In this document: positions 1 through 64,000 of the stretch, one piece after another
Layout: each line of letters starts with the position of its first letter
Position numbering within the stretch: the first letter of the stretch is position 1
Assembly: GCA_050008535.1 (NCBI GenBank)
Contig: JBEKML010000001.1
Location: forward strand, 327,050 to 391,049
Reading direction: 5' to 3'
DNA from: Minisyncoccia bacterium
GTDB taxonomy: Bacteria; Patescibacteriota; Minisyncoccia; UBA6257; 2-01-FULL-56-20
Length of the DNA: 64,000 nucleotides
Program-made: the position numbers and the translations under genes
Notes under the pieces: generated by a model
What the model was told of the DNA's origin: nothing
Database searches by the model: none
The model's input: only the letters and a program-made list of their open reading frames with translations

Positions 1-244
1 CTCGCCGCTTTGTACCTCGGCGCGAGCGTCGAGAAGGCAATCAAGACAGCATGTCACCTTTCCATTTTCTGCGAGGAACCGGTGAATGTGATCGGGATAT
101 AAAAGATGCCGCCGCAATTCCTGCGGCGGTGTTTCTTTGCTCACTATCCTTGCCTTCTTCGCCCCTTCGTCGCCTTGTAGCGTTCCCGGCTTATCAACTC
201 GGGACGCTCTGGACTCCTCCCGCCGTTGCGTCATCAATGTTCGT

Positions 245-1579
245 ATGACAAACCAAACCATGGGGGCAAGAGGGATGGGAGTCCCTGCGACGATTCCCGC
301 CCAAGTAAAGGTCAAATATCTGCTTTACGCGAGAAAATCGACGGAATCGGAGGAACGGCAAGTGCTATCAATAGACAGCCAAGTAAAGGAAATGCTCCAG
401 CTTGCGGAGCGCGAGGGGCTGGAGGTTGCGGAGATCCGCCGCGAGAGCCACTCGGCAAAGGCGACTGGGCAACGCCCAGTTTTCAACGAGATCGTCGAAG
501 ATATCCGGAAAGGATTGTTCAACGGCATCCTCACATGGGCACCCGACAGGATCGCGAGGAACGCGGGCGACCTTGGCGCGATCGTGGATCTGATGGACCA
601 GAAGCTGTTGCTTGAGATCCGTACCTTCGGGCAGCACTTCTCAAACAACCCGAACGAAAAATTCCTTCTGATGATCTTGGGATCGCAGGCGAAATTGGAG
701 AACGACAACCGGGGTGTGAACGTGAAGCGCGGGATGCGAAGCCGATGCGAGATGGGGTTGTGGCCGAACTTCGCGCCGCTCGGGTATATCAACCCAAAGA
801 TGATGGACCAGAAGTGCCAGCTCGCGCAGGATCCGCAACGTGCGCCGGTGATTCGCATGATGTTCGAGAAGGTGGGCAACGAGAAATGGAGCGGGCGAAA
901 GGTCTTCAACTGGCTGAAGCACGATCTCAATTTTCACACGCGCGGCAACAAGAACCTCACGCTCTCAGGCATCTATCGAACGCTCACGCAGCCCTTCTAC
1001 TACGGCATGTTCGAATACCCGCGCGACAGCGGGACATGGTATCAAGGCAAGCACAAGCCCATCATCACCGAAGAGCTGTTCCAAAAAGTGCAGGAGCAGC
1101 TGAAGCGCGACCAGATCGTGCGCGAAACCCACGAGTTCGCCTTCACTAAACTATTTACGTGCGGGCTGTGCGGATCCGGCATCTCGGCCGAGGAAAAATT
1201 CAAGCCACTCAAGGACGGCGGCACGAATCGGTATGTTTATTATGGCTGCAGCCGGGCGCGCGACCGCAACTGCAAGAACAAATACATCCGCGAGGAGGAA
1301 CTCATCGAGCAGCTCATCAAAATCCTCGACAAGGTGAACATCAACGAGCTTGGCATGAAGATGAAGCTCGAGGAGGAGATTGGGCGGTTCAACAAGCTGC
1401 AATCCGTCGTGGGCGGGAAGGCTAGGATCGACAATGAGGTTGTAAAAGAGACCGACATCCGCAAGTACGCCAAATACTTATTGCGCGAAGGCAGTGCGAC
1501 CGAGAAGCGGGAGCTGCTGTCGAATTTAAGGAGTAGGCTGATATATAAGAATAAGGAACTTACGCTTGCGGAGGGATAA
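245..1579 (+). CDS. large serine recombinase (resolvase/invertase N-terminal catalytic domain + recombinase domain + C-terminal Zn-ribbon)
   Basis: Catalytic motif YARKSTESEERQ (Ser nucleophile) near the N-terminus. Resolvase-like block ILTWAPDRIARN. C-terminal Cys pairs CGLCGS...YYGCSRARDRNC typical of large serine recombinases. Start set at the ATG at 245 (MTNQTMG); the ORF is open from 137. Confidence 0.8.
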   Translation: MTNQTMGARGMGVPATIPAQVKVKYLLYARKSTESEERQVLSIDSQVKEMLQLAEREGLEVAEIRRESHSAKATGQRPVFNEIVEDIRKGLFNGILTWAPDRIARNAGDLGAIVDLMDQKLLLEIRTFGQHFSNNPNEKFLLMILGSQAKLENDNRGVNVKRGMRSRCEMGLWPNFAPLGYINPKMMDQKCQLAQDPQRAPVIRMMFEKVGNEKWSGRKVFNWLKHDLNFHTRGNKNLTLSGIYRTLTQPFYYGMFEYPRDSGTWYQGKHKPIITEELFQKVQEQLKRDQIVRETHEFAFTKLFTCGLCGSGISAEEKFKPLKDGGTNRYVYYGCSRARDRNCKNKYIREEELIEQLIKILDKVNINELGMKMKLEEEIGRFNKLQSVVGGKARIDNEVVKETDIRKYAKYLLREGSATEKRELLSNLRSRLIYKNKELTLAEG

Positions 1580-2453
1580 AAATTGAGAGTAATTTATCCT
1601 TTAAATTCTGATCTTTCGTGTAGATCAATATTTTGGGGTCACCCTTCACGGTTTTCTGGAAACCTTCCGGAGGCCAGATTAACGAAAGCTGAAGGGGCGG
1701 ACCTGCGAAAATCAGTGCATCTATATTTCCTATTTTCTTGTCTTTCCTCATAAGCTTGAGATACCAACTTGGATCATTGCGGAATATAGGATTCGGATCG
1801 CGCACGTCGAAATACCAAGCAGCCGCATCAGTCCCGTGAAAACCTTTAAATTCAGCGGAATAGCTAAAAAAGAATAAAACTTTTTTGTGGCCGGGGGCAT
1901 TCGCTTGACCTTCAAATTCACCGATATATTCCAGCGGGCGCGACATCTGCGCGATATCACTATCCAAAAAGCCGCCATGACCGATTTCTGTTCGGGTTTG
2001 GGTATAAGTTCCCATTTCATTTTTCTCGACTTCGATGTGGGTATCAGAAAACTTTTTGTGCTGAAAAGTATTCTTACCACCTCCAGCGGATCTCATGGCT
2101 TCAATGCCTTCATGCTCGACTTTTTCGTAACGTTTAGTGGTGAGGCTTTTCACCGATATAAAGATATCATCGAATGAAAAATCAACACCCTGCATGCCCG
2201 CAGGCTCGTACGCCAAATCGGTTTTACCCCTCGTCAGTAATAGATTGGCAAGATTCAATTCCGTCTGAAAGGTAAGAAAATTCTTGATGGATTCATCCGT
2301 CGCCTTGTGAGACAATCTGCCCTTACCGGGAAAGTTGGACTGTTTGATTTTCTCCAATGTAGCGAGGTATCCCTCGTAAGCATCGGGGGCATTGATGTGG
2401 AACCATTCGAGGCATTCGGTCTTGTTTTTGAAATAAAGTTCCGGGTTCGACAT
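1560..2453 (-). CDS. hypothetical protein (297 aa), AT-rich cargo gene of unknown function
   Basis: Long ORF with lower GC than the flanks. Start/stop is shared with the upstream 220-aa ORF at 2453. No motif recognised. Confidence 0.5.
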   Translation of the reverse strand: MSNPELYFKNKTECLEWFHINAPDAYEGYLATLEKIKQSNFPGKGRLSHKATDESIKNFLTFQTELNLANLLLTRGKTDLAYEPAGMQGVDFSFDDIFISVKSLTTKRYEKVEHEGIEAMRSAGGGKNTFQHKKFSDTHIEVEKNEMGTYTQTRTEIGHGGFLDSDIAQMSRPLEYIGEFEGQANAPGHKKVLFFFSYSAEFKGFHGTDAAAWYFDVRDPNPIFRNDPSWYLKLMRKDKKIGNIDALIFAGPPLQLSLIWPPEGFQKTVKGDPKILIYTKDQNLKDKLLSIFIPPQA

Positions 2454-3115
2454 TAGATCATTTTGTCGCGCAATTTATCTTGGAAAACTATCGCCGGACC
2501 ATCGCCGATCTTGATGCTTTCTCTTAGATTTACCTCGAGTTGCATCGGGGAAATTTCCTTATAAAACATAGTTACCATGCCTACATTAAAATCGATATCA
2601 TCTGAATCGGCGGCGGTCACGATATATATCGGCAAAGAATCTTCCTTGATGGCCATATCGTAGAGCGGTTTGAAGTCGGTAATGTCGCGATGACTTCCTA
2701 AAATGATGCTGTAAGATTTCAGTCTCGGTCGTATTTTCTTTTCTATAAAGTCGCTGAAAGATTTTTCGTGCGATGTAAATTCTTTTACGTCGCAGACCAT
2801 CTTGTTGAATAAGGGGCGCGGACCAGATAATTCTTTTACGGAGAGTATATTGACATCATTTTCCGGCCCGGTTGGAAATTCGAGAAAGTGCTCCTTGTTT
2901 TCCCAATGATTCAGCGCCGCTGCTGCAAATAATGCAAAATAGCCTTCGCGTAATCTTTTGTATTTCACATTATCGAGGAAGGTGCTTTTATTCGGAGCAT
3001 TCCTATATATTTCTTCAAAGACCTTATAAACACTCGGTAGGGGCAGCATTCTATCCAACGAGAAAATATCCGTTTGGGTTTCTGCGATTCTTTTTAGAAA
3101 TTCGCCCTGGTCCAT
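2453..3115 (-). CDS. hypothetical protein (220 aa), AT-rich cargo gene of unknown function
   Basis: Long AT-rich ORF translationally coupled to the 297-aa ORF. Lies between tRNA-Ser and the serine recombinase. No motif recognised. Confidence 0.5.
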   Translation of the reverse strand: MDQGEFLKRIAETQTDIFSLDRMLPLPSVYKVFEEIYRNAPNKSTFLDNVKYKRLREGYFALFAAAALNHWENKEHFLEFPTGPENDVNILSVKELSGPRPLFNKMVCDVKEFTSHEKSFSDFIEKKIRPRLKSYSIILGSHRDITDFKPLYDMAIKEDSLPIYIVTAADSDDIDFNVGMVTMFYKEISPMQLEVNLRESIKIGDGPAIVFQDKLRDKMI

Positions 3116-3177
3116 AGCGAAAGAATTATAGCAAAAATCGCGGCCACTCGGGTCGCTCCGATAAGAAATTGTACCTG

Positions 3178-3264
3178 CGGAGGCGGAAGGATTCGAACCT
3201 TCGAAGGGATTCCTCCCTTAACATCTTAGCAGGATGCTGCCTTAAGCCGCTCGGCCACGCCTCC
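3178..3264 (-). tRNA. tRNA-Ser (anticodon GCU), long variable arm
   Basis: Reverse complement reads GGAGGCG TG GCCGAGCGGCTTAAGGC A GCATC CTGCTAA GATGT, then the variable hairpin AGGGA..TCCCT, then GAAGG TTCGAAT CCTTC CGCCTCC G. Cloverleaf checked by hand. Confidence 0.8.
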
Positions 3265-3331
3265 AAACTACTTCGTCATGGTACACAATAAACTTGTTTT
3301 TATCAAGATTTTCTGATACATTTCATTGGTT

Positions 3332-4816
3332 ATGGCAAGCGAAATTCCTGGGAAAAATATAAAACCGCGTCCGCCGATCGTGGTTGTCGTGGGGCACGTT
3401 GACCACGGGAAGACGACGCTTCTGGACTACATCCGGAAGACGACGGTTGCCGCGCGCGAAGCGGGCGGCATTACGCAGGCCGTGGGCGCGTATGAAATTG
3501 TGCATGCGCCGGCCGCCGGAGGCCCGGCGCGGAAGATCACTTTCATTGACACGCCCGGGCACGAGGCGTTCACGGCGATGCGTTCGCGCGGCGCGCAGGC
3601 GGCGGACCTCGCCGTTCTTGTGGTTGCTGCTGACGAGGGCGTGAAGCCGCAGACAAAAGAAGCGATAAAAATTTTGGAAGAGACAAAAACGCCGTTTGTT
3701 GTCGCGCTCAATAAAATTGACAAGGTGCAGGGCGGCAATCTTGAAAAAGCGAAGACGGATCTCGCGAACGCGGGCGTGTTGCTGGAGGGCTACGGAGGGC
3801 AGGTGAGCTATCACGGCGTTTCTGCAAAGACAGGCGAAGGCGTGAGCGATCTTCTGGATCTTATTCTTCTTTCCACCGACGTTGAAAATTTGACCTACGA
3901 TGCGGCCGCCGCCGCGAGTGGATTTGTGCTTGAAGCGCGGCGCGATCCGCGGCGCGGCATTGAAGCGAGCGTAATCGTAAGGGAAGGAACGCTCCATCGC
4001 GGCGATGCAGTAAAGACGCACACCGCAAGCGGCAAAGTGAAGATACTCGAGGATTTTACGGGGAAAGCCGTTGATGTTTTGGAGCCGTCCGCGCCGGCGG
4101 TGATCATCGGTTTTGAGAAGCTGCCGAACGTGGGCGAAGTGTTCGCGGTGGGGGAATTGAAAGAGGCCCAATCGCCGCAGGCGCAGGAGGCGATCGCAAC
4201 GCAGATCGCAAAATCAAAGCCGAATACCTTGAATTTGATCCTTAAGGCCTCCGACGCGGGTTCGCTTGAAGCGCTTTTGGTCGTTTTGAAGAGCGTTGAT
4301 AAACAGGGTGGCAAGGAGATCAACGTGGTTGAGGAATCGGTCGGTGATGTGACCGACGGCGACGTGCGCCGCGCGCAGGCGACAAATGCCACGATCATCG
4401 GGTTCAAAAACAAGGTGGAAAAAGGCGCAAGGAACCTTGCGGATGCACAGACGGTCATGATCATCACTTCAGATGTCGTTTATGATCTTGCGAAGGCCGT
4501 GGAAGATTTTCTTACGGGGAAATTAGGTCCGGCAACGGCGGGCGAACTTGAAGTGCTTGCGGTCTTCAATCAGGAAAAATTGGACAAACAGCTGATTGGC
4601 GGCCGTGTGGAGAAAGGAACATTCCGTGCGAAAGCGTCGTTTGAGATTTTGCGCGGGAGCGGCACGCCGAAAACCTCGCTCGGCACCGGCCGTGCCTTGA
4701 GCTTGCGCGAGAAAAAATCAGAGATCGCGACGGCTGAAAAAGGAAAAGAGATCGGCATCCTCGCGAGCTCGCAGATTGCGATCCAGGTGGGCGATACGCT
4801 CGTCATCCATAAATAA
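3332..4816 (+). CDS. infB: translation initiation factor IF-2 (short form, G domain + C-terminal domains)
   Basis: G1 motif [16 protein letters not shown] and [12 protein letters not shown] shows G4. The ATG at 3332 follows a TTG at 3326. At about 495 aa it lacks the long N-terminal region of typical IF-2. Confidence 0.85.
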
Positions 4817-4835
4817 TTTTGCGAAATAATTTCCC

Positions 4836-5165
4836 ATGCGTTTTTTCCGTTCCGAGCGGGTACAGGCGTTGATCCAGGAGGAGCTTGCGAAAATTATGGT
4901 GCGGGAAGTGGAATTTCCAGACGCACTTCTTACGATTACGAGCGTTGAAGTTGATAAGAAGCTGGACCACGCACGGGTCAATGTGAGCGTTATCCCGTCT
5001 TCCTCGGGGCCTGCGGCGCTCGCCGGACTCACGAAGCGTACGGGCCACCTTCAGCATCTTTTAATGAAAAAGATGAATATCAAACCCATGCCGCGTATCG
5101 CGTTTGCGCTTGATCGCGGCCCCGAAAATGCCGCGGCGGTTGAAAAAGCGCTGTTAAAAAAGTAA
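4836..5165 (+). CDS. rbfA: ribosome-binding factor A
   Basis: Lies immediately downstream of infB (conserved synteny). Size and sequence are RbfA-like (ALIQEELAKIMVREVEFP...VSVIP). Confidence 0.8.
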   Translation: MRFFRSERVQALIQEELAKIMVREVEFPDALLTITSVEVDKKLDHARVNVSVIPSSSGPAALAGLTKRTGHLQHLLMKKMNIKPMPRIAFALDRGPENAAAVEKALLKK

Positions 5166-5176
5166 GATAGGGGCAT

Positions 5177-5251
5177 GGCCACGTAGCCAAGTAGCAAGGC
5201 GAGGGTCTGCAAAACCCTTATACGCGGGTGCGATTCCCGCCGTGGCCTCCA
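5177..5251 (+). tRNA. tRNA-Cys (anticodon GCA) with encoded CCA
   Basis: Acceptor GGCCACG/CGTGGCC. Anticodon stem AGGGT/ACCCT with loop CUGCAAA. The T-loop is atypical (TGCGATT). Ends with CCA. Confidence 0.7.
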
Positions 5252-5253
5252 GG

Positions 5254-5781
5254 ATGAACAAAAGCATGCTCCAAGTAATAATTATCATCATCTTTGTGTT
5301 TCTCGTGGGAGGCGTGATTGGCTATTTTGCCTGGGGGAAAAAACAAACCTCTGTTCCTGGGCAAACGTCAAGCCGGAAAATAACGTATGTGACCCTAAGT
5401 ATAGCGGCGCCGTTTTCCAATGCTGTGCTTACCATTAAAGAAGATGGTTCCATCGCCTATTGGGCCCAGGAGCCCAACCAGGCGAGAATCAAGGATTCCG
5501 GGACTCTGACCCTGCCCCAAATAAAAGAGCTTAACGACTTGATTGAACAAAATAATTTCTTTGAAATGAAAAGTAACAACGATAATCCCACTGGCATGAC
5601 GGACGGTTCCACGTACGCTATTGCCGTTAGTTATGTTTTATCCGGTCAACTAGATGGCAGTGCTGTCCCCATAACATACTTGGTAAGTTGTTATGAACCG
5701 GACTGCGAGTTCGGCTTTTCGCAGATCAGAGACAAAATTCTTAGCCTTTGGGGTAAAGACGTTTTGAATGTCGGTGTTTGA
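5254..5781 (+). CDS. hypothetical membrane-anchored/secreted protein (175 aa)
   Basis: ATG at 5254. N-terminal hydrophobic segment VIIIIIFVFLVGGVIGYFAW. AT-richer than the genome. Lies between two tRNA genes. Confidence 0.45.
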   Translation: MNKSMLQVIIIIIFVFLVGGVIGYFAWGKKQTSVPGQTSSRKITYVTLSIAAPFSNAVLTIKEDGSIAYWAQEPNQARIKDSGTLTLPQIKELNDLIEQNNFFEMKSNNDNPTGMTDGSTYAIAVSYVLSGQLDGSAVPITYLVSCYEPDCEFGFSQIRDKILSLWGKDVLNVGV

Positions 5782-5841
5782 TTTGGGGGTTGGTTTTCTC
5801 TTGCACGAGCGCTAAAATGAGCGTAGGTTTGTTTGAAATAT

Positions 5842-5924
5842 GCCTGGGTGGCGGAATGGTATACGCAGAGGACTTAAAATCCTTAGCCCGAAAGGGCTTG
5901 TGGGTTCGACTCCCACCCCGGGCA
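5842..5924 (+). tRNA. tRNA-Leu (anticodon UAA), long variable arm
   Basis: GCCTGGG acceptor, anticodon loop CUUAAAA, variable hairpin AGCCCGAAAGGGCT, T-arm GTGGG TTCGACT CCCAC. Confidence 0.8.
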
Positions 5925-5934
5925 CAAGAAAAAA

Positions 5935-6255
5935 ATGAAGAAAAAAATGGTTGGAGATTTCGGCTTAATCATCAACGCGATTGGCGCTTTGCTGTTGGCG
6001 ATATCCTTCGCTGAATATTCTGGGGAAAGTGTCCGAGGGACAACTGGCGCCGAATATCATCCTGCATTTATGAATCACTACGGAGCTATGCTTGGCTTAT
6101 CTCTGCTAATTTTAGGTTTTTCCTTACAATTTCTAGAAAGGCAAAACAAGAACAAAACCCAAGTTCCCCTGAAAGACCTGTTAATAGTTGTTCTAGTAGC
6201 AGAAGTGATTTTCTTTTTATCGCTTACGTTTTCGGGGACTATACTATTTCGTTAA
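5935..6255 (+). CDS. hypothetical small membrane protein (106 aa, 2-3 TM helices)
   Basis: Hydrophobic stretches LIINAIGALLLAISFA and LGLSLLILGFSLQF. AT-rich. Confidence 0.4.
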   Translation: MKKKMVGDFGLIINAIGALLLAISFAEYSGESVRGTTGAEYHPAFMNHYGAMLGLSLLILGFSLQFLERQNKNKTQVPLKDLLIVVLVAEVIFFLSLTFSGTILFR

Positions 6256-6289
6256 AGGCTAGAATCATTCGAAGATCATCCAGTCCTGC

Positions 6290-6441
6290 GCACAAAAGCA
6301 AGCACACCCCTCGTAAGGGCGTCTCGGAGCCACGGCGGCTTGAGGCAACCTTTAGGTTGCCTGCCGTGGCGAGAGAGAGGCGCATTTCCCCGCTGGAGGA
6401 AATGACGCCGTCCCTTACGAGGGGTGTGCTTGCTTTTGTGC
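6290..6441. repeat. 152-nt structured element bounded by about 30-bp terminal inverted repeats (MITE-like or structured RNA) abutting tRNA-Leu(CAA)
   Basis: Left arm GCACAAAAGCAAGCACACCCCTCGTAAGGGCG (6290-6321). Right arm is its reverse complement with one inserted base (6409-6441). Two internal hairpins (GCCACGG..CCGTGGC enclosing GGCAACC TTTA GGTTGCC, and CATTTCC..GGAAATG). The right arm overlaps the tRNA 3' end by 3 nt. Confidence 0.5.
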
Positions 6442-6521
6442 CCGAGGAGGGAGTCGAACCCTCACGACCTTGCGATCATTGGATTTTGAGTCCAACGCGT
6501 CTGCCATTCCGCCACCCGGGC
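6439..6521 (-). tRNA. tRNA-Leu (anticodon CAA), long variable arm
   Basis: Reverse complement reads GCCCGGG TG GCGGAATGGCAGACGC G TTGGA CUCAAAA TCCAA, variable arm TGATCGCAAGGTCGTG, GAGGG TTCGACT CCCTC, CTCGGGC A. Confidence 0.8.
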
Positions 6522-6587
6522 GCGAGAAGCGCAACCGCGCGCTCGCACGATTGATAATAGTTATTTTACGCGTTAAAATCAAGCTAT

Positions 6588-7406
6588 ATGGCGCGCGTGA
6601 TCGCGATTTGTAATCAAAAAGGAGGCGTTGGGAAGACAACCACGGCGGTGAATTTGGGGGCGTACCTCGCGGCGGCGGGCCGGCGCGTTTTGCTCGTTGA
6701 TTTCGATCCGCAGGCGAACGCGAGTTCGGCGCTCGGCCACAACATAAAAGAAGGGGCGAGCGTGTATCATGGCATTTTGGGGACGGTGTCGCACGAAGAA
6801 GTTGTAAAACCGACCGTTCTTTTTAACTATCACCTTGTTCCATCTGCGCCGCACCTCGCTGGAGCGCTCGTGGAGCTCGTAGGTGTTCCTGAACGCGAAT
6901 ATTTTCTGCGGAAATTCGTGAACCGCCTACGCCACAATTACGATTACATTCTGATCGACCTTCCGCCCAGCTTGAGCCTACTTACGGTAAATGGCCTCGT
7001 TGCCGCCGATGAGGTTTTGATCCCGGTGCAGACGGAGTATTACAGCTTAGAGGGGATCGGCCAGCTTTTGGAGACTATAGCGTTGATCAACAGCAATCTT
7101 CGCCATCCGCTCCGCATCGCGGGTGCGCTCATCACGATGTACGACAAGCGCGAACATCTAAGCCGCGAAGTTTCAAAAAATATCAGGCGGCATTTTCCGC
7201 ACCATGTGTTTGAAGTGGAAATTCCCCGCGCGGTCGCGCTTGCCGAGGCACCGAGTTTTTCCAAACCGATCATTTTGTATCGTCCGGACTCGCTGGGAGC
7301 GTTGGCGTATGAGCGGCTCGCGAAGGAAATTATGGCGCAAGAAGGGGATTATAATTTGCCGCGCGAGGTCGTAGCAAGCGAAAACTTTGGGAATTTTAAT
7401 ATTTGA
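6588..7406 (+). CDS. parA: chromosome partitioning ATPase ParA/Soj
   Basis: Deviant Walker A KGGVGKTTTAVNLGA. ParA-family size. Directly followed by parB. Confidence 0.85.
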   Translation: MARVIAICNQKGGVGKTTTAVNLGAYLAAAGRRVLLVDFDPQANASSALGHNIKEGASVYHGILGTVSHEEVVKPTVLFNYHLVPSAPHLAGALVELVGVPEREYFLRKFVNRLRHNYDYILIDLPPSLSLLTVNGLVAADEVLIPVQTEYYSLEGIGQLLETIALINSNLRHPLRIAGALITMYDKREHLSREVSKNIRRHFPHHVFEVEIPRAVALAEAPSFSKPIILYRPDSLGALAYERLAKEIMAQEGDYNLPREVVASENFGNFNI

Positions 7407-7408
7407 CC

Positions 7409-8569
7409 ATGCTTGGAAAAGGACTTGAATCGCTTATACCACAGAAGGGGAATGGGGCCGGCGCTGCCGGATCGGACGGCGTTTCGTCGCAGCCGCCGGC
7501 GTCCGAACCCGAGGTGCAGCGCGAGGAACAGCGTAGTGAACCACATGAAGAGTCTTATGGGGGAGGTACATTGCAGCAGCCGCCGCCGCCGCAAATTGTT
7601 TCCGTGCCGCCCATGATGCCACCTGTTGTATTGTCGCCCGTGACAACGCCCGCCGCGACTGCCGCGAAAGTGTTTGAAGATCGGCGCCAGGACAAAACCG
7701 GCAAACCAGAGGAGATACAGTCTGTTTTCCATATTGAGATAGACAAGATCAAGCCGAACCCGACCCAGCCGCGGCGGAATTTTGACGAAGGGGGGCTCCG
7801 CGACCTTGCGCATTCCATCCGCGAGTTTGGATTTTTGCAGCCGCTTGTGGTTTCGCGGGTTGAAAAGGAAACAATAGATGGCGTGGGCGTCGAATATCAA
7901 TTGATCGCCGGCGAGCGGCGGCTCATGGCTGCGAAGATGCTGGGGCTTGCGACGGTGCCGGCCATTGTGCGGAATGTGGACCTTGAGCGCGAGAAATTGG
8001 AGCTCGCGGTGATCGAGAATATCCAGCGTGAGAATTTGAATCCAATAGAGGCTGCGCGCGCATTCCAGCGATTACAGGAAGAATTCCGTATGACCCAGCG
8101 CGAGATCGCGGCGAAGCTCGGCAAATCCCGCGAGGTCGTGGCGAACGCCGTCCGGCTGCTTGATCTGCCGGAAGAGATCCGGGTGGCGGTAGAGAAGGGC
8201 GATCTTTCGGAAAGCAGCGCGCGCATGCTCTTGGCAATCGGCGATCCGGGCGCGCAGAAACGCCTCTTTGAGGATATCGTGCAAAATCGGCTTACGACGC
8301 GGGATGTGAAGGAGCGTGTGCAGCAGTTCAGCGCGAGCACGGGCACGGGCGTGGCCGGAGCTCACGGGCACCGCCGCGGGCGCCCGCCGAAGAGCGCGGA
8401 AGCGCCGCTGCCTACGGAACTCCGCGCGATGCAGGAATCGCTTTCAAGCGACCTCGGTGCGCCCGTGGAGATTCATAAGGGCGCGAATACCGGGCGCATC
8501 ACGATCACCTTCTATTCCGAAGAGGAACTGGAAAATATCTTGCGGAAACTGGGAAAGGAGCGATTCTAG
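7409..8569 (+). CDS. parB: chromosome partitioning protein ParB/Spo0J with Pro-rich N-terminal extension
   Basis: ParB box GFLQPLVV...IAGERRLMAAKMLGL and an HTH region. The first roughly 100 aa are low-complexity Pro/Gln-rich. The ATG at 7409 follows a TTG at 7403. Confidence 0.85.
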   Translation: MLGKGLESLIPQKGNGAGAAGSDGVSSQPPASEPEVQREEQRSEPHEESYGGGTLQQPPPPQIVSVPPMMPPVVLSPVTTPAATAAKVFEDRRQDKTGKPEEIQSVFHIEIDKIKPNPTQPRRNFDEGGLRDLAHSIREFGFLQPLVVSRVEKETIDGVGVEYQLIAGERRLMAAKMLGLATVPAIVRNVDLEREKLELAVIENIQRENLNPIEAARAFQRLQEEFRMTQREIAAKLGKSREVVANAVRLLDLPEEIRVAVEKGDLSESSARMLLAIGDPGAQKRLFEDIVQNRLTTRDVKERVQQFSASTGTGVAGAHGHRRGRPPKSAEAPLPTELRAMQESLSSDLGAPVEIHKGANTGRITITFYSEEELENILRKLGKERF

Positions 8570-8576
8570 GCGGTTC

Positions 8577-10274
8577 TTACGCGAACTTGTAGCTTATTTC
8601 CCTCACCTCTTTTATTTTCTTCAGCTTCACCACAAGCTTTTCAATCTTTATTTTATCCGTTGTGGAGACCTCGATGTGATAGAACTGGAAGCGCCCGCCC
8701 TTCGGATGGTCGGTATTGAAGTGCATGATGGTGAAGTGCTGGCGGGCGATCGCGGTCGAAATGTCTTTAATGAGTCCCACGCGCGTTTCGACGGTGATTT
8801 TGAGTTCGGTGTGCGTAGGCGCCTTGGCGGTTTGCGCAAATGCATTCTTTTCGCGGAGGGCGAGCTTGATGTGGCCGCGTGCAATGTCTGTTTTTACGAA
8901 TCGGAGCCAATCCTCGGAGGGCTTCTTCCCTTTTTGGACGATGATCTCCACGACATCGCCCGACCGCAGTGGGTGATCGAGCGGCGTGAGCGTGCCGTTT
9001 ATTTTTGCGCCCGCGCAGGAATTCCCGACTATGGAATGGATATGGTAGGCAAAGTCCACCGGCGTCGCTCCCCGGGGAAGATCAATCACATCGCCGCGCG
9101 GCGTTACGGCGAAGATCCGGTCCCTGAAGAAATCGATCTTCATTGCGCGGATGAGCTCTTCCGGGTCTTTTTCTTTTCCAAAAAAGCGTTCCTGCCAATT
9201 CTTCAATTGTTGCACCCACGTGATCTCTTCCGCCATTTTTTTCCCGGAGATCCGTTCGCCACGGCGGTTTTGATCATAGAGCCAGTGGGCGGCCACGCCG
9301 AATTCGTTCTCATCATGCATCTCTTTCGTGCGGATCTGGAACTCTATTGTCTTGTCGCCAGGGCCGATCACCGTTGTATGCAAGCTGCGGTAACCGTTCG
9401 GTTTCGGCATGGCGATGTAATCCTTGATGCGGCGGGGGACGGGCGGCCACGCTTCATGGATCACGCCCAAGGCCGCATAGCACTCCGGGATCGTTTCCAT
9501 GATCACGCGCATGGCGACGAGGTCGTGGATCTTCCCTATGTCCATGTCGCGCCGGAGCAATTTTTTATACAAGCTCGCATAGCGTTTGGCGCGGATCTCG
9601 ATGTCGTGCGGCTTGAGGTCGTGTTCCTCAAGCAGTTTCTTCACCTGCGGCTTCATTTTCTCAAGATAGGCAAGCCGCGATTGGTATTGTTCTTTTGTGG
9701 TTGCGAGGAGCCAGCGGTATTCCTGCGGATGGAGGTAAGGAAAAGCGAGATCTTCCAATTCGCCGCTCAAGTCATGCATGCCAAGGCGGTAGGCGAGCGG
9801 CGCATAGATCTCGTCGGTTTCCATCGCGACCCGTTTCTGCTTCACGGGCGGGAGCGCTTGGAGTGTTCGCATGTTGTGCAGGCGGTCGGCGAGCTTGATC
9901 AAGACCACGCGGAGGTCTTCCGAGATCGCAAGGATCATTTTCCGGAGATTTTCCACTTTGTTCTCCGCTCCGCGGTATTTGATGCGGCCGAGTTTTGTCA
10001 CGCCGTCCACGAGGAACGCGATCTCTTCGCCGAATTCTTTTTTGACCGTTTCGAGCGGCACGCTGGTGTCCTCGACCGTATCGTGCAAAAGTCCTGCGGC
10101 GATCGTGGCTTCGTCAAGATGCCAATCATTGAGGGTCCCCGCGGTCGCGAGCGGATGATTGAGATACGGCTCGCCGGTCTTCCGCTTTTGGTCCGCATGC
10201 GCCTTCTCTGCGAGAGCGTACGCTTTCGCAATAATGCCGGTCGGATTCTGTTTGACGAGTTCTTTTATTGTCAC
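8577..10274 (-). CDS. bifunctional (p)ppGpp synthetase/hydrolase RelA/SpoT homolog (short, 565 aa)
   Basis: HD hydrolase motif HDTVEDT. Synthetase block RVIMETIPECYAALGVIHEAWPPVPRRIKDYIAMPKPNGYRSLHTTVIGP. A TGS-like region follows. The C-terminal regulatory region is shortened. Confidence 0.85.
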   Translation of the reverse strand: MTIKELVKQNPTGIIAKAYALAEKAHADQKRKTGEPYLNHPLATAGTLNDWHLDEATIAAGLLHDTVEDTSVPLETVKKEFGEEIAFLVDGVTKLGRIKYRGAENKVENLRKMILAISEDLRVVLIKLADRLHNMRTLQALPPVKQKRVAMETDEIYAPLAYRLGMHDLSGELEDLAFPYLHPQEYRWLLATTKEQYQSRLAYLEKMKPQVKKLLEEHDLKPHDIEIRAKRYASLYKKLLRRDMDIGKIHDLVAMRVIMETIPECYAALGVIHEAWPPVPRRIKDYIAMPKPNGYRSLHTTVIGPGDKTIEFQIRTKEMHDENEFGVAAHWLYDQNRRGERISGKKMAEEITWVQQLKNWQERFFGKEKDPEELIRAMKIDFFRDRIFAVTPRGDVIDLPRGATPVDFAYHIHSIVGNSCAGAKINGTLTPLDHPLRSGDVVEIIVQKGKKPSEDWLRFVKTDIARGHIKLALREKNAFAQTAKAPTHTELKITVETRVGLIKDISTAIARQHFTIMHFNTDHPKGGRFQFYHIEVSTTDKIKIEKLVVKLKKIKEVREISYKFA

Positions 10275-10396
10275 CTTCTCATCTTATCTCCGAAAGAAAC
10301 GATTAGGCAGGGATTGACGAAACGAAGACGGATATGGTATAGTATTCCTAGTCTCGGGGGCCCATGAGGCCGCCGAACAAACGGAGATCTTCTCAT

Positions 10397-10900
10397 ATGA
10401 GCACTAGAAAGATCGTGGTAACCGCCTGCGGTTTAAGTCTAATAGGCGGCATTCTGGGTTTGGCGGTGCTATTTTTCTTGTCCGCGACGCGCGCCGTCGT
10501 TCCCGCATATTATTGTGGGCTTGTCGCTCTTTCTCTCTGCGCGGTAGCTGCGATGACCTTCTGCCTTGATAAGATTATGCTCGCCGCGCTGGAGGAGAGC
10601 TTTGGCAAGGAGGTTGTCATCGCGCTCAGGTTGAACGAGATCGAGCTCTGCCGGGCGGAAATCAACAAAATCCTCCGCCGACTCGAGGCGGAATGTCGCA
10701 AAGTGAAAATGGAGCTGGCGGCATTCCGCGCTAGCACCCACACATTCAAGTTTGGCACCATTCAGTGCGACCGCCTGCAAGCGTTGGTGGACGATCTCGA
10801 ATTCACTAACAACTCTCTTCGGACCGCGAGGAGTGCGGCGAGATACGTCGGTGTCGCCAGCGTGCGTAGGCAGCTTCGCATGAGGCCGCTCCAGCTCTAG
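10397..10900 (+). CDS. hypothetical membrane protein (167 aa)
   Basis: ATG at 10397 (MSTRKIVV). Two hydrophobic helices followed by a coiled-coil-like region. No motif recognised. Confidence 0.4.
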   Translation: MSTRKIVVTACGLSLIGGILGLAVLFFLSATRAVVPAYYCGLVALSLCAVAAMTFCLDKIMLAALEESFGKEVVIALRLNEIELCRAEINKILRRLEAECRKVKMELAAFRASTHTFKFGTIQCDRLQALVDDLEFTNNSLRTARSAARYVGVASVRRQLRMRPLQL

Positions 10901-10919
10901 GCCCCCGGTTTTCAAGCAG

Positions 10920-10962
10920 GACCGCTTCCCCCGCAAGGGAGAGAAGCGGTCTTTTCGTTTTA
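10920..10962. terminator. intrinsic terminator between convergent genes
   Basis: Hairpin GACCGCTTC ... GAAGCGGTC followed by TTTTCGTTTTA. Sits between the ends of the 10397..10900 (+) ORF and topA (-). Confidence 0.6.
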
Positions 10963-10966
10963 ATTC

Positions 10967-13294
10967 TTATTCTTCGCCACTTGTCTTTTTGCCACCCTTC
11001 TTTTTGGGCGGATTTTCTTTCCAATATTTAAACGCCGCCTCAAGTTCCGCTTCCGACTCCGGTTTTTTGTTCATGACGAATGTGCAGTCGGGATAGCGCG
11101 TGCAGGCATAAAAAGGCCTGCCGCGGCCGCGGGACTTTTTCTCCACGATATCTCCCGGCTTATCAAACCGATCGTTTGAAGCAAGGCACGCGGGGCATTT
11201 GAATCCGGTCTTGTTCCATATTTTTGATATGCCCTTGCAGGTTGGATAATTGCTGCAGCCGAGGAAAAAGCCGAAGCGGCCGCGGCGCACTTTCATCGGT
11301 TTTCCGCAAAGCGGACAGTGCTCGTCTTTTGTTTTTTCTTCAAGCTCGCGGATCTGTGCCGCCTCTTCTGGCATGGGAAGCGTCACCTTTACGGCGGGAT
11401 CGGGGCAGGCGAGGAATTTCCCCATGCGGCCGAACTTGATCACCATCGGTTTCCCGCAGTGCGGGCAGGGCGTCGTGGAAATTTCAACCTGTTTTGTGAC
11501 CGACGCTTCCTTTTCGTCCAGCTCCTTTTTGAACGGGCCGTAGAATTCGCGGCATACGTCCGTCCATTTCATTTTCCCTTCGGCGATCTCGTCCAGTTCC
11601 TCTTCGATGTGGGAAGTGAATTTTACATCCACGATTTCCGGAAAATTTTCCACGAGGAGGTCGTTCACCACGAAACCGATCTCCGTCGGGTGGTATTTTT
11701 TCTCCATTTTTTCCACGTAGCCGCGGTCCTGGATGGTCGAAAGGGTCGGCGCGTACGTGGATGGCCTACCGATACCCTCGGCTTCAAGTGCCTTCACGAG
11801 CGTGGCATCCGTATAGCGCGGCGGCGGTTCAGTGAAGTGCTGGACCGGTTTTATTTCATCGAGCGTCAGCCGCATGTCCTTTGTGAGTTTCGGGAGCTGG
11901 CCTTCTATCTCGCCGCCGTTCGCGCCGTTGCCGTTCGCGCCTTCGTCGCGGCCTTCGGTATAGACGCGGATGAAGCCGTCAAATTTCACCGTTTGTCCGT
12001 TCGCCCGGAAGATCTCTTTTTTTGCAGTGTCGGCTTCAATGTCCACCGCGGTTTGCTCAAGGAGCGCCTCCTTCATTTGTGAAGCGACCGTGCGTTTCCA
12101 AATAAGATCGTAAAGCCGCTGGTCGTTGCGTTCTTTGACGCCGAGCGCAGGGCCAGACGTGGCGCGGAGATTCGTGGGGCGGATCGCTTCGTGCGCTTCC
12201 TGTGCGCCTTTGCTTTTTGTGGCGTACCGGCGCGGCTCGGGGAGTTGGTATTCTTTTCCGAATTCCGCGCCGATCACTTCCTGCGCGGTCGCGAGCGCGC
12301 TTTCGGCAAGCTGCACGCTGTCGGTCCTCATGTAGGTGATGTGCCCACGCTCGTAGAGCTTTTGTGCAATGACCATTGTTTGCTTTGCCGAAAAGCCGAG
12401 CTTGCGCGCCGCTTCCTGTTGGAGCGTGGACGTGGTGAACGGGGCCGCGGGATAGCGCCGCACTTCTTTTACGGTGATGTCCAAAATTTTATAATCGGCA
12501 TTTTTCAATCCCTCTATAATTTGTTTCGCTCCGCGGCCGGTCTTGATATCCATTTTGCCGAGCGGCTTGCCGCCAAGGGAAGAGAGGGTGGCGGGAAAAG
12601 GATTTTTTCCTTTCGGCGGAAGAAAAAGCGCTTCAATGGACCAGTACTCTTCTTTATTAAAGGCGTTGATCTGCCGCTCGCGTTCCACGACCAAGCGCAC
12701 GGCCACGCTCTGCACGCGGCCTGCCGAGAGTCCGTAGCGCACCTTGCGCCACAAGAAGGGCGATAGCCCGTATCCCACGAGCCGGTCCAGCACGCGCCGC
12801 GCCTGCTGGGCGTCTATGAGATTGATATCAAGCTCGCGGGGATTTTTTAATGCTTCTTTGATGGCGGATTCGGTGATCTCATGGAACGCGATCCGTTCGT
12901 AGGGGACCGCAAGCATTTTTGCTTTGTCTTTGTTCTTTCCTTTCCCCGTGCCGCCGTCCGCGGGTGCCAGGCCGAGCGCTGCCAGAAGGTGCCACGCGAT
13001 CGCTTCGCCCTCACGGTCTTCATCGGTTGCAAGGATCACCCTTGCGGCTTTCGCGGCGAGCTTCTTCAGATTGGCAACGATCGGCTTTGCCTTCGCCGGG
13101 ATTATATACTGCGGTTCGAAATCATGCTTGACGTCGATGCCCATGGTGCTTTTCGGAAGGTCGCGAATGTGGCCGTAGGACGATTCCACGGTGAATTGTT
13201 TGCCGATGAATTTTCCGATGGTCTTTGCCTTTGTGGGCGATTCAACGATAACGAGATCCATTATTGTTTTGTTTTTATATTGTATACCCTCCAC
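10967..13294 (-). CDS. topA: DNA topoisomerase I with C-terminal zinc-ribbon repeats
   Basis: Toprim N-terminus MDLVIVESPTKAKTIGKFIG and the catalytic region. Several C-terminal CxxC...CxxC zinc ribbons. Lys-rich tail. Confidence 0.9.
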   Translation of the reverse strand: MEGIQYKNKTIMDLVIVESPTKAKTIGKFIGKQFTVESSYGHIRDLPKSTMGIDVKHDFEPQYIIPAKAKPIVANLKKLAAKAARVILATDEDREGEAIAWHLLAALGLAPADGGTGKGKNKDKAKMLAVPYERIAFHEITESAIKEALKNPRELDINLIDAQQARRVLDRLVGYGLSPFLWRKVRYGLSAGRVQSVAVRLVVERERQINAFNKEEYWSIEALFLPPKGKNPFPATLSSLGGKPLGKMDIKTGRGAKQIIEGLKNADYKILDITVKEVRRYPAAPFTTSTLQQEAARKLGFSAKQTMVIAQKLYERGHITYMRTDSVQLAESALATAQEVIGAEFGKEYQLPEPRRYATKSKGAQEAHEAIRPTNLRATSGPALGVKERNDQRLYDLIWKRTVASQMKEALLEQTAVDIEADTAKKEIFRANGQTVKFDGFIRVYTEGRDEGANGNGANGGEIEGQLPKLTKDMRLTLDEIKPVQHFTEPPPRYTDATLVKALEAEGIGRPSTYAPTLSTIQDRGYVEKMEKKYHPTEIGFVVNDLLVENFPEIVDVKFTSHIEEELDEIAEGKMKWTDVCREFYGPFKKELDEKEASVTKQVEISTTPCPHCGKPMVIKFGRMGKFLACPDPAVKVTLPMPEEAAQIRELEEKTKDEHCPLCGKPMKVRRGRFGFFLGCSNYPTCKGISKIWNKTGFKCPACLASNDRFDKPGDIVEKKSRGRGRPFYACTRYPDCTFVMNKKPESEAELEAAFKYWKENPPKKKGGKKTSGEE

Positions 13295-14303
13295 CCTTTT
13301 CCTTGACCAGATTTTTTAGGAGAAGGAAAGAAAGCGTCCGGTTTGCGGTTGGGGCTTTTAGTTTAGTGATTGCCGCTATTTTGTCAACGTCAACCGGCTT
13401 GCGAACCTCCTGCAATGCTTTTAGAATCAGCTTTTCTTCGGGCGACACCGTGTTTTCCTGCGCCGCGATTTTTTCCTTGCGTGTTACGCCATAAGCCTCA
13501 AGAATCTCTTCCGCCGCGGTCACGAGTTCCGCCCCTTGACGGATCAGCTGATGGGAGCCTGCGAAGTTAGGATGCGTGACAGGGCCGGGTACCACAAAAA
13601 CGTCACGATTTTGTTCAAGAGCGCGGCGGGCGGTCGCGAGCGATCCTGATCCTTTCGGCGCTTCAATAATAATGACCCCCTGCGCGAGACCGCTTATGAT
13701 GCGATTTCGTTCGAGGAAACGGCCGGGGTACGGCGGAGATCCCAGTGGATATTCGGAAACAATGGCGCCGCCGCTTTCAAAGATCTTTGCGGCGAGCCGG
13801 TCGTTCTCCTGCGGATAGATGGCGTTGAGGCCGCCCGCGAGGACCGCGATTGTGATGCCCCTCGCTTCAAGGCATCCCTCGTGCGCGGCGGCGTCAATGC
13901 CGAAGGCGAGGCCGCTCACTACGGCGAAGCCGGACGGTACAAGCTCGCGCGCGAAACGGCGCGCAATACTTTTGCCGTCGGGTGTTGCCCGTCGGGTGCC
14001 CACGATGGCGATAAATCGTGCGTCCCTCGGCGGCAACGTGCCGCGGATATATATCCCGAAGGGATGGTCCGTGATCTCGCCGAGAAGGGTGGGATAGTGG
14101 TCATCTGCAAAAAGGATCAGTTGTACGTTCGCCCGCGTAAGTTTTTCCCATTCTCTTTCCGGTTCAATCGGATGCGCGCACAGTTTTCCAAGCGCTTCGT
14201 GCGCGTTTTTCCAGTCGCCGAATTTTTTCTTAAGCTTCGCGATTTTCCCGTAGTCGCCCGCGACCGCTGCGGCGACAGCATTGTAGTAAAACGCTTCTTC
14301 CAT
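13275..14303 (-). CDS. dprA: DNA processing protein DprA (Smf)
   Basis: Rossmann-like DprA core (GLAFGIDAAAHEG...GSGSLATARRALEQNRDVFVVPG) with a C-terminal winged-helix-like tail. Its 3' end overlaps topA by 20 nt. Confidence 0.8.
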   Translation of the reverse strand: MEEAFYYNAVAAAVAGDYGKIAKLKKKFGDWKNAHEALGKLCAHPIEPEREWEKLTRANVQLILFADDHYPTLLGEITDHPFGIYIRGTLPPRDARFIAIVGTRRATPDGKSIARRFARELVPSGFAVVSGLAFGIDAAAHEGCLEARGITIAVLAGGLNAIYPQENDRLAAKIFESGGAIVSEYPLGSPPYPGRFLERNRIISGLAQGVIIIEAPKGSGSLATARRALEQNRDVFVVPGPVTHPNFAGSHQLIRQGAELVTAAEEILEAYGVTRKEKIAAQENTVSPEEKLILKALQEVRKPVDVDKIAAITKLKAPTANRTLSFLLLKNLVKEKGGGYTI

Positions 14304-14380
14304 CCTCTACAGCGTCAAGGAAAAGACAGGAAAGGTAAAGTATGCGTTAACAATGTTTTAATGATAGAATAGGAAAGAAG

Positions 14381-14911
14381 ATGAAAGGCAATCCTAGGAA
14401 ACAACTCTGGATGAGCTTCGGCATCGTCTTTGGGGTGGTTGTGGTCGCCTCGGTTGCGCTCTATTTTTTGTTGAGCGATCTTGATGCGCAGGCCGCAAGG
14501 ATCGTTTCCGATAAAGCACTTGTGGCGCAGCGGGTCGCGGTCGTCAGCGCTCTTGCAAGCCTCAAAAGTGATGCGGTACAGGCCGCGCAGTATGCGGACG
14601 CTATGAACAAACTGCTCCCTTCCCACGACGAGCTCATTGGTTTTCCGCAATGGATCGCCTCCGCGGGTCAGGAGCATAATGTTTCAGTTTCGATTGTATT
14701 TCGGGGGAACAATACGGTTGCCACCAATGCTCTTCCCGGAAGCGATGGTTTTTCTTTGGGTGCGAGCGGTGCGGCCACCGACATTGTTGCATTTCTTAGC
14801 GATCTCGAGACGCGCTCCGCGGGATTTCTCCTTTCTATCGATTCGTTTGATCTAACAAGCAACGGTTCGAGCTATCAACTTTCCGCGCAGGGAAGAGTGT
14901 TTTCAAAATAA
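14381..14911 (+). CDS. hypothetical membrane-anchored protein, possible PilO-like pilus assembly component
   Basis: Single N-terminal TM helix, a coiled-coil-like segment, then a beta-rich C-terminal region. Architecture only. Lies near dprA and the pilus genes. Confidence 0.3.
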   Translation: MKGNPRKQLWMSFGIVFGVVVVASVALYFLLSDLDAQAARIVSDKALVAQRVAVVSALASLKSDAVQAAQYADAMNKLLPSHDELIGFPQWIASAGQEHNVSVSIVFRGNNTVATNALPGSDGFSLGASGAATDIVAFLSDLETRSAGFLLSIDSFDLTSNGSSYQLSAQGRVFSK

Positions 14912-14916
14912 CCATC

Positions 14917-15135
14917 ATGAAGAAGATTTTAAGAAAGTACCCGGAGACAGTGCTCGCCATCCTCGCTATTGTTTTTCTCGGAGTCATTTTGGCGTATTTC
15001 AGTTGGGGGATCGGCGAGATGGTGGGGGAAGTGGACCGTGCCGTGAATGCAACGCCGGAGGTCAGTGGGGGCGTCGGGTTTGATCTTAAAGGCGCGCAAG
15101 CGCTGAATCTGAAGGGACTTGTCAAACCACAATAG
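14917..15135 (+). CDS. hypothetical small membrane protein (72 aa)
   Basis: Hydrophobic helix AILAIVFLGVILAYFSW. Tightly linked downstream of 14381..14911. Confidence 0.3.
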   Translation: MKKILRKYPETVLAILAIVFLGVILAYFSWGIGEMVGEVDRAVNATPEVSGGVGFDLKGAQALNLKGLVKPQ

Positions 15136-15160
15136 GAGGCCGTATGATGAACCGTGTCCC

Positions 15161-15232
15161 GCGTCCTTAGCTCAGTGGTAGAGCGCTACAATGACACTGT
15201 AGAGGCCGGAGGTCCGATCCCTCCAGGACGCA
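15161..15232 (+). tRNA. tRNA-Val (anticodon GAC)
   Basis: GCGTCCT TA GCTC AGTGGTA GAGC G CTACA AUGACAC TGTAG AGGCC GGAGG TCCGATC CCTCC AGGACGC A. The T-loop has C at position 55. Confidence 0.75.
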
Positions 15233-15279
15233 CCGGTTGCGATCGGCATACATGCCGTGCGTGATCGCGATCAATGCAA

Positions 15280-15351
15280 GCGCATGTAGTTCAGTGGTAG
15301 AACGCGTTCCTGATAAGAACGAGGTCGTAGGTTCGATTCCTACCATGCGCA
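15280..15351 (+). tRNA. tRNA-Ile (anticodon GAU)
   Basis: GCGCATG TA GTTC AGTGGTA GAAC G CGTTC CUGAUAA GAACG AGGTC GTAGG TTCGATT CCTAC CATGCGC A. Confidence 0.8.
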
Positions 15352-15352
15352 C
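15335..15352. repeat. 18-bp direct repeat copy 1 (tRNA-Ile 3' end GATTCCTACCATGCGCAC)
   Basis: Exact second copy at 15549-15566. Confidence 0.6.
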
Positions 15353-15434
15353 AGGCAGAACAAAAAGGGATTTGGAAAGAGTACTAAGAAGGGCTCTTTC
15401 CAAATCCCTTTTTGTTCTGCCTGTGGTCTTTTGT
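15352..15434 (+). terminator. very strong intrinsic terminator after the tRNA-Val/Ile pair (30-bp perfect stem)
   Basis: Perfect 30-bp arms CAGGCAGAACAAAAAGGGATTTGGAAAGAG / CTCTTTCCAAATCCCTTTTTGTTCTGCCTG, loop TACTAAGAAGGG, followed by TGGTCTTTTGTT. Confidence 0.65.
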
Positions 15435-15548
15435 TGGGAATCGAACGAGGGGCGGGTCGGAGGGGACACTCGGTGTCCCCTCCGTGTAGGAGAGAGGTTG
15501 AGAACCGAGGGTTCTCAAGGCGCAGGCGGCGCAGCCGCCGAGCAGTAA

Positions 15549-15566
15549 GATTCCTACCATGCGCAC
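15549..15566. repeat. 18-bp direct repeat copy 2 (duplicate of tRNA-Ile 3' end)
   Basis: GATTCCTACCATGCGCAC repeated about 196 bp downstream of the tRNA copy. The intervening DNA is hairpin-rich. Confidence 0.6.
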
Positions 15567-15691
15567 GAAATATGATACACGACGAGTTGTTTTTTGATGT
15601 CTCAAACGAGTGCTTGACATAGTGAATTATTCTATGTTATAATAACACCAGTTGTTTAAATGCTTGATCCTGACCTGATTTGGAGGCTACC

Positions 15692-16690
15692 GTGAACAAG
15701 AAGCTCGTGGCCATCTTGATGGCCGTTTTCTTCCTTGGTGCCATCGCCTACTTGGGCGCGTCGCTTTGGAATGACTACAACTCCTACCGCCTGCGGGTCG
15801 CCGCTCTACACAACAGCGAGCCGGCTCCGAACGTCGACAACGGCACGCAGTCGGAAGAACCCAACAAATTACCACCGATGTACTCGGTGGTGAACCCGAG
15901 CCGCTTCCCCCTGAGCATCGTCAATTACAAAGGGCACTGGGTCGCGCTCGGCAAGGAACCAACCGTGCCCAACATCGAGTGGCGCTACGGCAGCGGCGAA
16001 TCGTTCCTGATGCGGTCGCCGGCCGGCGGTCGCATCGATGAAGTGTACGAGGGCTACTGCGTGAGCTACAACGAGCAGGGGGATTGCAAGGAAAAAAAGA
16101 CCCTCGTCGCTCGTTCACGGTGGGTTCGTCGTGGGCAACTCATCCGCGTGGTGAGTGGCGCGATTGTTCAGTTGGAGGGCAGAGCGATTTGCCGCCCAGT
16201 CGGAGATTCTCTGTTCCGCGCAACGCCGGTCGAGGAACTCCGCGATCCAAGCTGGAAACCCCGGGAAGTGGTGCGCAAGTTCGCTTCTGTTGACGAGCTG
16301 CGACACTTTGCCCAAGAAAGGGGCCAATGGATCGTCGTCGGGAGTAAGCTCGGGGCGCCGCTTTTCGGCTATCGCCATCCCGGAGCGCGGGTCTATGCCG
16401 TGGAGCACGAAAGGAAGCAATATTACGCATTTGGCCTCCTCGGCAAGAAGAAGCCCACCAAGCCGCTTGAAGGGTGCGCGGCACTGCCGATTCACGTCGG
16501 CTATCGTTACCTGCCCCTCGGCGTCGGCCACGACGCGGAGTACGGACCGGGATGTGTGAGCATCTTCGGTTTCGGCGCAGGGAGCGACGTGCGGGATATG
16601 CATAACGTCCGCATGGCAATCCTCTCGCGCGGCGAGGCGTGGTATTACGGCGACCCGGCGCCGAAATTCCGGCTCGAGGCTGTCCAATAG
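15692..16690 (+). CDS. hypothetical secreted/membrane-anchored protein (333 aa)
   Basis: GTG at 15692, preceded by GGAGG 5 nt upstream. N-terminal signal anchor LVAILMAVFFLGAIAYLGASLW. Very GC-rich coding. No motif recognised. Confidence 0.4.
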   Translation: MNKKLVAILMAVFFLGAIAYLGASLWNDYNSYRLRVAALHNSEPAPNVDNGTQSEEPNKLPPMYSVVNPSRFPLSIVNYKGHWVALGKEPTVPNIEWRYGSGESFLMRSPAGGRIDEVYEGYCVSYNEQGDCKEKKTLVARSRWVRRGQLIRVVSGAIVQLEGRAICRPVGDSLFRATPVEELRDPSWKPREVVRKFASVDELRHFAQERGQWIVVGSKLGAPLFGYRHPGARVYAVEHERKQYYAFGLLGKKKPTKPLEGCAALPIHVGYRYLPLGVGHDAEYGPGCVSIFGFGAGSDVRDMHNVRMAILSRGEAWYYGDPAPKFRLEAVQ

Positions 16691-16817
16691 CCCGGCCGCG
16701 ACAATCGTTTTCTAGACGGCGAGGCAGGAATGCCTCGCCGATTTGTTTTTGTGGACCCGGAAAGAAGTCAAACCCCCTTTAAAATAGTTTTAATGCCCGT
16801 CGTGCTACGATGCGGGC

Positions 16818-19370
16818 ATGAAAAAAATAATTTTTTGGGTGTGCGCGGTATTTGGGGCGTGCGGAGTGTGGTTCGTGGCGCCGCCGCTCGCGTTGCGGGC
16901 CGAGGCGGCGATCATAGACGACCATGGCACCGGCTATTCCGGTTATTATTTCAACAATCCTACGGGATACCGCGAGGTTTTTACGGAGCGGGTTCCGGCA
17001 TATCTTCATCATAATTTTGGGAGCTGTGCCACGAATCCGCGTCCGTGCGGCGATAACGAGTTTTATGTCATCTTCACGCCGGACAGGGATATCCCGAATG
17101 CATATGGCATTTCGGTTGACGATCCGAGCATAACCGATGCGGAACTTTTTAACGGGCAAGAAACCAGTCATTGTCCCCAGCCATTTCTGCTTTTCCACGA
17201 TGGCGGGGGTTCGGCGCTTCCCGGACCGCCGAATTGCGGCGGACCGCAATTCCGCGGTAGCGCCACGAGTTCTGCGTGGGCTGTTTTATACAACGGCGGG
17301 CTGTCCCCCTACAATACGAGTACGCAGCTCTTTTTACATGCGGGGATTTCTTACGATGTCGTCGGGTGGTGGTATGAAAACAAGCCCGCGAATCTTGACG
17401 ATGGGCAAATGGTCACGATAGGCATTTGGGAGCCGGATCCATTTGCAACATCCACGCCGCGGGAGCCGGTGGTCATTGTTCCGGGGATCATGGGGTCGAT
17501 CGTTACGAGAGTTTCCGACGGAGAGGAAGTTTGGCCGAATATCGGCAAAATGGCAAGTTTATCCGGCATTCTTTCGGAGGATTCGTATCTTAACGACCTC
17601 GCGCTCGACGCCGGCGGTCAGCCGCTCCTCGCGATGGGCACGCCGGACATCGTAAGGACGGTAACCACGACTATCGCATTCGTTCCCATCCAAAAGACGT
17701 TTTATGGGAATCTGGTAGACGCTTTTGTTTCGAAGGGATACACAGAGAACAAAGACCTTTTTGTAGTTCCGTACGATTGGCGGTTGGACGTTCGTTCGCA
17801 GGCGAATGCGCTTGACGCAAAGATCGCGTCGGCGGTTGCCGCGTCGCCGAACGGAAAGATCAATATTGTGGCGCACAGCATGGGCGGGGTTTTTGTGAAG
17901 GATTATCTTGCCGGCCGCGCCGATAATTCATTCTTGGATAAATTGGTGCTTGTCGGCGTGCCGCAATTGGGGGCGCCCACGGCATTCAAAATTTTGAACA
18001 ACGGGGATAACCTGGGTGTCGCCCTCGGCCCTTTTGATGTCTTGAGTTCCGCCGAAATAAAAAAGATTGCGCAGAACATGCCGTCGATTTACGAGTTGTT
18101 GCCGGGTCGGCGGTATGTGCAGATTGACGGGGGATACGTACGGGATTTCCGGGGTGGCAAGAATACAGTGCTTGGATACGACGAGACGGCGCATCTCATG
18201 ACGAGCAATCCTATAGACAGCCGCAATACAAATCTTTTGAACATTGCCGACGCCTTTCATCAAGGGCTCGATGCGCAGGCCGTAAATGCTTCAGATATCT
18301 ATAATGTTCTGGGCTGTCTCAAGCCAACCATTTCCCAGTTTAATTTCTATGACGATGGCGTTACGGATGTCACGCGCACGACGGGCGACGGCACCGTGCC
18401 CGAGGTGAGTGCCATGAATCTCGCTGACGGGTTTCATAATTACTTCGTGCTTGGCGACGAGACCGGGATCGATCATCCGAGGCTCGTAAGCGATCCGCGG
18501 TCGCTTGCGCTCATCACAAGCATTATAGAGAACGGCACTTCCACGAGCGGTAATTTGCCGCAAGGTGTTTCTACCGCGCTTGCGGCTTGTGCGGGAGGAG
18601 GATCGGGGTCGCCGGATGCGTCGGCGGCTCACGATGATAGCGTTGAATTCAGCGTCCATGGTTCTGCAGACCTGAACGTTTATGATGCTGCGGGCCGGCA
18701 CGCGGGACCTTTGCCGGACGGCACCACGGAGATCAATATCCCCGGAAGCAGTTATGAAAAGATGGGCAAAAATATTTTTGTTACGGTTCCTGCGAGCGCG
18801 ACGAGCACCTATAAAGTAGTTGGCCGTGCTACGGTAAACAGCGAAGACGCTTCAAGCACCACAAGCATGGTGACCATTAAAGCGAAAGGGCGCAAAAAAA
18901 GCACCGTGCAGCACGCGGTAACGTATGTCTCCGTGCCGCTCGAAAACGCGAGCGCCACTGCCGAACTGGACTTTTCTGGGTTTGATGGAGATCTTGCTCT
19001 GAAATTTGACGAGGACGGTGACGGCAATGCCGACGCCACTTCTTCGCCCGATGCGATCCTAACCGACACATCCTCAACCGACGACGTTACTCCTCCGGAT
19101 ATCACCCTACCTGCCATTCCCGCTGAAGCGGTGCAGGGGAGCACCACAATGTTGGTCTTTGGTGCGACCGACGCCGGGTCGGGGGTCGCCGCGATCACAG
19201 CAACGCTCAATGGCGATACGGTTTCAAACGGCCAAGTGATCACATTTGTGAAGCCCGGCGGGAATGTATTCATGATCACCGCTGTTGATAAAGCAGGGAA
19301 CCCAAGGACGCGCGAGCTTGATTTTGAAGTGATTGCGCCGCCTGAAAAGTACAAGCGTTGCGGACATTAA
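16818..19370 (+). CDS. secreted alpha/beta-hydrolase (lipase/esterase-like, GHSMGG-type nucleophile elbow) with C-terminal Ig-like domains
   Basis: Signal peptide MKKIIFWVCAVFGACGVWFVAPPLALRA. Nucleophile elbow INIVAHSMGGVFV (GxSxG). Ser/Thr-rich linker, then an Ig-like C-terminal region (PPDITLPAIPAEAVQGSTTMLVFGATDAGSGVAAITATLNG). Confidence 0.6.
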   Translation: MKKIIFWVCAVFGACGVWFVAPPLALRAEAAIIDDHGTGYSGYYFNNPTGYREVFTERVPAYLHHNFGSCATNPRPCGDNEFYVIFTPDRDIPNAYGISVDDPSITDAELFNGQETSHCPQPFLLFHDGGGSALPGPPNCGGPQFRGSATSSAWAVLYNGGLSPYNTSTQLFLHAGISYDVVGWWYENKPANLDDGQMVTIGIWEPDPFATSTPREPVVIVPGIMGSIVTRVSDGEEVWPNIGKMASLSGILSEDSYLNDLALDAGGQPLLAMGTPDIVRTVTTTIAFVPIQKTFYGNLVDAFVSKGYTENKDLFVVPYDWRLDVRSQANALDAKIASAVAASPNGKINIVAHSMGGVFVKDYLAGRADNSFLDKLVLVGVPQLGAPTAFKILNNGDNLGVALGPFDVLSSAEIKKIAQNMPSIYELLPGRRYVQIDGGYVRDFRGGKNTVLGYDETAHLMTSNPIDSRNTNLLNIADAFHQGLDAQAVNASDIYNVLGCLKPTISQFNFYDDGVTDVTRTTGDGTVPEVSAMNLADGFHNYFVLGDETGIDHPRLVSDPRSLALITSIIENGTSTSGNLPQGVSTALAACAGGGSGSPDASAAHDDSVEFSVHGSADLNVYDAAGRHAGPLPDGTTEINIPGSSYEKMGKNIFVTVPASATSTYKVVGRATVNSEDASSTTSMVTIKAKGRKKSTVQHAVTYVSVPLENASATAELDFSGFDGDLALKFDEDGDGNADATSSPDAILTDTSSTDDVTPPDITLPAIPAEAVQGSTTMLVFGATDAGSGVAAITATLNGDTVSNGQVITFVKPGGNVFMITAVDKAGNPRTRELDFEVIAPPEKYKRCGH

Positions 19371-19702
19371 AAATAGCATCGTATACTATAGCCATGCGAA
19401 GGATGTATTGGTGGGGCGCGCTTGCGGGGTTTGGTGCGGGCCTTCTCTTTATCGCGGTAGTTTTTTTGTTCCCCGCGCTCCGTGCCCTTGCCGCAGATGT
19501 TGGAGCGTTTTCGTGGTCGTTCTCGCTTTTTTGCCTGCTTTGCTTTGTTCTCTTCGTCGCAACTCCGTGGTTCCATCGGAACGGAAATATCTCCGCCGCC
19601 CGCGCGTTCCCTTTTTTTCTCTTAGGCGCGGTCGCGGCTTACGCGCTTCTCTTTCTTGCCATCGTTATGGTTTTTGAGCTGTGGCAGCCCCAGATCCTAT
19701 AG
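19358..19702 (+). CDS. hypothetical small membrane protein (3 TM)
   Basis: Hydrophobic helices. Overlaps the end of the upstream gene by 13 nt. The true start may be the ATG at 19394. Confidence 0.35.
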   Translation: MRTLKIASYTIAMRRMYWWGALAGFGAGLLFIAVVFLFPALRALAADVGAFSWSFSLFCLLCFVLFVATPWFHRNGNISAARAFPFFLLGAVAAYALLFLAIVMVFELWQPQIL

Positions 19703-19706
19703 TGTC

Positions 19707-20408
19707 ATGCTCGAACCAAAAGTTATCTACGAAGACAGCAACCTTCTTGTGATTAATAAGCCCCCCGGGCTTCAGGTGCACGCCGCGAAAATTTCCGGCG
19801 CACAGGCGGCCCATCACGCCGCACCGCGTCCGATAGCTCTCACCGTAGTCGATTGGCTCGTAAAATATTATCCGGAAGTAAAGAACGTCGGCGACGATCC
19901 CGCGCTCCGGCCGGGCATCGTGCACCGGCTTGATAAGGAAACGTCGGGTGTGATGCTTGTGGCAAGGAACCAGAAATATTTTGACTACCTTAAGCTGCTT
20001 TTCCAAAAGCACGAGATAAAAAAAACCTATCTGGCGTTCGTCGCGGGGGTTCCTGCGAAAAGGCAGGGGATCATTGACGCGCCGATCGGTATTCGGAACG
20101 GGACGATGAAGCGGAGCATCCGCTCGGCAAAAATGGCAAAGCCGGCCGTTACGGAATACCGCGTTCTTAAAACATTGGGCGGAGAGGGCGGGCACTATTC
20201 TCTTCTAGAGATAAGCCCGAAGACCGGCCGCACGCACCAGATCCGCGTGCATCTCGCGAGCATCGGGCACCCCGTTCTTGGGGATCGCCTGTATGGCCCA
20301 AAAAAGCAACCGGCATGGGTGGACCGCTTGATGCTCCACGCGCTTTCCGTTGAATTCACCGCTGCGGACGGCAAACGGGTAAAATTCGAGGCCGCCCCGC
20401 CGTTTTAG
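19707..20408 (+). CDS. pseudouridine synthase, RluA family
   Basis: LVINKPPGLQVH and the catalytic motif HRLDKETSGVMLVARN. The ATG at 19707 is in frame with the longer ORF. Confidence 0.8.
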   Translation: MLEPKVIYEDSNLLVINKPPGLQVHAAKISGAQAAHHAAPRPIALTVVDWLVKYYPEVKNVGDDPALRPGIVHRLDKETSGVMLVARNQKYFDYLKLLFQKHEIKKTYLAFVAGVPAKRQGIIDAPIGIRNGTMKRSIRSAKMAKPAVTEYRVLKTLGGEGGHYSLLEISPKTGRTHQIRVHLASIGHPVLGDRLYGPKKQPAWVDRLMLHALSVEFTAADGKRVKFEAAPPF

Positions 20409-20495
20409 TTATCCACACCCGATTTTCCTTGCGTTTTTACGGCATGCTACAATGGTTACATATAGAGAAAGGTCGAATTTTTCCTTGGTTATCAA

Positions 20496-21179
20496 ATGAA
20501 AAATAAAAATCGCAAAGGATTCACCCTCATTGAGCTTTTGATCGTGATCGCAATCATTGCGGTCTTGTCGGTGGTTGTCATCTTGTCCTTAAATCCGGCG
20601 GAATTGCTCCGCCAGGCGCGGGATTCCAACCGTATTTCGGACATGGCGACCCTGAAGAGCGCTATTTCCCTCTACTTGGCGGACGTGGCGAGTCCCTATC
20701 TTGGGGCTGCGGCAACCTGCTATGTAGGCGTTGCTACTTCTGCTGCTAATCCCTTTCTAGACACTCCGAGTAACGTCGGTACCTGGGCAACGTCAAGCCC
20801 CAGCTCGTGTGCAAACTTTTTTGCAGTGGCGACAAGCAGCATTGCGGCGACCTCAACACGAACGATTGGGACCGTTGGCAGCACGACGGGAAATGGCTGG
20901 GTTCCGGTGGACTTCGCAAATATCAGCTCCGGCGCGCCGATCGGCCAGGAGCCGGTTGACCCGATAAACCAGGTGGGCACCTGCGTGGGGACCAGCTCAG
21001 CGGTTTCCCTCTCGAGCTGCGGTCTCTACTATGGGTATGCCATCAGCACTACGAACTTCAAACTTACCGCGGTCATGGAGAGCACGAAGTACACGAAGGG
21101 AGGCGGCGGCGATGTGGAAACTTCGGACGGCGGCACCAACCCTTACGTTTACGAAGGGGGGACGAGTCCGACGCTGTAG
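20496..21179 (+). CDS. type IV pilin (prepilin, class III signal peptide)
   Basis: MKNKNRKGFTLIELLIVIAIIAVLS: G|FTLIE prepilin cleavage/methylation motif with Glu+5. Confidence 0.75.
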   Translation: MKNKNRKGFTLIELLIVIAIIAVLSVVVILSLNPAELLRQARDSNRISDMATLKSAISLYLADVASPYLGAAATCYVGVATSAANPFLDTPSNVGTWATSSPSSCANFFAVATSSIAATSTRTIGTVGSTTGNGWVPVDFANISSGAPIGQEPVDPINQVGTCVGTSSAVSLSSCGLYYGYAISTTNFKLTAVMESTKYTKGGGGDVETSDGGTNPYVYEGGTSPTL

Positions 21180-21258
21180 TTTCTTCCTGTAGTACAAGGT
21201 TTCTGTAACTATCCAGCACCGCTTTCTGAAGCGGTGCTGGATTGGTATTATATAAGGT

Positions 21259-22974
21259 ATGCGCCTTCCGCTGCCGGTACCGCAGATTAAAAAATTGCTG
21301 GTTGACGAGGGGCTTATTACGTCGGAAAGGTTTGACGAGCTTTCTGCCGAAGCCGCGCGAAAAAATCAGAGCATCCTTGACGTTCTCGTTTCGGAACAGT
21401 TCACCACGGCGGATTATTTGAACGATCTTATAGCGAACGCCCTGGATGTCCCGCGCGCGGATTTTGCGACGCAAAAAATACAAAGCGACATAGTGAAGCT
21501 TTTGCCCGAGTACGTTGCGCGCCAGCGCCAAGCGATCGTTTTCAAGAAAGAAGACGACGAGACCTACGACGTTGCGATGATAGATCCGTCCGATCTTGAA
21601 ACAGTCGCGTTTCTTAGCCAGCGCCTCAAGGGGAAAATAAAGCCGTTCTTTGCGACCACGGAAGACCTGAACCGCGGGTTTTCGGTGTACGGCTACGAGC
21701 TCGGTCAGGATTTTAAAAAGCTCATTGAGGAGAACATCCAGGCATCGCTTACCAGCACCGTAAAGAGCGCCGAAGAGGCCGCAAGCGAGCTCCCTATCGT
21801 GGGCATCGTGGACAATGTTCTCTCGTATGCTACCGCGTCGCGCGCCTCGGATGTCCACGTAGAGATTCTGGAAAACGCATTATTCATCCGTTATCGCATT
21901 GACGGCATCCTATACGAAATTATGAGCGTCCCAAAGGCGGTATATCCCGCGATCGTCGCGCGCCTTAAACTTCTTTCCGGCCTCAAGATCGACGAACATC
22001 AGAAGCCGCAAGACGGGAGGTTTCAGTATCAGATCGGGAACCAAAAGATCGACGTCCGGACGTCCGTCATACCGACCTTTTACGGCGAAAAAGTGGAAAT
22101 GCGGCTGCTTGAGGCGTCCCAGAAAGCGCTTTCGCTTGAGGAGCTCGGCATGCAATCCGATGACGCGAAGATCATTACCGAGAGCCTTAAGAAAGCGTAC
22201 GGTATGATCCTTGCCTGCGGGCCGACCGGTTCCGGAAAAACGACGACGCTCTACGCCATGATGAACATATTGAACAAACCGCAAGTGAACGTGACGACGA
22301 TCGAAGACCCGATCGAATATAATATGCGTTACGTGAACCAGACACAGATCAATCCGCAGGCGGGGATCACGTTCGCCTCGGGGCTCCGGGCGCTTCTCCG
22401 GCAGGATCCCAACATCATCATGATCGGCGAGATCCGCGATGCGGAGACCGCGGAGATTTCTGTGCAAGCGGCCCTGACCGGCCACCTGCTTCTTTCTTCG
22501 CTCCACACGAATGATGCGCCGACCGCCGTGCCGCGTCTTTTTGACCTCGGGATCCCGCCGTTCCTCGCGGTTTCGGTTTTGAATCTTGTGATCGCGCAGC
22601 GTCTCGTGCGGCGGATCTGCCAAACCTGCCTCTATTCATATGAGGCGGGCCCCGAGGTACAAAAGACGATGGAAGCCCAACTTGCGGAGCTTGGGGTAAA
22701 AGAAGGGACCGTGAAAGCACCAAAGGTCCTCTATCGCGGCAAAGGGTGCAGCTCGTGCGGGATGACCGGTTACCGCGGCCGCTTCGGCATCTACGAATTA
22801 TTGCAGATTACCGAAGCAGTCAAAAAGATCATTATCCAGGGAAATTTCAGCCTTGAGGGCCTGCGCACCGCCGCGCGCCGGGAGGGAATGAGGACGATGT
22901 TTGAAGACGGGCTCTTAAAAATGGAGCTTGCCCAGACGACGTTCGAAGAGGTATTGCGCGTGATCCGCGAATAG
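21259..22974 (+). CDS. pilB: type IV pilus assembly ATPase PilB/GspE family
   Basis: Walker A ACGPTGSGKTTTLYAM, Asp box and His box regions, C-terminal tetracysteine CQTC...CSSCGMTGYRGR. Confidence 0.9.
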   Translation: MRLPLPVPQIKKLLVDEGLITSERFDELSAEAARKNQSILDVLVSEQFTTADYLNDLIANALDVPRADFATQKIQSDIVKLLPEYVARQRQAIVFKKEDDETYDVAMIDPSDLETVAFLSQRLKGKIKPFFATTEDLNRGFSVYGYELGQDFKKLIEENIQASLTSTVKSAEEAASELPIVGIVDNVLSYATASRASDVHVEILENALFIRYRIDGILYEIMSVPKAVYPAIVARLKLLSGLKIDEHQKPQDGRFQYQIGNQKIDVRTSVIPTFYGEKVEMRLLEASQKALSLEELGMQSDDAKIITESLKKAYGMILACGPTGSGKTTTLYAMMNILNKPQVNVTTIEDPIEYNMRYVNQTQINPQAGITFASGLRALLRQDPNIIMIGEIRDAETAEISVQAALTGHLLLSSLHTNDAPTAVPRLFDLGIPPFLAVSVLNLVIAQRLVRRICQTCLYSYEAGPEVQKTMEAQLAELGVKEGTVKAPKVLYRGKGCSSCGMTGYRGRFGIYELLQITEAVKKIIIQGNFSLEGLRTAARREGMRTMFEDGLLKMELAQTTFEEVLRVIRE

Positions 22975-22999
22975 CCCCGAAGTGTTGTAAAATAATCAT

Positions 23000-24205
23000 A
23001 TGCTCTATCACTATGTGGCCGTTGATCAGTCAGGGAAGAGTGCAGAGGCGGATTTTGAAGCGGGAACCCAGAACGACGTCCTTCGCTATCTTTCGGAAAA
23101 GGGACTCCGCCCGATTTCGGTAAAATCCGTACGGCAGCACGGGCTTTGGGTACCGCAATTCTGGGGCGGCATCACGACATCCGACAAGGTGTTTCTTACG
23201 AAGTATCTCGCGCTCATGCTGCGGGTGGGGACCGATCTTCTGTCCGCGGTCGATATTTTGACTGCGGATTTTGACAAGCCATCCGTGAAGAATTTTCTGC
23301 TTGAAGTGCACGAGAGTCTGGGCCGCGGCCAGCCGTTCTATCAGGCCTTCGCAAAACACCCAGAAAGCTTTTCGCCTACTTTTATTGGTTTGGTGAAGGC
23401 CGCAGAGACATCCGGAAATCTTGAGAAGACCTTCTCGGATTTAAGCGACTCGCTTGAACGCGAGGCGGAGCTCCGCTCGCGGGTCCGGTCGGCGGTGGTG
23501 TATCCGATCGTGGTGCTTTGTATGTCACTTGCCATCATTACCTTTCTTGTGACCCTTGCTCTGCCGAAACTTGCAGTGGCATTTTCGAGCGGCGGCGTCA
23601 ATCCTCCGCTCTTCTCGCGCATCGTGTTCGATGTGGGGCTTTTTGTAGGGAACAACATCATACTGCTCTACGCTATACTTTTCGGGACAATCGCGCTCTT
23701 TGTCCTGGGAGTTCGCAAGACGGAGACGGGAAAACGGTTGTGGAGCCGGACGCTTACCCATCTCCCTGTGGTGCGGAGAATTTATACCGATCTCGCCGTC
23801 CAGCATATGGCTTCAACTATGAGCGCGCTTATGCGGGCGGGGCTGCCGATCATGGAGACCATTACGACCGCGGCTGAGACCGTGAACCACCGGGAGTTCC
23901 AATATGCCCTCCTGCGCGTGGCGAACGAAGGCCTTGCAAAGGGGCTTACGATAGGGGAAGCGTTCAGGCGGGAAGCGGTTTTCCCGAAATCGGTCGTGAA
24001 CCTCGTGGCCATTTCCGAAAAAGCGGGGCACCTTGAAGAGGTGCTGGGCACTCTCTCTAAATTTTATGAGGCAAACATTGATTCCAACATCAAGGCGCTG
24101 GTCTCATTGCTTGAGCCGATGTTGCTTCTTTCGATGGGCATCATTGTTGCGGTCATCGCACTCTCCATCATCGTGCCGATCTATCAATTGACGAGCTCGT
24201 TCTAG
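23000..24205 (+). CDS. pilC: type IV pilus platform protein PilC/GspF family
   Basis: Two GspF-type repeats. Polytopic membrane protein immediately after pilB. Confidence 0.85.
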   Translation: MLYHYVAVDQSGKSAEADFEAGTQNDVLRYLSEKGLRPISVKSVRQHGLWVPQFWGGITTSDKVFLTKYLALMLRVGTDLLSAVDILTADFDKPSVKNFLLEVHESLGRGQPFYQAFAKHPESFSPTFIGLVKAAETSGNLEKTFSDLSDSLEREAELRSRVRSAVVYPIVVLCMSLAIITFLVTLALPKLAVAFSSGGVNPPLFSRIVFDVGLFVGNNIILLYAILFGTIALFVLGVRKTETGKRLWSRTLTHLPVVRRIYTDLAVQHMASTMSALMRAGLPIMETITTAAETVNHREFQYALLRVANEGLAKGLTIGEAFRREAVFPKSVVNLVAISEKAGHLEEVLGTLSKFYEANIDSNIKALVSLLEPMLLLSMGIIVAVIALSIIVPIYQLTSSF

Positions 24206-24215
24206 CCCGATATTC

Positions 24216-24737
24216 ATGAAAAAAGGATTCACCATCGTTGAGCTCCTGATCGTAATCGGGATCATCGCCATAATCACCACGGTTTCCGTTTTGACTCTTT
24301 TCAACTGGCATAGCACGGCGGTTTTGACGAGTACCACAAAACAGATCGGCGCCCTTCTTCGCGAGGCACAGAGCAATACGATGGCGCAGAACCAGGGCGC
24401 CGCATGGGGAGTGCATTTTGATAACACTACCTCAACGGCGGCGTTCTATTCGCTCTTCTATACCTTCAATGGCACCTATGCATCTTCGACGCGGGTTGGC
24501 CAATATCCACTCCCTGCCGGTATCTGTTATGCGACCTCGAGCGTCAATGTCGGTTCCTCCACGGATATCATTTTTAGCGGGATCTCCGGCCAGCCCTCTG
24601 CTTCGGTGACCATCATGCTGCAGCTCATAATAAACGGCAGCTGCAGCACGGCCACAAGTTCCGGATCGGCGGCCAGCCTAAACCGTTCAGGGAGCGGATT
24701 GATCTTTTTTGACAATTTCAATCGATCGAATCTTTAG
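24216..24737 (+). CDS. type IV pilin-like protein (prepilin motif)
   Basis: MKKGFTIVELLIVIGIIAIITTVSV: G|FTIVE motif with Glu+5. Confidence 0.7.
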   Translation: MKKGFTIVELLIVIGIIAIITTVSVLTLFNWHSTAVLTSTTKQIGALLREAQSNTMAQNQGAAWGVHFDNTTSTAAFYSLFYTFNGTYASSTRVGQYPLPAGICYATSSVNVGSSTDIIFSGISGQPSASVTIMLQLIINGSCSTATSSGSAASLNRSGSGLIFFDNFNRSNL

Positions 24738-24743
24738 AAGGAA

Positions 24744-27700
24744 ATGCAAAACAAGAAATTCATCGTAGTCGGCGTTGTTATTGGGTGCATCATTATTTTT
24801 GCCCCAAAGGCATTTGCTTCAGATAGATATTATGTAGGTGGAACGGCAAACTGGAGCGCGACTTCAAGTTGGGCTACAACTTCCGGCGGCAGTCCCGGGG
24901 CGTCTATACCGACCCCTGCCGATAATTGCTTTTTTGACGCAAGCTCCAGTCCCACTTCTTATACCGTCACGTTAACTGCCGCGGTCAGCTGTAAAGACAT
25001 TACCGTCGTCAGTCCACCTTCGGGCAATGCGACTATTGGTGTCAATAATTATAATATGGCTGTTTACGGCTCAATGGATTTGGCCACTGGAACGGTTGTC
25101 AGTATAGGTACTTCTGGCGTCTCTTTTGCCGCGACTTCCAGCGTCCAGACTATTAGAACGAGAGGAACGTCCTTTGTCATAGTGTCTTTTACTGGTTCTG
25201 GCGCAACTTTCCGACTGCTTGATAATCTTACAGTAAGTTATCAGATAGGTTTAAGTGCCGGGAGGATATTTGATGCCAATGGCCAGACAGTTATTTTTCC
25301 TAGTTCAACTAATGCTTATGTATCGGGTGATTTTACATTTTATAACCTAACTCGTAATACGAATGCAGCAAATAGGAATCTCTATCTCGGCGGCAATATA
25401 ACTATCACTGGCACCTTAACCTTGAATGGTTATAGTGCCACCACTAGCCGTTCGCTTCTTGTTTCACAAACTTCGGGCGCACAAACTGCGGGCATAACCA
25501 GAACAATAACTCTTTCAGGGGCAAGTGCTACTTTGTCTGTTTCTAATATAGACCTTGAAGATATAGCAGGAGCGGTGGCCAATGGAGCTAGTGCCGCTCT
25601 ATGGGATTTATCGGCTATTTCGGGACTTTCCGGCGATTGCGGTGGAAATAGTGGGATAACTTTTACCAATCCCCAAACCCAATACTATAAACATCCAGGA
25701 ACTGCTAATGCGTCCTGGTCAGGTGCTAATTGGTATGCCTCAGACCATGCTACCCTTCAGCGGGTTCCTTTGCCGCAAGATGATGTTGTATTTAATGTGG
25801 GTGCGTTTGCGGCAACCGGAAAGAAGATCACGATGGATATGCCAAGGGGGGGCAAGAGTATAGATTTTAGCGCGGTTGAGTATACTCCTACTTTTGCCCT
25901 GGATAGCACCAGTAATACCATTTACGGTTCTCTGACATTGGGAACAATGGGCAATAGCAATATTATCGCTATGGGTGGTAACGCTTTCGTTTTCGGAGGC
26001 AGGAGCGCTTACACTTTGAAAAGCAACGGCAATACTTTTTCTTCTGCCGGAAATTGGAGCTTTACTTCAAACGCTCCGGGTGGGTCTTTGACTTTAAAAG
26101 ATAACTTGAATATGGTAGGTGGCACAGCGGTGACGCTGACGACAGCCAATGGAACTTTTAGCGCGGTGGATGGTGCGAACAATTATGCTATTACTACAGG
26201 CAGGATCGGCGTAAGCGCCTCAGGAACCATTGCTCTGGGTTCGGCAACTCATCTATTAACCGGGACGGGAGCGGTGTGGACCGGCACGGGAATAGTAAAT
26301 GCCGGTAGCTCAACGCTTAAATTCACCAATACTGGCACTTCCACGATCTCATTTACGAGTGGAACTAAAACCTACAACAACGTTTGGTTCTCTCGCGGGG
26401 GGAGCACGGCTTCAACCACAATTACCGGAAACAACACCTTTAATGATTTTAAGGATGACGGGAATGCTGCTCACTCAATTCTTTTCACCCACGGAACGAC
26501 GTCCACAGTTCAAACATTCACGGTGACGGGTAATGGTGCGGGAAATGAAATAACCATAAACAGCGATACGGCAGCGACCCATTCGTTAGTAAAATTAGGC
26601 GGGGGGACGATTTCCAGTGATTACTTGAATATCCAACACTCCGTAGCTTCTCCGGTAAATACGTGGTATGCGGGAACCAACAGCATAAATAATCAAGCAG
26701 TGGCAACGGCGGGAAGCGGGTGGATATTCACGAGTCCGCCCGTCCCCGGCGCGCCGGGGACGCCCACCTATACAAGTGTGAGCTCCAGTACGCTTACGGT
26801 GAACTGGGCTTCTTCAACGGGTGCCACCTATTACAAAATGGAACGCGCGACCTCTTCGCAATCCTACCTCCAAATCGCGACCACGAGCGCCCTTTCCTAC
26901 GCCGATACGGGGCTCACCGCGAACACGACGTTCTTTTACCGCGTCCGGGGGACGAACGGCAACGGCGACGGTCCGTACAGCACAAGCTCGAGCATTCTCA
27001 CCTTGCCCGACGTTGTTTCTCCGGCGCCGACCTATGCGAACATAGGGACAAGCACCGTGACCGTGAATTGGACCACTCCGACGGGCGGCGCGGCATCATA
27101 TATCATCCAGCGCGCAACCTCTTCGCAATCGTATGCCCAAGTCGCAACAACAACCGCGATTTTCATAAACGACAGCGGCCTTGCGCAGAGCACCATCTAT
27201 TTCTATCGCGTGCAGGCCGCGAATGCGACGGGGAACGGGCAAGTGAGCGCAAGTTCCAGCGTGACGACCACGGGAGTGAATTCGGCACCCAATGCGCCTT
27301 CGGAAGATTTACCCGCGAATAATTCGCAAGGCATAAGCATAACTCCGGTTTTCGAAATGACTGCGACTGATCCCGAAAGCAACAATTTACAATACAGAGT
27401 GGTTATCTATTCCAACTCCGGCTGTACGGCCGTCGTTCAGACCAATGATCAAAGTGCGTCGCAGACCGGCTGGTCGGGCCAGAATGCTTCCTCGAGCTAT
27501 GAATATATCTCGGGCACCCAAGGGGTCTTCGCGACGCAGTCCGCGCTCTCGGCAAATACCACCTATTACTGGATAGCGAATGCGAAAGATCCCGAAGGAT
27601 CAAATACGTGGGGCGCCTCTTCAACCTGCAACGGCTTTACGACGGCCTACGGCAGCTGGGCCACGGATTCGGGGAATTGGAGCGTGAGCAGCAGCCAGTA

Positions 27701-28496
27701 TCTTGTCGTCACGCCGGGTTCCGGTTTGTCGGTGCAGATTCACGTGCCTGGCCAAAGCCGGACGGACGCCGTAGTTGAATTCAAGGTGAAATCGAGCGCG
27801 GTGGGGGCAAACACGGGGAATATTGCGAGCGTCGCCCGCGCCGATAGCGGCGCCAATCGCTACCATCTTTCGATGGCGGATTTTCTGAATCAAAAAGAGG
27901 CGATCGGAAAGACGAACTCAAGTGCCTATAGCACGCTTACGTCAACGGCATTCACGTTCAGTGCCGGCACCTTTTACGAATTCCGCGGTTCGATTTCCGG
28001 AACAACGCTCTCGTCGTGGCTGAACGGTGGGAATGCCTTGACGATAACTGACTCCGCGCTCACAAGCGCAGGATATCTCGGTTTCGCCGCTTCTTCTACG
28101 AACGGCAGTGTTACCTTTACCATTGATAATTTCGCTCTCTATTCTTCAACCGGCGTTACCATGAACAGTCTGCCGGGCGGCGGCTCATGGACGGTGAGGA
28201 CATCAGCATCTACCACGATCTCATGCCAGACGGGAAGCACATGGGACCTCTCAACGTACACGGGACAAGTACCGATAGATTACGACAACGGCGGGGGAAG
28301 CGTTGCAGTGTGGGCTGGGAATAATTCCTGTTCCGGCGCACCGGACGTGACCTATCCGGCAGCGGGTCTTGCAACCGACATTTTCGGCGGCGATACCTAC
28401 GCCTATACCCCGGTCGGCAGCACCACGTCCCAGCGCGGCGCTTCCATTGCAACCTCCACAATTACTGTCGGCACCGCCGGAGTGATCAGCTACTAA
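24744..28496 (+). CDS. giant secreted protein (1250 aa) with tandem fibronectin-III-like repeats and a C-terminal LamG/concanavalin-like region; candidate pilus-associated adhesin
   Basis: Signal peptide MQNKKFIVVGVVIGCIIIFAPKAFAS. Repeated FN3-like units (TYTSVSSSTLTVNWASSTGATYYKMERATSSQSY...FFYRVRGTNGNG, then ATYANIGTSTVTVNWTTPTGGAASYIIQRATSSQSY...YFYRVQAANATGNG). Ser/Thr/Gly-rich beta-strand region. Embedded between pilin genes. Confidence 0.6.
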   Translation: MQNKKFIVVGVVIGCIIIFAPKAFASDRYYVGGTANWSATSSWATTSGGSPGASIPTPADNCFFDASSSPTSYTVTLTAAVSCKDITVVSPPSGNATIGVNNYNMAVYGSMDLATGTVVSIGTSGVSFAATSSVQTIRTRGTSFVIVSFTGSGATFRLLDNLTVSYQIGLSAGRIFDANGQTVIFPSSTNAYVSGDFTFYNLTRNTNAANRNLYLGGNITITGTLTLNGYSATTSRSLLVSQTSGAQTAGITRTITLSGASATLSVSNIDLEDIAGAVANGASAALWDLSAISGLSGDCGGNSGITFTNPQTQYYKHPGTANASWSGANWYASDHATLQRVPLPQDDVVFNVGAFAATGKKITMDMPRGGKSIDFSAVEYTPTFALDSTSNTIYGSLTLGTMGNSNIIAMGGNAFVFGGRSAYTLKSNGNTFSSAGNWSFTSNAPGGSLTLKDNLNMVGGTAVTLTTANGTFSAVDGANNYAITTGRIGVSASGTIALGSATHLLTGTGAVWTGTGIVNAGSSTLKFTNTGTSTISFTSGTKTYNNVWFSRGGSTASTTITGNNTFNDFKDDGNAAHSILFTHGTTSTVQTFTVTGNGAGNEITINSDTAATHSLVKLGGGTISSDYLNIQHSVASPVNTWYAGTNSINNQAVATAGSGWIFTSPPVPGAPGTPTYTSVSSSTLTVNWASSTGATYYKMERATSSQSYLQIATTSALSYADTGLTANTTFFYRVRGTNGNGDGPYSTSSSILTLPDVVSPAPTYANIGTSTVTVNWTTPTGGAASYIIQRATSSQSYAQVATTTAIFINDSGLAQSTIYFYRVQAANATGNGQVSASSSVTTTGVNSAPNAPSEDLPANNSQGISITPVFEMTATDPESNNLQYRVVIYSNSGCTAVVQTNDQSASQTGWSGQNASSSYEYISGTQGVFATQSALSANTTYYWIANAKDPEGSNTWGASSTCNGFTTAYGSWATDSGNWSVSSSQYLVVTPGSGLSVQIHVPGQSRTDAVVEFKVKSSAVGANTGNIASVARADSGANRYHLSMADFLNQKEAIGKTNSSAYSTLTSTAFTFSAGTFYEFRGSISGTTLSSWLNGGNALTITDSALTSAGYLGFAASSTNGSVTFTIDNFALYSSTGVTMNSLPGGGSWTVRTSASTTISCQTGSTWDLSTYTGQVPIDYDNGGGSVAVWAGNNSCSGAPDVTYPAAGLATDIFGGDTYAYTPVGSTTSQRGASIATSTITVGTAGVISY

Positions 28497-28515
28497 GAAT
28501 TGTCCTGATGGTATA

Positions 28516-28923
28516 ATGAACAGGATGAAGCGCGGACAGACGTTCTTGGCACTTGTCTTTTTGATCGGCGGGGTGGTGATCCTGATCGGGCTCACGCTTG
28601 TGTTCCTTGCCAATACCTTCGTCGATACGGGGTATGGCTATCAAGCATCAATACAGGCAGAGGCGGTGGCAGCATCAGGAGCGAGGGACGCCCTACTTCT
28701 CCTTGGCCGCATCTCCGGAGCTTCGCTTCCGGGAAGCTATACGGTTCCCGTGGGGTCAAGCACCGCAACAGTGACCATCACGCAAAATAGTCCTTCCACG
28801 GGCCTTATCACCGTACTTTCCACTGCGACCGTTTCAAATCGTGCGAGAAAAATAAGCGTAGTAGCGGCAATCGACGCCTCTACGGGCCAGGTAAGCGTCA
28901 TCTCGTGGCAGGCCACTCAATGA
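28516..28923 (+). CDS. pilin-like protein lacking Glu+5 (possible minor pseudopilin)
   Basis: N-terminus MNRMKRGQTFLALVFLIGGVVILIGLTL resembles a class III signal peptide, but position +5 is Ala. Confidence 0.3.
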   Translation: MNRMKRGQTFLALVFLIGGVVILIGLTLVFLANTFVDTGYGYQASIQAEAVAASGARDALLLLGRISGASLPGSYTVPVGSSTATVTITQNSPSTGLITVLSTATVSNRARKISVVAAIDASTGQVSVISWQATQ

Positions 28924-28924
28924 A

Positions 28925-30445
28925 ATGAAAAAAATATTTCACCAATTACTTTCTTTTTTGCGGGTTCGCGCGATGGCGGGGGGGCTTGAAGTGAGCGATC
29001 AAGTGCTGCGGCTGGTGAATGTTAACAAAAAAATATGGCAGATGTATGCGGTCCGGCTGGAGCCGGGCGTTTTGGAGAGAGGAAGGATAAAAAATCGCGA
29101 GGCGTTCATTGCGGCGCTTACCGCATTGAGAGCAATGGCGCAAGGAGAAGAAAAGGCGAAAAAGATGAGCGTGGTGCTTTGTATAAGCTCCGCAGAGACC
29201 TATACCCAGCTCTTTTCCCTTCCGTTGGTTCGGGGCGAGGAACTGGAGAAAACGGTGGAGTTGAATCTTCAGATGGCGTCACCGCTCGAGGCCGGCGAGG
29301 CACATTCGGGGTGGCAACTGGTGAACCAGGAGAAAGATAAGCCGCAGCTTCAGGTCCTTTCCGCATTTATGGAACGGAAAGCGGTGGATGAAATGGTGGA
29401 CGCTCTTTTTGAAGCGGGATTTTTGGTGATGGCGGTAGAGTCGCGCGCGCTCGCTTTGACGAGAATGTTTCGCGAAAAGGGTGCGGGCATCGATGCGGCG
29501 AAGTCGTATATATTCGTGAATATTGACAACACAGGACTTGATTTTCTCGTCATCCGCAACGGTGCGCTTTATTTTGAATATGCAAATTCATGGCATGATC
29601 TTATGGATGAAAAAGGGGAAATTACCGCCGCGAAATTTGAGGCAACACTTGCGGCAAGCGTGCGGCAAGTCATCAATTTTTATAACCAGCATTGGGCGGA
29701 ACCCCTTGGCGCCATCATTCTTTCAGCGGCGGCGCTTGAGGCTGAGGCCGAGAAAGCGATCGCTTCGAACGCCTCTGTTCCGACGGTGCGCCTCACGCTT
29801 GTCATGGGCCAGCCGATTTCTTCGGAGTGGCTCACGGCGCTCGGATGTAGTTTGCGCGAATCGGGGCACAAAACGGAAGATCACGAAATAAGCTTTCTGG
29901 GAGAAGATTCGGAGGATCAATTCCGCCAAGGACAAGTTCTCAACTTTATGCGTTTTTGGCGCGTGGTAGTTCCCGCCACATTAGCCCTCCTTGTGCTTGC
30001 CTTTATTGTGGCGGATGTCTTCCTTATGAATACAAAGAGCGAGATCGAATCGCGTTCCGACTTCAATTTCGGCGGCGCGGAGGTGCCCAAAATTTTAACT
30101 CTTCAGACGTCAGCAAGGGACTTCAACCATTTGGTGACGCTTGTTGCCGCCGCTGAGGGCGCAACGAGTCCGAAAAACGATTTCTTGAGGAAGATAGTGG
30201 ATTTTGCGGCGGTGAATCATGTCACCATTTCCCACCTTTCTTTTCGATCGTTCGGTGAGCCAATCAGTCTTTCGGGAATCGCCCAGACAGCAGGTGCCGT
30301 GCTATCCTTCAAGACGGCCACCGAAAACGATTCTGCGTTCAGCAAGATCGATCTTCCTTTGACCGGCATCCAGGCGAACGGAGGCAACGTTTCGTTTTCA
30401 ATGACGTTTCTTTACGCTCCGTCACCCCCGCCGGGCTCACCGTAG
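28925..30445 (+). CDS. PilM-like actin-fold pilus assembly protein fused to a PilN-like transmembrane/periplasmic region
   Basis: N-terminal about 330 aa is actin/Hsp70-fold-like with PilM-type organisation. A TM helix (VVPATLALLVLAFIVADVFLM) and a periplasmic domain follow. Last gene of the pilus cluster. Confidence 0.45.
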   Translation: MKKIFHQLLSFLRVRAMAGGLEVSDQVLRLVNVNKKIWQMYAVRLEPGVLERGRIKNREAFIAALTALRAMAQGEEKAKKMSVVLCISSAETYTQLFSLPLVRGEELEKTVELNLQMASPLEAGEAHSGWQLVNQEKDKPQLQVLSAFMERKAVDEMVDALFEAGFLVMAVESRALALTRMFREKGAGIDAAKSYIFVNIDNTGLDFLVIRNGALYFEYANSWHDLMDEKGEITAAKFEATLAASVRQVINFYNQHWAEPLGAIILSAAALEAEAEKAIASNASVPTVRLTLVMGQPISSEWLTALGCSLRESGHKTEDHEISFLGEDSEDQFRQGQVLNFMRFWRVVVPATLALLVLAFIVADVFLMNTKSEIESRSDFNFGGAEVPKILTLQTSARDFNHLVTLVAAAEGATSPKNDFLRKIVDFAAVNHVTISHLSFRSFGEPISLSGIAQTAGAVLSFKTATENDSAFSKIDLPLTGIQANGGNVSFSMTFLYAPSPPPGSP

Positions 30446-30957
30446 GGAAGAAGTTGGTTCGCGATTTCGGCAAAAACCGCGTGAAGGATCTTTCGATCCT
30501 TCGGCGTGATGTTTTTAAGCACGAACGCGGATGCTTTCTTGCGCCCCGTCCCCTCCGTGGGGCGGATGCCGATGCGGATGCGCGTGAAATCTTTCGTGCG
30601 GAGCGCGTCCATGATGGATTGGACTCCTTTGTGGCCCGCCGCGTTTCTTCCGGCGGATACTTTGTATTTTCCGACCGGAAGATCGCTCTCGTCGTGAAGA
30701 ACGGTGAGCTCCGTGGCTCTTCCGCCGAATTTCTTCATTGCTTCCCGCACCGCCGCGCCCGATTCGTTCATGAAAGTGAGAGGAAGAACGAACACGGTAT
30801 CCGCGGTCGCAGCGAACGCGAAAGAACCTTTCTGTTTTTTGAACTCCATCCCGTCCGTGATCACCCGGAGCGCGGACTGTCCCACGTTGTGGTAGGTATG
30901 CGCAAACGCCGTGCCGGGGTTGCCAAGTCCCACGATGATTCTTCGCAGCGTTTTCAT
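30412..30957 (-). CDS. pth: peptidyl-tRNA hydrolase
   Basis: N-terminus IIVGLGNPGTAFAHTYHNVG and catalytic His are characteristic of Pth. Confidence 0.85.
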   Translation of the reverse strand: MKTLRRIIVGLGNPGTAFAHTYHNVGQSALRVITDGMEFKKQKGSFAFAATADTVFVLPLTFMNESGAAVREAMKKFGGRATELTVLHDESDLPVGKYKVSAGRNAAGHKGVQSIMDALRTKDFTRIRIGIRPTEGTGRKKASAFVLKNITPKDRKILHAVFAEIANQLLPYGEPGGGDGA

Positions 30958-31000
30958 TGGCTTGATTTTACCATATTGCGCGCGATATAATGAGTACTAC

Positions 31001-31552
31001 ATGAGGAAATTTCTTGCGTCGCTCCTGGAGGTTTTGGAGATCGCGGTCATTGCGGTTGTGGCAGTATTCATCGTGAGGACCTTCCTGGTGCAGCCCTTCC
31101 TCGTAAGCGGTTCCAGCATGTCGCCGAACTTTTCGAACGGCGATTACGTGCTGGTGGATGAGCTGACCTACCATCTCCGCGGGCCGGAACGCGGCGAAGT
31201 AGTCGTCTTCCATGATCCACAGGATTATTCCACCTATTTCATCAAGCGGGTCATCGGCTTGCCGAACGAACGTGTGACGATCAAAAATGACACCATAACG
31301 GTCGTGAACAGCGCCTATCCGCAGGGGTTTGCGCTTGGCGAAACCTATCTTCCAAAGGGGATCGATACATCGGGTAATACCACATATGCTCTTTCTTCGA
31401 GCACCTACCTTCTCCTCGGCGATAACCGCCCATTCAGTTATGATTCGCGGATGTGGGGGCCGCTTCCGAAGAGCAATATTGTGGGGCTTGTCCGGGTCCG
31501 TCTCTGGCCCTTGAATGAAATGACCGCTTTTGCGGCGCCGCAGTACCAATAA
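31001..31552 (+). CDS. lepB: signal peptidase I
   Basis: Catalytic Ser box SGSSMSPNF. KRVIGLPNERV. Box E GDNRPFSYDSRMWG. ATG at 31001 (the upstream part of the ORF overlaps pth). Confidence 0.85.
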   Translation: MRKFLASLLEVLEIAVIAVVAVFIVRTFLVQPFLVSGSSMSPNFSNGDYVLVDELTYHLRGPERGEVVVFHDPQDYSTYFIKRVIGLPNERVTIKNDTITVVNSAYPQGFALGETYLPKGIDTSGNTTYALSSSTYLLLGDNRPFSYDSRMWGPLPKSNIVGLVRVRLWPLNEMTAFAAPQYQ

Positions 31553-32844
31553 TGAACGACAAACCAAAAGAAAATCCGCGCACTTTTCAGGCCGTGAGAG
31601 GCATGCACGACGTTTTGCCTGCCGATCAGCCATATTGGGACCGGATCGAAAACCTTACCAAGGACCTTGCGCGTTCCTACGGCTTCGCGCGGCTTGAGCC
31701 GCCCGTTTTGGAATTCGCGGAGCTCTATCACAAGACGTCCGGCGAGGAAAGCGACGTGGTGCAGAAAGAAATGTATACGCTTCGTACAAAGGGAGGAGAC
31801 TTCCTGGCGCTCCGGCCGGAATATACGCCGGGCATCGCGCGCGCGTATCTTGAAAATAGTTTGAGCCGCATGGGCCAGCCGCAAAAACTGTTTTATTTCG
31901 GTCCGGTCTTCCGGCACGACCGACCGCAGCTCGGGCGCTACCGGCAGTTCACGCAAATCGGGTTCGAAACGCTCGCGGGCCCGAACGATCCCATCTATGA
32001 CGCGGAGATCATCTCCGTTTCGTGGGACCTTTTAAGCGAGCTTAAAATAAAAAACCCCACGTTGAAGATCAATTCCATCGGCTGCCGCGTCTGCCGCCCG
32101 TTGTATAAAAAACAGCTCGTCAATTATTACAAAAACTACGAAAAGGAGCTTTGCGGGGACTGCGCGGAGCGGTTGAAAACGAATCCGCTCCGGCTTTTGG
32201 ATTGCAAAGAAGAAGGGTGCGTAAAGTTGAAGGGAAAAGCGCCGAACTTTCTGGACAAGCTTTGCGCGATGTGCACGGAGCATTTCAAGTCGGTGCTGGA
32301 ATATCTTGAAGAAGTGGCGATTCCCTACGAGCTTGATAATCACCTCGTGCGCGGCTTGGACTATTACAGCAGGACCGTTTTTGAAATGTACGCCGAGGGC
32401 GCGGAAGCGGCCATCGGCGCCTTGCCTGCCGGCGGCCGCTACGATTATTTGATGGAAACGATCGGCGGGCACCTGACGCCTGCGGTGGGCGTCGCCTGCG
32501 GCGTGGAGCGCCTGATCGCCGTCATGAAAGCGAGGGAGATCGCGCTGCCCGCGCGGAACCAGAAAAAAGTGTTCCTGGTGCACGCCGGGGAACTTGCGAA
32601 GCAAAAGGCGTTCGGGCTCTTGCAGTCGCTCCGCGCCCGGGGCATCTTCGTCGCCGAATCGCTCGCGAAGGAATCGCTTGCGGCGCAGCTGAAGGTCGCC
32701 GACAAAGAAGGGATCAGTCTTGCGCTCATCCTCGGCCAGAAAGAGATTTACGAAAAGAGCATTATTATTCGCGACCTGAAAACCGGCCTGCAGGAAGCTA
32801 TCCCACAAGAAAGACTTGTGGACGAGATTAAAAAGCGTTTATAA
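31552..32844 (+). CDS. hisS: histidyl-tRNA synthetase
   Basis: Class II motifs (AVRGMHDVLP, RPEYTPGIAR, FRHDRPQLGRYRQFTQIGFE). Anticodon-binding C-terminus. Confidence 0.9.
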   Translation: MNDKPKENPRTFQAVRGMHDVLPADQPYWDRIENLTKDLARSYGFARLEPPVLEFAELYHKTSGEESDVVQKEMYTLRTKGGDFLALRPEYTPGIARAYLENSLSRMGQPQKLFYFGPVFRHDRPQLGRYRQFTQIGFETLAGPNDPIYDAEIISVSWDLLSELKIKNPTLKINSIGCRVCRPLYKKQLVNYYKNYEKELCGDCAERLKTNPLRLLDCKEEGCVKLKGKAPNFLDKLCAMCTEHFKSVLEYLEEVAIPYELDNHLVRGLDYYSRTVFEMYAEGAEAAIGALPAGGRYDYLMETIGGHLTPAVGVACGVERLIAVMKAREIALPARNQKKVFLVHAGELAKQKAFGLLQSLRARGIFVAESLAKESLAAQLKVADKEGISLALILGQKEIYEKSIIIRDLKTGLQEAIPQERLVDEIKKRL

Positions 32845-32852
32845 CCATTCAT

Positions 32853-33260
32853 ATGGAGGATTGCATCTTTTGTAAAATAGCGGCAAAGGAAAGCCCCGCG
32901 TATGTGGTATACGAAGATGAGCACGCCATCGCCTTTTTTGATATCACGCCGAGTGCGCCGGGGCACACGATGGTGATCCCAAAAGCGCACGCGCCGAATT
33001 TTCTTGAATTGCCGGATGCCGAAGTGGCACCGCTTTTTGCGGCGGTGAAGAAAGTGGCGGAGCTTGTGGTACGCAAACTCGGAGCGGACGGGGCCACGGT
33101 GGGTATAAACCAAGGCCGCGCGAGCGGACAATATGTGGACCATCTGCACGTGCACATCATTCCGCGATGGAAAGGCGACGGCGGATCTGCGGTGCAGTCG
33201 GTGGTGAACAATAAACCAAAGGAATCGCTGGAGGAGATCAAAAAGAAGATTGTTGGCTAG
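32853..33260 (+). CDS. HIT family (histidine triad) protein
   Basis: CIFCKI N-terminus and histidine triad HLHVHIIPR. Confidence 0.85.
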   Translation: MEDCIFCKIAAKESPAYVVYEDEHAIAFFDITPSAPGHTMVIPKAHAPNFLELPDAEVAPLFAAVKKVAELVVRKLGADGATVGINQGRASGQYVDHLHVHIIPRWKGDGGSAVQSVVNNKPKESLEEIKKKIVG

Positions 33261-33345
33261 CAGCGCCAGGATATTCTATTTCTCTGGACTATTTTTAGTC
33301 CTTTTAGTACCCTTGACTTAGACGCTTTACACAAGGAGCAGAACG

Positions 33346-34743
33346 TTGGAACCAAAAATCACGGAAGATACGCTGCGTGCCCTCGGGTTGGTTTTCCCGG
33401 TTTTCAGTGGCGTTCAGATTGACCTCACCGCAGTATCTCGCTCCGTGCCCGACGGCAATAAGCGGTCCGCCTCCTTGTGCAACCACAATTGCACCAGTGA
33501 GGTCGGCGGCTATACTTGCCCCGCGGCGTTTACCCGTAATAGGGGAGTTAAGCCCAGGTTTGCATCGGGCGAGGAACTCCTCCTGCGAATCGAGATGGGT
33601 CGCAACGGGCTGATGCTTGCCCGCAATGCCTTTCTCAAGGATCACTTTGCCGATTACTGCCGACTCTTCGCCGTTCCCGCCGCCGTTCAGGCGATTCTCG
33701 CACGGTCGCTTCAATCCGATTTGTGCGAAGTCAACTTGTTTGGGGGCAATCCGGAAATGCATCCCGAAGTCACCGAGCTCATCCGGAAGCTCAAGGCGAG
33801 GGACTTCCGGGTGAATCTGACCACGACGGGGCGCCGCTTTATCACGGATAGGCAATTCGTCGGAGAATTTGCGGCGAGTCCAGCTCATCTTTTGGCCCTC
33901 AGCGCGGACGACTTCGATCCGGCACGGCTTGATGAGCTATTCCAGATGCCCCTCGGTGAACTCGCGGCCACCTGGAAGCAGATCAATCCGCTTTACGGCC
34001 AAGCCCAGAAATTCGCGGAAGGGGTCTATGCCGCGCGTCTCGTGCAAGAGCGGAACATCCAAACGCAGGTGTTGTTTAACATGGTGCTTCACGCGGGGAA
34101 TCTTCGCCATATCCGGCGGATCATCGCGGCCATCGCGAAGCATCTTCCTGGAGCGCTCGTAAATCCGTATTCCGCGCAGGATTCTTTCGTGGGCGGGGAC
34201 GGCCATCTGTTTTCGGCGGAGGACATCGCGGAGTTCGCCGGGCTCGTGGAGTACTTCATCTACGAAACCCGGCGTGGCAATCCGAATCTGACGAAGCGCA
34301 TTCAGTACTGGCTTGTTATGGAAGCGGTGCTGGAAATCTTCCAGGAAGACCCGGCGGCAGCCAGCAAGCTCATCGCTGGGCATCGCATCTGGCGGTGCTA
34401 CCAAGAGGAACCAATTCCCGGTGCCGGCATGTATCTGCAGATCGGCAGGGGCAACCCCGTCAACTTTATGCAAAGCGGCAACGGCGCAATGCAACCCGGC
34501 GGATACCCCGGTTGCTACTGGAACGACATCACTGTGACGGGCCCCTCGCCAGTTTCTTCGGCAGACCAGGTTGCTCGGCATTTGCTGGGCGGGATGCAAA
34601 TGTTGGCGGCAAGAGCCGCTGAACCCTGCCCAGGCTGTTCGATGCCCCGGCTGTGGTTCAACATGATTACAACGGAACTGGGACTCAACTCCGAGTTGCG
34701 CGCGTCGTATCTGCAACTGCGGCAGCGGCACGTTGGGTTCTAA
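33346..34743 (+). CDS. hypothetical protein, possibly radical-SAM-like with non-canonical Cys spacing
   Basis: Cys cluster CNHNCTSEVGGYTC (CX3CX8C, not the canonical CX3CX2C). A GGEP-like motif LFGGNPEMHPE. NLTTTG resembles the radical-SAM xTNG motif. C-terminal CPGC. Weak call. Confidence 0.3.
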   Translation: MEPKITEDTLRALGLVFPVFSGVQIDLTAVSRSVPDGNKRSASLCNHNCTSEVGGYTCPAAFTRNRGVKPRFASGEELLLRIEMGRNGLMLARNAFLKDHFADYCRLFAVPAAVQAILARSLQSDLCEVNLFGGNPEMHPEVTELIRKLKARDFRVNLTTTGRRFITDRQFVGEFAASPAHLLALSADDFDPARLDELFQMPLGELAATWKQINPLYGQAQKFAEGVYAARLVQERNIQTQVLFNMVLHAGNLRHIRRIIAAIAKHLPGALVNPYSAQDSFVGGDGHLFSAEDIAEFAGLVEYFIYETRRGNPNLTKRIQYWLVMEAVLEIFQEDPAAASKLIAGHRIWRCYQEEPIPGAGMYLQIGRGNPVNFMQSGNGAMQPGGYPGCYWNDITVTGPSPVSSADQVARHLLGGMQMLAARAAEPCPGCSMPRLWFNMITTELGLNSELRASYLQLRQRHVGF

Positions 34744-34832
34744 GGGTTCCAACTAGGAGAGGTAAATACAAGCGGGCGACCATCAAGGCCGCCCGCGTTG
34801 ACTTAATGGATTTTTCCACTATACTGTTCCCT

Positions 34833-35051
34833 ATGGCAATTGAGGCACGAAAACGGGAAGGGGAATCCCCGAACAACCTGCTTTTCACGTTCACGAGGAA
34901 GATGAAACGGAGCGGCATCTTGAAGGAGGTGCGCTCGCGGAAGTTCCATGACCGGCCGGTGAGCCGGATCAAGCGCCGGCTTTCGGCGATCCACCGCGAG
35001 GCGAAGCGGACCGAGGTGGAACGGATGAAAAAACTCGGGCTGCTCGGCTAG
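34833..35051 (+). CDS. rpsU: 30S ribosomal protein S21
   Basis: KMKRSGILKEVRSRKFHDRPVSRIKRRLSAIHREAKR matches the S21 consensus (KRSG.L.E.RRR.F.EKPS..RKR). ATG at 34833 inside the longer ORF. Confidence 0.8.
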   Translation: MAIEARKREGESPNNLLFTFTRKMKRSGILKEVRSRKFHDRPVSRIKRRLSAIHREAKRTEVERMKKLGLLG

Positions 35052-35097
35052 TGTGCGATCCCCGCCGCGCAGCGGGGATTTGGTTTATAATAGAGAC

Positions 35098-35544
35098 ATG
35101 GCGCTTTTTCAAAAAATAAATGACGATTTGAAATCTGCGATGAAAGGCGGCCAAAAGGACCGCGTGGGGGTTTTGCGGTTCATGCTCGCGGGGGTCCAAA
35201 ATGCGCAGAAGGAAAAAGGTGTGAAGCAGCCCGGCGAGGCGTTGACCGACGAGGAAGCGGTCGCGGTTTTGCAAAAAGAGGCCAAACGCCGGAAAGAGGC
35301 GATAGAACTTTTCCGGCAGGGCAAACGGGACGATCTGGTGAAAAAAGAAGAGGCCGAGCTTGCGATGATCTATGAATATCTGCCGAAGGAGCTTTCGGCG
35401 GCGGAGATCGAGAAGATGGTGGATGAGCTCAAGACACAAGGATTCAATGATTTTAATGCTCTTATGCGCGAGACAATGAAGCTTGTGAAGGGCCGCACGG
35501 ACGGGAAGACGGTGGGCGATATCATCAAGAAAAAACTTGGGTAG
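35098..35544 (+). CDS. GatB/YqeY domain protein
   Basis: MALFQKINDDLKSAMKGGQKDRVGVLRFMLAG is the YqeY N-terminal signature. Size about 150 aa. Confidence 0.75.
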   Translation: MALFQKINDDLKSAMKGGQKDRVGVLRFMLAGVQNAQKEKGVKQPGEALTDEEAVAVLQKEAKRRKEAIELFRQGKRDDLVKKEEAELAMIYEYLPKELSAAEIEKMVDELKTQGFNDFNALMRETMKLVKGRTDGKTVGDIIKKKLG

Positions 35545-35569
35545 GGCGTCTGCGGGGCGTTCCGCTCTT

Positions 35570-35959
35570 ATGGATAAAAAACTTGCGCGGCTTGCAAAAA
35601 AGATTTTGAGGATCGTCGGAGGGCGTAATGCTGCAGTGCGCACCGCGGCTCTGGATGTTTTTTTGCTTCCCGATCGGGAGATCGCCGTGCTCAAACGCCG
35701 TTTTTTCAAAAAGAAGACCGAGCCCAATGTGCTCTCGTTCCCCGAGCCCCTGTGTTTCCCGCATCCCGAAACCAAGCGGCGCTATCTCGGCGAGATTTAT
35801 CTGAACCGCGACTTATTGCGCCGTGATCCCGAGCGCGCCGCACCGCTTTTGCTGCACGGGATATTGCATTTGCTCGGCTACGATCACAAAAAGAAAGCCG
35901 GTGCCGCGAAAATGGAAAAATTAGAAAAGAACATCCTGCGCCGTTCCGGAAAAACATGA
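35570..35959 (+). CDS. ybeY: rRNA maturation endoribonuclease YbeY
   Basis: Metal-binding motif HGILHLLGYDH. Confidence 0.85.
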   Translation: MDKKLARLAKKILRIVGGRNAAVRTAALDVFLLPDREIAVLKRRFFKKKTEPNVLSFPEPLCFPHPETKRRYLGEIYLNRDLLRRDPERAAPLLLHGILHLLGYDHKKKAGAAKMEKLEKNILRRSGKT

Positions 35960-36044
35960 AGCCCCGGCGTTCGTGAACGAACGCGGGGGCTTCTGGAAGC
36001 CGGGCAATGCCCGGGATGAATCTTGTCGCCCACGGGGCGTCGGG

Positions 36045-36437
36045 TTACGGGAGCGATACCGTGGCGGTCTCGAGGCCTGCCTTCCCGAGGAGCGGGAACA
36101 TCTCCCGATTCACGAGGTCCTCAAGTGCGGGGAACGCCTTGGCGACATCAGCGAGCAACGTCGTCAACCTCAGGTCTTTCGTCGGGAGGCCGCGCTGCAC
36201 GCAGAACGCTCGTGCCCCTTCTAGCGCGAACCCGACGTATTTGTCTTCTCCGTCTTTTGGGTGATTGTTCTCGAAGACCATGAAGACCTCGTTGACGGGG
36301 GTCTCCAGAATACTGCAGGGTTTAATGACAACCTCGATTCGTCCGAGGTCCCGGTCAAACCACGCGAACGGCCGGAACTCCGGGCTGTCCGCAAACACAC
36401 GACGGACAACGTCCCCCATCTCCGCGATGGTCAGCAT
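36045..36437 (-). CDS. hypothetical protein (130 aa)
   Basis: GC-rich ORF with GGAGG 8 nt upstream of its ATG (on the minus strand). Lone opposite-strand gene between ybeY and ftsA. No motif recognised. Confidence 0.4.
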   Translation of the reverse strand: MLTIAEMGDVVRRVFADSPEFRPFAWFDRDLGRIEVVIKPCSILETPVNEVFMVFENNHPKDGEDKYVGFALEGARAFCVQRGLPTKDLRLTTLLADVAKAFPALEDLVNREMFPLLGKAGLETATVSLP

Positions 36438-36536
36438 CTGTTTCTTCCTCCTCTAGGAAGAAGTAAAGACGACGCAGGGACATTCGTCAATGCACAGTTG
36501 CGACCCCGCTCTTTTCCTCATAAAATAAAGCTATAC

Positions 36537-37781
36537 ATGAAGCTTAAGGGATTCTCCGGCGGCAATTTTGTGACGGGCCTGGATATCGGCACGTCTTCCA
36601 TTAAGGTGGCGGTTGCGGAACGGCGTGACGGGAAACCGGCGCTCGTCCATGTGCAAAAAGTTCCCTGCTTCGGCATGCGGAAAGGCGCCATCGTTGAAAT
36701 GAGCGAGGTTTCGCAGGCGGTCGCCCGCGCGCTCGCCGGCGTAAAAAAAATATCAAAAGCCGCCCTCAAAAACGTTTATATTTCCATCGGGACGCCGCAG
36801 GCGAAGATGCAGTCCTCGCGCGGGATCGTGGCGGTCTCGCGCGCCGATGCGGAGATCTACCAGGACGACATTGACCGCGCGGTGCGCGCCTCGCAGGCGG
36901 TGAACCTTCCCCAGAACCGCACGATCATCCATACGCTCACCAGGGAATTCGTTGTGGACGGCGTGGGGGACATCGTAGACCCCTTGGGCCTGTCGGGCAG
37001 CCGCCTTGAAGTGCAAAGCTTGATCATTGATGCGTTCTCGCCGCATATCAAAAACCTGATCCGCGTGGTGGAGCTCGCGAGCGGGGAAGTGAGCGGCCTT
37101 GTTTTCGGCCCGCTCGTCGCCGCGCGTGCGGCGCTCTCCAAGCGCCAGCGCGATCTGGGCACGGCGCTCGTGGACATCGGCTTCGGTACCACGGGACTTT
37201 CCGTTTACGAGGAGGGGAAGCTCGTCGGCGTCGCAAAGTTCCCGGTCGGCGCGGGAAGCATTTCAAATGATCTTGCGGTCGGCCTCAAGATCCCCGTTGA
37301 TGCGGCAGAAGAGATCAAATTGCACTACGGCTACGCGTTTTCAAAAGACGTGAGCACGAAGGAATCCGTTGAGCTCAAGAAATTTTTGCCCGACGCAAAA
37401 AACACGGTTTCGCGGCGCTTTGTTGCGGAAATAATGGAATCGCGCCTTGAGGAGATTTTCGATCTTTTGAACGACGAACTGAAGCTGCTCCAAAAATTCG
37501 GCGAATTGCCGGGCGGCGTGGTGCTCGTTGGCGGCGGCGCGAAGCTCCCCGGCATCACCGACCTTGCAAAGCAGGAGATGAAGCTCTCCGCGCAGATCGG
37601 TTTTGCGCTTGACGACGAGTGGGAATCCGACGGAGGTTCTTTCAAAGAATTTTTGGAAGACCCAGAATTTGTGAGCGCCTTCGGCTTGGTGCTTTGGGGC
37701 GTGGACGGCGAAGGGTGGACCAAAGAAGGTTCCTCTCCAAGTTTCAGCTTAAGAAAGATCATCCGCTATTTCACGCCGTAG
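36537..37781 (+). CDS. ftsA: cell division protein FtsA (actin-like ATPase)
   Basis: Phosphate-1 motif GLDIGTSSIKVAVAE. Actin-fold length. ATG at 36537 inside the longer ORF. Confidence 0.8.
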   Translation: MKLKGFSGGNFVTGLDIGTSSIKVAVAERRDGKPALVHVQKVPCFGMRKGAIVEMSEVSQAVARALAGVKKISKAALKNVYISIGTPQAKMQSSRGIVAVSRADAEIYQDDIDRAVRASQAVNLPQNRTIIHTLTREFVVDGVGDIVDPLGLSGSRLEVQSLIIDAFSPHIKNLIRVVELASGEVSGLVFGPLVAARAALSKRQRDLGTALVDIGFGTTGLSVYEEGKLVGVAKFPVGAGSISNDLAVGLKIPVDAAEEIKLHYGYAFSKDVSTKESVELKKFLPDAKNTVSRRFVAEIMESRLEEIFDLLNDELKLLQKFGELPGGVVLVGGGAKLPGITDLAKQEMKLSAQIGFALDDEWESDGGSFKEFLEDPEFVSAFGLVLWGVDGEGWTKEGSSPSFSLRKIIRYFTP

Positions 37782-37833
37782 CCGGTTTTAGGCACGCAGT
37801 TCGAATCAGGGGAATGCAGCACGATCCAACGCT

Positions 37834-38655
37834 ATGAAGATTTTCACATGGAACGTGAACGGGATACGGTCGATATTTAAGACCACGTTCCGTGACTGGC
37901 TTCAATCCAACGATCCCGACATAGTTTGTCTTCAAGAAATAAAAGCGGATTCCGAAGAGTTGGCGGAGGAGTTTTCCCAAATTGACGGCTATTATGCTTA
38001 TTTCAACTCCTCTTCTTTAAAAAAAGGGCATTCCGGGACGGCTGTCTATACGAAAATAAAACCTGTTTTAGTAGAGACAAAGCTAGGGATTGAACGATTT
38101 GACGATGAGGGACGCTGTCTTAAGTTGATATTTAAGGATTTTATCCTGTTCAATTTTTATATTCCAAACGGTAGCAGGGACAAGCATGACATGCCGTACA
38201 AGCTGGAAGTCTATAAAAAGCTTTTTCCAGTCTTTCGATCGCTTGCGAACAAAAACACGATCCTTGCGGGAGATTTCAATATTGCGCATACGGAACTCGA
38301 TGTTTACCATGCAAAACAGAATCAGAACAATACCATGTTCACTCCTGAAGAGCGGGAGCAAATCACCAAGCTTTTAAGTTTAGGATACGTTGACGCTTTC
38401 AGATACAAATATCCGGAGAAAAAGTCATATACTTGGTGGCCGTATATGAACAACCTGCGCGCGCGGGACATTGGCTGGAGGATAGATTATTTCTTTGTTG
38501 CCAAACCGCTTGAGCCCCTTATCAAAGATGCCTTTACCCAAAGAGAAGTTCTTGGGTCAGATCATGGGCCTTGTGGGATTGCCTTGAACAAATCCGCAGA
38601 GATTGCCGAACGACCGACCTATGCCAAAATAAAATCACCAGCAGAGCTTTTTTGA
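37834..38655 (+). CDS. xth: exodeoxyribonuclease III (AP endonuclease family)
   Basis: MKIFTWNVNGIRS N-terminus, LQEIK, and the C-terminal catalytic region EVLGSDHGP (D and H). Confidence 0.9.
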   Translation: MKIFTWNVNGIRSIFKTTFRDWLQSNDPDIVCLQEIKADSEELAEEFSQIDGYYAYFNSSSLKKGHSGTAVYTKIKPVLVETKLGIERFDDEGRCLKLIFKDFILFNFYIPNGSRDKHDMPYKLEVYKKLFPVFRSLANKNTILAGDFNIAHTELDVYHAKQNQNNTMFTPEEREQITKLLSLGYVDAFRYKYPEKKSYTWWPYMNNLRARDIGWRIDYFFVAKPLEPLIKDAFTQREVLGSDHGPCGIALNKSAEIAERPTYAKIKSPAELF

Positions 38656-38724
38656 AAACCTGTCCGAGATTCGACATCGCCTAGATAGGCCAGCCGGATT
38701 TCATTAAAAAATTCTAAAATGTTT

Positions 38725-38752
38725 CTTGACGGTGACGGCCGATGCGCTATAA
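38725..38752 (+). promoter_or_regulatory. near-consensus sigma70-type promoter (TTGACG-16nt-TATAAT)
   Basis: -35 TTGACG at 38725-38730, 16-nt spacer, -10 TATAAT at 38747-38752. Lies about 300 nt upstream of ftsZ. Confidence 0.5.
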
Positions 38753-38806
38753 TACCCTTGAGATGGGATAGTCTGTAATAGACGACGGACTAGTTCTCAC
38801 TTTCCA

Positions 38807-38843
38807 TGAGAAACGGCCACTTCGGTGGCCGCTTCTCATTTTA
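38807..38843 (+). terminator. hairpin plus U-tract about 55 nt downstream of the promoter (terminator/attenuator of a short transcript)
   Basis: GAGAAACGGCCAC TTCG GTGGCCGCTTCTC followed by ATTTTAT. A second T-run GCGTTTTTTAAGC lies at 38849-38861. Confidence 0.45.
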
Positions 38844-39069
38844 TATCAAGCGTTTTTTAAGCTAATTTTAATCACCTTTTTGCTATGGTTCGTTCGCCGT
38901 GGATCATGGGGCCGTCGTCCATTACAGTTAGGATCTCATCTTTGGAAAGTGAGGAACCGGGTGCAAATCCCGGCGGCTCCACGGCACAGGAGGGCCTCTG
39001 CGAGGCCCTCCTGTTTTGGCCGTATCCACAGGTGGCACGCCAGCGGAAGATTTGTTATTATTGAATCAA

Positions 39070-40356
39070 ATGGCCTCCTCCAAGAAGAAAGAAAAATTCC
39101 AGCCGCTCGCGACGAACGTCAAAGTGATCGGCATCGGCGGGGGAGGGGGGAACGCGGTCGCGCGGATGGCGCGCGACTTCATCCGCGGCGTTGATTTCGT
39201 CGCTATTAATACCGACCACCAAGATCTTGATCACTGCAACGTCAAACATAAATTATATATAGGGAAGGGGCTTACGAAGGGCTTGGGCACCGGCATGAAC
39301 CCGGACCTTGGCAGGCAGGCCGCGGAAGAGAATCGTTCCGAGATCGGCGAGCTGGTAAAGGGGGCTGACCTTGTATTTATCGCTGCCGGACTGGGGGGTG
39401 GGACGGGCGGCGGTGCGGCACCAATCGTCGCGGAAGCCGCAAAGCAGGCGGGAGCGCTCACGATCGCGGTGGTCACAAAGCCGTTCGCCTTTGAGGGAAG
39501 CCAGCGCGAGCGAATCGCGGCGGAAAGCTTGATGAAGCTGAAGGATAAGGTGGATGCGCTTATTGTCGTGCCGAACGATAGGATCTTTACCGTGATCAGC
39601 AAAGATACGCCGATCGTAAAAGCGTTTGAGGCGATTGATGACATATTACGGAACGCGCTGAAGGGTCTTGTGGAGATCATCGCGATGCCTGGCATCATCA
39701 ATGTCGATTTCGCGGATGTGAAAAATATCATGCAGGATGCGGGGGTCACGATCATCGGTGTTGCGACGGCGGGCGGGCAGGATCGCGCAGTGAATGCGGT
39801 GACCATGGCGCTTCACTCTCCGCTACTGGAGACGAGCCCCGAGGGCGCGAAGTCGGTGCTCTTGGGCATTTCGGGAGGTCGCGATCTGAAGATGACGGAG
39901 ATCAACGATGCGGCGAAGATTGTCGCGCAGACCGCCGACCCCGGTGCACGCATCATCTTCGGCGCTTATCACGACCGGAGTTTGAAAAAGGGACAGATCA
40001 AGATAACGGTGATCGCTGCCGGCTTCAACGGCGGCCAGCCGACGGCGCTTTTCGGTGCGCACTATGAACGGCAGGCAGGATTCGGCGGCCGTCCGGCGGT
40101 CATAAGCTCGTCGACCGTTATGGAAACCTTTCCCGCAAAAAAGCCCCAAGCGGAGCGGACCGGCGCAGCAAGCGGAGCGGGCTCCAAGGAAACAGCAGGC
40201 CGCAGCGACCGCGATGCCGGCATTTTCTCGACTTCCGATGTTCCCCCCGCCGCAAAATCCGGGGCCCTGGCCGACCAGAAGTCCGGCAAGGAAAAGAAAG
40301 AAAAAGAAAACGACGCGTGGGACATCCCCGCGTTCCTCCGGCGGAGGAAAAAATAG
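39070..40356 (+). CDS. ftsZ: cell division GTPase FtsZ
   Basis: Tubulin signature GIGGGGGNAV, T7 loop region, acidic C-terminal tail ending in a basic patch. ATG at 39070. Confidence 0.9.
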   Translation: MASSKKKEKFQPLATNVKVIGIGGGGGNAVARMARDFIRGVDFVAINTDHQDLDHCNVKHKLYIGKGLTKGLGTGMNPDLGRQAAEENRSEIGELVKGADLVFIAAGLGGGTGGGAAPIVAEAAKQAGALTIAVVTKPFAFEGSQRERIAAESLMKLKDKVDALIVVPNDRIFTVISKDTPIVKAFEAIDDILRNALKGLVEIIAMPGIINVDFADVKNIMQDAGVTIIGVATAGGQDRAVNAVTMALHSPLLETSPEGAKSVLLGISGGRDLKMTEINDAAKIVAQTADPGARIIFGAYHDRSLKKGQIKITVIAAGFNGGQPTALFGAHYERQAGFGGRPAVISSSTVMETFPAKKPQAERTGAASGAGSKETAGRSDRDAGIFSTSDVPPAAKSGALADQKSGKEKKEKENDAWDIPAFLRRRKK

Positions 40357-40372
40357 CGGCGCGCAGCTATCG

Positions 40373-41422
40373 CTACAGCAGTTTTTTCGGCTCGCTTTCC
40401 TTGTCCAACTCGGCGCTCGCGCCGATTTTTAATATGTCTTTGTCTAGCTTTCCGAATTCCTTGTAGGCGGTGTTGTAGGCATTCGTCGTGGTCGTAAGGT
40501 GCGAGCCGATCTTCTCCAAATATTCTTCGTAGCGTTCCAAGTGGCGTTGTAGTTCGCCGACATTTTTCCGGATTTGCTCGGCGGACTTATTGATCTCCAT
40601 CTGCCGGATCCCCTGAAGCGCCATCTGGAGATAGGCGTAGAATGTGGTGGGAGAGACGGGATAGACGCGCTTCTCCGAAGCGTATTGGATAAGGTCGCGT
40701 TCGGCTGCGGCGCCGATTTTGTTTATAAGAAGATCGTAATAGAGCGCTTCGGACGGAATGAACATGAAAGCAAAATCCAGCGTGTCCTCGGCGGGTTTGA
40801 TATATTTCGCAGTTTCGTCAATGCGCGTTTTGAGGTCCATGCGCAGGGCATCTTCGTAGCGCTTGCGTTCGTCATCGGAGGTCGCAGACGCAAAGCGATT
40901 GTAATTTTCCAGGCTGAACTTTGAGTCAATCGGGATCACGTGGTCCTGGTAGAAAATGACCGCGTCCACCTTTGTGCCGTCCGCGAACGGATATTGCAGC
41001 TGGTACGTGCCCGGCGGGAGTACGTTCTTCAAGACCATCTCCAGAAAATATTCTCCGAGCACGCCGCGCTGCTTCGGATTTTTCAAAATATCCTGCAACC
41101 CCTTTAACTGGTCCGCGAGCGAGGCGATCTGCTTCTGGCCCTCGGTCACCTTTGTGATCTCGCCCGTGATCTCTTTCACGATCTGGACGCTCCTGTCCGA
41201 TTGCGCAAACATGGTTTTTGTTGAATCGCCGAGCTGTGCAGTGAGCGTTCGTGAAAGCTCGTTCATCTGCTGCTGGATCTGTTTCTGCTGGTCCTGGATC
41301 TGGTTTTGGATAAGAAGCAATGCCCGATCGTCCTGTTTCGGCTCCGCCGCCCGCGGCCTCCAAAGCCGCCACGCGATTACGGCAAAGAGTACAATAACAA
41401 CGGCAAAAAGGGTGATTTCCAT
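40373..41422 (-). CDS. rmuC: DNA recombination protein RmuC family
   Basis: N-terminal TM helix, long coiled coil, and a C-terminal RmuC-like nuclease-fold region (FAFMFIPSEALYYDLL). Confidence 0.7.
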   Translation of the reverse strand: MEITLFAVVIVLFAVIAWRLWRPRAAEPKQDDRALLLIQNQIQDQQKQIQQQMNELSRTLTAQLGDSTKTMFAQSDRSVQIVKEITGEITKVTEGQKQIASLADQLKGLQDILKNPKQRGVLGEYFLEMVLKNVLPPGTYQLQYPFADGTKVDAVIFYQDHVIPIDSKFSLENYNRFASATSDDERKRYEDALRMDLKTRIDETAKYIKPAEDTLDFAFMFIPSEALYYDLLINKIGAAAERDLIQYASEKRVYPVSPTTFYAYLQMALQGIRQMEINKSAEQIRKNVGELQRHLERYEEYLEKIGSHLTTTTNAYNTAYKEFGKLDKDILKIGASAELDKESEPKKLL

Positions 41423-41496
41423 GAGGTTATTTTACCACTACGCGAGAGGCGGTGCGAGCCGCGCTGCCGGAGCGGATTCTGATAGAATGAGGATAT

Positions 41497-43290
41497 ATGA
41501 ATACAGAGGCGCGTGTTTGCGGGAATTGTAAACGTCAATTCGTCATTGAGCCGGAGGATTTTCAGTTCTACAAAAGAATAGACGTTCCGCCGCCGACGTG
41601 GTGTCCGGAATGCCGCCTTATCCGGCGGCTCATCTGGCGCAATGAGCGCACCCTTTATCGCCGGAAATGCGACGCGCCGGGCCACAACGAGACGCTCATC
41701 TCTTACTACCCGCCCGAAAAGCCCTACAAGGTGTATGACCAAGCGTATTGGTGGTCCGACTCATGGGACGCGGCCGACTATGGGAAGGAGTACGACTTTT
41801 CCCGACCATTTTTTGAACAATTGAAGGAACTTTTTCTGCAAGTGCCGCGTGCCCATCTTTCGGTCAATCATGCGACCATGATCAATAGCGATTATTCTAA
41901 TTGGGCCGGTGATTGCAAGAATTGCTATCTGGTAACGGATGCGGACTACGTTGAGGATTCCGCATATTGCTCAAGTATTTTTAAGTCAAAAGACTGTTTT
42001 GATTGCAACAATATTTCGGAATCCGAGCTTTGTTACGAGGGATATAATCTTGGAAAGTGCTATCGCGTCATTGCTTCGGTGAACTGTCGCGATTCCTCCG
42101 ACGTTCTTTTTTCAAAAGGGCTTGTTGGCTGTTCAAATTGTTTTGGCTGCATCAACTTGCGGAAGAAGGCATACCACATTTTTAACCAACCATATTTAAA
42201 AGAAGAATATTATCAGAAAGTTGGCTCATTATTCGACGGTTCCCGCGAATCTTTCGGACGCATGGTCGCCCAGGCCGAAGAACACTGGCTTCGATATCCT
42301 GCGAAACACCTGCGTGGAATCCGGAACGTAAACTCGTTCGGCGATTATATCTATAACTGCAAAAATGTGACCTACGGGTTCCACGTCACGGGTGCGGAGA
42401 ACAGCAAATATATCACCCTCATACACTCCCCGAACGTGAAAGATTGTTTTGATTACACCGACTGGGGAGACAATGCGCAATTAATATACGAAAGCATTGC
42501 ATGCGGGCTCGGCGTATCAAATCTAAAATTCTGCAACCTTGTGGTGCTCAATTCCAAAAACGCTTCCTATAGTTATTTTTCTTATGGTTGCTCCGATATT
42601 TTCGGCTGTGCCAATCTGCGGAAGAAACAATACTGCATTTTGAATAAACAATATACCAAACAAGAATACGAATCGCTCCTCCCGAAGATCATTGAACATA
42701 TGAATGCGATGCCCTACGTTGATAGCAAGGGGAGAACATATCGCTACGGCGAATTATTCCCTCCGGAACTCTGCGGTTTTGCTTATAACGAAAGCATGGC
42801 GCAGGAGTTCTTTCCGCTGAACCGCGAGGAAGCGCTCGCGAAGGGGTTTGCGTGGCGGGATCCGGATGAGCGCCCTTATCAATCAACGCTTTCTTCCGAC
42901 AAGGTTCCCCAGACCATTCACGAGGTGCCGGATCGGATTACTGATGAAGTTATCGCATGCGCGCACAAAGGCGCTTGCAAACAGAGTTGCACCGTGGCAT
43001 TCCGGATCGTTCCGCCCGAACTCCAGTTTTATCGGAGGATGAACCTTCCGTTGCCCGCTCTTTGTCCGAACTGCCGGCATTATGAGCGGTTGAAGCATCG
43101 GAATCCCCTGAAGCTTTGGCATCGCGAATGTTCCTGTGCAGGATCAAAATCAAAAAGCGGGGTTTATGCCAATACCATTGCCCATTCCCACGGTGCAAAT
43201 CCTTGCCCCAACGAATTTGAAACCAGCTACGCCCCGGATCGACCGGAAATCGTGTATTGCGAACAATGCTATCAGGCAGAGGTGGCCTGA
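41497..43290 (+). CDS. cysteine-rich hypothetical protein (597 aa) with homologous zinc-ribbon modules at both termini
   Basis: N-terminal CGNCKRQF...FQFYKRIDVPPPTWCPECRLIRRLIWRN and C-terminal CTVAFRIVPPELQFYRRMNLPLPALCPNCRHYERLKHRN are clear internal homologs. The central region carries many spaced Cys (DCFDCNN, GCSNCFGC, GCANLRKK). Confidence 0.5.
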   Translation: MNTEARVCGNCKRQFVIEPEDFQFYKRIDVPPPTWCPECRLIRRLIWRNERTLYRRKCDAPGHNETLISYYPPEKPYKVYDQAYWWSDSWDAADYGKEYDFSRPFFEQLKELFLQVPRAHLSVNHATMINSDYSNWAGDCKNCYLVTDADYVEDSAYCSSIFKSKDCFDCNNISESELCYEGYNLGKCYRVIASVNCRDSSDVLFSKGLVGCSNCFGCINLRKKAYHIFNQPYLKEEYYQKVGSLFDGSRESFGRMVAQAEEHWLRYPAKHLRGIRNVNSFGDYIYNCKNVTYGFHVTGAENSKYITLIHSPNVKDCFDYTDWGDNAQLIYESIACGLGVSNLKFCNLVVLNSKNASYSYFSYGCSDIFGCANLRKKQYCILNKQYTKQEYESLLPKIIEHMNAMPYVDSKGRTYRYGELFPPELCGFAYNESMAQEFFPLNREEALAKGFAWRDPDERPYQSTLSSDKVPQTIHEVPDRITDEVIACAHKGACKQSCTVAFRIVPPELQFYRRMNLPLPALCPNCRHYERLKHRNPLKLWHRECSCAGSKSKSGVYANTIAHSHGANPCPNEFETSYAPDRPEIVYCEQCYQAEVA

Positions 43291-43368
43291 GCTTGCTTAT
43301 CGTCGCGCTTTGTTATATAACCTTTCGTAGCTCCCCGGTTGAGATTGGGGACAGTTGGGAGGTGAACG

Positions 43369-43851
43369 ATGCCGGTCGAGATCGATCGGGGGCAGTATCA
43401 CGTTGCCCTGCAAACGCCCACTAGGGCACAGGTTCCTTGGCAGGACCTGATTACCAAGGTTCTCAATGCAGCCCTGATGTTTCTCTTTGGACTTGGACCC
43501 CGCTTTACCGACAAGGGTGGGGTGGCGGGGGCCATTCACGGTGAACCGATCGAGTTGCGCAACCGCGGCGACGAGATCGGCTTGGAAAGCGATTATCGGC
43601 CCAAGGAGAACCCGGAGTGCAAGCAGGTTCTCGATACCTACGAAGCGCTGCTTCGTGAGCTCTTTGAAGAGGAGCTCCACTTCGCCTTCGCCAAGTACTC
43701 GCCGGGCGCAATTCTGGAGATTTCCGACCAGGGAGAAGCCGGGAAGATCCTCTGGTTGGCGGTTGCTTACCGCTGTTCGATACAGACCGCCGACGTGGTT
43801 TTCCAGAGCCTCAGGATCCCACCGCCATTCAGGAGCGAGTGTCCGAGGTGA
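43369..43851 (+). CDS. hypothetical protein (160 aa)
   Basis: GGAGG 7 nt upstream of the ATG at 43369. The overlapping 248-aa minus-strand ORF is judged spurious. Confidence 0.45.
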   Translation: MPVEIDRGQYHVALQTPTRAQVPWQDLITKVLNAALMFLFGLGPRFTDKGGVAGAIHGEPIELRNRGDEIGLESDYRPKENPECKQVLDTYEALLRELFEEELHFAFAKYSPGAILEISDQGEAGKILWLAVAYRCSIQTADVVFQSLRIPPPFRSECPR

Positions 43852-43922
43852 AACTCCAAAATGAAATGGCGCGCTGGGAGACCTCGGCGCGCCAAATCTG
43901 TTTTTAATGATTTTAGGAAAAC

Positions 43923-43950
43923 AAAAATCCCGCATTGCTGCGGGATTTTT
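43923..43950. terminator. bidirectional intrinsic terminator between convergent genes
   Basis: AAAAATCCCGCA TTGC TGCGGGATTTTT: a stem flanked by an A-tract and a T-tract. Serves both 43369..43851 (+) and the RRM gene (-). Confidence 0.55.
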
Positions 43951-43978
43951 GTTGCTGCGAAACGAGCAGTCGCCGGAG

Positions 43979-44287
43979 TTACCAGCTGTTCTGCCGTCCG
44001 CCGCCGAAACCGCCACGGTCTCCACGGGGAGCGCGCGGTTCAAGGGGTTTGGCTTCGTTCACGGTCAACTTGCGGCCGCCGAAGTCCTTGCCATTCCACA
44101 TCTCGATCGCTTTCTGGGCGTCCTCATCGGTCGCCATCTCGACAAAACCGAAACCGCGTGAGCGGCCCGTCATCTTGTCGGAGATGATCGTGGTGGACGA
44201 AACGGTGCCAGCCTGCGCGAACGCGGCCTGGAGCTCGTCTTGCGTCGTGGTGTAGGGCAAACCTCCTACGTATAATTTTGTAGCCAT
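43979..44287 (-). CDS. RNA-binding protein (single RRM/RNP domain with Gly/Arg-rich tail)
   Basis: RNP-2 LYVGGL and RNP-1 RGFGFVEM. RGG-rich C-terminus. Confidence 0.85.
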   Translation of the reverse strand: MATKLYVGGLPYTTTQDELQAAFAQAGTVSSTTIISDKMTGRSRGFGFVEMATDEDAQKAIEMWNGKDFGGRKLTVNEAKPLEPRAPRGDRGGFGGGRQNSW

Positions 44288-44490
44288 TGATTCTTAAGAG
44301 CGTCAGAGCCACGCGAATTCGCCCGGAGATCCGGGATCGTTCTGCAAATTGACTCTTAACGCTCTATTCTTGTGCTATGTTTATGTAAGGCGACCTACTT
44401 CTCCTCTGCTTCTCCGCCGGGAAATGCCGGCAAAACGAAACCTACTAAGAACACTTACATCTCTTGTATTATACCCTATATGCCCCAAAT

Positions 44491-45366
44491 ATGCAAATGG
44501 CAATGACCACCCGGCGTTTTAGGGCCATTATATGGGCATATTATCGCCGTGCGGGGCGGAATATGCCCTGGCGGCGGACGCGCGATCCGTATCGCATTGT
44601 GGTTTCGGAAATTATGCTCCAGCAGACGCAAGTTGCGCGCGTGATGAAATTTTATCCAATTTTCATCAAAAAATTTCCTGATTTTCGGGCACTTGCACGC
44701 GCGCGGACGGCGGACGTGCTCCGCGCGTGGCAGGGGATGGGATATAACCGCCGCGCGCTCGCGCTTCAGCGGCTCGCAAAAATTATTTTAGAAAAATATA
44801 ATGGCCGGTTGCCGTGCGAGCGCGCGGCGCTCACAGCGTTGCCTGGAGTGGGGAAGGCCACTGCGGGCGCCATCCGCGCATTTGCGTGGAACGAGCCGGA
44901 GGTTTTCGTTGAAACGAATATCCGCCGAGTTTTCATCCATTTTTTCTTCCCGGTCCGCTCCGGGCGTGCGGGGCGTGCGCGGAAGGTAACCGACGACGAA
45001 ATAATGCGTTATATCAAACGCACCCTGCCGCAAAAGAATGCGCGCGAATGGTACTGGGCGCTCATGGATTACGGAGCAATGCTTGGAACGGCCGCAAGTC
45101 GGGTTCTCATGAGAAGCGGCCGCGCTATAGGCCGAAATCCGAACCGAAACAGCGCCCATTATAAGAAGCAATCGCGGTTCTCGGGTTCGGATCGCGAATT
45201 GCGCGGAAAGATATTGCGCTTCTTATTGCAGAGAAAAAAAGTTTCCCGTGAAGCTCTTGTAAAAGAAACGAAAAAGCCCGCCGTAAGGGTCCGAAAAATC
45301 ATCGCGGCACTGGAACGGGAACGATTTATAGAGAGAAAGGGGCGTTTTGTATCTATTTCGCACTGA
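44491..45366 (+). CDS. HhH-GPD base-excision DNA glycosylase (MutY/Nth-like)
   Basis: MutY-like N-terminus (PWRRTRDPYRIVVSEIMLQQTQV) and HhH-GPD motif LPGVGKATAGAIRAFAWNEP. ATG at 44491 (the ORF opens at the TTG at 44464). No obvious C-terminal 4Cys cluster. Confidence 0.7.
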   Translation: MQMAMTTRRFRAIIWAYYRRAGRNMPWRRTRDPYRIVVSEIMLQQTQVARVMKFYPIFIKKFPDFRALARARTADVLRAWQGMGYNRRALALQRLAKIILEKYNGRLPCERAALTALPGVGKATAGAIRAFAWNEPEVFVETNIRRVFIHFFFPVRSGRAGRARKVTDDEIMRYIKRTLPQKNAREWYWALMDYGAMLGTAASRVLMRSGRAIGRNPNRNSAHYKKQSRFSGSDRELRGKILRFLLQRKKVSREALVKETKKPAVRVRKIIAALERERFIERKGRFVSISH

Positions 45367-45380
45367 AATCCGTATTATCT

Positions 45381-46604
45381 ATGTATATGCGCACAAAGAT
45401 CGCATTGGCAATGGCAATAGTAGTGGTTACTGCGGCGGTCCTGCCTGTCGTTTTTTCGGCAGGCACGGTGGGCGCCGCGAGCACCACAACCGCCGCCGCC
45501 GCAAAAACACCCTTCTATTACGGTGTTTGGCTGCCGTTTTGGAAAAGCCAGAACGGCGCATTAGATATTTCCATCAATCTTGATTCGCTCCACGAAGTGA
45601 GCCCTTTTTCTTATGAGATGAATTCAAAAGGGGCGCTGGTTGATGATCTGAAGATCGGGAATGGTTCGTGGGACGGCTGGCTCGGGGCCGTACATGATGC
45701 CGGCGTGAAGATCATACCGACCATTGCGTGGTTTGACGGGCCGTCCATCTACCGCTTGCTTTCCAGTACCAAAAAGCGCCAGGCCGAAGAAGATACGGTT
45801 ACCGCACTCGTGAAATCCAAAAAATTCGACGGCATAGATATTGATTTTGAAAGCATGACGACGAGCACCAAGCCCTATTACTCCCTTTTTATACAGGGCC
45901 TTGCAATCCGCTTGCATCCCGCAAAAAAGACGCTCGCGTGCACGATCATCCCGCGCACGCCCGTGAGTTCGCTCTATGAATCAAATCCGTTGCCGACCGT
46001 GCAATATGCGGAGGATTATGTTGCGCTCAACAAATACTGCGACGAGGTCCGCGTGATGGCGTACGATCAGGGAACAATAGATCTAAAACTTGACGCGGCG
46101 AAGGGCAATGGCACGCTCTATGCGCCGACCGCCGATCCTGCGTGGGTGGAAAAAGTGATCAAAAATACGATCGCCACGATCAGCCCGAAAAAGATCATGT
46201 TGGGAATTCCAACCTACGGTTATGAGTATCAGGTCTCGTGGCTTATGGGCGCGACCACCTATGAGCGCGTGCGCAGTTTCACTTACTTTGATGCCATGGA
46301 TCGCACGGACGGCTTAGGCATCACGCCTTATCGCAACAACGCCGGGGAACTTTCGTTCACTTTTTCCTCAAGCACGCACGTCGAAAATGTCGGACCGGCG
46401 CTCACTTCCATTGTCGCTTCTACGCTTCCGACCGCCCTCGCGGCGACCGATCCAAATGCGTCAACGACGTTCTTTGTTTCGTTCAGCGATGCCCAATCAA
46501 CGGCGGACAAAATTGCTTTAGCTAAGAAATACGGGCTCCGCGGGGCGATGCTCTTCAAGGCGGACGGGCTTCTGGACCCTGCGACGTGGGGGATTATGCA
46601 CTGA
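45381..46604 (+). CDS. secreted glycoside hydrolase family 18-like protein
   Basis: Signal peptide. GH18 catalytic motif DGIDIDFE (DxxDxDxE). Confidence 0.65.
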   Translation: MYMRTKIALAMAIVVVTAAVLPVVFSAGTVGAASTTTAAAAKTPFYYGVWLPFWKSQNGALDISINLDSLHEVSPFSYEMNSKGALVDDLKIGNGSWDGWLGAVHDAGVKIIPTIAWFDGPSIYRLLSSTKKRQAEEDTVTALVKSKKFDGIDIDFESMTTSTKPYYSLFIQGLAIRLHPAKKTLACTIIPRTPVSSLYESNPLPTVQYAEDYVALNKYCDEVRVMAYDQGTIDLKLDAAKGNGTLYAPTADPAWVEKVIKNTIATISPKKIMLGIPTYGYEYQVSWLMGATTYERVRSFTYFDAMDRTDGLGITPYRNNAGELSFTFSSSTHVENVGPALTSIVASTLPTALAATDPNASTTFFVSFSDAQSTADKIALAKKYGLRGAMLFKADGLLDPATWGIMH

Positions 46605-46640
46605 AGCCGGATCTTCGTGCCGGACGGTATAGTATAATGG

Positions 46641-47873
46641 ATGTTTAGGGGTGGTCGCCCCGCTCTTTTTAGATACGACGCAATGCCGCGAATTCGTAAA
46701 ACGCCAAGAAAGAAAGCAGAAGCCGTTTTTTCAAAAAAACGCTCCGTCCACGTCGGCGCAAAAAAAGCTTCTCTCCGCGCCGCCGCGGTTTTGCGGACGC
46801 TCCGCCGTGCGGCAATGGTTCGTGCAAAGAAGGAAAAAAAAGAACGCGAAAGAAAAAAGCCGCACCAGCTTGAGCGCCACGAAAGTAATCCGATCATCAC
46901 GCCGCGCGAGGACCGGTTTTGGGAAATGAAGGCGACGTTCAATCCCGGGGCGATCTATGCCGACCGGAGGGTGCACCTTCTCTATCGCGCGATCGGCGCC
47001 GATGACGTATCGGTTTTGGGTTATGCCGGGAGCGATGACGGCGTTACGGTCACGGAACGCCTGGAGGCACCTGCTTTTGTCCCGGATATTCGTAAAAAAC
47101 CGGTACCGGGCGCGCCGGCTGCGCTTCCTGCGTATTGTTCGGGGGGCGGGTGGAATGGCGGCTGTGAAGATCCCCGCCTCACCCTTATTGATGACAGGGT
47201 CTATCTTATGTATGCGGCGTTTGACGGATGGGGTTCCATCCGGGTCGCGCTCTCTTCCATAGGGCTTGAAGATTTTCTCCGCAAGCGCTGGCAGTGGAAG
47301 ATCCCGGCGATGATCTCTCCTCCGGGGGAGATCCATAAGAATTGGGTGCTCTTTCCGGAAAAGATCCAGGGCAAGTTCGCCATCTTGCACAGCATTTCTC
47401 CCGAGATCGAAATAGAATATTTTGACACCTTGGAAGAGCTTGAGCGGGGAGAGCGGGTCATTCAAAGTTATTATGACCGCGTTTCGCGCACCGGGAGCTG
47501 GGATAACTGGGTGCGCGGCGCGGGGCCGCCGCCCCTGAAAACGAAGCTCGGCTGGCTTCTCTTCTATCACGCAATGGATGTGCGCGACCCCAACCGTTAT
47601 AAGATCGGCGCAATGATCCTTGACGCAAACGATCCGAGGAAAGTGCTTTACCGCTCAAAAGTTCCTGTTTTGGAGCCCGATGCCCATTACGAGAACAGCG
47701 GATTCAAATCGGGCGTGGTTTATTCGTGCGGGGCAGTGGTGAAAGACGGCGAACTCTACGTGTATTACGGCGGCGGGGATTCGGTGGCGTGCGTCGCTAT
47801 GGCGAAGCTGGACACTTTCCTTGACGAACTTAAGCGTTATGGGGCGCCGAAGTTGAAAAATGCCGCTCGTTAA
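46641..47873 (+). CDS. GH130-family glycoside phosphorylase-like protein with a Lys/Arg-rich N-terminal tail
   Basis: GH130/DUF377-type blocks (NPGAIY, GGCEDPRLTLIDDRVYLMY, WLLFYH). The first roughly 80 aa are strongly basic. The true start is uncertain (ATG at 46641, 46684 or later). Confidence 0.7.
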   Translation: MFRGGRPALFRYDAMPRIRKTPRKKAEAVFSKKRSVHVGAKKASLRAAAVLRTLRRAAMVRAKKEKKERERKKPHQLERHESNPIITPREDRFWEMKATFNPGAIYADRRVHLLYRAIGADDVSVLGYAGSDDGVTVTERLEAPAFVPDIRKKPVPGAPAALPAYCSGGGWNGGCEDPRLTLIDDRVYLMYAAFDGWGSIRVALSSIGLEDFLRKRWQWKIPAMISPPGEIHKNWVLFPEKIQGKFAILHSISPEIEIEYFDTLEELERGERVIQSYYDRVSRTGSWDNWVRGAGPPPLKTKLGWLLFYHAMDVRDPNRYKIGAMILDANDPRKVLYRSKVPVLEPDAHYENSGFKSGVVYSCGAVVKDGELYVYYGGGDSVACVAMAKLDTFLDELKRYGAPKLKNAAR

Positions 47874-49788
47874 ACGTTCGCCCGAAAATCCTATCCTTTC
47901 GCCTGATGCAAGATCGGCGTGGGAGTCCGTGGCCACTTATAATCCATGTGCCGTTCTCGAAGGCGGCATGGTCCACCTGCTCTACCGCGCGACCGGCGTG
48001 AAGCAAAAAATAGGGGATCAGGAAGTGGAGATCTCTTCCATCGGCCATGCGGCGAGCAAGGACGGGATCCATTTCGCGGATCGCGAGGAGCTCTTTGGCC
48101 CGGAACATGATTGGGAGCGCTACGGCTGCGAAGACCCGCGCGTAGCGACCTTTGAAGGCAAGCATTACATTTTTTATACGGCAGTCAGGGAGTTCTCCGC
48201 CGACGGCATCAAGGTGGCCGTCGCGGTCACCGAGGATTGCAAAACGATCAAGGAAAAACACCTTGTGACGCCGTTCAATGCGAAGGCGATGGCGCTTTTT
48301 CCCGAGCGCGTGAACGGCAAGATCGCGGCGATCCTTACCGTGAATACCGACCGGCCGCCGGCAAAGATCTGCCTTGCGCTCTTTGATAGCATTGAGGAGC
48401 TATGGTCGGAGGAATACTGGAACAAATGGTACGCCGATTGGAAAAGCCACGCGATCGCGATCGAGCAAAACGAAGAAAAAGATCAGATAGAAGTCGGCTC
48501 GGCTCCTCTTAAAACAAAGGATGGCTGGCTCGTATTCTATTCTTATATCTATAATTACTTCTCTCCGCCGGCGGTTTTCGGCGTCCAGGCGATGCTGCTT
48601 GACCCGAACGACCCTAAAAAGATTGTGGGTGAGGTAAAGCACCCCTTCCTTGTGCCGGAAGAAGAATATGAATATTACGGCCGCGTGCCGCACGTTGTTT
48701 TCCCTTCCGGCGCGCTTATCCGCAAGAAAGAGATAGCTCTTTACTACGGTGCGGCCGACACGGTTTCCTGCGTTGCCATGATGCCGCTTGACGAGCTCCT
48801 GGAGCAATTGGTGTTCACGACGCAACGGGAACTTGCGCGCTTTGAGGGAAATCCCATCATCGCGCCGATCGCGGAGCATAAATGGGAATCGCGGGCGACC
48901 TTCAACCCCGCTGCGATCTTTTTGAACGGAAAAGTGCGTATCCTCTACCGCGCGATGTCCGACGACAACACGTCCACCATCGGCTACGCAAGCTCGGTGG
49001 ACGGCGTGCACATCACAAAACGCCTGCAGGAACCGATCTACGCCCCGCGCGAAGATTTTGAACAGAAAAATGTGCCGGGAGCGAATTCCGGCTGCGAGGA
49101 CCCGCGCCTTACGCAGATAGGGGACACGATCTACATGTGCTACACCGCGTTTGACGGAAAAGGCCCGCCGCGCGTGGCGTTCACCTCTATCACCGCCAAA
49201 GATTTCGACGATCATAAATGGAACTGGACCAAAGCCGTTCTTATCTCGCCGCCCGGTTTGGAAGACAAAGACGCCGCGCTGTTCCCGAAAAAGATCGGCG
49301 GCAAATACTGGTTCCTCCACCGCCTCGGTTCGGATATCTGGATCGATTCTACGGAGAACCTCGATTTTGATGGCAAGACCAAATTCCTCGGCGGGAAGAT
49401 CCTCATGCAGCCGCGCGCGAGCGAATGGGATTCAAAACGGATCGGCGGCACCTCGCCGCCCATCGAGACCGAATACGGATGGCTGCTTTTCTACCACGGC
49501 ATCTCGCGCCGCACGAATCACTATAACGTCCGCGCGGCACTCCTTGACCTTAAAGACCCGACGCTTGTGCTCTACCGGACGCACGACCCGCTTTTGGAAC
49601 CCGATATGCCTTATGAAAAACAAGGAATGGTCTCAAACGTCGTCTTCCCCTGCGGCGCGGTGATGATGAAAAACCAGCTCTATGTGTATTACGGAGGAGC
49701 GGACAAGTTCGTCTGTGTGGCGACGCTTGACATGAACGTCATCGTCCAGGGCCTCGTGCGCGAAGCGAAGTCCCAAAAACAGCAGTAA
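47860..49788 (+). CDS. tandem double GH130-family glycoside phosphorylase-like protein
   Basis: Two complete repeats, each with ENPIL/NPII, YNP.A, CEDPRV / CEDPRL and GWLLFYH blocks. Confidence 0.75.
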   Translation: MPLVKRSPENPILSPDARSAWESVATYNPCAVLEGGMVHLLYRATGVKQKIGDQEVEISSIGHAASKDGIHFADREELFGPEHDWERYGCEDPRVATFEGKHYIFYTAVREFSADGIKVAVAVTEDCKTIKEKHLVTPFNAKAMALFPERVNGKIAAILTVNTDRPPAKICLALFDSIEELWSEEYWNKWYADWKSHAIAIEQNEEKDQIEVGSAPLKTKDGWLVFYSYIYNYFSPPAVFGVQAMLLDPNDPKKIVGEVKHPFLVPEEEYEYYGRVPHVVFPSGALIRKKEIALYYGAADTVSCVAMMPLDELLEQLVFTTQRELARFEGNPIIAPIAEHKWESRATFNPAAIFLNGKVRILYRAMSDDNTSTIGYASSVDGVHITKRLQEPIYAPREDFEQKNVPGANSGCEDPRLTQIGDTIYMCYTAFDGKGPPRVAFTSITAKDFDDHKWNWTKAVLISPPGLEDKDAALFPKKIGGKYWFLHRLGSDIWIDSTENLDFDGKTKFLGGKILMQPRASEWDSKRIGGTSPPIETEYGWLLFYHGISRRTNHYNVRAALLDLKDPTLVLYRTHDPLLEPDMPYEKQGMVSNVVFPCGAVMMKNQLYVYYGGADKFVCVATLDMNVIVQGLVREAKSQKQQ

Positions 49789-49795
49789 TCCGCAG

Positions 49796-50302
49796 CTATT
49801 TGCGCGAGAGCGCTTTATCCACGACGATCACGACGTCCGCATAGCTCACGCCGAATTTGAGCGCCGCGGCTTTCGTTGGCATCCATATGTCCACCACATC
49901 TTTCATGCGCCGGTTCATGCGGTCTTCCACGGTGAAAACCTTATTTCCAAAGAGCGACGGGATCTTTATTTTCGTTCCGAAGGGAAAAAAATTGCTCGCG
50001 ACGATCCCATCGCGGACGTGCATACCGTTCGCGGTGATGGAGGGAGTAGAGTCGGTTTCGTCGGGGGAGCTTGAATATGCCGTCACCCGCAGATAAAGCG
50101 AGAAGGCGGGCCCGGCCGCTTCGGCTAACGTTCCGGCCGTTACGCTGGCCACGCTAGCGCTAGCCTGGCTCGTGGCCCCGCCAACCTGCGGCGCAACATA
50201 ATCCGCCTTAATAATGGCGGGCACAAAGGTGGCCGCAAAGGTGGCTGCAATGGTCGCAAAAACACATACCCTTCTGATCAGTTTCTTCATGTTTCCTAAC
50301 AA
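49796..50302 (-). CDS. secreted 3D-domain protein (MltA-like cell-wall binding)
   Basis: Signal peptide and C-terminal 3D domain (VTAYSSSPDETDSTPSITANG...VEDRMN...VDIWM, with conserved Asp residues). Confidence 0.65.
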   Translation of the reverse strand: MLGNMKKLIRRVCVFATIAATFAATFVPAIIKADYVAPQVGGATSQASASVASVTAGTLAEAAGPAFSLYLRVTAYSSSPDETDSTPSITANGMHVRDGIVASNFFPFGTKIKIPSLFGNKVFTVEDRMNRRMKDVVDIWMPTKAAALKFGVSYADVVIVVDKALSRK

Positions 50303-50398
50303 AAACGCCCCTCTCGGGGCTTATCACGTCTCTATTTTTTCGACGGGGATAGTATAGCGCAGAATGCAAAAAAACGCAAGGGGCACCCCGGAGGCCCG

Positions 50399-50620
50399 CT
50401 AAAACAGCTTCGGGGTCGTAGGGAAGGCGCTTTCTTTGGGGATTTTGACTTTCCGGTCTATCATTTTTTGCAGGTCTGCTACGCGCACCTTCCAGTGCTT
50501 GCCGATCTTGAAGCCGGGGAGCTTGCCTCGTTTGCACCAGCCCCAGATCGTCTTTTTTGTCACGCCAAAGAATTTGGCGAGTTTCTCGGCGTTATAGATG
50601 GACTCCTCCTTCTTCCTCAC
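50399..50620 (-). CDS. small helix-turn-helix DNA-binding protein (excisionase/MerR-like family)
   Basis: LAKFFGVTKKTIWGWCKRGKLPGFKIGKHWKV is the excisionase-type HTH signature. Divergent from nifS. Confidence 0.6.
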   Translation of the reverse strand: MRKKEESIYNAEKLAKFFGVTKKTIWGWCKRGKLPGFKIGKHWKVRVADLQKMIDRKVKIPKESAFPTTPKLF

Positions 50621-50657
50621 ATAAAGATTATAGCACTTCCTGTGCTACTATATTTTC

Positions 50658-51953
50658 ATGGCTAAGGGCAGGTTCTATTTTGACCATGCCGCGACGACGC
50701 CGCTTGATCCCGCAGTGCTGCGCGCGATGAAACCGTATTTTACGGATGATTTTGGCAATCCTTCCAACCTGTATGGCTTCGGGCGCAAGGCGAAAGCGGC
50801 CATCGCCGCGGCGGCGAAGAAAATAAGCGCTGCGCTTGGATGCGCCCCATCGGAATTTATTTTTACGGGCTCCGCGACCGAATCGGATAATATGGCGATC
50901 GCGGGCGTCGCGCGGGCGAACCGACGGACTGGCGGAAACGGCGCGGCGGGCGGCGCGGGCAAGATCATCGTTTCAAACGTGGAACACAAAGGCATCCTTT
51001 CCGTCTGCGACGCGCTTCGCGAAGAAGGATTTGAAATTGAATATTTGAAGGTGGGCCGCGACGGATTGGTAAATCCGCGCGACCTCACAAAAATGCTGGG
51101 CGAAAAAACCATTTTGGTTTCCGTAACGTATGCCGACAGCGAGACCGGCACGATCCAACCGATCGCGGAACTTGCAAAGGTGATCAAGAAATTCCGCGCC
51201 AAAACAAAGAGCGCGCTGCCATATTTCCATACTGATGCGAGCCAGGCGGCGGCATATTTGGACATCAACGTTCAGAAATTGGGGGTTGATCTCCTCACGC
51301 TCTCGGCGCACAAGCTCTACGGGCCGAAGGGCGTGGGCGGGCTCTACGTGCGGCGCGGCGTAAGGATGGTGCCGATCATCTATGGGGGCGGCCAGCAGGA
51401 CCGGCTTCGCTCGGGCACGGAGAACGTCCCTGCGATCGTCGGTTTCGGCGAGGCGGTGGCGCTCGCAGCAAAACATCGCAAAACCGAGGCGGCGCGCGTG
51501 AAAAACCTGCGCGACGCGCTCCAAAAAGGCATTTCTAAAAAGATCCCGAAAGTGGTCCTGAACGGCCATCCAACGAAGCGCCTCCCGAACTTTTTGAACA
51601 TCTCCATTTTGGACATTGAGGGCGAGGCGCTGCTTTTGTATCTTGATGAGCTGGGGATCATGGTGAACACCGGCTCCGCCTGCAATTCGGAGAGTTTGGA
51701 GCCGTCGTACGTACTCATGGCGCTCGGCAACCCGTATGAATATGCGCATGGCAGCGCCCGCTTCACGCTTGGGAAGGGGACCACGCCCGCCGCCGTCAAT
51801 TATGTTCTAAAGCACCTGCCTGAAGTTGTGGTAAAATTGCGGAACATCTCGCCGCTCAATCTAAAACTCGGCGAGAAGAAGATAACGTCCCAGCCGAAGG
51901 CCTTTATCGGCGGCCAAACGCCGCACTTTTTGAGGAAAAAACAAAGGGGTTGA
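50658..51953 (+). CDS. cysteine desulfurase (NifS/IscS family)
   Basis: FYFDHAATTPLDPAV N-terminus, PLP-Lys region SAHKLYGPKGVG, catalytic Cys loop GSACNS. Confidence 0.85.
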   Translation: MAKGRFYFDHAATTPLDPAVLRAMKPYFTDDFGNPSNLYGFGRKAKAAIAAAAKKISAALGCAPSEFIFTGSATESDNMAIAGVARANRRTGGNGAAGGAGKIIVSNVEHKGILSVCDALREEGFEIEYLKVGRDGLVNPRDLTKMLGEKTILVSVTYADSETGTIQPIAELAKVIKKFRAKTKSALPYFHTDASQAAAYLDINVQKLGVDLLTLSAHKLYGPKGVGGLYVRRGVRMVPIIYGGGQQDRLRSGTENVPAIVGFGEAVALAAKHRKTEAARVKNLRDALQKGISKKIPKVVLNGHPTKRLPNFLNISILDIEGEALLLYLDELGIMVNTGSACNSESLEPSYVLMALGNPYEYAHGSARFTLGKGTTPAAVNYVLKHLPEVVVKLRNISPLNLKLGEKKITSQPKAFIGGQTPHFLRKKQRG

Positions 51954-51957
51954 AATT

Positions 51958-52530
51958 ATGAAATTTGACGAAGAAAGGTTAATACAAATTGCCAAGCCCT
52001 ATATTAAAAAAGGGCGGGCAGGCGATTGGGAGCATGCCCAGGCAGCGGTTGAATGGGTAAAGAAATTAGGGGCGGGGCGAGATGATTTGAATTTGCTTAT
52101 TTCTGCCGCCTACATACATGATATCGGTTGGTCGGGAATCGGCATGGGGAAAAAACTGGATTTAAACGGGGTACTTGAATTTGGTCCTCAAGCAAACAAA
52201 AATTCTCAAGCACTGGTTTCTAAAGTTCTATCTAGTTTGGATTTCAGTGGGTCAGAAATTGAAACGGCAAATCGCCTGGTCGCAGCGGCCGACAAGCATT
52301 ACGCCGAAAAGGAGGATGAAGCCATAATTGTGGACGCAGATAATTTAAGCAAGCTAACAATGGAACAACTCCGAGAGAAATATGAGCCAAAAGAATTTTT
52401 GAAGCTTATAGATCGCTGGGAGGCCGAGATGCCGAAAAGAATAAAAACCGAAATCGGGAAAAACACGTATCCCAAAGCCTTAAAGGATTTAAGGGAGCAA
52501 ATCAACAAAAATGCCAACGAAAAGATCTAA
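51958..52530 (+). CDS. HD-domain protein (putative phosphohydrolase)
   Basis: H...HD motif (AAYIHDIGW), with a preceding His in EHAQAA. Inserted inside the Fe-S cluster operon. Confidence 0.5.
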   Translation: MKFDEERLIQIAKPYIKKGRAGDWEHAQAAVEWVKKLGAGRDDLNLLISAAYIHDIGWSGIGMGKKLDLNGVLEFGPQANKNSQALVSKVLSSLDFSGSEIETANRLVAAADKHYAEKEDEAIIVDADNLSKLTMEQLREKYEPKEFLKLIDRWEAEMPKRIKTEIGKNTYPKALKDLREQINKNANEKI

Positions 52531-53194
52531 GCCGGATGTGGTGAACCGATTCACGGGCGGAAGCTGGGCGTATTCAAACATAGTAAAAAACCACTTCTTC
52601 AACCCGCGGAATTTGCTGTGGAAGATGCCGGATAAAAAAGAGAGCAAGAGATTTGACGCGGAGGGGATCGTGGGGAGCCCTGCCTGCGGCGACGTCATGC
52701 GCGTATGGCTCAAAATTGACCCGAAAACGGAGAGGATAAAGGAATTTAAATGGCGGACGTTCGGATGCGCGAGCGCGGTCGCCGCCACCTCCATGCTTTC
52801 CGTGATGGTGACGGAAAAAGGCGGGATGAAAATAGCGAAGGCGCTCGCGATTAGGCCGCAGGACATCATGAAGCGCCTGGGCGGATTGCCGGACCGGAAG
52901 GTGCATTGCTCGGTTCTGGGCGATAAAGCACTGCGCTCGGCGATCAACGATTGGTTCAAAAAACGCGGAAAATTTGATAGAATTCTTACGGAGGGCGCGC
53001 GCATCATTGATCCGAACACAAAAGTGACCGAAGCGGACATTGAGGAAGCGGTGGTTGAGGGCGCGATAACCCTGGACGCCGTCCAGAAACGGACAAAGGT
53101 CGGCGTGGGCTACAAAGAATGCCTTCCGCAGGTGGAGGAATTGATCCGGTTCTATCGCGAAAAATATTATGGCACGGACCGCCGTAGAAAATAA
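52511..53194 (+). CDS. Fe-S cluster scaffold protein (IscU/NifU N-terminal type) with C-terminal extension
   Basis: NHFFNPRN and three scaffold Cys (GSPACGD, FGCASA, HCSVL). Confidence 0.75.
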   Translation: MPTKRSKPDVVNRFTGGSWAYSNIVKNHFFNPRNLLWKMPDKKESKRFDAEGIVGSPACGDVMRVWLKIDPKTERIKEFKWRTFGCASAVAATSMLSVMVTEKGGMKIAKALAIRPQDIMKRLGGLPDRKVHCSVLGDKALRSAINDWFKKRGKFDRILTEGARIIDPNTKVTEADIEEAVVEGAITLDAVQKRTKVGVGYKECLPQVEELIRFYREKYYGTDRRRK

Positions 53195-53414
53195 AATAGG
53201 GGAAATTTTGGACAAGGTGCGGCCGTACATCCAGATGCACGGCGGCGACGTTCATTTGGCGGGCGTTGACTTGGGCGAAGGCGTGGTCCGGCTCATGGTG
53301 AGCGGCAAATGCGTGGACTGCCCGTGGGTCGAGCTCACGTACGAAAAAATGATCGGGGAGCTTTTGAAAAAAGAAATTTCGGAGGTAAAAGAAGTGGTGG
53401 TTGAACTATCGTAA
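53169..53414 (+). CDS. NifU C-terminal-domain (Nfu-type) Fe-S assembly protein
   Basis: VRPYIQMHGGDVHLAGVDLGEGVVRLMVSGKCVDCPW contains the conserved CxxC. Confidence 0.7.
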   Translation: MARTAVENKIGEILDKVRPYIQMHGGDVHLAGVDLGEGVVRLMVSGKCVDCPWVELTYEKMIGELLKKEISEVKEVVVELS

Positions 53415-53422
53415 AAAAATCT

Positions 53423-53692
53423 ATGGCAAATCAAGTGGAATATAAGCGGACAAAAGCGGGTTCAAAGATCGCGAAGATCGTAGTGGACAAGGACCTTTGC
53501 ATCGGCGCGGCATCATGCATCGCCGTTGCGGGAACGACCTTTGAACTTGGCGCGGACAATAAAGTGGTCGTCGTCGCCAGCGGCGGCGCGGATGCGGCCG
53601 ACGACGAGACGCTCATTCTTGCCGCGGAATCCTGCCCCACAAAGGCGATCCTGCTTTTTGACGCGGCGGGAAATCAGATATACCCGAAATAA
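53423..53692 (+). CDS. small ferredoxin-like protein
   Basis: CIGAASC ... CP Cys pattern (DKDLCIGAASCIAVA ... AESCPTKAI). Confidence 0.6.
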   Translation: MANQVEYKRTKAGSKIAKIVVDKDLCIGAASCIAVAGTTFELGADNKVVVVASGGADAADDETLILAAESCPTKAILLFDAAGNQIYPK

Positions 53693-53694
53693 CA

Positions 53695-54927
53695 GTGGAA
53701 ACGTTTAAATATTTGATCGTCGGCGGCGGCGTTGCGGGCGCGACGGCTGCGGAGACCATCCGCGAGCACGATCCGGCGGGTACGATCGGCCTCGTGAACG
53801 AGGAGCCGTACACTTTGTATTCGCGGGTGATGCTTTCCAAGCCGGGGTTTTTCCTTGAGAAAATTCCCTTTGACAGCATCTGGCTTAAAAACCAGGAATG
53901 GTATCAAAAAAACAACATCACGTTCCTCGGCGGGAAAAAAGCGGTCGGATTGGACACAAAGGAAAAAACGCTGACGTTTGAAGGCGGCGATAAGGTCGGC
54001 TACGGGAAGCTCCTCCTTGCCACGGGCGTCTGCGCGCGGACGTGGGAGGTGGAAGGCGCGGAAAAGCAGGGCGTCTATTACCTCCACGCGCTTGATGACG
54101 CAAAAAAGATCATCGCGGCGATCAAGACCGCAAAGAAAGCAATTACGATCGGAAGCGGCTTCATCAGCTTTGAAATGTCCGATCTTTTGCGCATGGCCGG
54201 CTTGGAAGTGACGGCGGTCTATTTGGAAGATTATTACTGGCAGCAGACATTGGACGAAGTTTCGGGGAAAATGGTGGAGGCGGCGCTTGAGCGGATGGGG
54301 GTGAAACTCATGAGAAAATCGGCGGTGGCGAAAGTGCTGGGGACCGGGAAGGTGGAGGGCGTCGTTTTGAAGAACGGCCTCTCGATCCCGTGCGACATGA
54401 TCGTCTGCGGCATTGGCGCCTACTGCGCGTTTGATTGGCTGAAGAACGCGGGCATTGCGGTGAACCGCGGCATTTTGGCAAACGAATATCTGGAAACGAA
54501 CGTGCCGGACGTCTGGGCCGCCGGCGATGCCGCAGAGTTCAAAGACATCATCGCGGAAGAAGTGGTGCAAGAAGGCAATTGGGTGAATGCGCACGAACAG
54601 GGGAGGATCGCGGCGCTCAACATGACAGGTACCAAAGAACCATTCAAATTCGTTTCATTTTATACCACGCAGGGTTCCGGCATCACGATCGCATTCGCGG
54701 GCGACGTCCGGCCCCTGCCTGACCGCACGATCATCCATCGCGGCTCGCCCCAGGCCAATTCCTACGTGCGGCTCCTTGTTGTGGGCTATGAACTCGTCGG
54801 CGCCACCCTGATCAACCGCACACAGGAACTCACGACCATCACAAATCTCATTAAGAATAACGTGGACGTGTCGGGGAAACTGGACAAGCTTGCGGATCCG
54901 AATTTTGATCTGAAGACGCTGTTATAG
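53695..54927 (+). CDS. FAD/NAD(P)-dependent pyridine nucleotide-disulfide family oxidoreductase (ferredoxin/rubredoxin reductase-like)
   Basis: FAD GxGxxG YLIVGGGVAGATAAE, a second NAD-binding Rossmann motif, and AAGDAAEF. Confidence 0.75.
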   Translation: METFKYLIVGGGVAGATAAETIREHDPAGTIGLVNEEPYTLYSRVMLSKPGFFLEKIPFDSIWLKNQEWYQKNNITFLGGKKAVGLDTKEKTLTFEGGDKVGYGKLLLATGVCARTWEVEGAEKQGVYYLHALDDAKKIIAAIKTAKKAITIGSGFISFEMSDLLRMAGLEVTAVYLEDYYWQQTLDEVSGKMVEAALERMGVKLMRKSAVAKVLGTGKVEGVVLKNGLSIPCDMIVCGIGAYCAFDWLKNAGIAVNRGILANEYLETNVPDVWAAGDAAEFKDIIAEEVVQEGNWVNAHEQGRIAALNMTGTKEPFKFVSFYTTQGSGITIAFAGDVRPLPDRTIIHRGSPQANSYVRLLVVGYELVGATLINRTQELTTITNLIKNNVDVSGKLDKLADPNFDLKTLL

Positions 54928-55125
54928 CGGCTCAACTATGAAAACGGAGAGCGGTTGACAAGAAAATCAAAAAATGTAAAGTGGGATTTTACATCAGTGC
55001 TGGACGTCTATCTGCGGACCTACGCCAAGTATCGGAAAAGTGACCACGGAAATACATTCCGCTATTAATTGGTGCCGCCGCGGGAAATCCTTCAGTGTAT
55101 TGATTCCTCCTCCTTTTTAAGGGTA

Positions 55126-55180
55126 TTGACTATTTTGTAAATATGCCCTATCCTTACAAATAGGTCGTGTTCTATATAAA
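55126..55180 (+). promoter_or_regulatory. putative promoter with overlapping palindromic operator upstream of the island cassette
   Basis: TTGACT at 55126-55131, then TATCCT / TATATAAA as candidate -10 elements. Palindrome TTGTAA-N13-TTACAA at 55135-55159. Confidence 0.3.
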
Positions 55181-55197
55181 TTATTAGCCCATTTAAT

Positions 55198-55410
55198 ATG
55201 GAAAATAAAAAGGATAGGTTTAAGCGTTTGGCTACTGCAAGAACCAATGGGGTTTTGAGGTCGCTTAAAGTGCTTGGCAATTGTGCCAACAGGAGTGCCT
55301 ATGATTACAGCGAAGAGGAAGTTAATAAGATTTTTTCGGAAATTGAACGTCGTGTCCGGGAGATAAAGGCGAAATTTCATTTCGGCAAAAATAAGGAATT
55401 TAAACTGTAA
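55198..55410 (+). CDS. hypothetical small basic protein (70 aa), first gene of the island cassette
   Basis: AT-rich ORF 14 nt upstream of the GHKL gene. No motif recognised; could be a regulator. Confidence 0.4.
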   Translation: MENKKDRFKRLATARTNGVLRSLKVLGNCANRSAYDYSEEEVNKIFSEIERRVREIKAKFHFGKNKEFKL

Positions 55411-55423
55411 ATCTACCGCATCA

Positions 55424-57421
55424 ATGAATCCAACTATTTATGCCGGTCGGCAGTTGCGAAATGACGAAAAGAACCTGAAGGCGATCGCCGATGGCTATGA
55501 GGTAAAACTTGGTCATAAATATTGGTTGGCGGAAGCGCTACAAAAAGATGCGATTCAAAATGGATGGGACGCTGGACATGGGAAGGAATGGAGTATGCGT
55601 TTTGAATTGAAAGGTGCCCAAGCTAGCTTTTTAATGATTCAAGATTCTTGTACTAGCGGGCTAAACGGAACTATATGGAAAGATCAGGAGGAATTGACAT
55701 CGATCTTGGAGAACGGAGATCGGACCGAAAACCTGGCGCATTTTTTGAGTTCCGATTTTAGCACAAAAACAGCGGAAAGCGGCGGAAAACGAGGAAGGGG
55801 TAAGTCCATATTCCTTTTTGCTTCGCAAAATTTGATATTTTATTTTGACTCACAGAGAGCGTCTTCTCGCGATTACGTCGCCGGAGCAATTTTCATAGAT
55901 TCTGACAAGGGAGCTAAGGTGGAAATGACAAGTGGCGATGCTGCTACGAAATACATGAAAGAGAAAACCGGAGAACACTATTCGCCCATTAAGACCAGCG
56001 GCACGCGTATTTTTATCAAGAACCCTCGGGAGGAGGTTGTCGTGGCGATCCGTGATGGCTCCATGATAAATTTCATCGAGAAAAACTGGTGGGAGATAAT
56101 AAAAAAATACGGCGCTCACATCACAGTATGCGATGGCACAGACACGAAGCAGGCGCAGGTCCCGATGTGGTATCGTGAAGACCTTTGTAAAGAAAAAGGG
56201 TTGGAACCGAAGGAATATCCGAACCTTAAGCTATCTTCCGGCGACAATAAATATCGGATTAAAAGAGTTTTTCTCATTTACAACCCAATGGGAGATACCC
56301 CGGAATCGCTCGTAGGCATCTCCATCCAACGAAAGGGGATGAGCATTGAGAGGAGGTCAACAGAAGCGCTGGTCAAGGAAGATGGCATGAGCAAGGTCTA
56401 TGGGTGGGTGGAGATGGAGCCGGAGTTGGAACATGCCATGTATGATCTCGAGGATGTTGAGCATCTTGGTTTTATTTGGACCAAAAAGCCAGCTAAAGAT
56501 TTGTTGGATTTGATAAAAATTCAGATACGAGATTTTGCGAAGGAAGTTAAATTGATCGAGAGCGAGCTGTCAAAGGAACATAAGGCCCATAAGCAAATCG
56601 AAGATGACATTGCAAAGAAGGTAAATAATTTTTTAAAAAACATCGGCTTCTCCGGGTTGGCTCTCACAAAGAGAAAAAGAACGGGAAAGAAAAGGATAGG
56701 AGAAATACCATTGAGGATATCGCTCGCAGATTTTAAATTGGCAGGAGGAAGCCGCCGCGTTAACTACGGAGAAACAATTAATGCGATTGCTGTAGTTGTA
56801 AATGAATTGGATATCTCCCTTCACGCCATCCATAGGACCTGGATTACGGATGAAGGAGGAAGAGTGGCAAAGATAAAAGAGGAGGAGATAGATTTGCATA
56901 AAGGTATTTCGCGGGCGCAGGGATGGGAACGAATGAAAGTTTCGAAGGAGGAGTTTCCTCCGGGTGATTACTCTTTCAAGTCAAAACTCACCCTCTTAGA
57001 AGATACCGACAAAGAACTACCTCGAATTGGAAGACTTGAGAAGGGAAAAGAAATTATTGTCTCAACTGCTTTTTCCGTAGAAAAAGATCCAAAAGCGCAA
57101 GGGTTTATTAAATTCGAACCGATCGTTGATAAGAACAAAGAGCGTTATATCACCACAAGACCGGAGGCCGGCGTTCTGGTCGTGGAATACAACACTCAGC
57201 ATCCGTATATCAGCAATCTTATGCCGACTGAACGCGCTGCTGATTTGGGAAGATTTCTTCTTGAGACAGGGATCATCATTGCGTTCAATGAAGTTATGGC
57301 GGAGGACATTTCTTCTGATAAGCCAAGGGTCTTTACGGACGTCAATGATGATTACGATATAACTAAGATTTTGCCCCGCGTCATGGAAGAGGTGAGTAAA
57401 TTTATGTGGCAATATCAATGA
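55424..57421 (+). CDS. GHKL/Bergerat-fold ATPase (MORC/MutL/Hsp90-like HATPase) with about 470-aa unknown C-terminal region
   Basis: All four Bergerat motifs in order: N-box DAIQNGWDAG (D42,N46,D49,A50), G1 IQDSCTSGLNG, G2 ESGGKRGRGKSIFLF (GxxGxGKS), motif IV SGTRIFI. No similarity to histidine-kinase dimerisation or MutL C-terminal domains was noticed. Confidence 0.6.
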   Translation: MNPTIYAGRQLRNDEKNLKAIADGYEVKLGHKYWLAEALQKDAIQNGWDAGHGKEWSMRFELKGAQASFLMIQDSCTSGLNGTIWKDQEELTSILENGDRTENLAHFLSSDFSTKTAESGGKRGRGKSIFLFASQNLIFYFDSQRASSRDYVAGAIFIDSDKGAKVEMTSGDAATKYMKEKTGEHYSPIKTSGTRIFIKNPREEVVVAIRDGSMINFIEKNWWEIIKKYGAHITVCDGTDTKQAQVPMWYREDLCKEKGLEPKEYPNLKLSSGDNKYRIKRVFLIYNPMGDTPESLVGISIQRKGMSIERRSTEALVKEDGMSKVYGWVEMEPELEHAMYDLEDVEHLGFIWTKKPAKDLLDLIKIQIRDFAKEVKLIESELSKEHKAHKQIEDDIAKKVNNFLKNIGFSGLALTKRKRTGKKRIGEIPLRISLADFKLAGGSRRVNYGETINAIAVVVNELDISLHAIHRTWITDEGGRVAKIKEEEIDLHKGISRAQGWERMKVSKEEFPPGDYSFKSKLTLLEDTDKELPRIGRLEKGKEIIVSTAFSVEKDPKAQGFIKFEPIVDKNKERYITTRPEAGVLVVEYNTQHPYISNLMPTERAADLGRFLLETGIIIAFNEVMAEDISSDKPRVFTDVNDDYDITKILPRVMEEVSKFMWQYQ

Positions 57422-58011
57422 ACATGGCTATCAAATTACGCAGAGGAGAAAATTTTTTCTATGCCCCGGTGACTGGTTTGCTTGATAAAAAAGAGCAGAA
57501 GCGCGCGGACGAAATATACACAAGCGCTAAGAATGCCGTAGAAAAATTAAACAAAACGAGGCGGAGCGGAACGATAGATATTCTTGCCGGGTGGCACCTG
57601 AGAGGTGTTTTAATAAATCAGATTATCCAAAAATTTGGGATAACCGAAACTGAAAAAAAGTATTTTTGGATGATGCTTTATGATGTCTCGGGAATGACGG
57701 TGCCGGACCATATTCGGAAAAACGATTTTCATGTGGCCAGCATTTTAGCAAACTATCCATTAAAGAGATTACAGGAAATCGGGGCTTGGAGTATGTGGCG
57801 AGAGATTATTGGGTCTACTAAGATTGGAAACGATGATAGGGTGGCGCGATGGGTGGTGGACTACATTGTCGAAAAAAAGATAAAAACCAGAGATCAGGCC
57901 AGGCCTTTATTGATGGCGGTTCGAAACAGGCTGAAGAGGATTGATGCTTCTATCTTAAGTAGCGGAGAATTAGCGAATAAATTGCAAGAGGTCGTAATAA
58001 AAAACAATTGA
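57418..58011 (+). CDS. hypothetical protein (197 aa), translationally coupled to the GHKL ATPase
   Basis: Its ATG at 57418 overlaps the GHKL stop (ATGA). Predicted mostly helical. No motif recognised. Confidence 0.5.
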   Translation: MNMAIKLRRGENFFYAPVTGLLDKKEQKRADEIYTSAKNAVEKLNKTRRSGTIDILAGWHLRGVLINQIIQKFGITETEKKYFWMMLYDVSGMTVPDHIRKNDFHVASILANYPLKRLQEIGAWSMWREIIGSTKIGNDDRVARWVVDYIVEKKIKTRDQARPLLMAVRNRLKRIDASILSSGELANKLQEVVIKNN

Positions 58012-58019
58012 AATTATCC

Positions 58020-59132
58020 ATGGAAAGTTCAGCTAAAGAATGTCCCGTCTGCGGCAAGCCGCTGACCCAGGAAGAGTACGACAAGGCTCTTGGTATCTGG
58101 AAGGCCAAGCACGAAGAAATAAAGCATTTGGAAAAGGAGAGGGCCGATCTCAAGCAGCAGGCTGCTTCGCTGAAAAAAGAAAAGGCTGAAGCGCGACGTG
58201 CGGCCAAGCTTCTTATAGCAGAGCAGAAACGGAAATCTGTCGCCGAGCTACGCCAATCACGACTTTTAATGAAAGAGGTATTTAAGAAGCAGCTAGAAAA
58301 CAAAGTCGGCAAAGCGGTTGCCAGCACCAAGAACAAGATGGGACAGCTGAATCGGAGTTGGAAAATCGCCCTGGAGAAAAACGAGAAGCTCCAGCAGGAA
58401 ATCAAACGGCTAAAAGAACAGCGCGAAAAAGGGATTACTCCGCAGATCGAGGGATTACTTGAAGAAGACAAGCTCTTGGCAAAACTGAAGGAATTATATT
58501 GTCCGCCTGATCAGTTTGAGCATCCAGGCAAAGGTGGCGATATTATCCAGACCGTTATGGAGCAAGGCAAACCCGTAGGGAAAATCGTTTATGAGTGTAA
58601 AAAAGTAAGATCATTTAGTCAAAGCCACGTGAAACAGGCATCCGATGCACGCGAATCAAGGAAAGCAGATTTTGCAGTGCTCGTGACCAATGCATTTCCC
58701 GCCAAGAGACAATCCTATTTTGTTTCCAATACGGTATATGTTATTAGTCCCGTAAGCGTTGAAGCCGTAACTTATACGCTACGCGAATTTCTTGTCAGAA
58801 TAGCCTTGCTCCGATTGTCGAATGCGGCAAAAGAGAAAGCCGTCAATGAGATTTACAAATACATGTCCGGAAACGAATATAGCGATAAGGTTAACGGAAT
58901 GGCGTCCCAGCTCTTAACGCTCAGGGGTGATTTGAAATCAGAAATTAACTCGCATTGGCAGATATGGAAAAAGCGCTACGCATCCTATCAAACTCTCTTT
59001 GTGGATCTTGGCACTATAGATTCCCGGCTGAAGAGTTTGCTGGCGCTTGGAGACGGTGACCGAGAAACGCCGAAGCTAGCCGCAGGACAACAAAAAACTT
59101 ATCCTCCACTTGAGGAACTCGAAAGGAAATAA
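58020..59132 (+). CDS. Zn-ribbon / coiled-coil / PD-(D/E)xK nuclease-fold protein
   Basis: N-terminal CPVCGKP. About 130 aa of Lys/Glu-rich heptad-like coiled coil. C-terminal restriction-endonuclease-like core FEHPGKGGDIIQTV...GKIVYECKKV (E, D, ExK motifs). Starts 8 nt after the upstream stop (alternative TTG at 58008 would overlap the stop). Confidence 0.55.
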   Translation: MESSAKECPVCGKPLTQEEYDKALGIWKAKHEEIKHLEKERADLKQQAASLKKEKAEARRAAKLLIAEQKRKSVAELRQSRLLMKEVFKKQLENKVGKAVASTKNKMGQLNRSWKIALEKNEKLQQEIKRLKEQREKGITPQIEGLLEEDKLLAKLKELYCPPDQFEHPGKGGDIIQTVMEQGKPVGKIVYECKKVRSFSQSHVKQASDARESRKADFAVLVTNAFPAKRQSYFVSNTVYVISPVSVEAVTYTLREFLVRIALLRLSNAAKEKAVNEIYKYMSGNEYSDKVNGMASQLLTLRGDLKSEINSHWQIWKKRYASYQTLFVDLGTIDSRLKSLLALGDGDRETPKLAAGQQKTYPPLEELERK

Positions 59133-59189
59133 CTTCCTTCGGTCCACATAAAACAACCTATCCCGACTGTTTTTACCAGACATCCATTC

Positions 59190-60806
59190 ATGAGAATAAC
59201 GGAATTCAAAATTAAGAATTTTAAATGTATTGGCCCTGAACCAATCACTCTAGACTTCACGGAAGATATTCTTGTTCTTATTGGGCAAAATAATGTTGGA
59301 AAGTCATCAGTGCTAAGGGCCCTTGATTTCTACTTTTCAGGGACTAAGACATTGCCAGAAAAATACTTTTATAACCACCAGCATGACCAAGATCATGCCG
59401 TAGTCATTGAACTAAAATTTAGCGACCTTTCTAGTCAGGATAGGGTTCACCAAGCCGTATCGCCGTATATCTCTACCGATAATTCTTGGATTCTCAGAAA
59501 ATCTTACTATTACGATAGCGATGGTGGAGGTAAATGTGATTACGCCGCTATTGTTGATGGCGCAGAGAAGAAAAATCCAGCGGGCCTGACACAAAACTGC
59601 GACAATCTCTTTGTCGGCGACAAAATGCAAAAGATCTTTGTAGAGGCGGTAAAAGATGTGTCTGATGTGGTGGAGGGGAAAAGCAAATCAACATTTGGAC
59701 AGATATTTAGCATAATCCTTAAGAATGCAGTAGAGGCAACAAGTGAATATACATCACTACTTGATGCGCTCCGCGCATATCAAAATCTTTTCCGGGGCGC
59801 AGGCCAATTATCGCAGATTACGCAAGTGGAAAATACCATCAACGAAAGACTGGCAAGAATAATTAGCGCAAGCAGCAAAATAGATACGGAATCGCCGCAA
59901 GTAGAGAAATTTATGCCAGCACCAAAACTCCTAACAGACGACGGGAGAGGAATCGACATTGATCCTACCGAACAAGGCCATGGCTTACAGCGAGCTTTAA
60001 TATTTGTTTTATTAGAATTACTAGCGGAGACAACTAGTCCCATGACTAAAGAAGTAGGCCCTAGAAACTTATTAATGATTGAAGAACCTGAAATTTATAT
60101 GCATCCGCAAATGCTAAGGAAGATAGCTGATACTCTCTATGAAATTGCTTCACAAGGTAAGGCACAAGTGATCTGCACTACACACTCACCCATTTTCATC
60201 AGAATCGCAGAAAAACAGAAGGCGTTAGCCCGCTTTGTCAGAAAAGAAGATAATTCGCTTACCGTTTTTCAGCAAAAGACGGATATTTTCTCTGGAGCCG
60301 GAGCAACAGAATTAAAGAAACAACTACAAATGATTACCAACTTTGATCCCGCAGTGAACGAGTTATTCTTTGCGAGAAGGGTGGTGCTTTTAGAAGGAGA
60401 TACTGAACTTGCCGTATTTCGTGAGGCTCCAAACTTATTGTTCGCGGGGAACAAAAATAACCTCCGTGATTGTCGGGATACCACTGTTATCAACTGTAGG
60501 GGCAGAAACACCATCCCATTGTTTCAAGAGATTCTAAACCACTTTCAAATTCCTTACGTTGTCATTCACGATACCGAAGGAGAAGATAAGACCAGCGGTA
60601 TAAACGGTAAAATTCTTGGATTACTTGGCGGTGATGAATCAAAACGTAAAATGTTCAGTCCTAATATAGAAGATGGTTTAGGTATTACGGACAGAGGAGG
60701 CAATAAGTCAATCAAAGCCCTGGATCGTATCCAAGAATTGAATGGCCTCGGTCAATTAGAGGGGAAAATAGGAAGTTACATAAGATTCGCTTACAACATT
60801 CCATAG
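59190..60806 (+). CDS. OLD-family nuclease (N-terminal ABC-type ATPase + C-terminal Toprim), class-1-like standalone architecture
   Basis: Walker A GQNNVGKSS, Walker B/D-loop LLMIEEPEIYMHPQ, H-loop VICTTHSP. Toprim Glu VVLLEGDTELAVF and acidic cluster VVIHDTEGED. No adjacent UvrD-like helicase. Confidence 0.75.
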   Translation: MRITEFKIKNFKCIGPEPITLDFTEDILVLIGQNNVGKSSVLRALDFYFSGTKTLPEKYFYNHQHDQDHAVVIELKFSDLSSQDRVHQAVSPYISTDNSWILRKSYYYDSDGGGKCDYAAIVDGAEKKNPAGLTQNCDNLFVGDKMQKIFVEAVKDVSDVVEGKSKSTFGQIFSIILKNAVEATSEYTSLLDALRAYQNLFRGAGQLSQITQVENTINERLARIISASSKIDTESPQVEKFMPAPKLLTDDGRGIDIDPTEQGHGLQRALIFVLLELLAETTSPMTKEVGPRNLLMIEEPEIYMHPQMLRKIADTLYEIASQGKAQVICTTHSPIFIRIAEKQKALARFVRKEDNSLTVFQQKTDIFSGAGATELKKQLQMITNFDPAVNELFFARRVVLLEGDTELAVFREAPNLLFAGNKNNLRDCRDTTVINCRGRNTIPLFQEILNHFQIPYVVIHDTEGEDKTSGINGKILGLLGGDESKRKMFSPNIEDGLGITDRGGNKSIKALDRIQELNGLGQLEGKIGSYIRFAYNIP

Positions 60807-60826
60807 AATTTATCCTGGGCGCTGGA

Positions 60827-62917
60827 TTACCCGACCACCACCCGTGCATCCACGACCACCGCGCCGCGGTCGGTCGCCATCGCGGGGTTTAGGTCAATCG
60901 CTTGTATTTCGGGGTTCAGAAGCGCGAGGTGCGAGAGGGCGACGATGAGCTTTGTGAGTGCCCGCGCGTCAACGGGTTTTTCGCCGCGTGCGCCGCGGAG
61001 GAGCGATGCGCCTTTTATTTCGTCCATCATTTTGCGGGCATCGGCGTCGGCGACGGGCGCCACACGGAGCGCCACGTCGTGCATGGCTTCTACGAAGATG
61101 CCGCCGAAACCGAAGCTTATGACCGGTCCGAAGACGGGGTCGCGCTTCATGCCGATGATGATCTCTTTGCCTTTTGCCATGGGCTGCACGAGCATTCCTT
61201 GTATCACGGCGCGGGGCGCCTTGCGGCGGACGGCCTTCGCGATCTCGTCCCATGCGTCGCGCGCCGCCTTAGCGTCCGCGAGGTTCAATCGTACGCCGCC
61301 CACGTCCGTCTTGTGGCTTATTTCCCGCGAGATGACCTTCATTGCGAAGGGACCGGCGCCGAGTTCTTCCAAGATCGCATCAAGATCAATTTTTGCGCGC
61401 ACGAATTCGCCGCTTATTTCAATGCCGTATTTTTCGAGGAGTATGCGGGCGGCGGCGAAGTCCATGAGCGTTGCGGCGGACTTCAAAGCGGAGAGTTTTG
61501 GGGCGGCAGAGGGGGCGGCGGCCGGTTTCGCTTCCGCCTTTTTCCCGAACACCGCGAACGCGAGCGCGTCCAGCGCTCCGATCGCGTCATCCGGAAAATC
61601 AAAATTGACGAGATTGGCCTCGCGGAGCGCCCGCACGCCGTCCGCAACGGCTTCGCGGCCCATAAAGACCGGTATGACAAGCTTCTTTTTCCCGTAGGCC
61701 GCGAGGAGCCGCGCCGTGCCTGCGGCATCCGTCATCATCTGCGGCGTGAGGATAACAATAATTCCCTGGGCGGCTTTTTCCGCGCATAAAACTTTGAGCG
61801 CGCTTTCGTAGCGCGGGGGCAAGGCGTCGCCCAAAATGTCCACGGGGTTTCCGAGGGCCGCTATCGGCGGGAGCGCCTTTGCGAGTGCGCGCGTTGCGGC
61901 TTCGCTCAATTTTGCAAGCGAGAGCGACGAGGACAATTCCACGAGGTCCGCTGCGACGACCGACGGCCCGCCGCCGTTCGTGAGGATCGCGATCTCGCGC
62001 GGAGGTTTTTGGGTGTCCAGGGCGCCCGATGTGAGGCCAAGCTGGAGAAGCTTCGCCGTGTTATAAAATTCGCGGAGGGAGCCCACGGTCACGACGCCGC
62101 ATTCGCGGCAGGCTGCTTCAAAGACCGCGCTTTCCGGCGCGAGCGAGCCCGTGTGCGAAAGTGCCGCCGCGCTCCCGCGCGCGCTCCGGCCGGCCTTCAA
62201 AACAACAACGGGTTTTTTCTGCGTGATTTTCTTCGCGAGCGCCATGAATTTTTTCCCGTCGCTTACTTTTTCCAGATATAGCATGATCGCTTCCGTTTCT
62301 TTGTCTTTTGCGAGATATTCCAGAAATTCAATTTCCGTGAGCACGGCTTCGTTGCCCAAACTGATGAACTTTGAAAACCTCACGCCTTCCTTGTGCGCCC
62401 AGTCAAGCATCGCGGCGCCCAGGGCGCCCGATTGCGAAAGGAAAGCGATCGCGCCCGGCGCGGGCGTCTCCGCGGCCGCGAAAGAAGCGTTCAGCCCCGC
62501 GTGCGTGTCGATCGTGCCCAAGCAGTTCGGGCCGAGAAGCGCAACGTGGTAGCTCGCGGCCGTCATCCTGATCTTTTTCTCTAGTTCCTTGCCGGCGTCG
62601 CCCGCTTCCTTGAAGCCGGATGAGATGATGATGGCCGCGCCGACTTCTTTTTTGCCGCATTCCTCAAGCACCGCGGGCACGGCGAAAGCGGGGATGGCGA
62701 TCACGGCAAGGTCAACCTTGTCTTTTATTTCCGCTATTGACCTGTAGGCAGGCAGGCCGAGGATGACCCGCTCGGTGAGCGAAACGGGAAGTATTTTCCG
62801 CTTGTGCGCCCCGCCGTTTTTCAGATTGAAGACCAGCGAATAGCCGACTTTGTTTTTGTCGTTTGAGGCGCCGATGACCGCGACCGACTGCGGATCAAAG
62901 AATTTTTTGAGATCCAT
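60827..62917 (-). CDS. acetyl-CoA synthetase (ADP-forming), fused alpha/beta domains
   Basis: N-terminal CoA-binding Rossmann VAVIGASNDKNKVGY, succinyl-CoA-synthetase-like ligase domains, C-terminal ATP-grasp region. 696 aa. Confidence 0.75.
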   Translation of the reverse strand: MDLKKFFDPQSVAVIGASNDKNKVGYSLVFNLKNGGAHKRKILPVSLTERVILGLPAYRSIAEIKDKVDLAVIAIPAFAVPAVLEECGKKEVGAAIIISSGFKEAGDAGKELEKKIRMTAASYHVALLGPNCLGTIDTHAGLNASFAAAETPAPGAIAFLSQSGALGAAMLDWAHKEGVRFSKFISLGNEAVLTEIEFLEYLAKDKETEAIMLYLEKVSDGKKFMALAKKITQKKPVVVLKAGRSARGSAAALSHTGSLAPESAVFEAACRECGVVTVGSLREFYNTAKLLQLGLTSGALDTQKPPREIAILTNGGGPSVVAADLVELSSSLSLAKLSEAATRALAKALPPIAALGNPVDILGDALPPRYESALKVLCAEKAAQGIIVILTPQMMTDAAGTARLLAAYGKKKLVIPVFMGREAVADGVRALREANLVNFDFPDDAIGALDALAFAVFGKKAEAKPAAAPSAAPKLSALKSAATLMDFAAARILLEKYGIEISGEFVRAKIDLDAILEELGAGPFAMKVISREISHKTDVGGVRLNLADAKAARDAWDEIAKAVRRKAPRAVIQGMLVQPMAKGKEIIIGMKRDPVFGPVISFGFGGIFVEAMHDVALRVAPVADADARKMMDEIKGASLLRGARGEKPVDARALTKLIVALSHLALLNPEIQAIDLNPAMATDRGAVVVDARVVVG

Positions 62918-63711
62918 TATTTATAGAGCTGTTCTTCAAACGACGGCTGTTCCACGCGGTAAAAAATGCCGAGCGGCACTTTTGCGTCCGCGCCGCCGGG
63001 CGCGCCGCTTGCGCGCACCGCCTCCATTGCGTGCGCGAGGTCGTTTTTCGGTTCGTTTTCGTCTATCCAATACACGCGGTCTTTGAAATATTCGCGCGTG
63101 TCGTAGAACGTGATGCACGGCTGGATGATGTCCACGAAGGAAAATCCTTTGTGCGCGATCGCGGCTTTCATGATGTCTTTTGTTTTCGCGATGTCCAGGG
63201 CGTATGTGCGCGCGACGAACGTGGCGCCGGACGAAAGCATGAAGAGCAGGGGATTGAACGGCGATTCAATGCTGCCGTAGGGCGTTGATTTCCCTTTGAA
63301 GCCCACGGGCGTCGTGGGCGTCGCCTGGCCGGTCGTGAGCGCAAAGACCTGGTTGTCGTGGACGAAAAGATTGATGTCCGAGTTCCTGCGTGCCGCGTGC
63401 ACCAGGTGACCTACGCCTTCCGAGTATGAATCACCGTCGCCGCTGAACCCCACGACCATGAGCAAAGGGTTCGCCATTTTTATGCCCTCCATGTTTGCGA
63501 TCACGCGGCCATGAAGCGAGGTGAACGTGTTCGTGTTCAGGTAATCGGTGATCTTGCCGTGGCAGCCGATCCCCGCTGCCGCGACCAGATTTTCCGGTTT
63601 CAATTTGCCGTCATTTACAAGATCGGTTACTGCTTCGCGGAATGCCACAAGGATCCCTCCGTTCGGGCATCCCGGGCACCACGTGATCTTTGCTTTGGTT
63701 GCGAGGTCCAT
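62917..63711 (-). CDS. 2-oxoacid:ferredoxin oxidoreductase beta subunit (TPP-binding)
   Basis: WCPGCPNGG N-terminal motif and TPP-binding GDGDSYSEG...N motif. Confidence 0.8.
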   Translation of the reverse strand: MDLATKAKITWCPGCPNGGILVAFREAVTDLVNDGKLKPENLVAAAGIGCHGKITDYLNTNTFTSLHGRVIANMEGIKMANPLLMVVGFSGDGDSYSEGVGHLVHAARRNSDINLFVHDNQVFALTTGQATPTTPVGFKGKSTPYGSIESPFNPLLFMLSSGATFVARTYALDIAKTKDIMKAAIAHKGFSFVDIIQPCITFYDTREYFKDRVYWIDENEPKNDLAHAMEAVRASGAPGGADAKVPLGIFYRVEQPSFEEQLYK

Positions 63712-63713
63712 GG

Positions 63714-64000
63714 TTATTTCAAATAATTGTTTATTTTTTCCGCCAGCTCGAGCGGGTCGAATGGCCGCGCGTTGTACTGGAGAATCTTTTTGTCTATCCG
63801 CACCCCCGTCTTTTCGCGGATGAGCGCGGCGAGCTGCGCCGTGCGGTTCGTTTCCACGTCAATGATCGTTTTCGCGCCGCCCAATTCCGCCGCAACCCTT
63901 TCAGCGTCAAAGGGTTCCATCCAGACGATCTGCAAAAGTTTTACGGGTTTTGCGAGGTACTTCGCCGCCTCAAGCACGGCGCCCTTCGTGGATCCCCAGA
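63714..64000 (-). CDS. 2-oxoacid:ferredoxin oxidoreductase alpha subunit, C-terminal part only (gene continues beyond window end)
   Basis: The ORF is open to the window edge, immediately upstream of and co-oriented with the beta subunit. Partial only. Confidence 0.55.
   Translation of the reverse strand, partial: WGSTKGAVLEAAKYLAKPVKLLQIVWMEPFDAERVAAELGGAKTIIDVETNRTAQLAALIREKTGVRIDKKILQYNARPFDPLELAEKINNYLK

What the first reader, a model, noticed from the sequence alone, without database searches (positions are those of the whole stretch)
58020..59132. Zn-ribbon + long coiled coil + C-terminal PD-(D/E)xK core: RmuC-like architecture in a defence context
N-terminal CPVCGKP. About 130 aa of Lys/Glu-rich heptad-like sequence. 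Then FEHPGKGGDIIQTV-(17)-YECKKV gives the E...D...ExK spacing of the restriction-endonuclease fold. The architecture echoes RmuC (a genuine rmuC lies at 40373-41422 in this window). This copy, however, is AT-rich and sits in the island between a GHKL ATPase and an OLD nuclease. It might correspond to a DUF2130-type family, but I am not certain of that assignment.
Basis: partly seen in the sequence, partly recalled or inferred. Interest (0 to 1): 0.65.

Follow-up and report, generated by a model that had tools for sequence, protein, structure and literature searches.

The report
DUF2130 coiled-coil nuclease in defence islet
The gene encodes a member of the uncharacterised DUF2130 family, a predicted DNA-cutting enzyme on a long coiled-coil stalk.

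Summary
The ORF at 58020-59132 (+, 370 aa) is real and is a DUF2130 member (PF09903, E 3e-22). Its layout is a lone N-terminal CxxC knuckle, about 120 aa of K/E-rich helix, an alpha-beta-beta-beta-alpha-beta PD-(D/E)xK core, and a helical tail. Across 125 divergent homologs D164, D174, E192, K194 and R255 are invariant, and E149 is kept in 123.

Three details need correcting:
- It is not a Zn-ribbon: there is one CxxC per chain, in 115 of 125 homologs.
- It is not an RmuC paralog (hhalign probability 7%).

The island (about 55.0-60.8 kb, 42-45% GC against about 55%) encodes a 70-aa protein, a GHKL ATPase (fold match to Hsp90/Topo VI-B, E 6e-11), a 201-aa protein, DUF2130 and OLD.

The small protein, GHKL and 201-aa trio is a widespread cassette that usually lacks DUF2130. 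DUF2130 is usually solitary. In CPR/DPANN relatives, however, it repeatedly sits directly 3' of three different GHKL cassettes, including PADLOC candidate PDC-M33.

Best reading: a modular nuclease effector recruited to a paraMORC-like conflict system. No function has been tested experimentally.

The parts
58020..59132 (+). DUF2130-family protein, 370 aa (the finding)
   Evidence: ORF. Pfam PF09903 E 3e-22, 79.6 bits. 478 homologs in the 90% clusters and 2185 among the 50% representatives. AF2 model mean pLDDT 80.5.
58041..58052 (+). Lone CxxC knuckle (C8-P-V-C11), a candidate half Zn site
   Evidence: C8 is kept in 117 of 125 and C11 in 116 of 125 divergent homologs. It always lies at the extreme N-terminus (median 7 residues before it), and only 1 of 117 has a second Cys/His pair nearby. 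There are weak sub-threshold hits to the Rad50 zinc hook: Pfam 15.2 bits against a cut-off of 24.3, and PDB 6zff E 0.19 with CPVCGxxLTxE aligned. 13 of 125 homologs hit Rad50_zn_hook weakly.
58068..58427 (+). K/E-rich helical stalk (residues 17-136), a presumed coiled coil
   Evidence: AF2 helices 17-101 and 107-136. Composition K 20%, E 14%, A 12%, L 12%. The distance from CxxC to the core varies from 69 to 324 aa across the family, median 141. Weak matches to the LmuB, Rad50 and SbcC coiled-coil regions.
58446..58748 (+). PD-(D/E)xK nuclease core (residues about 143-243). Key residues: G145, E149 (58464-58466), D164 (58509-58511), D174 (58539-58541), E192 (58593-58595), K194 (58599-58601), Q206 (58635-58637)
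   Evidence: Alpha-beta-beta-beta-alpha-beta topology with pLDDT about 90. D164, D174, E192 and K194 are kept in 125 of 125, E149 in 123, G145 in 124 and Q206 in 110. Mrr_cat hits in 28 of 125 homologs. The top weak Foldseek hits are mostly PD-(D/E)xK proteins: Cap4, EndoMS, EcoT38I, McrC.
58749..59132 (+). C-terminal helical region (244-343) with invariant R255 and near-invariant E308, H312, W316 and R319, then a low-confidence tail
55198..55410 (+). 70-aa small protein ('c4'), first gene of the operon
   Evidence: 55-67% identical to the 72-aa genes heading the PDC-M33 cassettes in L007 and L011. It precedes the GHKL gene in 56 of 80 metagenomic loci. It is fused to a DnaA_C HTH in L055. No Pfam family.
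55424..57421 (+). 665-aa GHKL ATPase: Bergerat fold plus transducer, then helices and a beta-sandwich
   Evidence: No Pfam hit. Conserved motifs LQKDAIQNxWDA, DxGTTGLxG, GGxRGRGK and GTRI. AF2 pLDDT 84.9. Foldseek TRAP1/Hsp90 6e-11, Topo VI-B 6e-8, GyrB 2e-7.
57406..58011 (+). 201-aa protein ('c1'), obligate partner of this GHKL type
   Evidence: It follows the GHKL gene in 69 of 80 metagenomic loci. The 11 loci without it are either cut close to or within the GHKL gene at a contig end, or lack a complete GHKL ORF call. No Pfam or PADLOC family. It overlaps the GHKL stop and ends 8 nt before the DUF2130 ATG.
59190..60806 (+). OLD-family ATPase-Toprim nuclease, 57 nt downstream; last gene of the low-GC islet
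   Evidence: PADLOC Old 1.2e-77. Pfam AAA_15 4e-41 plus OLD-like_TOPRIM 3.4e-14.

Best explanation
The ORF encodes a DUF2130-family, metal-dependent PD-(D/E)xK DNA endonuclease. The catalytic core (E149, D164, D174, E192-x-K194, Q206) sits at the end of a helical stalk of about 120 residues. The free end of that stalk carries a single CxxC.

Inferred steps:
- Two chains pair through the stalk.
- Their two CxxC motifs jointly bind one Zn, as a Rad50-hook-like clasp. This would give a dimeric nuclease whose two active sites are held at a set distance.
- The protein is a self-contained module used in genetic conflict (defence or mobile elements).
- In this genome it was acquired horizontally as the fourth, co-transcribed gene of a 70-aa, GHKL ATPase and 201-aa operon, which is paraMORC-like.
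- It most likely serves as the DNA-cleaving arm of that operon, with the GHKL ATPase sensing or clamping the target DNA.
- OLD downstream is probably a separate, neighbouring defence gene.

Shown here: family membership, conserved motifs, fold topology, operon layout and recurrence of the layout. Inferred: nuclease activity, Zn-mediated dimerisation, coupling to the GHKL module and a defence role.
For: Family and fold.
- Pfam DUF2130, E 3e-22.
- PD-(D/E)xK topology at pLDDT about 90.
- Invariant D164, D174, E192 and K194 in 125 homologs.
- Mrr_cat hits in 28 of 125.
- Prior in-silico assignment to the superfamily.

CxxC and stalk.
- A lone, N-terminal CxxC in 115 of 125 homologs, with no second ligand pair.
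- The CPVCGxxLTxE string aligns with the P. furiosus Rad50 hook.

Operon.
- Gaps are 13 nt, an overlap, 8 nt and 57 nt, with no terminator signal above chance.
- The islet has low GC.

Recurrence. DUF2130 lies immediately 3', on the same strand, with gaps of at most 47 nt, after three non-orthologous GHKL cassettes. Where the upstream sequence is held, each is headed by the c4 small protein, except L039, where no c4 was found.
- The c2/c1 type: window, L055, L102.
- PADLOC PDC-M33A/B/C: L007, L011, L039, L009.
- A HATPase_c_3 type in a Micrarchaeota genome: L052.

Effector slot. In other c2/c1 loci the same slot holds other PD-(D/E)xK nucleases (PDDEXK_1 in L096, Shedu SduA_C in L101) or a C5 DNA methyltransferase (16 loci).

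Precedent.
- GHKL plus PD-(D/E)xK in defence: VcSduA/paraMORC3, where both activities are required (PMC12137116).
- paraMORCs in R-M operons with Dcm, Vsr and TIR (PMC2292703).
Against: - Most DUF2130 genes are solitary. Only 2 of 40 species-level loci have a GHKL cassette, and the other loci share almost no neighbour families with one another.
- Most c2/c1 cassettes lack DUF2130. Only 1 of 55 metagenomic loci with enough flank has it. Neither partner therefore needs the other.
- The GHKL-linked cases are concentrated in CPR/DPANN and may share ancestry, so they are not fully independent events.
- The zinc-hook similarity is below Pfam's threshold and could be a generic CxxC knuckle plus coiled-coil bias.
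- No experiment exists for any DUF2130 protein.
Confidence: 0.45

Rival explanations
1. DUF2130 is an autonomous single-gene nuclease system, comparable to Shield subtype I ShdA or a class-1 OLD. It merely sits beside the GHKL cassette and OLD because defence genes cluster. It senses and cuts on its own.
For: - 38 of 40 species-level loci have no GHKL cassette, and the solitary loci share almost no neighbour families.
- In L013, a 69%-identical copy has no GHKL cassette.
- Neighbours across loci are a changing mix of integrases, methyltransferases, GmrSD, TIR, Cas2, BsoBI and TrwC.
- The gene after DUF2130 is also variable: OLD, DUF4238, TIR, RNase HII-like.
- ShdA shows that a stalk-plus-PD-(D/E)xK protein can defend alone (PMC10270631).
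Against: - Position, orientation and gaps of 4-47 nt directly after three different GHKL cassettes are constant.
- DUF2130 stays 70-80% identical while the cassette in front of it is swapped.
- Other nucleases occupy the same slot in sister loci.
Confidence: 0.33
2. It is a DNA recombination, repair or mobile-element maintenance factor, functionally analogous to RmuC, and not an immune effector. It might process DNA ends or structures during plasmid or element establishment.
For: - Distant DUF2130 genes lie on 43 plasmids, mostly rhizobial and many conjugative. In Mesorhizobium pMspAR07b the gene sits between ParA/WGR and DUF736/ArdC, near the relaxase.
- Seven Helicobacter heilmannii prophages carry one near ParA.
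- Some chromosomal neighbours are housekeeping genes such as RecA and GatB.
- The Rad50-hook-like N-terminus recalls DNA-end tethering.
Against: - The window copy lies in a low-GC islet with OLD and a GHKL cassette, and the genome already has a canonical RmuC.
- The plasmid and phage homologs are only 25-28% identical over the core.
- Distribution is patchy and there is no conserved synteny.
Confidence: 0.15
3. It is a non-catalytic coiled-coil scaffold or tether with a degenerate nuclease fold.
For: No significant structural match to an active nuclease. Six of 125 homologs weakly hit the 'inactive REase' family NA-iREase1.
Against: All canonical catalytic residues are invariant across 125 homologs down to 20% identity, which argues for retained catalysis.
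Confidence: 0.04

Closest known systems
DUF2130 (Pfam PF09903 / COG4487)
   Same: Direct member: 79.6 bits against a cut-off of 26.7. It shares the invariant E, D, D and ExK residues, and the family was assigned in silico to the PD-(D/E)xK superfamily in 2012.
   Different: Nothing differs at family level. The Pfam model covers only residues 119-333, so the N-terminal CxxC and most of the stalk are not part of the described domain. No function is known for any member.
RmuC (PF02646), including the copy at window 40373-41422
   Same: Helical or coiled region followed by a PD-(D/E)xK core. There is a similar motif just before the core (TPQxxGLxxE against NPKQRGVLGE), and D and (D/E)xK are in the same register.
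   Different: - No cross-hit to each other's Pfam models.
- hhalign probability 7%.
- RmuC has an N-terminal hydrophobic anchor and no CxxC; DUF2130 has CxxC and no anchor.
- RmuC is a conserved chromosomal gene at host GC; DUF2130 is in a low-GC islet.
Shield ShdA (RmuC-domain defence nuclease, PMC10270631)
   Same: A stalk or anchor plus a PD-(D/E)xK nuclease. It works as a core effector, occurs alone or with variable partner genes, and can be embedded in larger defence operons such as DISARM.
   Different: ShdA carries an RmuC domain and a membrane anchor. DUF2130 carries neither and has no PADLOC hit beyond coiled-coil noise. ShdA has been tested experimentally; DUF2130 has not.
paraMORC / GHKL-nuclease conflict systems (Iyer 2008; VcSduA, Shedu type I-D)
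   Same: A GHKL-plus-transducer ATPase is linked to a PD-(D/E)xK nuclease. Relatives also link to Dcm/Vsr (L007, L011), a C5 methyltransferase (16 loci) and TIR (L052, L055).
   Different: Here the nuclease is a separate gene of a different family (DUF2130, not DUF4263). It is optional, and the cassette has two extra small partners (c4, c1) that are not described. The window has no methyltransferase.
PADLOC candidate system PDC-M33 (A/B/C)
   Same: In L007, L011 and L039 the genes directly upstream of 70-80% identical DUF2130 copies are PDC-M33A (a GHKL-like protein), B and C (DUF6339). In L007 and L011 they are headed by the same c4 small protein.
   Different: The window's own GHKL and 201-aa proteins do not match the PDC-M33 models. 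They are only remotely related (GHKL HMM against M33A, E 2e-4). PDC-M33 as defined does not include DUF2130 or c4.
Rad50 / SbcC zinc hook
   Same: A single CxxC adjoining a long coiled coil. The local string CPVCGxxLTxE matches the P. furiosus Rad50 hook.
   Different: The CxxC is at the chain terminus with only one helical arm, not at the apex of an antiparallel coiled coil. There is no ABC ATPase head. The Pfam score is below threshold (15.2 against 24.3 bits).

Membership tests
DUF2130 (PF09903) | Match to the family HMM above the curated gathering score | tested here: met
   79.6 bits against 26.7, E 3e-22, residues 119-333. 96 of 125 divergent homologs also match.
DUF2130 (PF09903) | Family-wide conserved residues are present in this copy | tested here: met
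   G145, E149, D164, D174, E192, K194, Q206 and R255 are all present.
PD-(D/E)xK nuclease superfamily | Alpha-beta-beta-beta-alpha-beta core topology | tested here: met
   AF2 model: H149-160, E165-167, E175-181, E184-194, H201-214, E218-223, with pLDDT about 90.
PD-(D/E)xK nuclease superfamily | Conserved E...D...(D/E)xK catalytic signature | tested here: met
E149 in 123 of 125; D174, E192 and K194 in 125 of 125.
PD-(D/E)xK nuclease superfamily | Significant structural or sequence match to a solved or curated member | tested here: inconclusive
PD-(D/E)xK nuclease superfamily | Metal-dependent phosphodiester cleavage | not testable with these tools
   Needs purified protein and D174A, E192A and K194A controls.
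RmuC (PF02646) | Match to the RmuC HMM or specific homology to RmuC | tested here: not met
   No RmuC hit at E<=1. BLASTP E 0.26. hhalign probability 1-7%.
RmuC (PF02646) | N-terminal hydrophobic membrane anchor | tested here: not met
   The window RmuC starts MEITLFAVVIVLFAVIAWRLW. DUF2130 starts MESSAKECPVCGKP, with no hydrophobic segment.
Zinc ribbon | Two Cys/His knuckles (four ligands) within one chain | tested here: not met
   Only C8 and C11 are present. H32 and H36 are not conserved. Only 1 of 117 homologs has a second pair within reach.
Rad50-type zinc hook (PF04423) | HMM match above threshold | tested here: not met
   15.2 bits against a cut-off of 24.3. 13 of 125 homologs hit weakly, best E 0.006.
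Rad50-type zinc hook (PF04423) | CxxC at the apex of an antiparallel coiled coil, binding Zn between two chains | not testable with these tools
   The CxxC is followed by a single helix only. Intermolecular Zn binding needs multimer modelling or metal analysis.
paraMORC-type GHKL conflict/R-M system (operon level) | GHKL ATPase with transducer (S5-like) domain | tested here: met
   Foldseek hits to Hsp90/TRAP1, Topo VI-B, GyrB and Topo II ATPase-plus-transducer, E 6e-11 to 1e-5. Bergerat motifs are conserved.
paraMORC-type GHKL conflict/R-M system (operon level) | Linked nuclease gene | tested here: met
   DUF2130 lies 8 nt after the 201-aa gene. Sister loci carry PDDEXK_1 or SduA_C in the same slot.
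paraMORC-type GHKL conflict/R-M system (operon level) | Linked DNA methyltransferase | tested here: not met
   There is none in the window islet. One is present in relatives: a C5 methyltransferase in 16 loci and Dcm plus Vsr in L007 and L011.
PADLOC PDC-M33 | Matches to the M33A/B/C models | tested here: not met
   Window proteins have no M33 hits. The L007 proteins match at 3.6e-140, 2.1e-61 and 2.6e-38.

The most novel reading that the evidence does not exclude
DUF2130 is one of several interchangeable nuclease effectors of a previously undescribed, widespread family of restriction-like systems. The core of these systems is a conserved small protein of about 70 aa, a divergent GHKL ATPase and one or two small partners; one branch also carries a C5 methyltransferase. 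Its lone CxxC plus variable-length coiled coil would form an intermolecular Zn clasp, a 'half Rad50 hook'. That clasp would set the spacing of two nuclease heads or tether them to the ATPase clamp.
Probability: 0.25. Interest if true: 0.6.

Novelty: new member of a known kind. Interest (0 to 1): 0.4.

Why it matters
DUF2130 is a sizeable family: 2185 cluster representatives at E<=1e-3. It has been listed as a PD-(D/E)xK since 2012 but has no known role. This locus and its relatives give it a concrete, testable context: the 3' gene of GHKL-ATPase cassettes, including PADLOC candidate PDC-M33, in defence islets of CPR bacteria and DPANN archaea, whose immune repertoires are poorly known. It also highlights an unannotated three-gene GHKL cassette with no Pfam families, at least 392 metagenomic relatives and a methyltransferase-linked branch. 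If the Zn-clasped coiled-coil dimer is real, it would be a compact way to position two nuclease heads, comparable to how Rad50/SbcC use the hook.

Tried and rejected
Searches that found nothing useful.
- PDB sequence searches with the single protein and with two profiles gave only coiled-coil noise.
- Foldseek against PDB gave no significant hit for DUF2130.
- Foldseek against BFVD gave one significant hit, an uncharacterised Megaviridae protein (E 4e-6), and was uninformative.
- Literature searches for DUF2130, COG4487, DUF6339 and PDC-M33 found no functional study.

RmuC paralogy: rejected after BLASTP, sequence-profile and profile-profile tests.

Zn-ribbon or C2H2 reading: rejected. H32 and H36 are not conserved, and no second Cys pair exists.

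Is the 64-aa ORF before DUF2130 in L014 a c4 homolog, making a two-gene c4-DUF2130 core? No similarity was found.

Cassette swapping through conserved nucleotide flanks: blastn similarity between the window and L007, L009, L011, L013 and L039 stops at the DUF2130 gene borders.

Promoter and terminator scan of the islet: counts were at or below shuffled expectation, so there are no internal boundaries to report.

Mobility marks: there is no tRNA, integrase or flanking repeat at the islet.

DUF2130 as a core gene of the c2/c1 GHKL cassette: rejected, because it is present in only 1 of 55 informative metagenomic loci.
Full report
**Observation.** The ORF is real. It runs 58008..59132 on the + strand, and homologs begin at the ATG at 58020, giving 370 aa. 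It starts MESSAKECPVCGKP. Residues 17-136 are rich in K (20%), E (14%), A and L. The strings FEHPGKGGDIIQTV and YECKKV are present. The 55-61 kb stretch has GC 0.42-0.45, against about 0.55 upstream and 0.62 downstream. The rmuC at 40373-41422 (-) is genuine (Pfam RmuC, E 1.2e-55). The next gene, 59190-60806, is an OLD-family ATPase-Toprim protein (PADLOC Old 1.2e-77; Pfam AAA_15 and OLD-like_TOPRIM).

**Family.** The protein matches Pfam DUF2130 (PF09903) at 79.6 bits, against a cut-off of 26.7 (E 3e-22, residues 119-333). NCBI's name for the identical protein is 'DUF2130 domain-containing protein [Minisyncoccia bacterium]', so the window comes from a CPR bacterium. The family is large: 478 hits among the 90% clusters, and 2185 representatives at E<=1e-3 among the 50% clusters. 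The only relevant literature mention is one row in the Steczkiewicz et al. 2012 census of PD-(D/E)xK families. It reads function 'Unknown', COG4487, with the source of the assignment given as Pfam.

**Anatomy.** An AlphaFold2 model built on 41 homologs has mean pLDDT 80.5, and about 90 in the C-terminal domain.
- A tiny beta-knuckle at residues 6-15.
- Helices 17-101 and 107-136.
- A core of helix 149-160, strands 165-167, 175-181 and 184-194, helix 201-214 and strand 218-223. This is the alpha-beta-beta-beta-alpha-beta order of the restriction-endonuclease fold.
- Helices out to residue 343.

I aligned 125 full-length representatives, which are 20-53% identical to the query.
- D164, D174, E192, K194 and R255 are invariant.
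- G145 is kept in 124, E149 in 123 and Q206 in 110.
- 28 of these homologs also hit Pfam Mrr_cat, best E 2.8e-5.

1. The conserved acidic residue of helix 1 is E149, in the GLLEE motif. It is not E167 in FEHPG, which varies. D164 is an additional invariant Asp.
2. The N-terminus is not a zinc ribbon.
   - There is a single CxxC (C8, C11), kept in 115 of 125 homologs.
   - It always lies at the extreme N-terminus, with a median of 7 residues before it.
   - Only 1 of 117 homologs has any second Cys/His pair nearby.
   - H32 and H36 are not conserved.
   - The local string CPVCGxxLTxE aligns with the Pyrococcus Rad50 zinc hook (PDB 6zff, E 0.19). Weak hits point the same way: Pfam Rad50_zn_hook (15.2 bits against 24.3), NCBIfam Rad50 (2.6e-6) and PADLOC LmuB (4.6e-5).
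   - These scores are sub-threshold and partly driven by coiled-coil composition.
   - A lone CxxC next to a long helix can complete a four-ligand Zn site only between chains. I therefore infer a hook-like clasp of a coiled-coil dimer. This is inference only.
   - The spacer between CxxC and the core varies from 69 to 324 residues across the family, as expected for a stalk.
3. RmuC is an architectural analogue, not a paralog.
   - BLASTP E 0.26.
   - hhalign probability is 1-2% against the single sequence, and 7% (E 0.005) between a 125-sequence DUF2130 profile and a 27-sequence RmuC profile.
   - That alignment covers only TPQxxGLxxE against NPKQRGVLGE and runs on to the first Asp.
   - Neither protein hits the other's Pfam model.
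   - RmuC has an N-terminal hydrophobic anchor; DUF2130 does not.

**The operon.** Five co-directional genes fill the low-GC islet:
- a 70-aa protein (55198-55410);
- a 665-aa protein (55424-57421);
- a 201-aa protein (57406-58011);
- DUF2130 (58020-59132);
- OLD (59190-60806).

The gaps are 13 nt, an overlap, 8 nt and 57 nt. There is no terminator or promoter signal above shuffled expectation.

The 665-aa protein has no Pfam, NCBIfam or PDB sequence match. Its 36-sequence alignment conserves Bergerat-type motifs: LQKDAIQNxWDA, DxGTTGLxG, GGxRGRGK and GTRI. Its model (pLDDT 84.9) matches Hsp90/TRAP1 (6e-11), Topo VI-B, GyrB and Topo II ATPase-plus-transducer modules, followed by a beta-sandwich. 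A 201-aa gene separates it from the finding.

**What travels with what.**

*Close DUF2130 relatives (63-80% identity) from other CPR genomes.* They sit at the 3' end of a different cassette: a 72-aa gene, a 623-aa gene, a 282-aa gene and DUF6339, then DUF2130. In L007 and L011 this is preceded by a serine recombinase, Dcm and Vsr. The three middle genes are PADLOC candidate PDC-M33A/B/C (3.6e-140, 2.1e-61, 2.6e-38). M33A carries GHKL motifs and is remotely similar to the window's GHKL (E 2e-4). The 72-aa gene is 55-67% identical to the window's 70-aa gene.

*A Micrarchaeota locus (L052).* It has the same small protein, a Pfam-detectable HATPase_c_3 protein, a 200-aa gene, DUF2130 and then a TIR gene.

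*L055.* It repeats the window's arrangement, followed by a 137-aa gene and ThsB-TIR.

*80 metagenomic loci with the window-type GHKL (392 relatives confirmed)*.
- The 201-aa partner follows in 69. The 11 loci without it are either cut close to or within the GHKL gene at a contig end, or lack a complete GHKL ORF call.
- The small protein precedes in 56.
- DUF2130 follows in only one (L102).
- Of 55 loci with enough flank, 16 (a distant branch) carry a C5 DNA methyltransferase next.
- Others carry PDDEXK_1, a Shedu SduA_C nuclease, a trypsin-like protease or HTH proteins.

*40 species-level DUF2130 loci from GTDB genomes.* These include Ignavibacteria, Acidobacteriota, Chloroflexota and archaea. 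Only two are GHKL-linked. The rest share almost no neighbour families with one another. Their neighbours mix integrases, methyltransferases, GmrSD, TIR, Cas2, BsoBI and TrwB/TrwC with housekeeping genes.

*Mobile elements.* Distant DUF2130 genes (25-28% identity) also occur on 43 plasmids. In a conjugative Mesorhizobium plasmid the gene lies between ParA/WGR and DUF736/ArdC. Seven Helicobacter heilmannii prophages also carry one.

**Interpretation.** Both modules can stand alone. The small-protein, GHKL and 201-aa trio is a self-sufficient cassette, and DUF2130 is mostly a solitary, patchily distributed gene in variable regions. Even so, DUF2130 is found directly 3', on the same strand and with gaps of at most 47 nt, after three non-orthologous GHKL cassettes. 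Where the upstream sequence is held, these are headed by the shared small protein, apart from L039, where none was found. The same slot in sister loci holds other PD-(D/E)xK nucleases.

This fits the known theme of GHKL ATPases working with nucleases in restriction-like systems:
- paraMORCs with Dcm, Vsr and TIR (Iyer et al. 2008);
- VcSduA, where both GHKL ATPase and PD-(D/E)xK activities are needed for phage defence;
- Shield, where a stalked PD-(D/E)xK nuclease (ShdA) is a core effector used alone, with partners, or inside DISARM operons.

My best reading (0.45) is that DUF2130 is a modular dimeric nuclease effector, recruited here as the cutting arm of the GHKL cassette. The main rival (0.33) is that it is an independent single-gene unit that merely clusters with other defence genes. 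A recombination or mobile-element maintenance role is less likely for this copy (0.15). A non-catalytic scaffold is unlikely, given the invariant catalytic residues (0.04).

**Novelty and score.** The finding itself is a correct spotting of a known, uncharacterised family with a previously predicted fold, so it is a new member of a known kind. Three things add some interest:
- the defence-islet context in a CPR genome;
- the recurrent coupling to GHKL cassettes, including PDC-M33;
- the lone-CxxC stalk.

None of this has been tested experimentally, and the coupling is facultative. I score interest at 0.4.

Noticed in passing
window 55198-58011; loci L055-L137: The 70-aa, GHKL (665 aa) and 201-aa trio is a recurrent three-gene cassette with no Pfam, NCBIfam or PADLOC families. 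At least 392 metagenomic relatives exist. One distant branch (16 loci) carries a C5 cytosine methyltransferase of about 457 aa as a fourth gene, which suggests an undescribed GHKL-based restriction-modification-like system.
   Followed up: partly
window 55198-55410; L007 6263-6481; L011 6239-6457; L052 7557-7790; L055 7416-7994: The small 'c4' protein (FKRLA..R...L..L..LGN..N...Y.Y.....KIF..IE) heads three non-orthologous GHKL cassette types, including PADLOC PDC-M33. In L055 it is fused to a DnaA_C helix-turn-helix, which hints at a shared regulator or adaptor.
   Followed up: partly
downstream of DUF2130: window 59190-60806; L011 11120-12442; L013 11181-12689; L052 11253-11987; L055 12484-13095: The gene right after DUF2130 changes from locus to locus and is often a known defence-type protein: OLD, DUF4238, an RNase HII-like 502-aa protein, or TIR/ThsB-like. 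Most gaps are only 10-57 nt, but in L055 a 137-aa gene lies between DUF2130 and the TIR gene. It is unclear whether these are cargo at a hotspot or alternative partners.
   Followed up: no
window 137-1579 (+), 1560-3115 (-), tRNA-Ser 3177-3264 (-): An ORF resembles the serine recombinase that flanks the PDC-M33-DUF2130 island in L007 (71.5% nucleotide identity over 1.1 kb). It is followed by a low-GC stretch (42.6% at 2-3 kb) ending at a tRNA-Ser. This may be a separate integrated element at the start of the window.
   Followed up: no
L039 7247-8359; L102 6980-9017: The GHKL genes next to DUF2130 in these two loci appear split or truncated (a 370-aa fragment in L039; 279 plus 410 aa in L102). 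This could be decay of the ATPase with DUF2130 still intact, or assembly errors.
   Followed up: no
L139 (Mesorhizobium pMspAR07b) 4437-5732; L138 (Helicobacter heilmannii prophage) 4497-5765: Distant DUF2130 genes sit on conjugative rhizobial plasmids between ParA/WGR and DUF736/ArdC, near the relaxase, and in prophages near ParA. This setting differs from the defence islet and suggests that some family members serve mobile elements.
   Followed up: partly
window 41497-43290 (+): A 597-aa, very Cys-rich ORF with many CxxC pairs lies next to rmuC. It was not examined.
   Followed up: no
window 25001-26000, 38001-39000, 42001-43000: Other 1-kb bins have GC well below the roughly 55% background (0.45, 0.44, 0.47). 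They were not examined. The 38-39 kb bin contains tRNA-Pro (38908-38982).
   Followed up: no

Follow-up and report, generated by a model that had tools for sequence, protein, structure and literature searches.

Class 1 is, to our knowledge, the least understood class of OLD nucleases, and we know of anti-phage activity or other phenotypes reported for only a few of its members, namely P2 Old, Vibrio cholerae OLD (Vc OLD), and E. coli YbjD. P2 Old and Vc OLD, two Class 1 proteins with shown anti-phage activity, are single polypeptides that join an ATPase to a Toprim domain and have no dedicated partner. Prophage-borne P2 Old hydrolyses ATP and then cleaves tRNA at anticodon stems (PMC12445682); Vc OLD nicks DNA (PMC12392090). 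Thermus scotoductus OLD (Ts OLD; 6P74), which has no known phage phenotype, is a 528-aa protein in which an ABC ATPase with a helical insert is followed by a Toprim domain ending in short helices; we take the roles of its residues in the ATPase and in binding metals A and B from PMC7049728. Class 1 proteins are ~500-600 aa long (PMC12392090 and PMC10568477), and Class 2 proteins are ~50 aa longer, with a helical insert (PMC10568477). In PARIS (Class 4), ATPase and Toprim are split between AriA and AriB.

We analyzed an OLD gene in a 64,000-nucleotide stretch of DNA (the window) from a Minisyncoccia bacterium. Its product shares the single-polypeptide organization and, apparently, the lack of a dedicated partner with P2 Old and Vc OLD, the order of domains with Ts OLD, and a homologous ATPase-Toprim fold with Gabija GajA (Class 2). 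As in PARIS and PrrC-type nucleases, members of its subfamily place an ABC-ATPase-controlled nuclease beside restriction systems. While P2 Old is carried by a prophage, the subfamily is chromosomal in CPR bacteria. Most probably (about 0.78), the window OLD is a single-gene Class 1 nuclease with an intact catalytic apparatus, and it belongs to a ~540-aa subfamily, found mainly in CPR/Patescibacteria, whose members travel singly among defence islands and mobile elements; here, the gene lies beside two independent modules.

Architecture and class of the OLD protein

The gene is a single unbroken ORF with an ATG start (Table 1), and the database record identical to its 538-aa product is described as 'AAA family ATPase [Minisyncoccia bacterium]' and 'predicted ATP-dependent endonuclease of OLD family'. 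Pfam models AAA_15 (4e-41), AAA_21 (3e-23), and OLD-like_TOPRIM (PF20469; 3e-14, residues 393-461) matched the protein, with further matches to SMC_N and AAA_23 in the ATPase region. Thus, the fusion of an ABC ATPase to a Toprim core that the original prediction had read from the letters was borne out, with every motif quoted there in place. Both hallmarks of the family, an ABC ATPase with Walker A, Walker B, and H-loop and a Toprim domain with acidic ligands for metals A and B, were found. In the AF2 model (pLDDT 87.5, pTM 0.82), the ATPase insert folds into three helices (residues 168-182, 185-199, and 208-224), which are predicted to form a dimerization domain.

Table 1. Positions of the OLD gene, its motifs, and its upstream neighbours in the window
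Feature	Position	Strand	Basis
p70, triad member	55198-55410	+	neighbour
GHKL ATPase p665, 665 aa	55424-57421	+	neighbour; GHKL fold by AF2 and Foldseek
p201, triad member	57406-58011	+	neighbour
p70-GHKL-p201 triad, full span	55198..58011	+	
DUF2130 protein, 374 aa; N-terminal CxxC and coiled coil, PD-(D/E)xK-type C-terminus	58008..59132	+	PF09903, 3e-22
OLD-family nuclease gene, Class-1-like	59190..60806	+	ORF, Pfam, PADLOC, PDB, and fold matches
N-terminal ABC (Rad50/SMC/RecF-like) ATPase region, ~residues 1-370, boundary approximate	59190..60299	+	SMC_N/AAA_23/AAA_15; alignment to Ts OLD and GajA
Walker A/P-loop GQNNVGKS, residues 32-39; K38 = Ts OLD K34	59283..59306	+	motif and alignment
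Three-helix ATPase insert, residues 168-224; predicted dimerization domain	59691..59861	+	AF2 model; full-length fold match to 6P74
Walker B LLMIEEPE (294-301) and D-loop histidine, residues 294-305; E298/E299 = Ts E276, H305 = Ts H283	60069..60104	+	invariant in 25/25 sequences
H-loop TTHSP, residues 330-334; H332 = Ts H310	60177..60191	+	alignment and motif
C-terminal Toprim nuclease domain and two terminal helices, residues 393-538	60366..60803	+	PF20469, secondary structure, fold match
Toprim EGDTE (in LLEGDTE, 400-406); E402 = metal A, Ts E377; E406 = metal B, Ts D381	60393..60407	+	alignment, motif
Toprim HDTE (in HDTEGED, 460-466), DxD motif; D461 = Ts D431, E463 = Ts D433	60567..60578	+	alignment, motif
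E494 (metal B, = Ts E480) through invariant K506	60669..60707	+	alignment, motif

Ts OLD was the best match by both profile and fold, although identity is only ~20%. Each catalytic residue of the window OLD corresponds to one that has been mutated in Ts OLD: the ATPase residues K34, E276, H283, and H310 and the nuclease residues E377, D381, D431, D433, and E480 all have counterparts. Across 25 subfamily members, K38, E298/E299, H305, H332, E402, E406, D461, E494, and K506 are invariant, while position 463 is D or E, the second DxD residue of the window OLD being Glu (E463). The position of Ts S478 is Asn or Lys, and the basic residue matching Ts R487 is uncertain. An HMM alignment placed K506 opposite Ts K492, not R487, and K506 is a candidate for the transition-state Lys/Arg. 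Judged by alignment, every catalytic residue of OLD nucleases is present.

To place the protein among OLD classes, we compared sequence and structure matches. The best PADLOC model was 'Old' (1.2e-77, 260 bits). GajA models reached 1.6e-32 at best (<=111 bits), at least 150 bits below 'Old', the retron ATPase-Toprim model gave 1e-25, and AriA (3e-44) covered only the ATPase part (residues 1-337). A PDB profile search ranked 6P74 at the top (4e-38, 135 bits), followed by GajA (6.5e-11, 45 bits) and Eco8 OLD (4e-9), and Foldseek with the AF2 model returned the same order, 6P74 first (1e-26, TM 0.64/0.67), then GajA, then Eco8. By tblastn, the protein matched phage P2 old directly (23% identity over 86%, 4e-21). 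Since the best matches were PADLOC 'Old', 6P74, and P2 Old, with Gabija, retron, and PARIS relatives far lower, the window OLD appears Class-1-like, a placement based on scores from HMM, PDB, and fold searches.

The partners that define the other classes were absent. No GajB/UvrD-like helicase lies beside the gene, which is followed by a convergent gene for ADP-forming acetyl-CoA synthetase; there is no reverse transcriptase (RT) ORF at 50-64 kb of the window, and Rfam gave no family match in 50000-64000 at E <= 0.1. ATPase and Toprim share one ORF, unlike the split proteins of Class 4. This survey of flanking ORFs and the Rfam scan agreed with the earlier statement that neither a helicase nor a reverse transcriptase is nearby and, with the matches above, upheld the description of the protein as class-1-like. 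That it derives instead from a Gabija (Class 2) or a retron (Class 3) OLD that decayed and lost its partner is highly improbable. GajA and Eco8 OLD are detectable as homologues, but Class 1 references score far better, and the NCBIfam model of the retron Eco8 effector reached 73.7 bits against a cut-off of 250. The length of 538 aa fits Class 1, and the AF2 model has only two helices after the last Toprim strand, with no large C-terminal helical domain of the Class 2 type. Consistent proximity of homologs to a UvrD-like gene, which had been named as the sign of a decayed Gabija, was not seen, as UvrD made up 1 of 98 neighbours of the relatives.

The low-GC island and its GHKL cassette

The window OLD forms the right edge of a ~5.7 kb low-GC island (GC 0.42-0.45 vs ~0.55) that ends within ~20 bp of the OLD stop codon. 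The flanks are housekeeping genes: NifS-like, NifU-like, and Pyr_redox_2 genes upstream, and the ADP-forming acetyl-CoA synthetase and 2-oxoacid:ferredoxin oxidoreductase beta downstream. Co-transcription of the five island genes, and hence some functional coupling, is conceivable, because the genes lie on one strand, overlap or are separated by short gaps (57 bp before OLD), and have no predicted + strand terminator between them, in a scan that did no better than on shuffled sequence. One promoter-like site was found upstream of p70 (55126-55154), again in a scan no better than shuffled sequence.

The first three genes form a triad for whose products searches of PADLOC, NCBIfam, Pfam, and PHROGs produced no usable match, and no Pfam model matched p665. 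The AF2 model of p665 (pLDDT 85), whose top Foldseek matches in the PDB were Hsp90, Topo VI-B, and Topo II ATPase, confirmed the earlier assignment of this upstream protein as a GHKL ATPase. Its Bergerat boxes are invariant: N46 (N box), D74/G76/G79 (G1, DxGxxG), and G121/G124/G126 (G2, GxxGxG).

The original prediction offered two further roles for the OLD gene, as a companion travelling with the GHKL genes or as the effector of a new multi-gene combination. A five-gene p70-GHKL-p201-DUF2130-OLD system with OLD as effector would fit the shared strand, the tight spacing, the single low-GC island, and the promoter-like site, but comparative context largely refutes it, and we regard it as very improbable. 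The triad is conserved in ~80 metagenome loci, and an OLD HMM search of 80 triad-bearing loci found no OLD. Conversely, p70, p665, and p201 were absent throughout when the four upstream island proteins were compared by tblastn with 84 OLD-seeded loci; the triad occurs in none of the 11 other subfamily OLD loci, nor in the 70-odd loci of more distant OLD relatives. The check proposed earlier, whether homologs elsewhere always adjoin the triad, came out negative. In the closest relative of the triad (79% identical), both DUF2130 and OLD are missing and unrelated small genes follow, and the gene after p201 varies, being a C5 methylase in 17/40 cases and elsewhere SduA, PDDEXK_1, NYN, trypsin-like, or host genes. 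In addition, each of the three modules has its nearest relative on a different contig and at a different distance (OLD 61%, GHKL 79%, and DUF2130 85% identical).

Because no OLD is found in triad loci, no triad in OLD loci, and the nearest relatives are separate, the OLD gene is unrelated to the upstream triad, an outcome that the original prediction had listed as telling against its reading; as far as the triad is concerned, that outcome is what we found. Thus, the triad is a self-contained cassette beside which OLD lies by local accident of the defence island. OLD should not be counted within this cassette, and the triad, the more original object of the two, is better studied alone.

DUF2130 and other PD-(D/E)xK neighbours

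The gene between the triad and OLD encodes a DUF2130 protein. As DUF2130 is listed as a PD-(D/E)xK family (PMC3424549), the earlier mention of an upstream PD-(D/E)xK gene holds. Whether this protein is a partner of the window OLD is a different matter, and such a partnership is possible but unproven. Comparison with tblastn detected DUF2130 in two of the 84 OLD-seeded loci, and more were recovered only with a dedicated HMM. DUF2130 then proved to adjoin OLD in 4/12 subfamily loci (the window, L004-L006, L012, and L179) and in three more distant ones (L025, L033, and L074), without a fixed gene order. In L004-L006, the DUF2130 and OLD genes overlap by 4 bp inside an hsdM...hsdS operon.

In one reading, OLD and an adjacent DUF2130 protein, or an exchangeable PD-(D/E)xK nuclease, would form a two-gene module and a further genetic context ('class') for OLD, with the partner supplying a second nuclease or a coiled-coil/Zn-hook scaffold. 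Besides this adjacency, the reading draws on DUF2130 being the commonest single family among the 98 OLD neighbours (5), on its presence, with the window left out, in 3/11 subfamily OLD loci vs 1/59 triad loci (Fisher p = 0.011), on weak matches of the DUF2130 N-terminus to the Rad50 zinc hook, SbcC, and LmuB, and on loci L003 and L013, which share a PDDEXK_1 gene directly downstream whose products are 76% identical despite OLDs at 56%. We nevertheless consider it doubtful. The window DUF2130 belongs to a clade of 71-85% identical proteins whose five other contexts lack OLD, while OLD-associated DUF2130s fall in other, deep clades, and even their relatives are found singly or next to other ATPases in plasmids. 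Eight of the 12 subfamily OLDs lack DUF2130, one of them being a lone gene on a mobile element. Some PD-(D/E)xK-type gene is adjacent in 7/12 subfamily loci, but since, in a control set, 5/40 genes lying downstream of the GHKL triad are also of this type (5/23 in its closer branch), the excess per neighbour slot over the defence-island background is weak and not convincing.

Two expectations were examined and rejected: the window DUF2130 does not group with the OLD-associated DUF2130s, and partner type, which would indicate co-inheritance if it followed the OLD tree, does not follow it. It is only a tentative thought, and an unlikely one, that the ~540-aa CPR-centred subfamily works with an exchangeable PD-(D/E)xK nuclease (DUF2130 in the window, L004, L012, and L179; PDDEXK_1 in L003 and L013), and perhaps also acts as a second line behind neighbouring restriction-modification (R-M) systems, as in the hsdM-DUF2130-OLD-hsdS arrangement of L004. 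If true, this arrangement would give OLD nucleases a fifth genetic context, with a logic like that of PrrC or PARIS.

Contexts of the subfamily and a proposed mode of action

Close relatives of the window OLD are ~540 aa long, come mostly from CPR bacteria, and lie in ever-changing contexts, usually beside R-M genes. The 12 subfamily loci include an SLFN helicase, type ISP, type IIG, and type I R-M systems, GmrSD, a conjugative element, and AlwI, NgoPII, and EcoRI-methylase type II systems. Apart from DUF2130, which recurs as described, no conserved partner emerged across these 12 and ~65 more distant loci, and these changing contexts, together with the ~80 triad cassettes without OLD, also speak against OLD as the effector of a new combination. 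Subfamily OLDs are nearly always inside defence islands, although a review describes Class 1 genes as lying away from other defence genes. Genes of this class can thus regularly reside in defence islands, typically by R-M systems, which contradicts the published generalisation. A scan of viral contigs with the OLD alignment returned distant relatives only (best 30% identity), and so gave no evidence that the subfamily is phage-borne.

A class of OLD proteins that does not act in defence exists (PMC12796447), and the window OLD could in principle be a housekeeping ATPase, as reported for archaeal Cran1; the subfamily has no known phenotype. The patchy distribution of the gene, its atypical GC, and the R-M, Abi, and other defence genes and recombinases that constantly accompany it argue against such a role, to which we give almost no credence.

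The preferred reading, a lone Class 1 nuclease moving between defence islands, accommodates a mechanism in which dimerization, trigger, substrate, and defence phenotype are likely ones, modelled on characterised relatives. The gene would have landed at the edge of the 5.7-kb island beside the p70-GHKL-p201 cassette and the DUF2130 nuclease. Its product would dimerize via the helical insert of the ABC ATPase, and a phage-derived cue would bring about ATP-dependent engagement of the ATPase heads. Engagement would then license cleavage of nucleic acid at the Toprim site, where two metals would be bound (E402/D461/E463 and E406/E494, with K506). The target would most likely be DNA, nicked or degraded as by Ts OLD and Vc OLD; alternatively, it could be tRNA anticodon stems, as for P2 Old. 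In either case, phage replication would be halted or the infected cell sacrificed.

The window OLD adds to Class 1 a well-defined subfamily, catalytically intact by sequence, from CPR/Patescibacteria, a group in which defence systems have received little study. Its host lineage is uncultivated. One relative, the L004 OLD between hsdM and hsdS, recalls PrrC, which is reportedly a latent anticodon nuclease inside a type I R-M locus.

The OLD protein and its class

The 538-aa OLD protein is identical to one already recorded from a Minisyncoccia (CPR/Patescibacteria) MAG, which one source labels a predicted ATP-dependent endonuclease of the OLD family. The original prediction of an ABC-type ATPase fused to a Toprim core was confirmed by the single ORF, by Pfam matches to AAA_15 (4e-41), AAA_21 (3e-23), and OLD-like_TOPRIM (3e-14, residues 393-461), and by the five motifs it quoted, which we located at residues 32-39, 294-301, 330-334, 400-406, and 460-466.

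The protein had also been called Class-1-like, and comparisons of sequence and fold bore this out. The PADLOC model Old was by far the top defense-system match (1.2e-77, residues 1-462); AriA of PARIS matched the ATPase part only (3e-44), and Gabija GajA (1.6e-32 or weaker) and retron ATPase-Toprim (1e-25) models were weaker still. Comparison of a profile built from 25 subfamily members with the PDB returned 6P74, a Class 1 OLD from Thermus scotoductus (Ts OLD), at 4e-38, GajA at 6.5e-11, and Eco8 OLD at 4e-9. A fold search with an AlphaFold2 model (pLDDT 87.5, pTM 0.82) ranked 6P74 first (E 1e-26, TM 0.64/0.67), GajA second, and Eco8 OLD third. A direct match to phage P2 old covered 86% of the protein at 23% identity (4e-21). 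The partners that define other classes were absent: ATPase and Toprim are fused in one protein, and, as noted earlier for helicase and reverse transcriptase, 50-64 kb of the window contained neither a UvrD-like helicase nor a reverse transcriptase, nor any known structured RNA. Nor is a UvrD-like gene a consistent neighbor elsewhere, as a UvrD domain occurred in 1 of 98 immediate neighbors of OLD relatives (70-odd genomes).

We read residue equivalences from a HMMER alignment to Ts OLD, the subject of a mutational study (Schiltz et al., 2020; PMC7049728). In the ATPase, K38, E298/299, H305, and H332 correspond to Ts OLD K34, E276, H283, and H310; in the Toprim domain, E402, E406, D461, E463, and E494 correspond to E377, D381, D431, D433, and E480. 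All are invariant across the subfamily, except position 463 (D or E). In the AlphaFold2 model, a three-helix insert in the ATPase (residues 168-224) is placed where Ts OLD carries its dimerization domain. Past the last Toprim strand the model has just two helices and hence no Class-2-type helical domain. With its catalytic residues matched and this architecture, the protein looks fully active and built like a Class 1 OLD; on its sequence and fold scores, we take it to be a real OLD nuclease of Class 1 that is intact.

By analogy with characterized relatives, the protein would dimerize via its helical insert, a phage cue would favor ATP-dependent engagement of the ATPase heads, and engagement would switch on the Toprim site for two-metal cleavage. 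[quoted passage not shown] Among relatives with solved structures, Ts OLD is the closest, so DNA would be the more likely substrate, with tRNA a serious alternative.

The island and the p70-GHKL-p201 cassette

The OLD gene is the last gene of a low-GC island of ~5.7 kb (GC 0.42-0.45 versus ~0.55 around it), bounded by a Pyr_redox_2 oxidoreductase gene on one side and, on the other, by a convergent gene for ADP-forming acetyl-CoA synthetase. Other low-GC 1-kb bins in the window (0.43-0.47 versus ~0.55), one adjoining a tRNA-Pro gene, may be further small inserts.

Features of the window and of other loci
Locus	Feature	Coordinates	Strand	Remarks
Window	OLD gene	59190-60806	+	single ORF, 538 codons
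Window	low-GC bins	2001-3000, 25001-26000, 38001-39000, 42001-43000
Window	tRNA-Pro	38908-38982
L001	SLFN-like helicase + OLD + PDDEXK_3			AbiEii and RadC alongside
L003	type ISP R-M + KTSC + OLD + PDDEXK_1	KTSC 9790-9999; PDDEXK_1 11628-12386
L004	hsdM-DUF2130-OLD-hsdS	7012-12812		4-bp overlaps
L008	PLD-helicase + type IIG R-M + Abi_C + OLD + SNase
L010	AlwI R-M + OLD
L011	NgoPII R-M + OLD
L012	disrupted OLD + DUF2130
L013	OLD + PDDEXK_1	PDDEXK_1 11641-12396
L031	EcoRI methylase + GmrSD-HNH + OLD + KTSC	KTSC 11620-11832
L165	p70 copy	2263-2481
L178	lone OLD			TraG-like/relaxase genes one side, serine recombinase other side
L179	OLD + DUF2130			serine recombinase alongside

The p70-GHKL-p201 genes span 55198-58011 (+), with p70 at 55198-55410. 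The 665-aa protein encoded between p70 and p201 is, as predicted, a GHKL ATPase: it has the invariant N box and the G1 and G2 boxes, and the best PDB folds for its AlphaFold2 model (pLDDT 85) are the Hsp90, Topo VI-B, and Topo II ATPase regions. The original prediction had OLD either travelling with these genes or acting as effector of a new multi-gene combination. In a metagenome scan, relatives of the 665-aa protein occurred in 80 loci, with p70 and p201 homologues on either side in essentially all that were sufficiently long. OLD (OLD HMM, E <= 1e-10) was absent from all 80, and the triad was absent from all OLD-seeded loci. The nearest relatives also differ per module, each on other contigs (OLD 61%, GHKL 79%, DUF2130 85%). 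Thus, the island is a mosaic of separate modules. OLD does not travel with the GHKL genes and is not their effector; the locus comparisons and unlike nearest relatives do not support the multi-gene combination.

The gene 3′ of p201 differs between loci. In a distant branch (~28% identity) a C5 DNA methylase occupies this position, and in L138, the sole locus in which the next gene was scanned, an HhH-GPD glycosylase comes after it. Others are Shedu SduA, PDDEXK_1, NYN, trypsin-like, DnaA_C-HTH, and plain host genes; DUF2130 takes this place in one locus besides the window, and unrelated small genes come next in the closest triad relative (79% identity). Pfam, PADLOC, NCBIfam, and PHROG gave no above-threshold match for p70, the GHKL ATPase, or p201, which together look like an undescribed MORC/GHKL-type restriction-like or defense cassette.

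Conservation is much stronger for p70 than for the GHKL protein beside it (82% versus 40% in L093). In L165, a 67%-identical p70 copy heads a different cassette, comprising p72, 623-aa GHKL-like protein (motifs ETLQNAVDA and GGSFGIGKG), 282-aa protein, DUF6339, DUF2130, and adjoining a serine recombinase, C5 methylase, and Vsr.

The OLD subfamily and DUF2130

Full-length subfamily members are 534-557 aa, 41-61% identical, and mostly from CPR, while OLDs outside it are 600-650 aa and 25-40% identical. Since contexts differ among the 12 distinct readable loci (window included), we conclude that the OLD gene travels alone and lands in defense islands, most often by R-M systems. With contexts this varied and the triad absent, the gene is unrelated to the GHKL genes upstream, an outcome that the original prediction had named as evidence against itself. 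These settings run counter to the published generalization that Class 1 OLD genes lie away from other defense genes (PMC10568477).

A published listing places DUF2130 among PD-(D/E)xK families of unknown function (PMC3424549). The window protein, encoded at 58008-59132 (+), has an N-terminal CxxC, a coiled coil of ~130 residues, and a PD-(D/E)xK-type C-terminal domain; its N-terminal part weakly matches Rad50 zinc hook, SbcC, and Lamassu LmuB. It is 374 aa from the TTG start used here and 370 aa from the NCBI start four codons downstream. DUF2130 genes are promiscuous residents of defense islands, and their neighbors include OLD, GHKL cassettes, R-M systems (type ISP, BsoBI, and type I), a NERD-UvrD helicase, and a TrlF-like ATPase.

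That OLD and DUF2130, or another PD-(D/E)xK gene, form a module is unlikely, even though DUF2130 directly adjoins OLD in 4/12 subfamily loci and three distant ones (L025, L033, and L074), in either order. With the window excluded, it occurs in 3/11 subfamily loci versus 1/59 triad loci (Fisher p = 0.011). However, other members of the window DUF2130 clade (71-85% identity) occur without OLD, ending the p72-headed cassette with the 623-aa GHKL-like protein or lying by type ISP R-M with PycTM. OLD-associated DUF2130s fall in other, deep clades, and their plasmid relatives are alone or by a NERD-UvrD helicase or TrlF-like ATPase. The OLD tree and partner type also disagree. A general PD-(D/E)xK excess beside OLD is weak because 5/40 genes 3′ of the triad are of this type as well. 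Both this loose association and the p70-GHKL-p201 cassette are worth following.

In L003 and L013, the PDDEXK_1 gene (Cas4/RecB-like, 251-252 aa) lies 4-18 bp 3′ of OLD; these partners share 76% identity, whereas identity between the two OLDs is just 56% and the subfamily tree places them on separate branches. A type I R-M operon in L004 (also L006) carries DUF2130 and OLD between its hsdM and hsdS genes; hsdM overlaps DUF2130, and DUF2130 overlaps OLD, by 4 bp each. This order is reminiscent of the anticodon nuclease PrrC, whose gene is likewise housed in a type I R-M locus. L003 and L031 each have a short gene for a KTSC-domain protein (69-70 aa) right next to OLD, on its upstream side in one locus and on its downstream side in the other.
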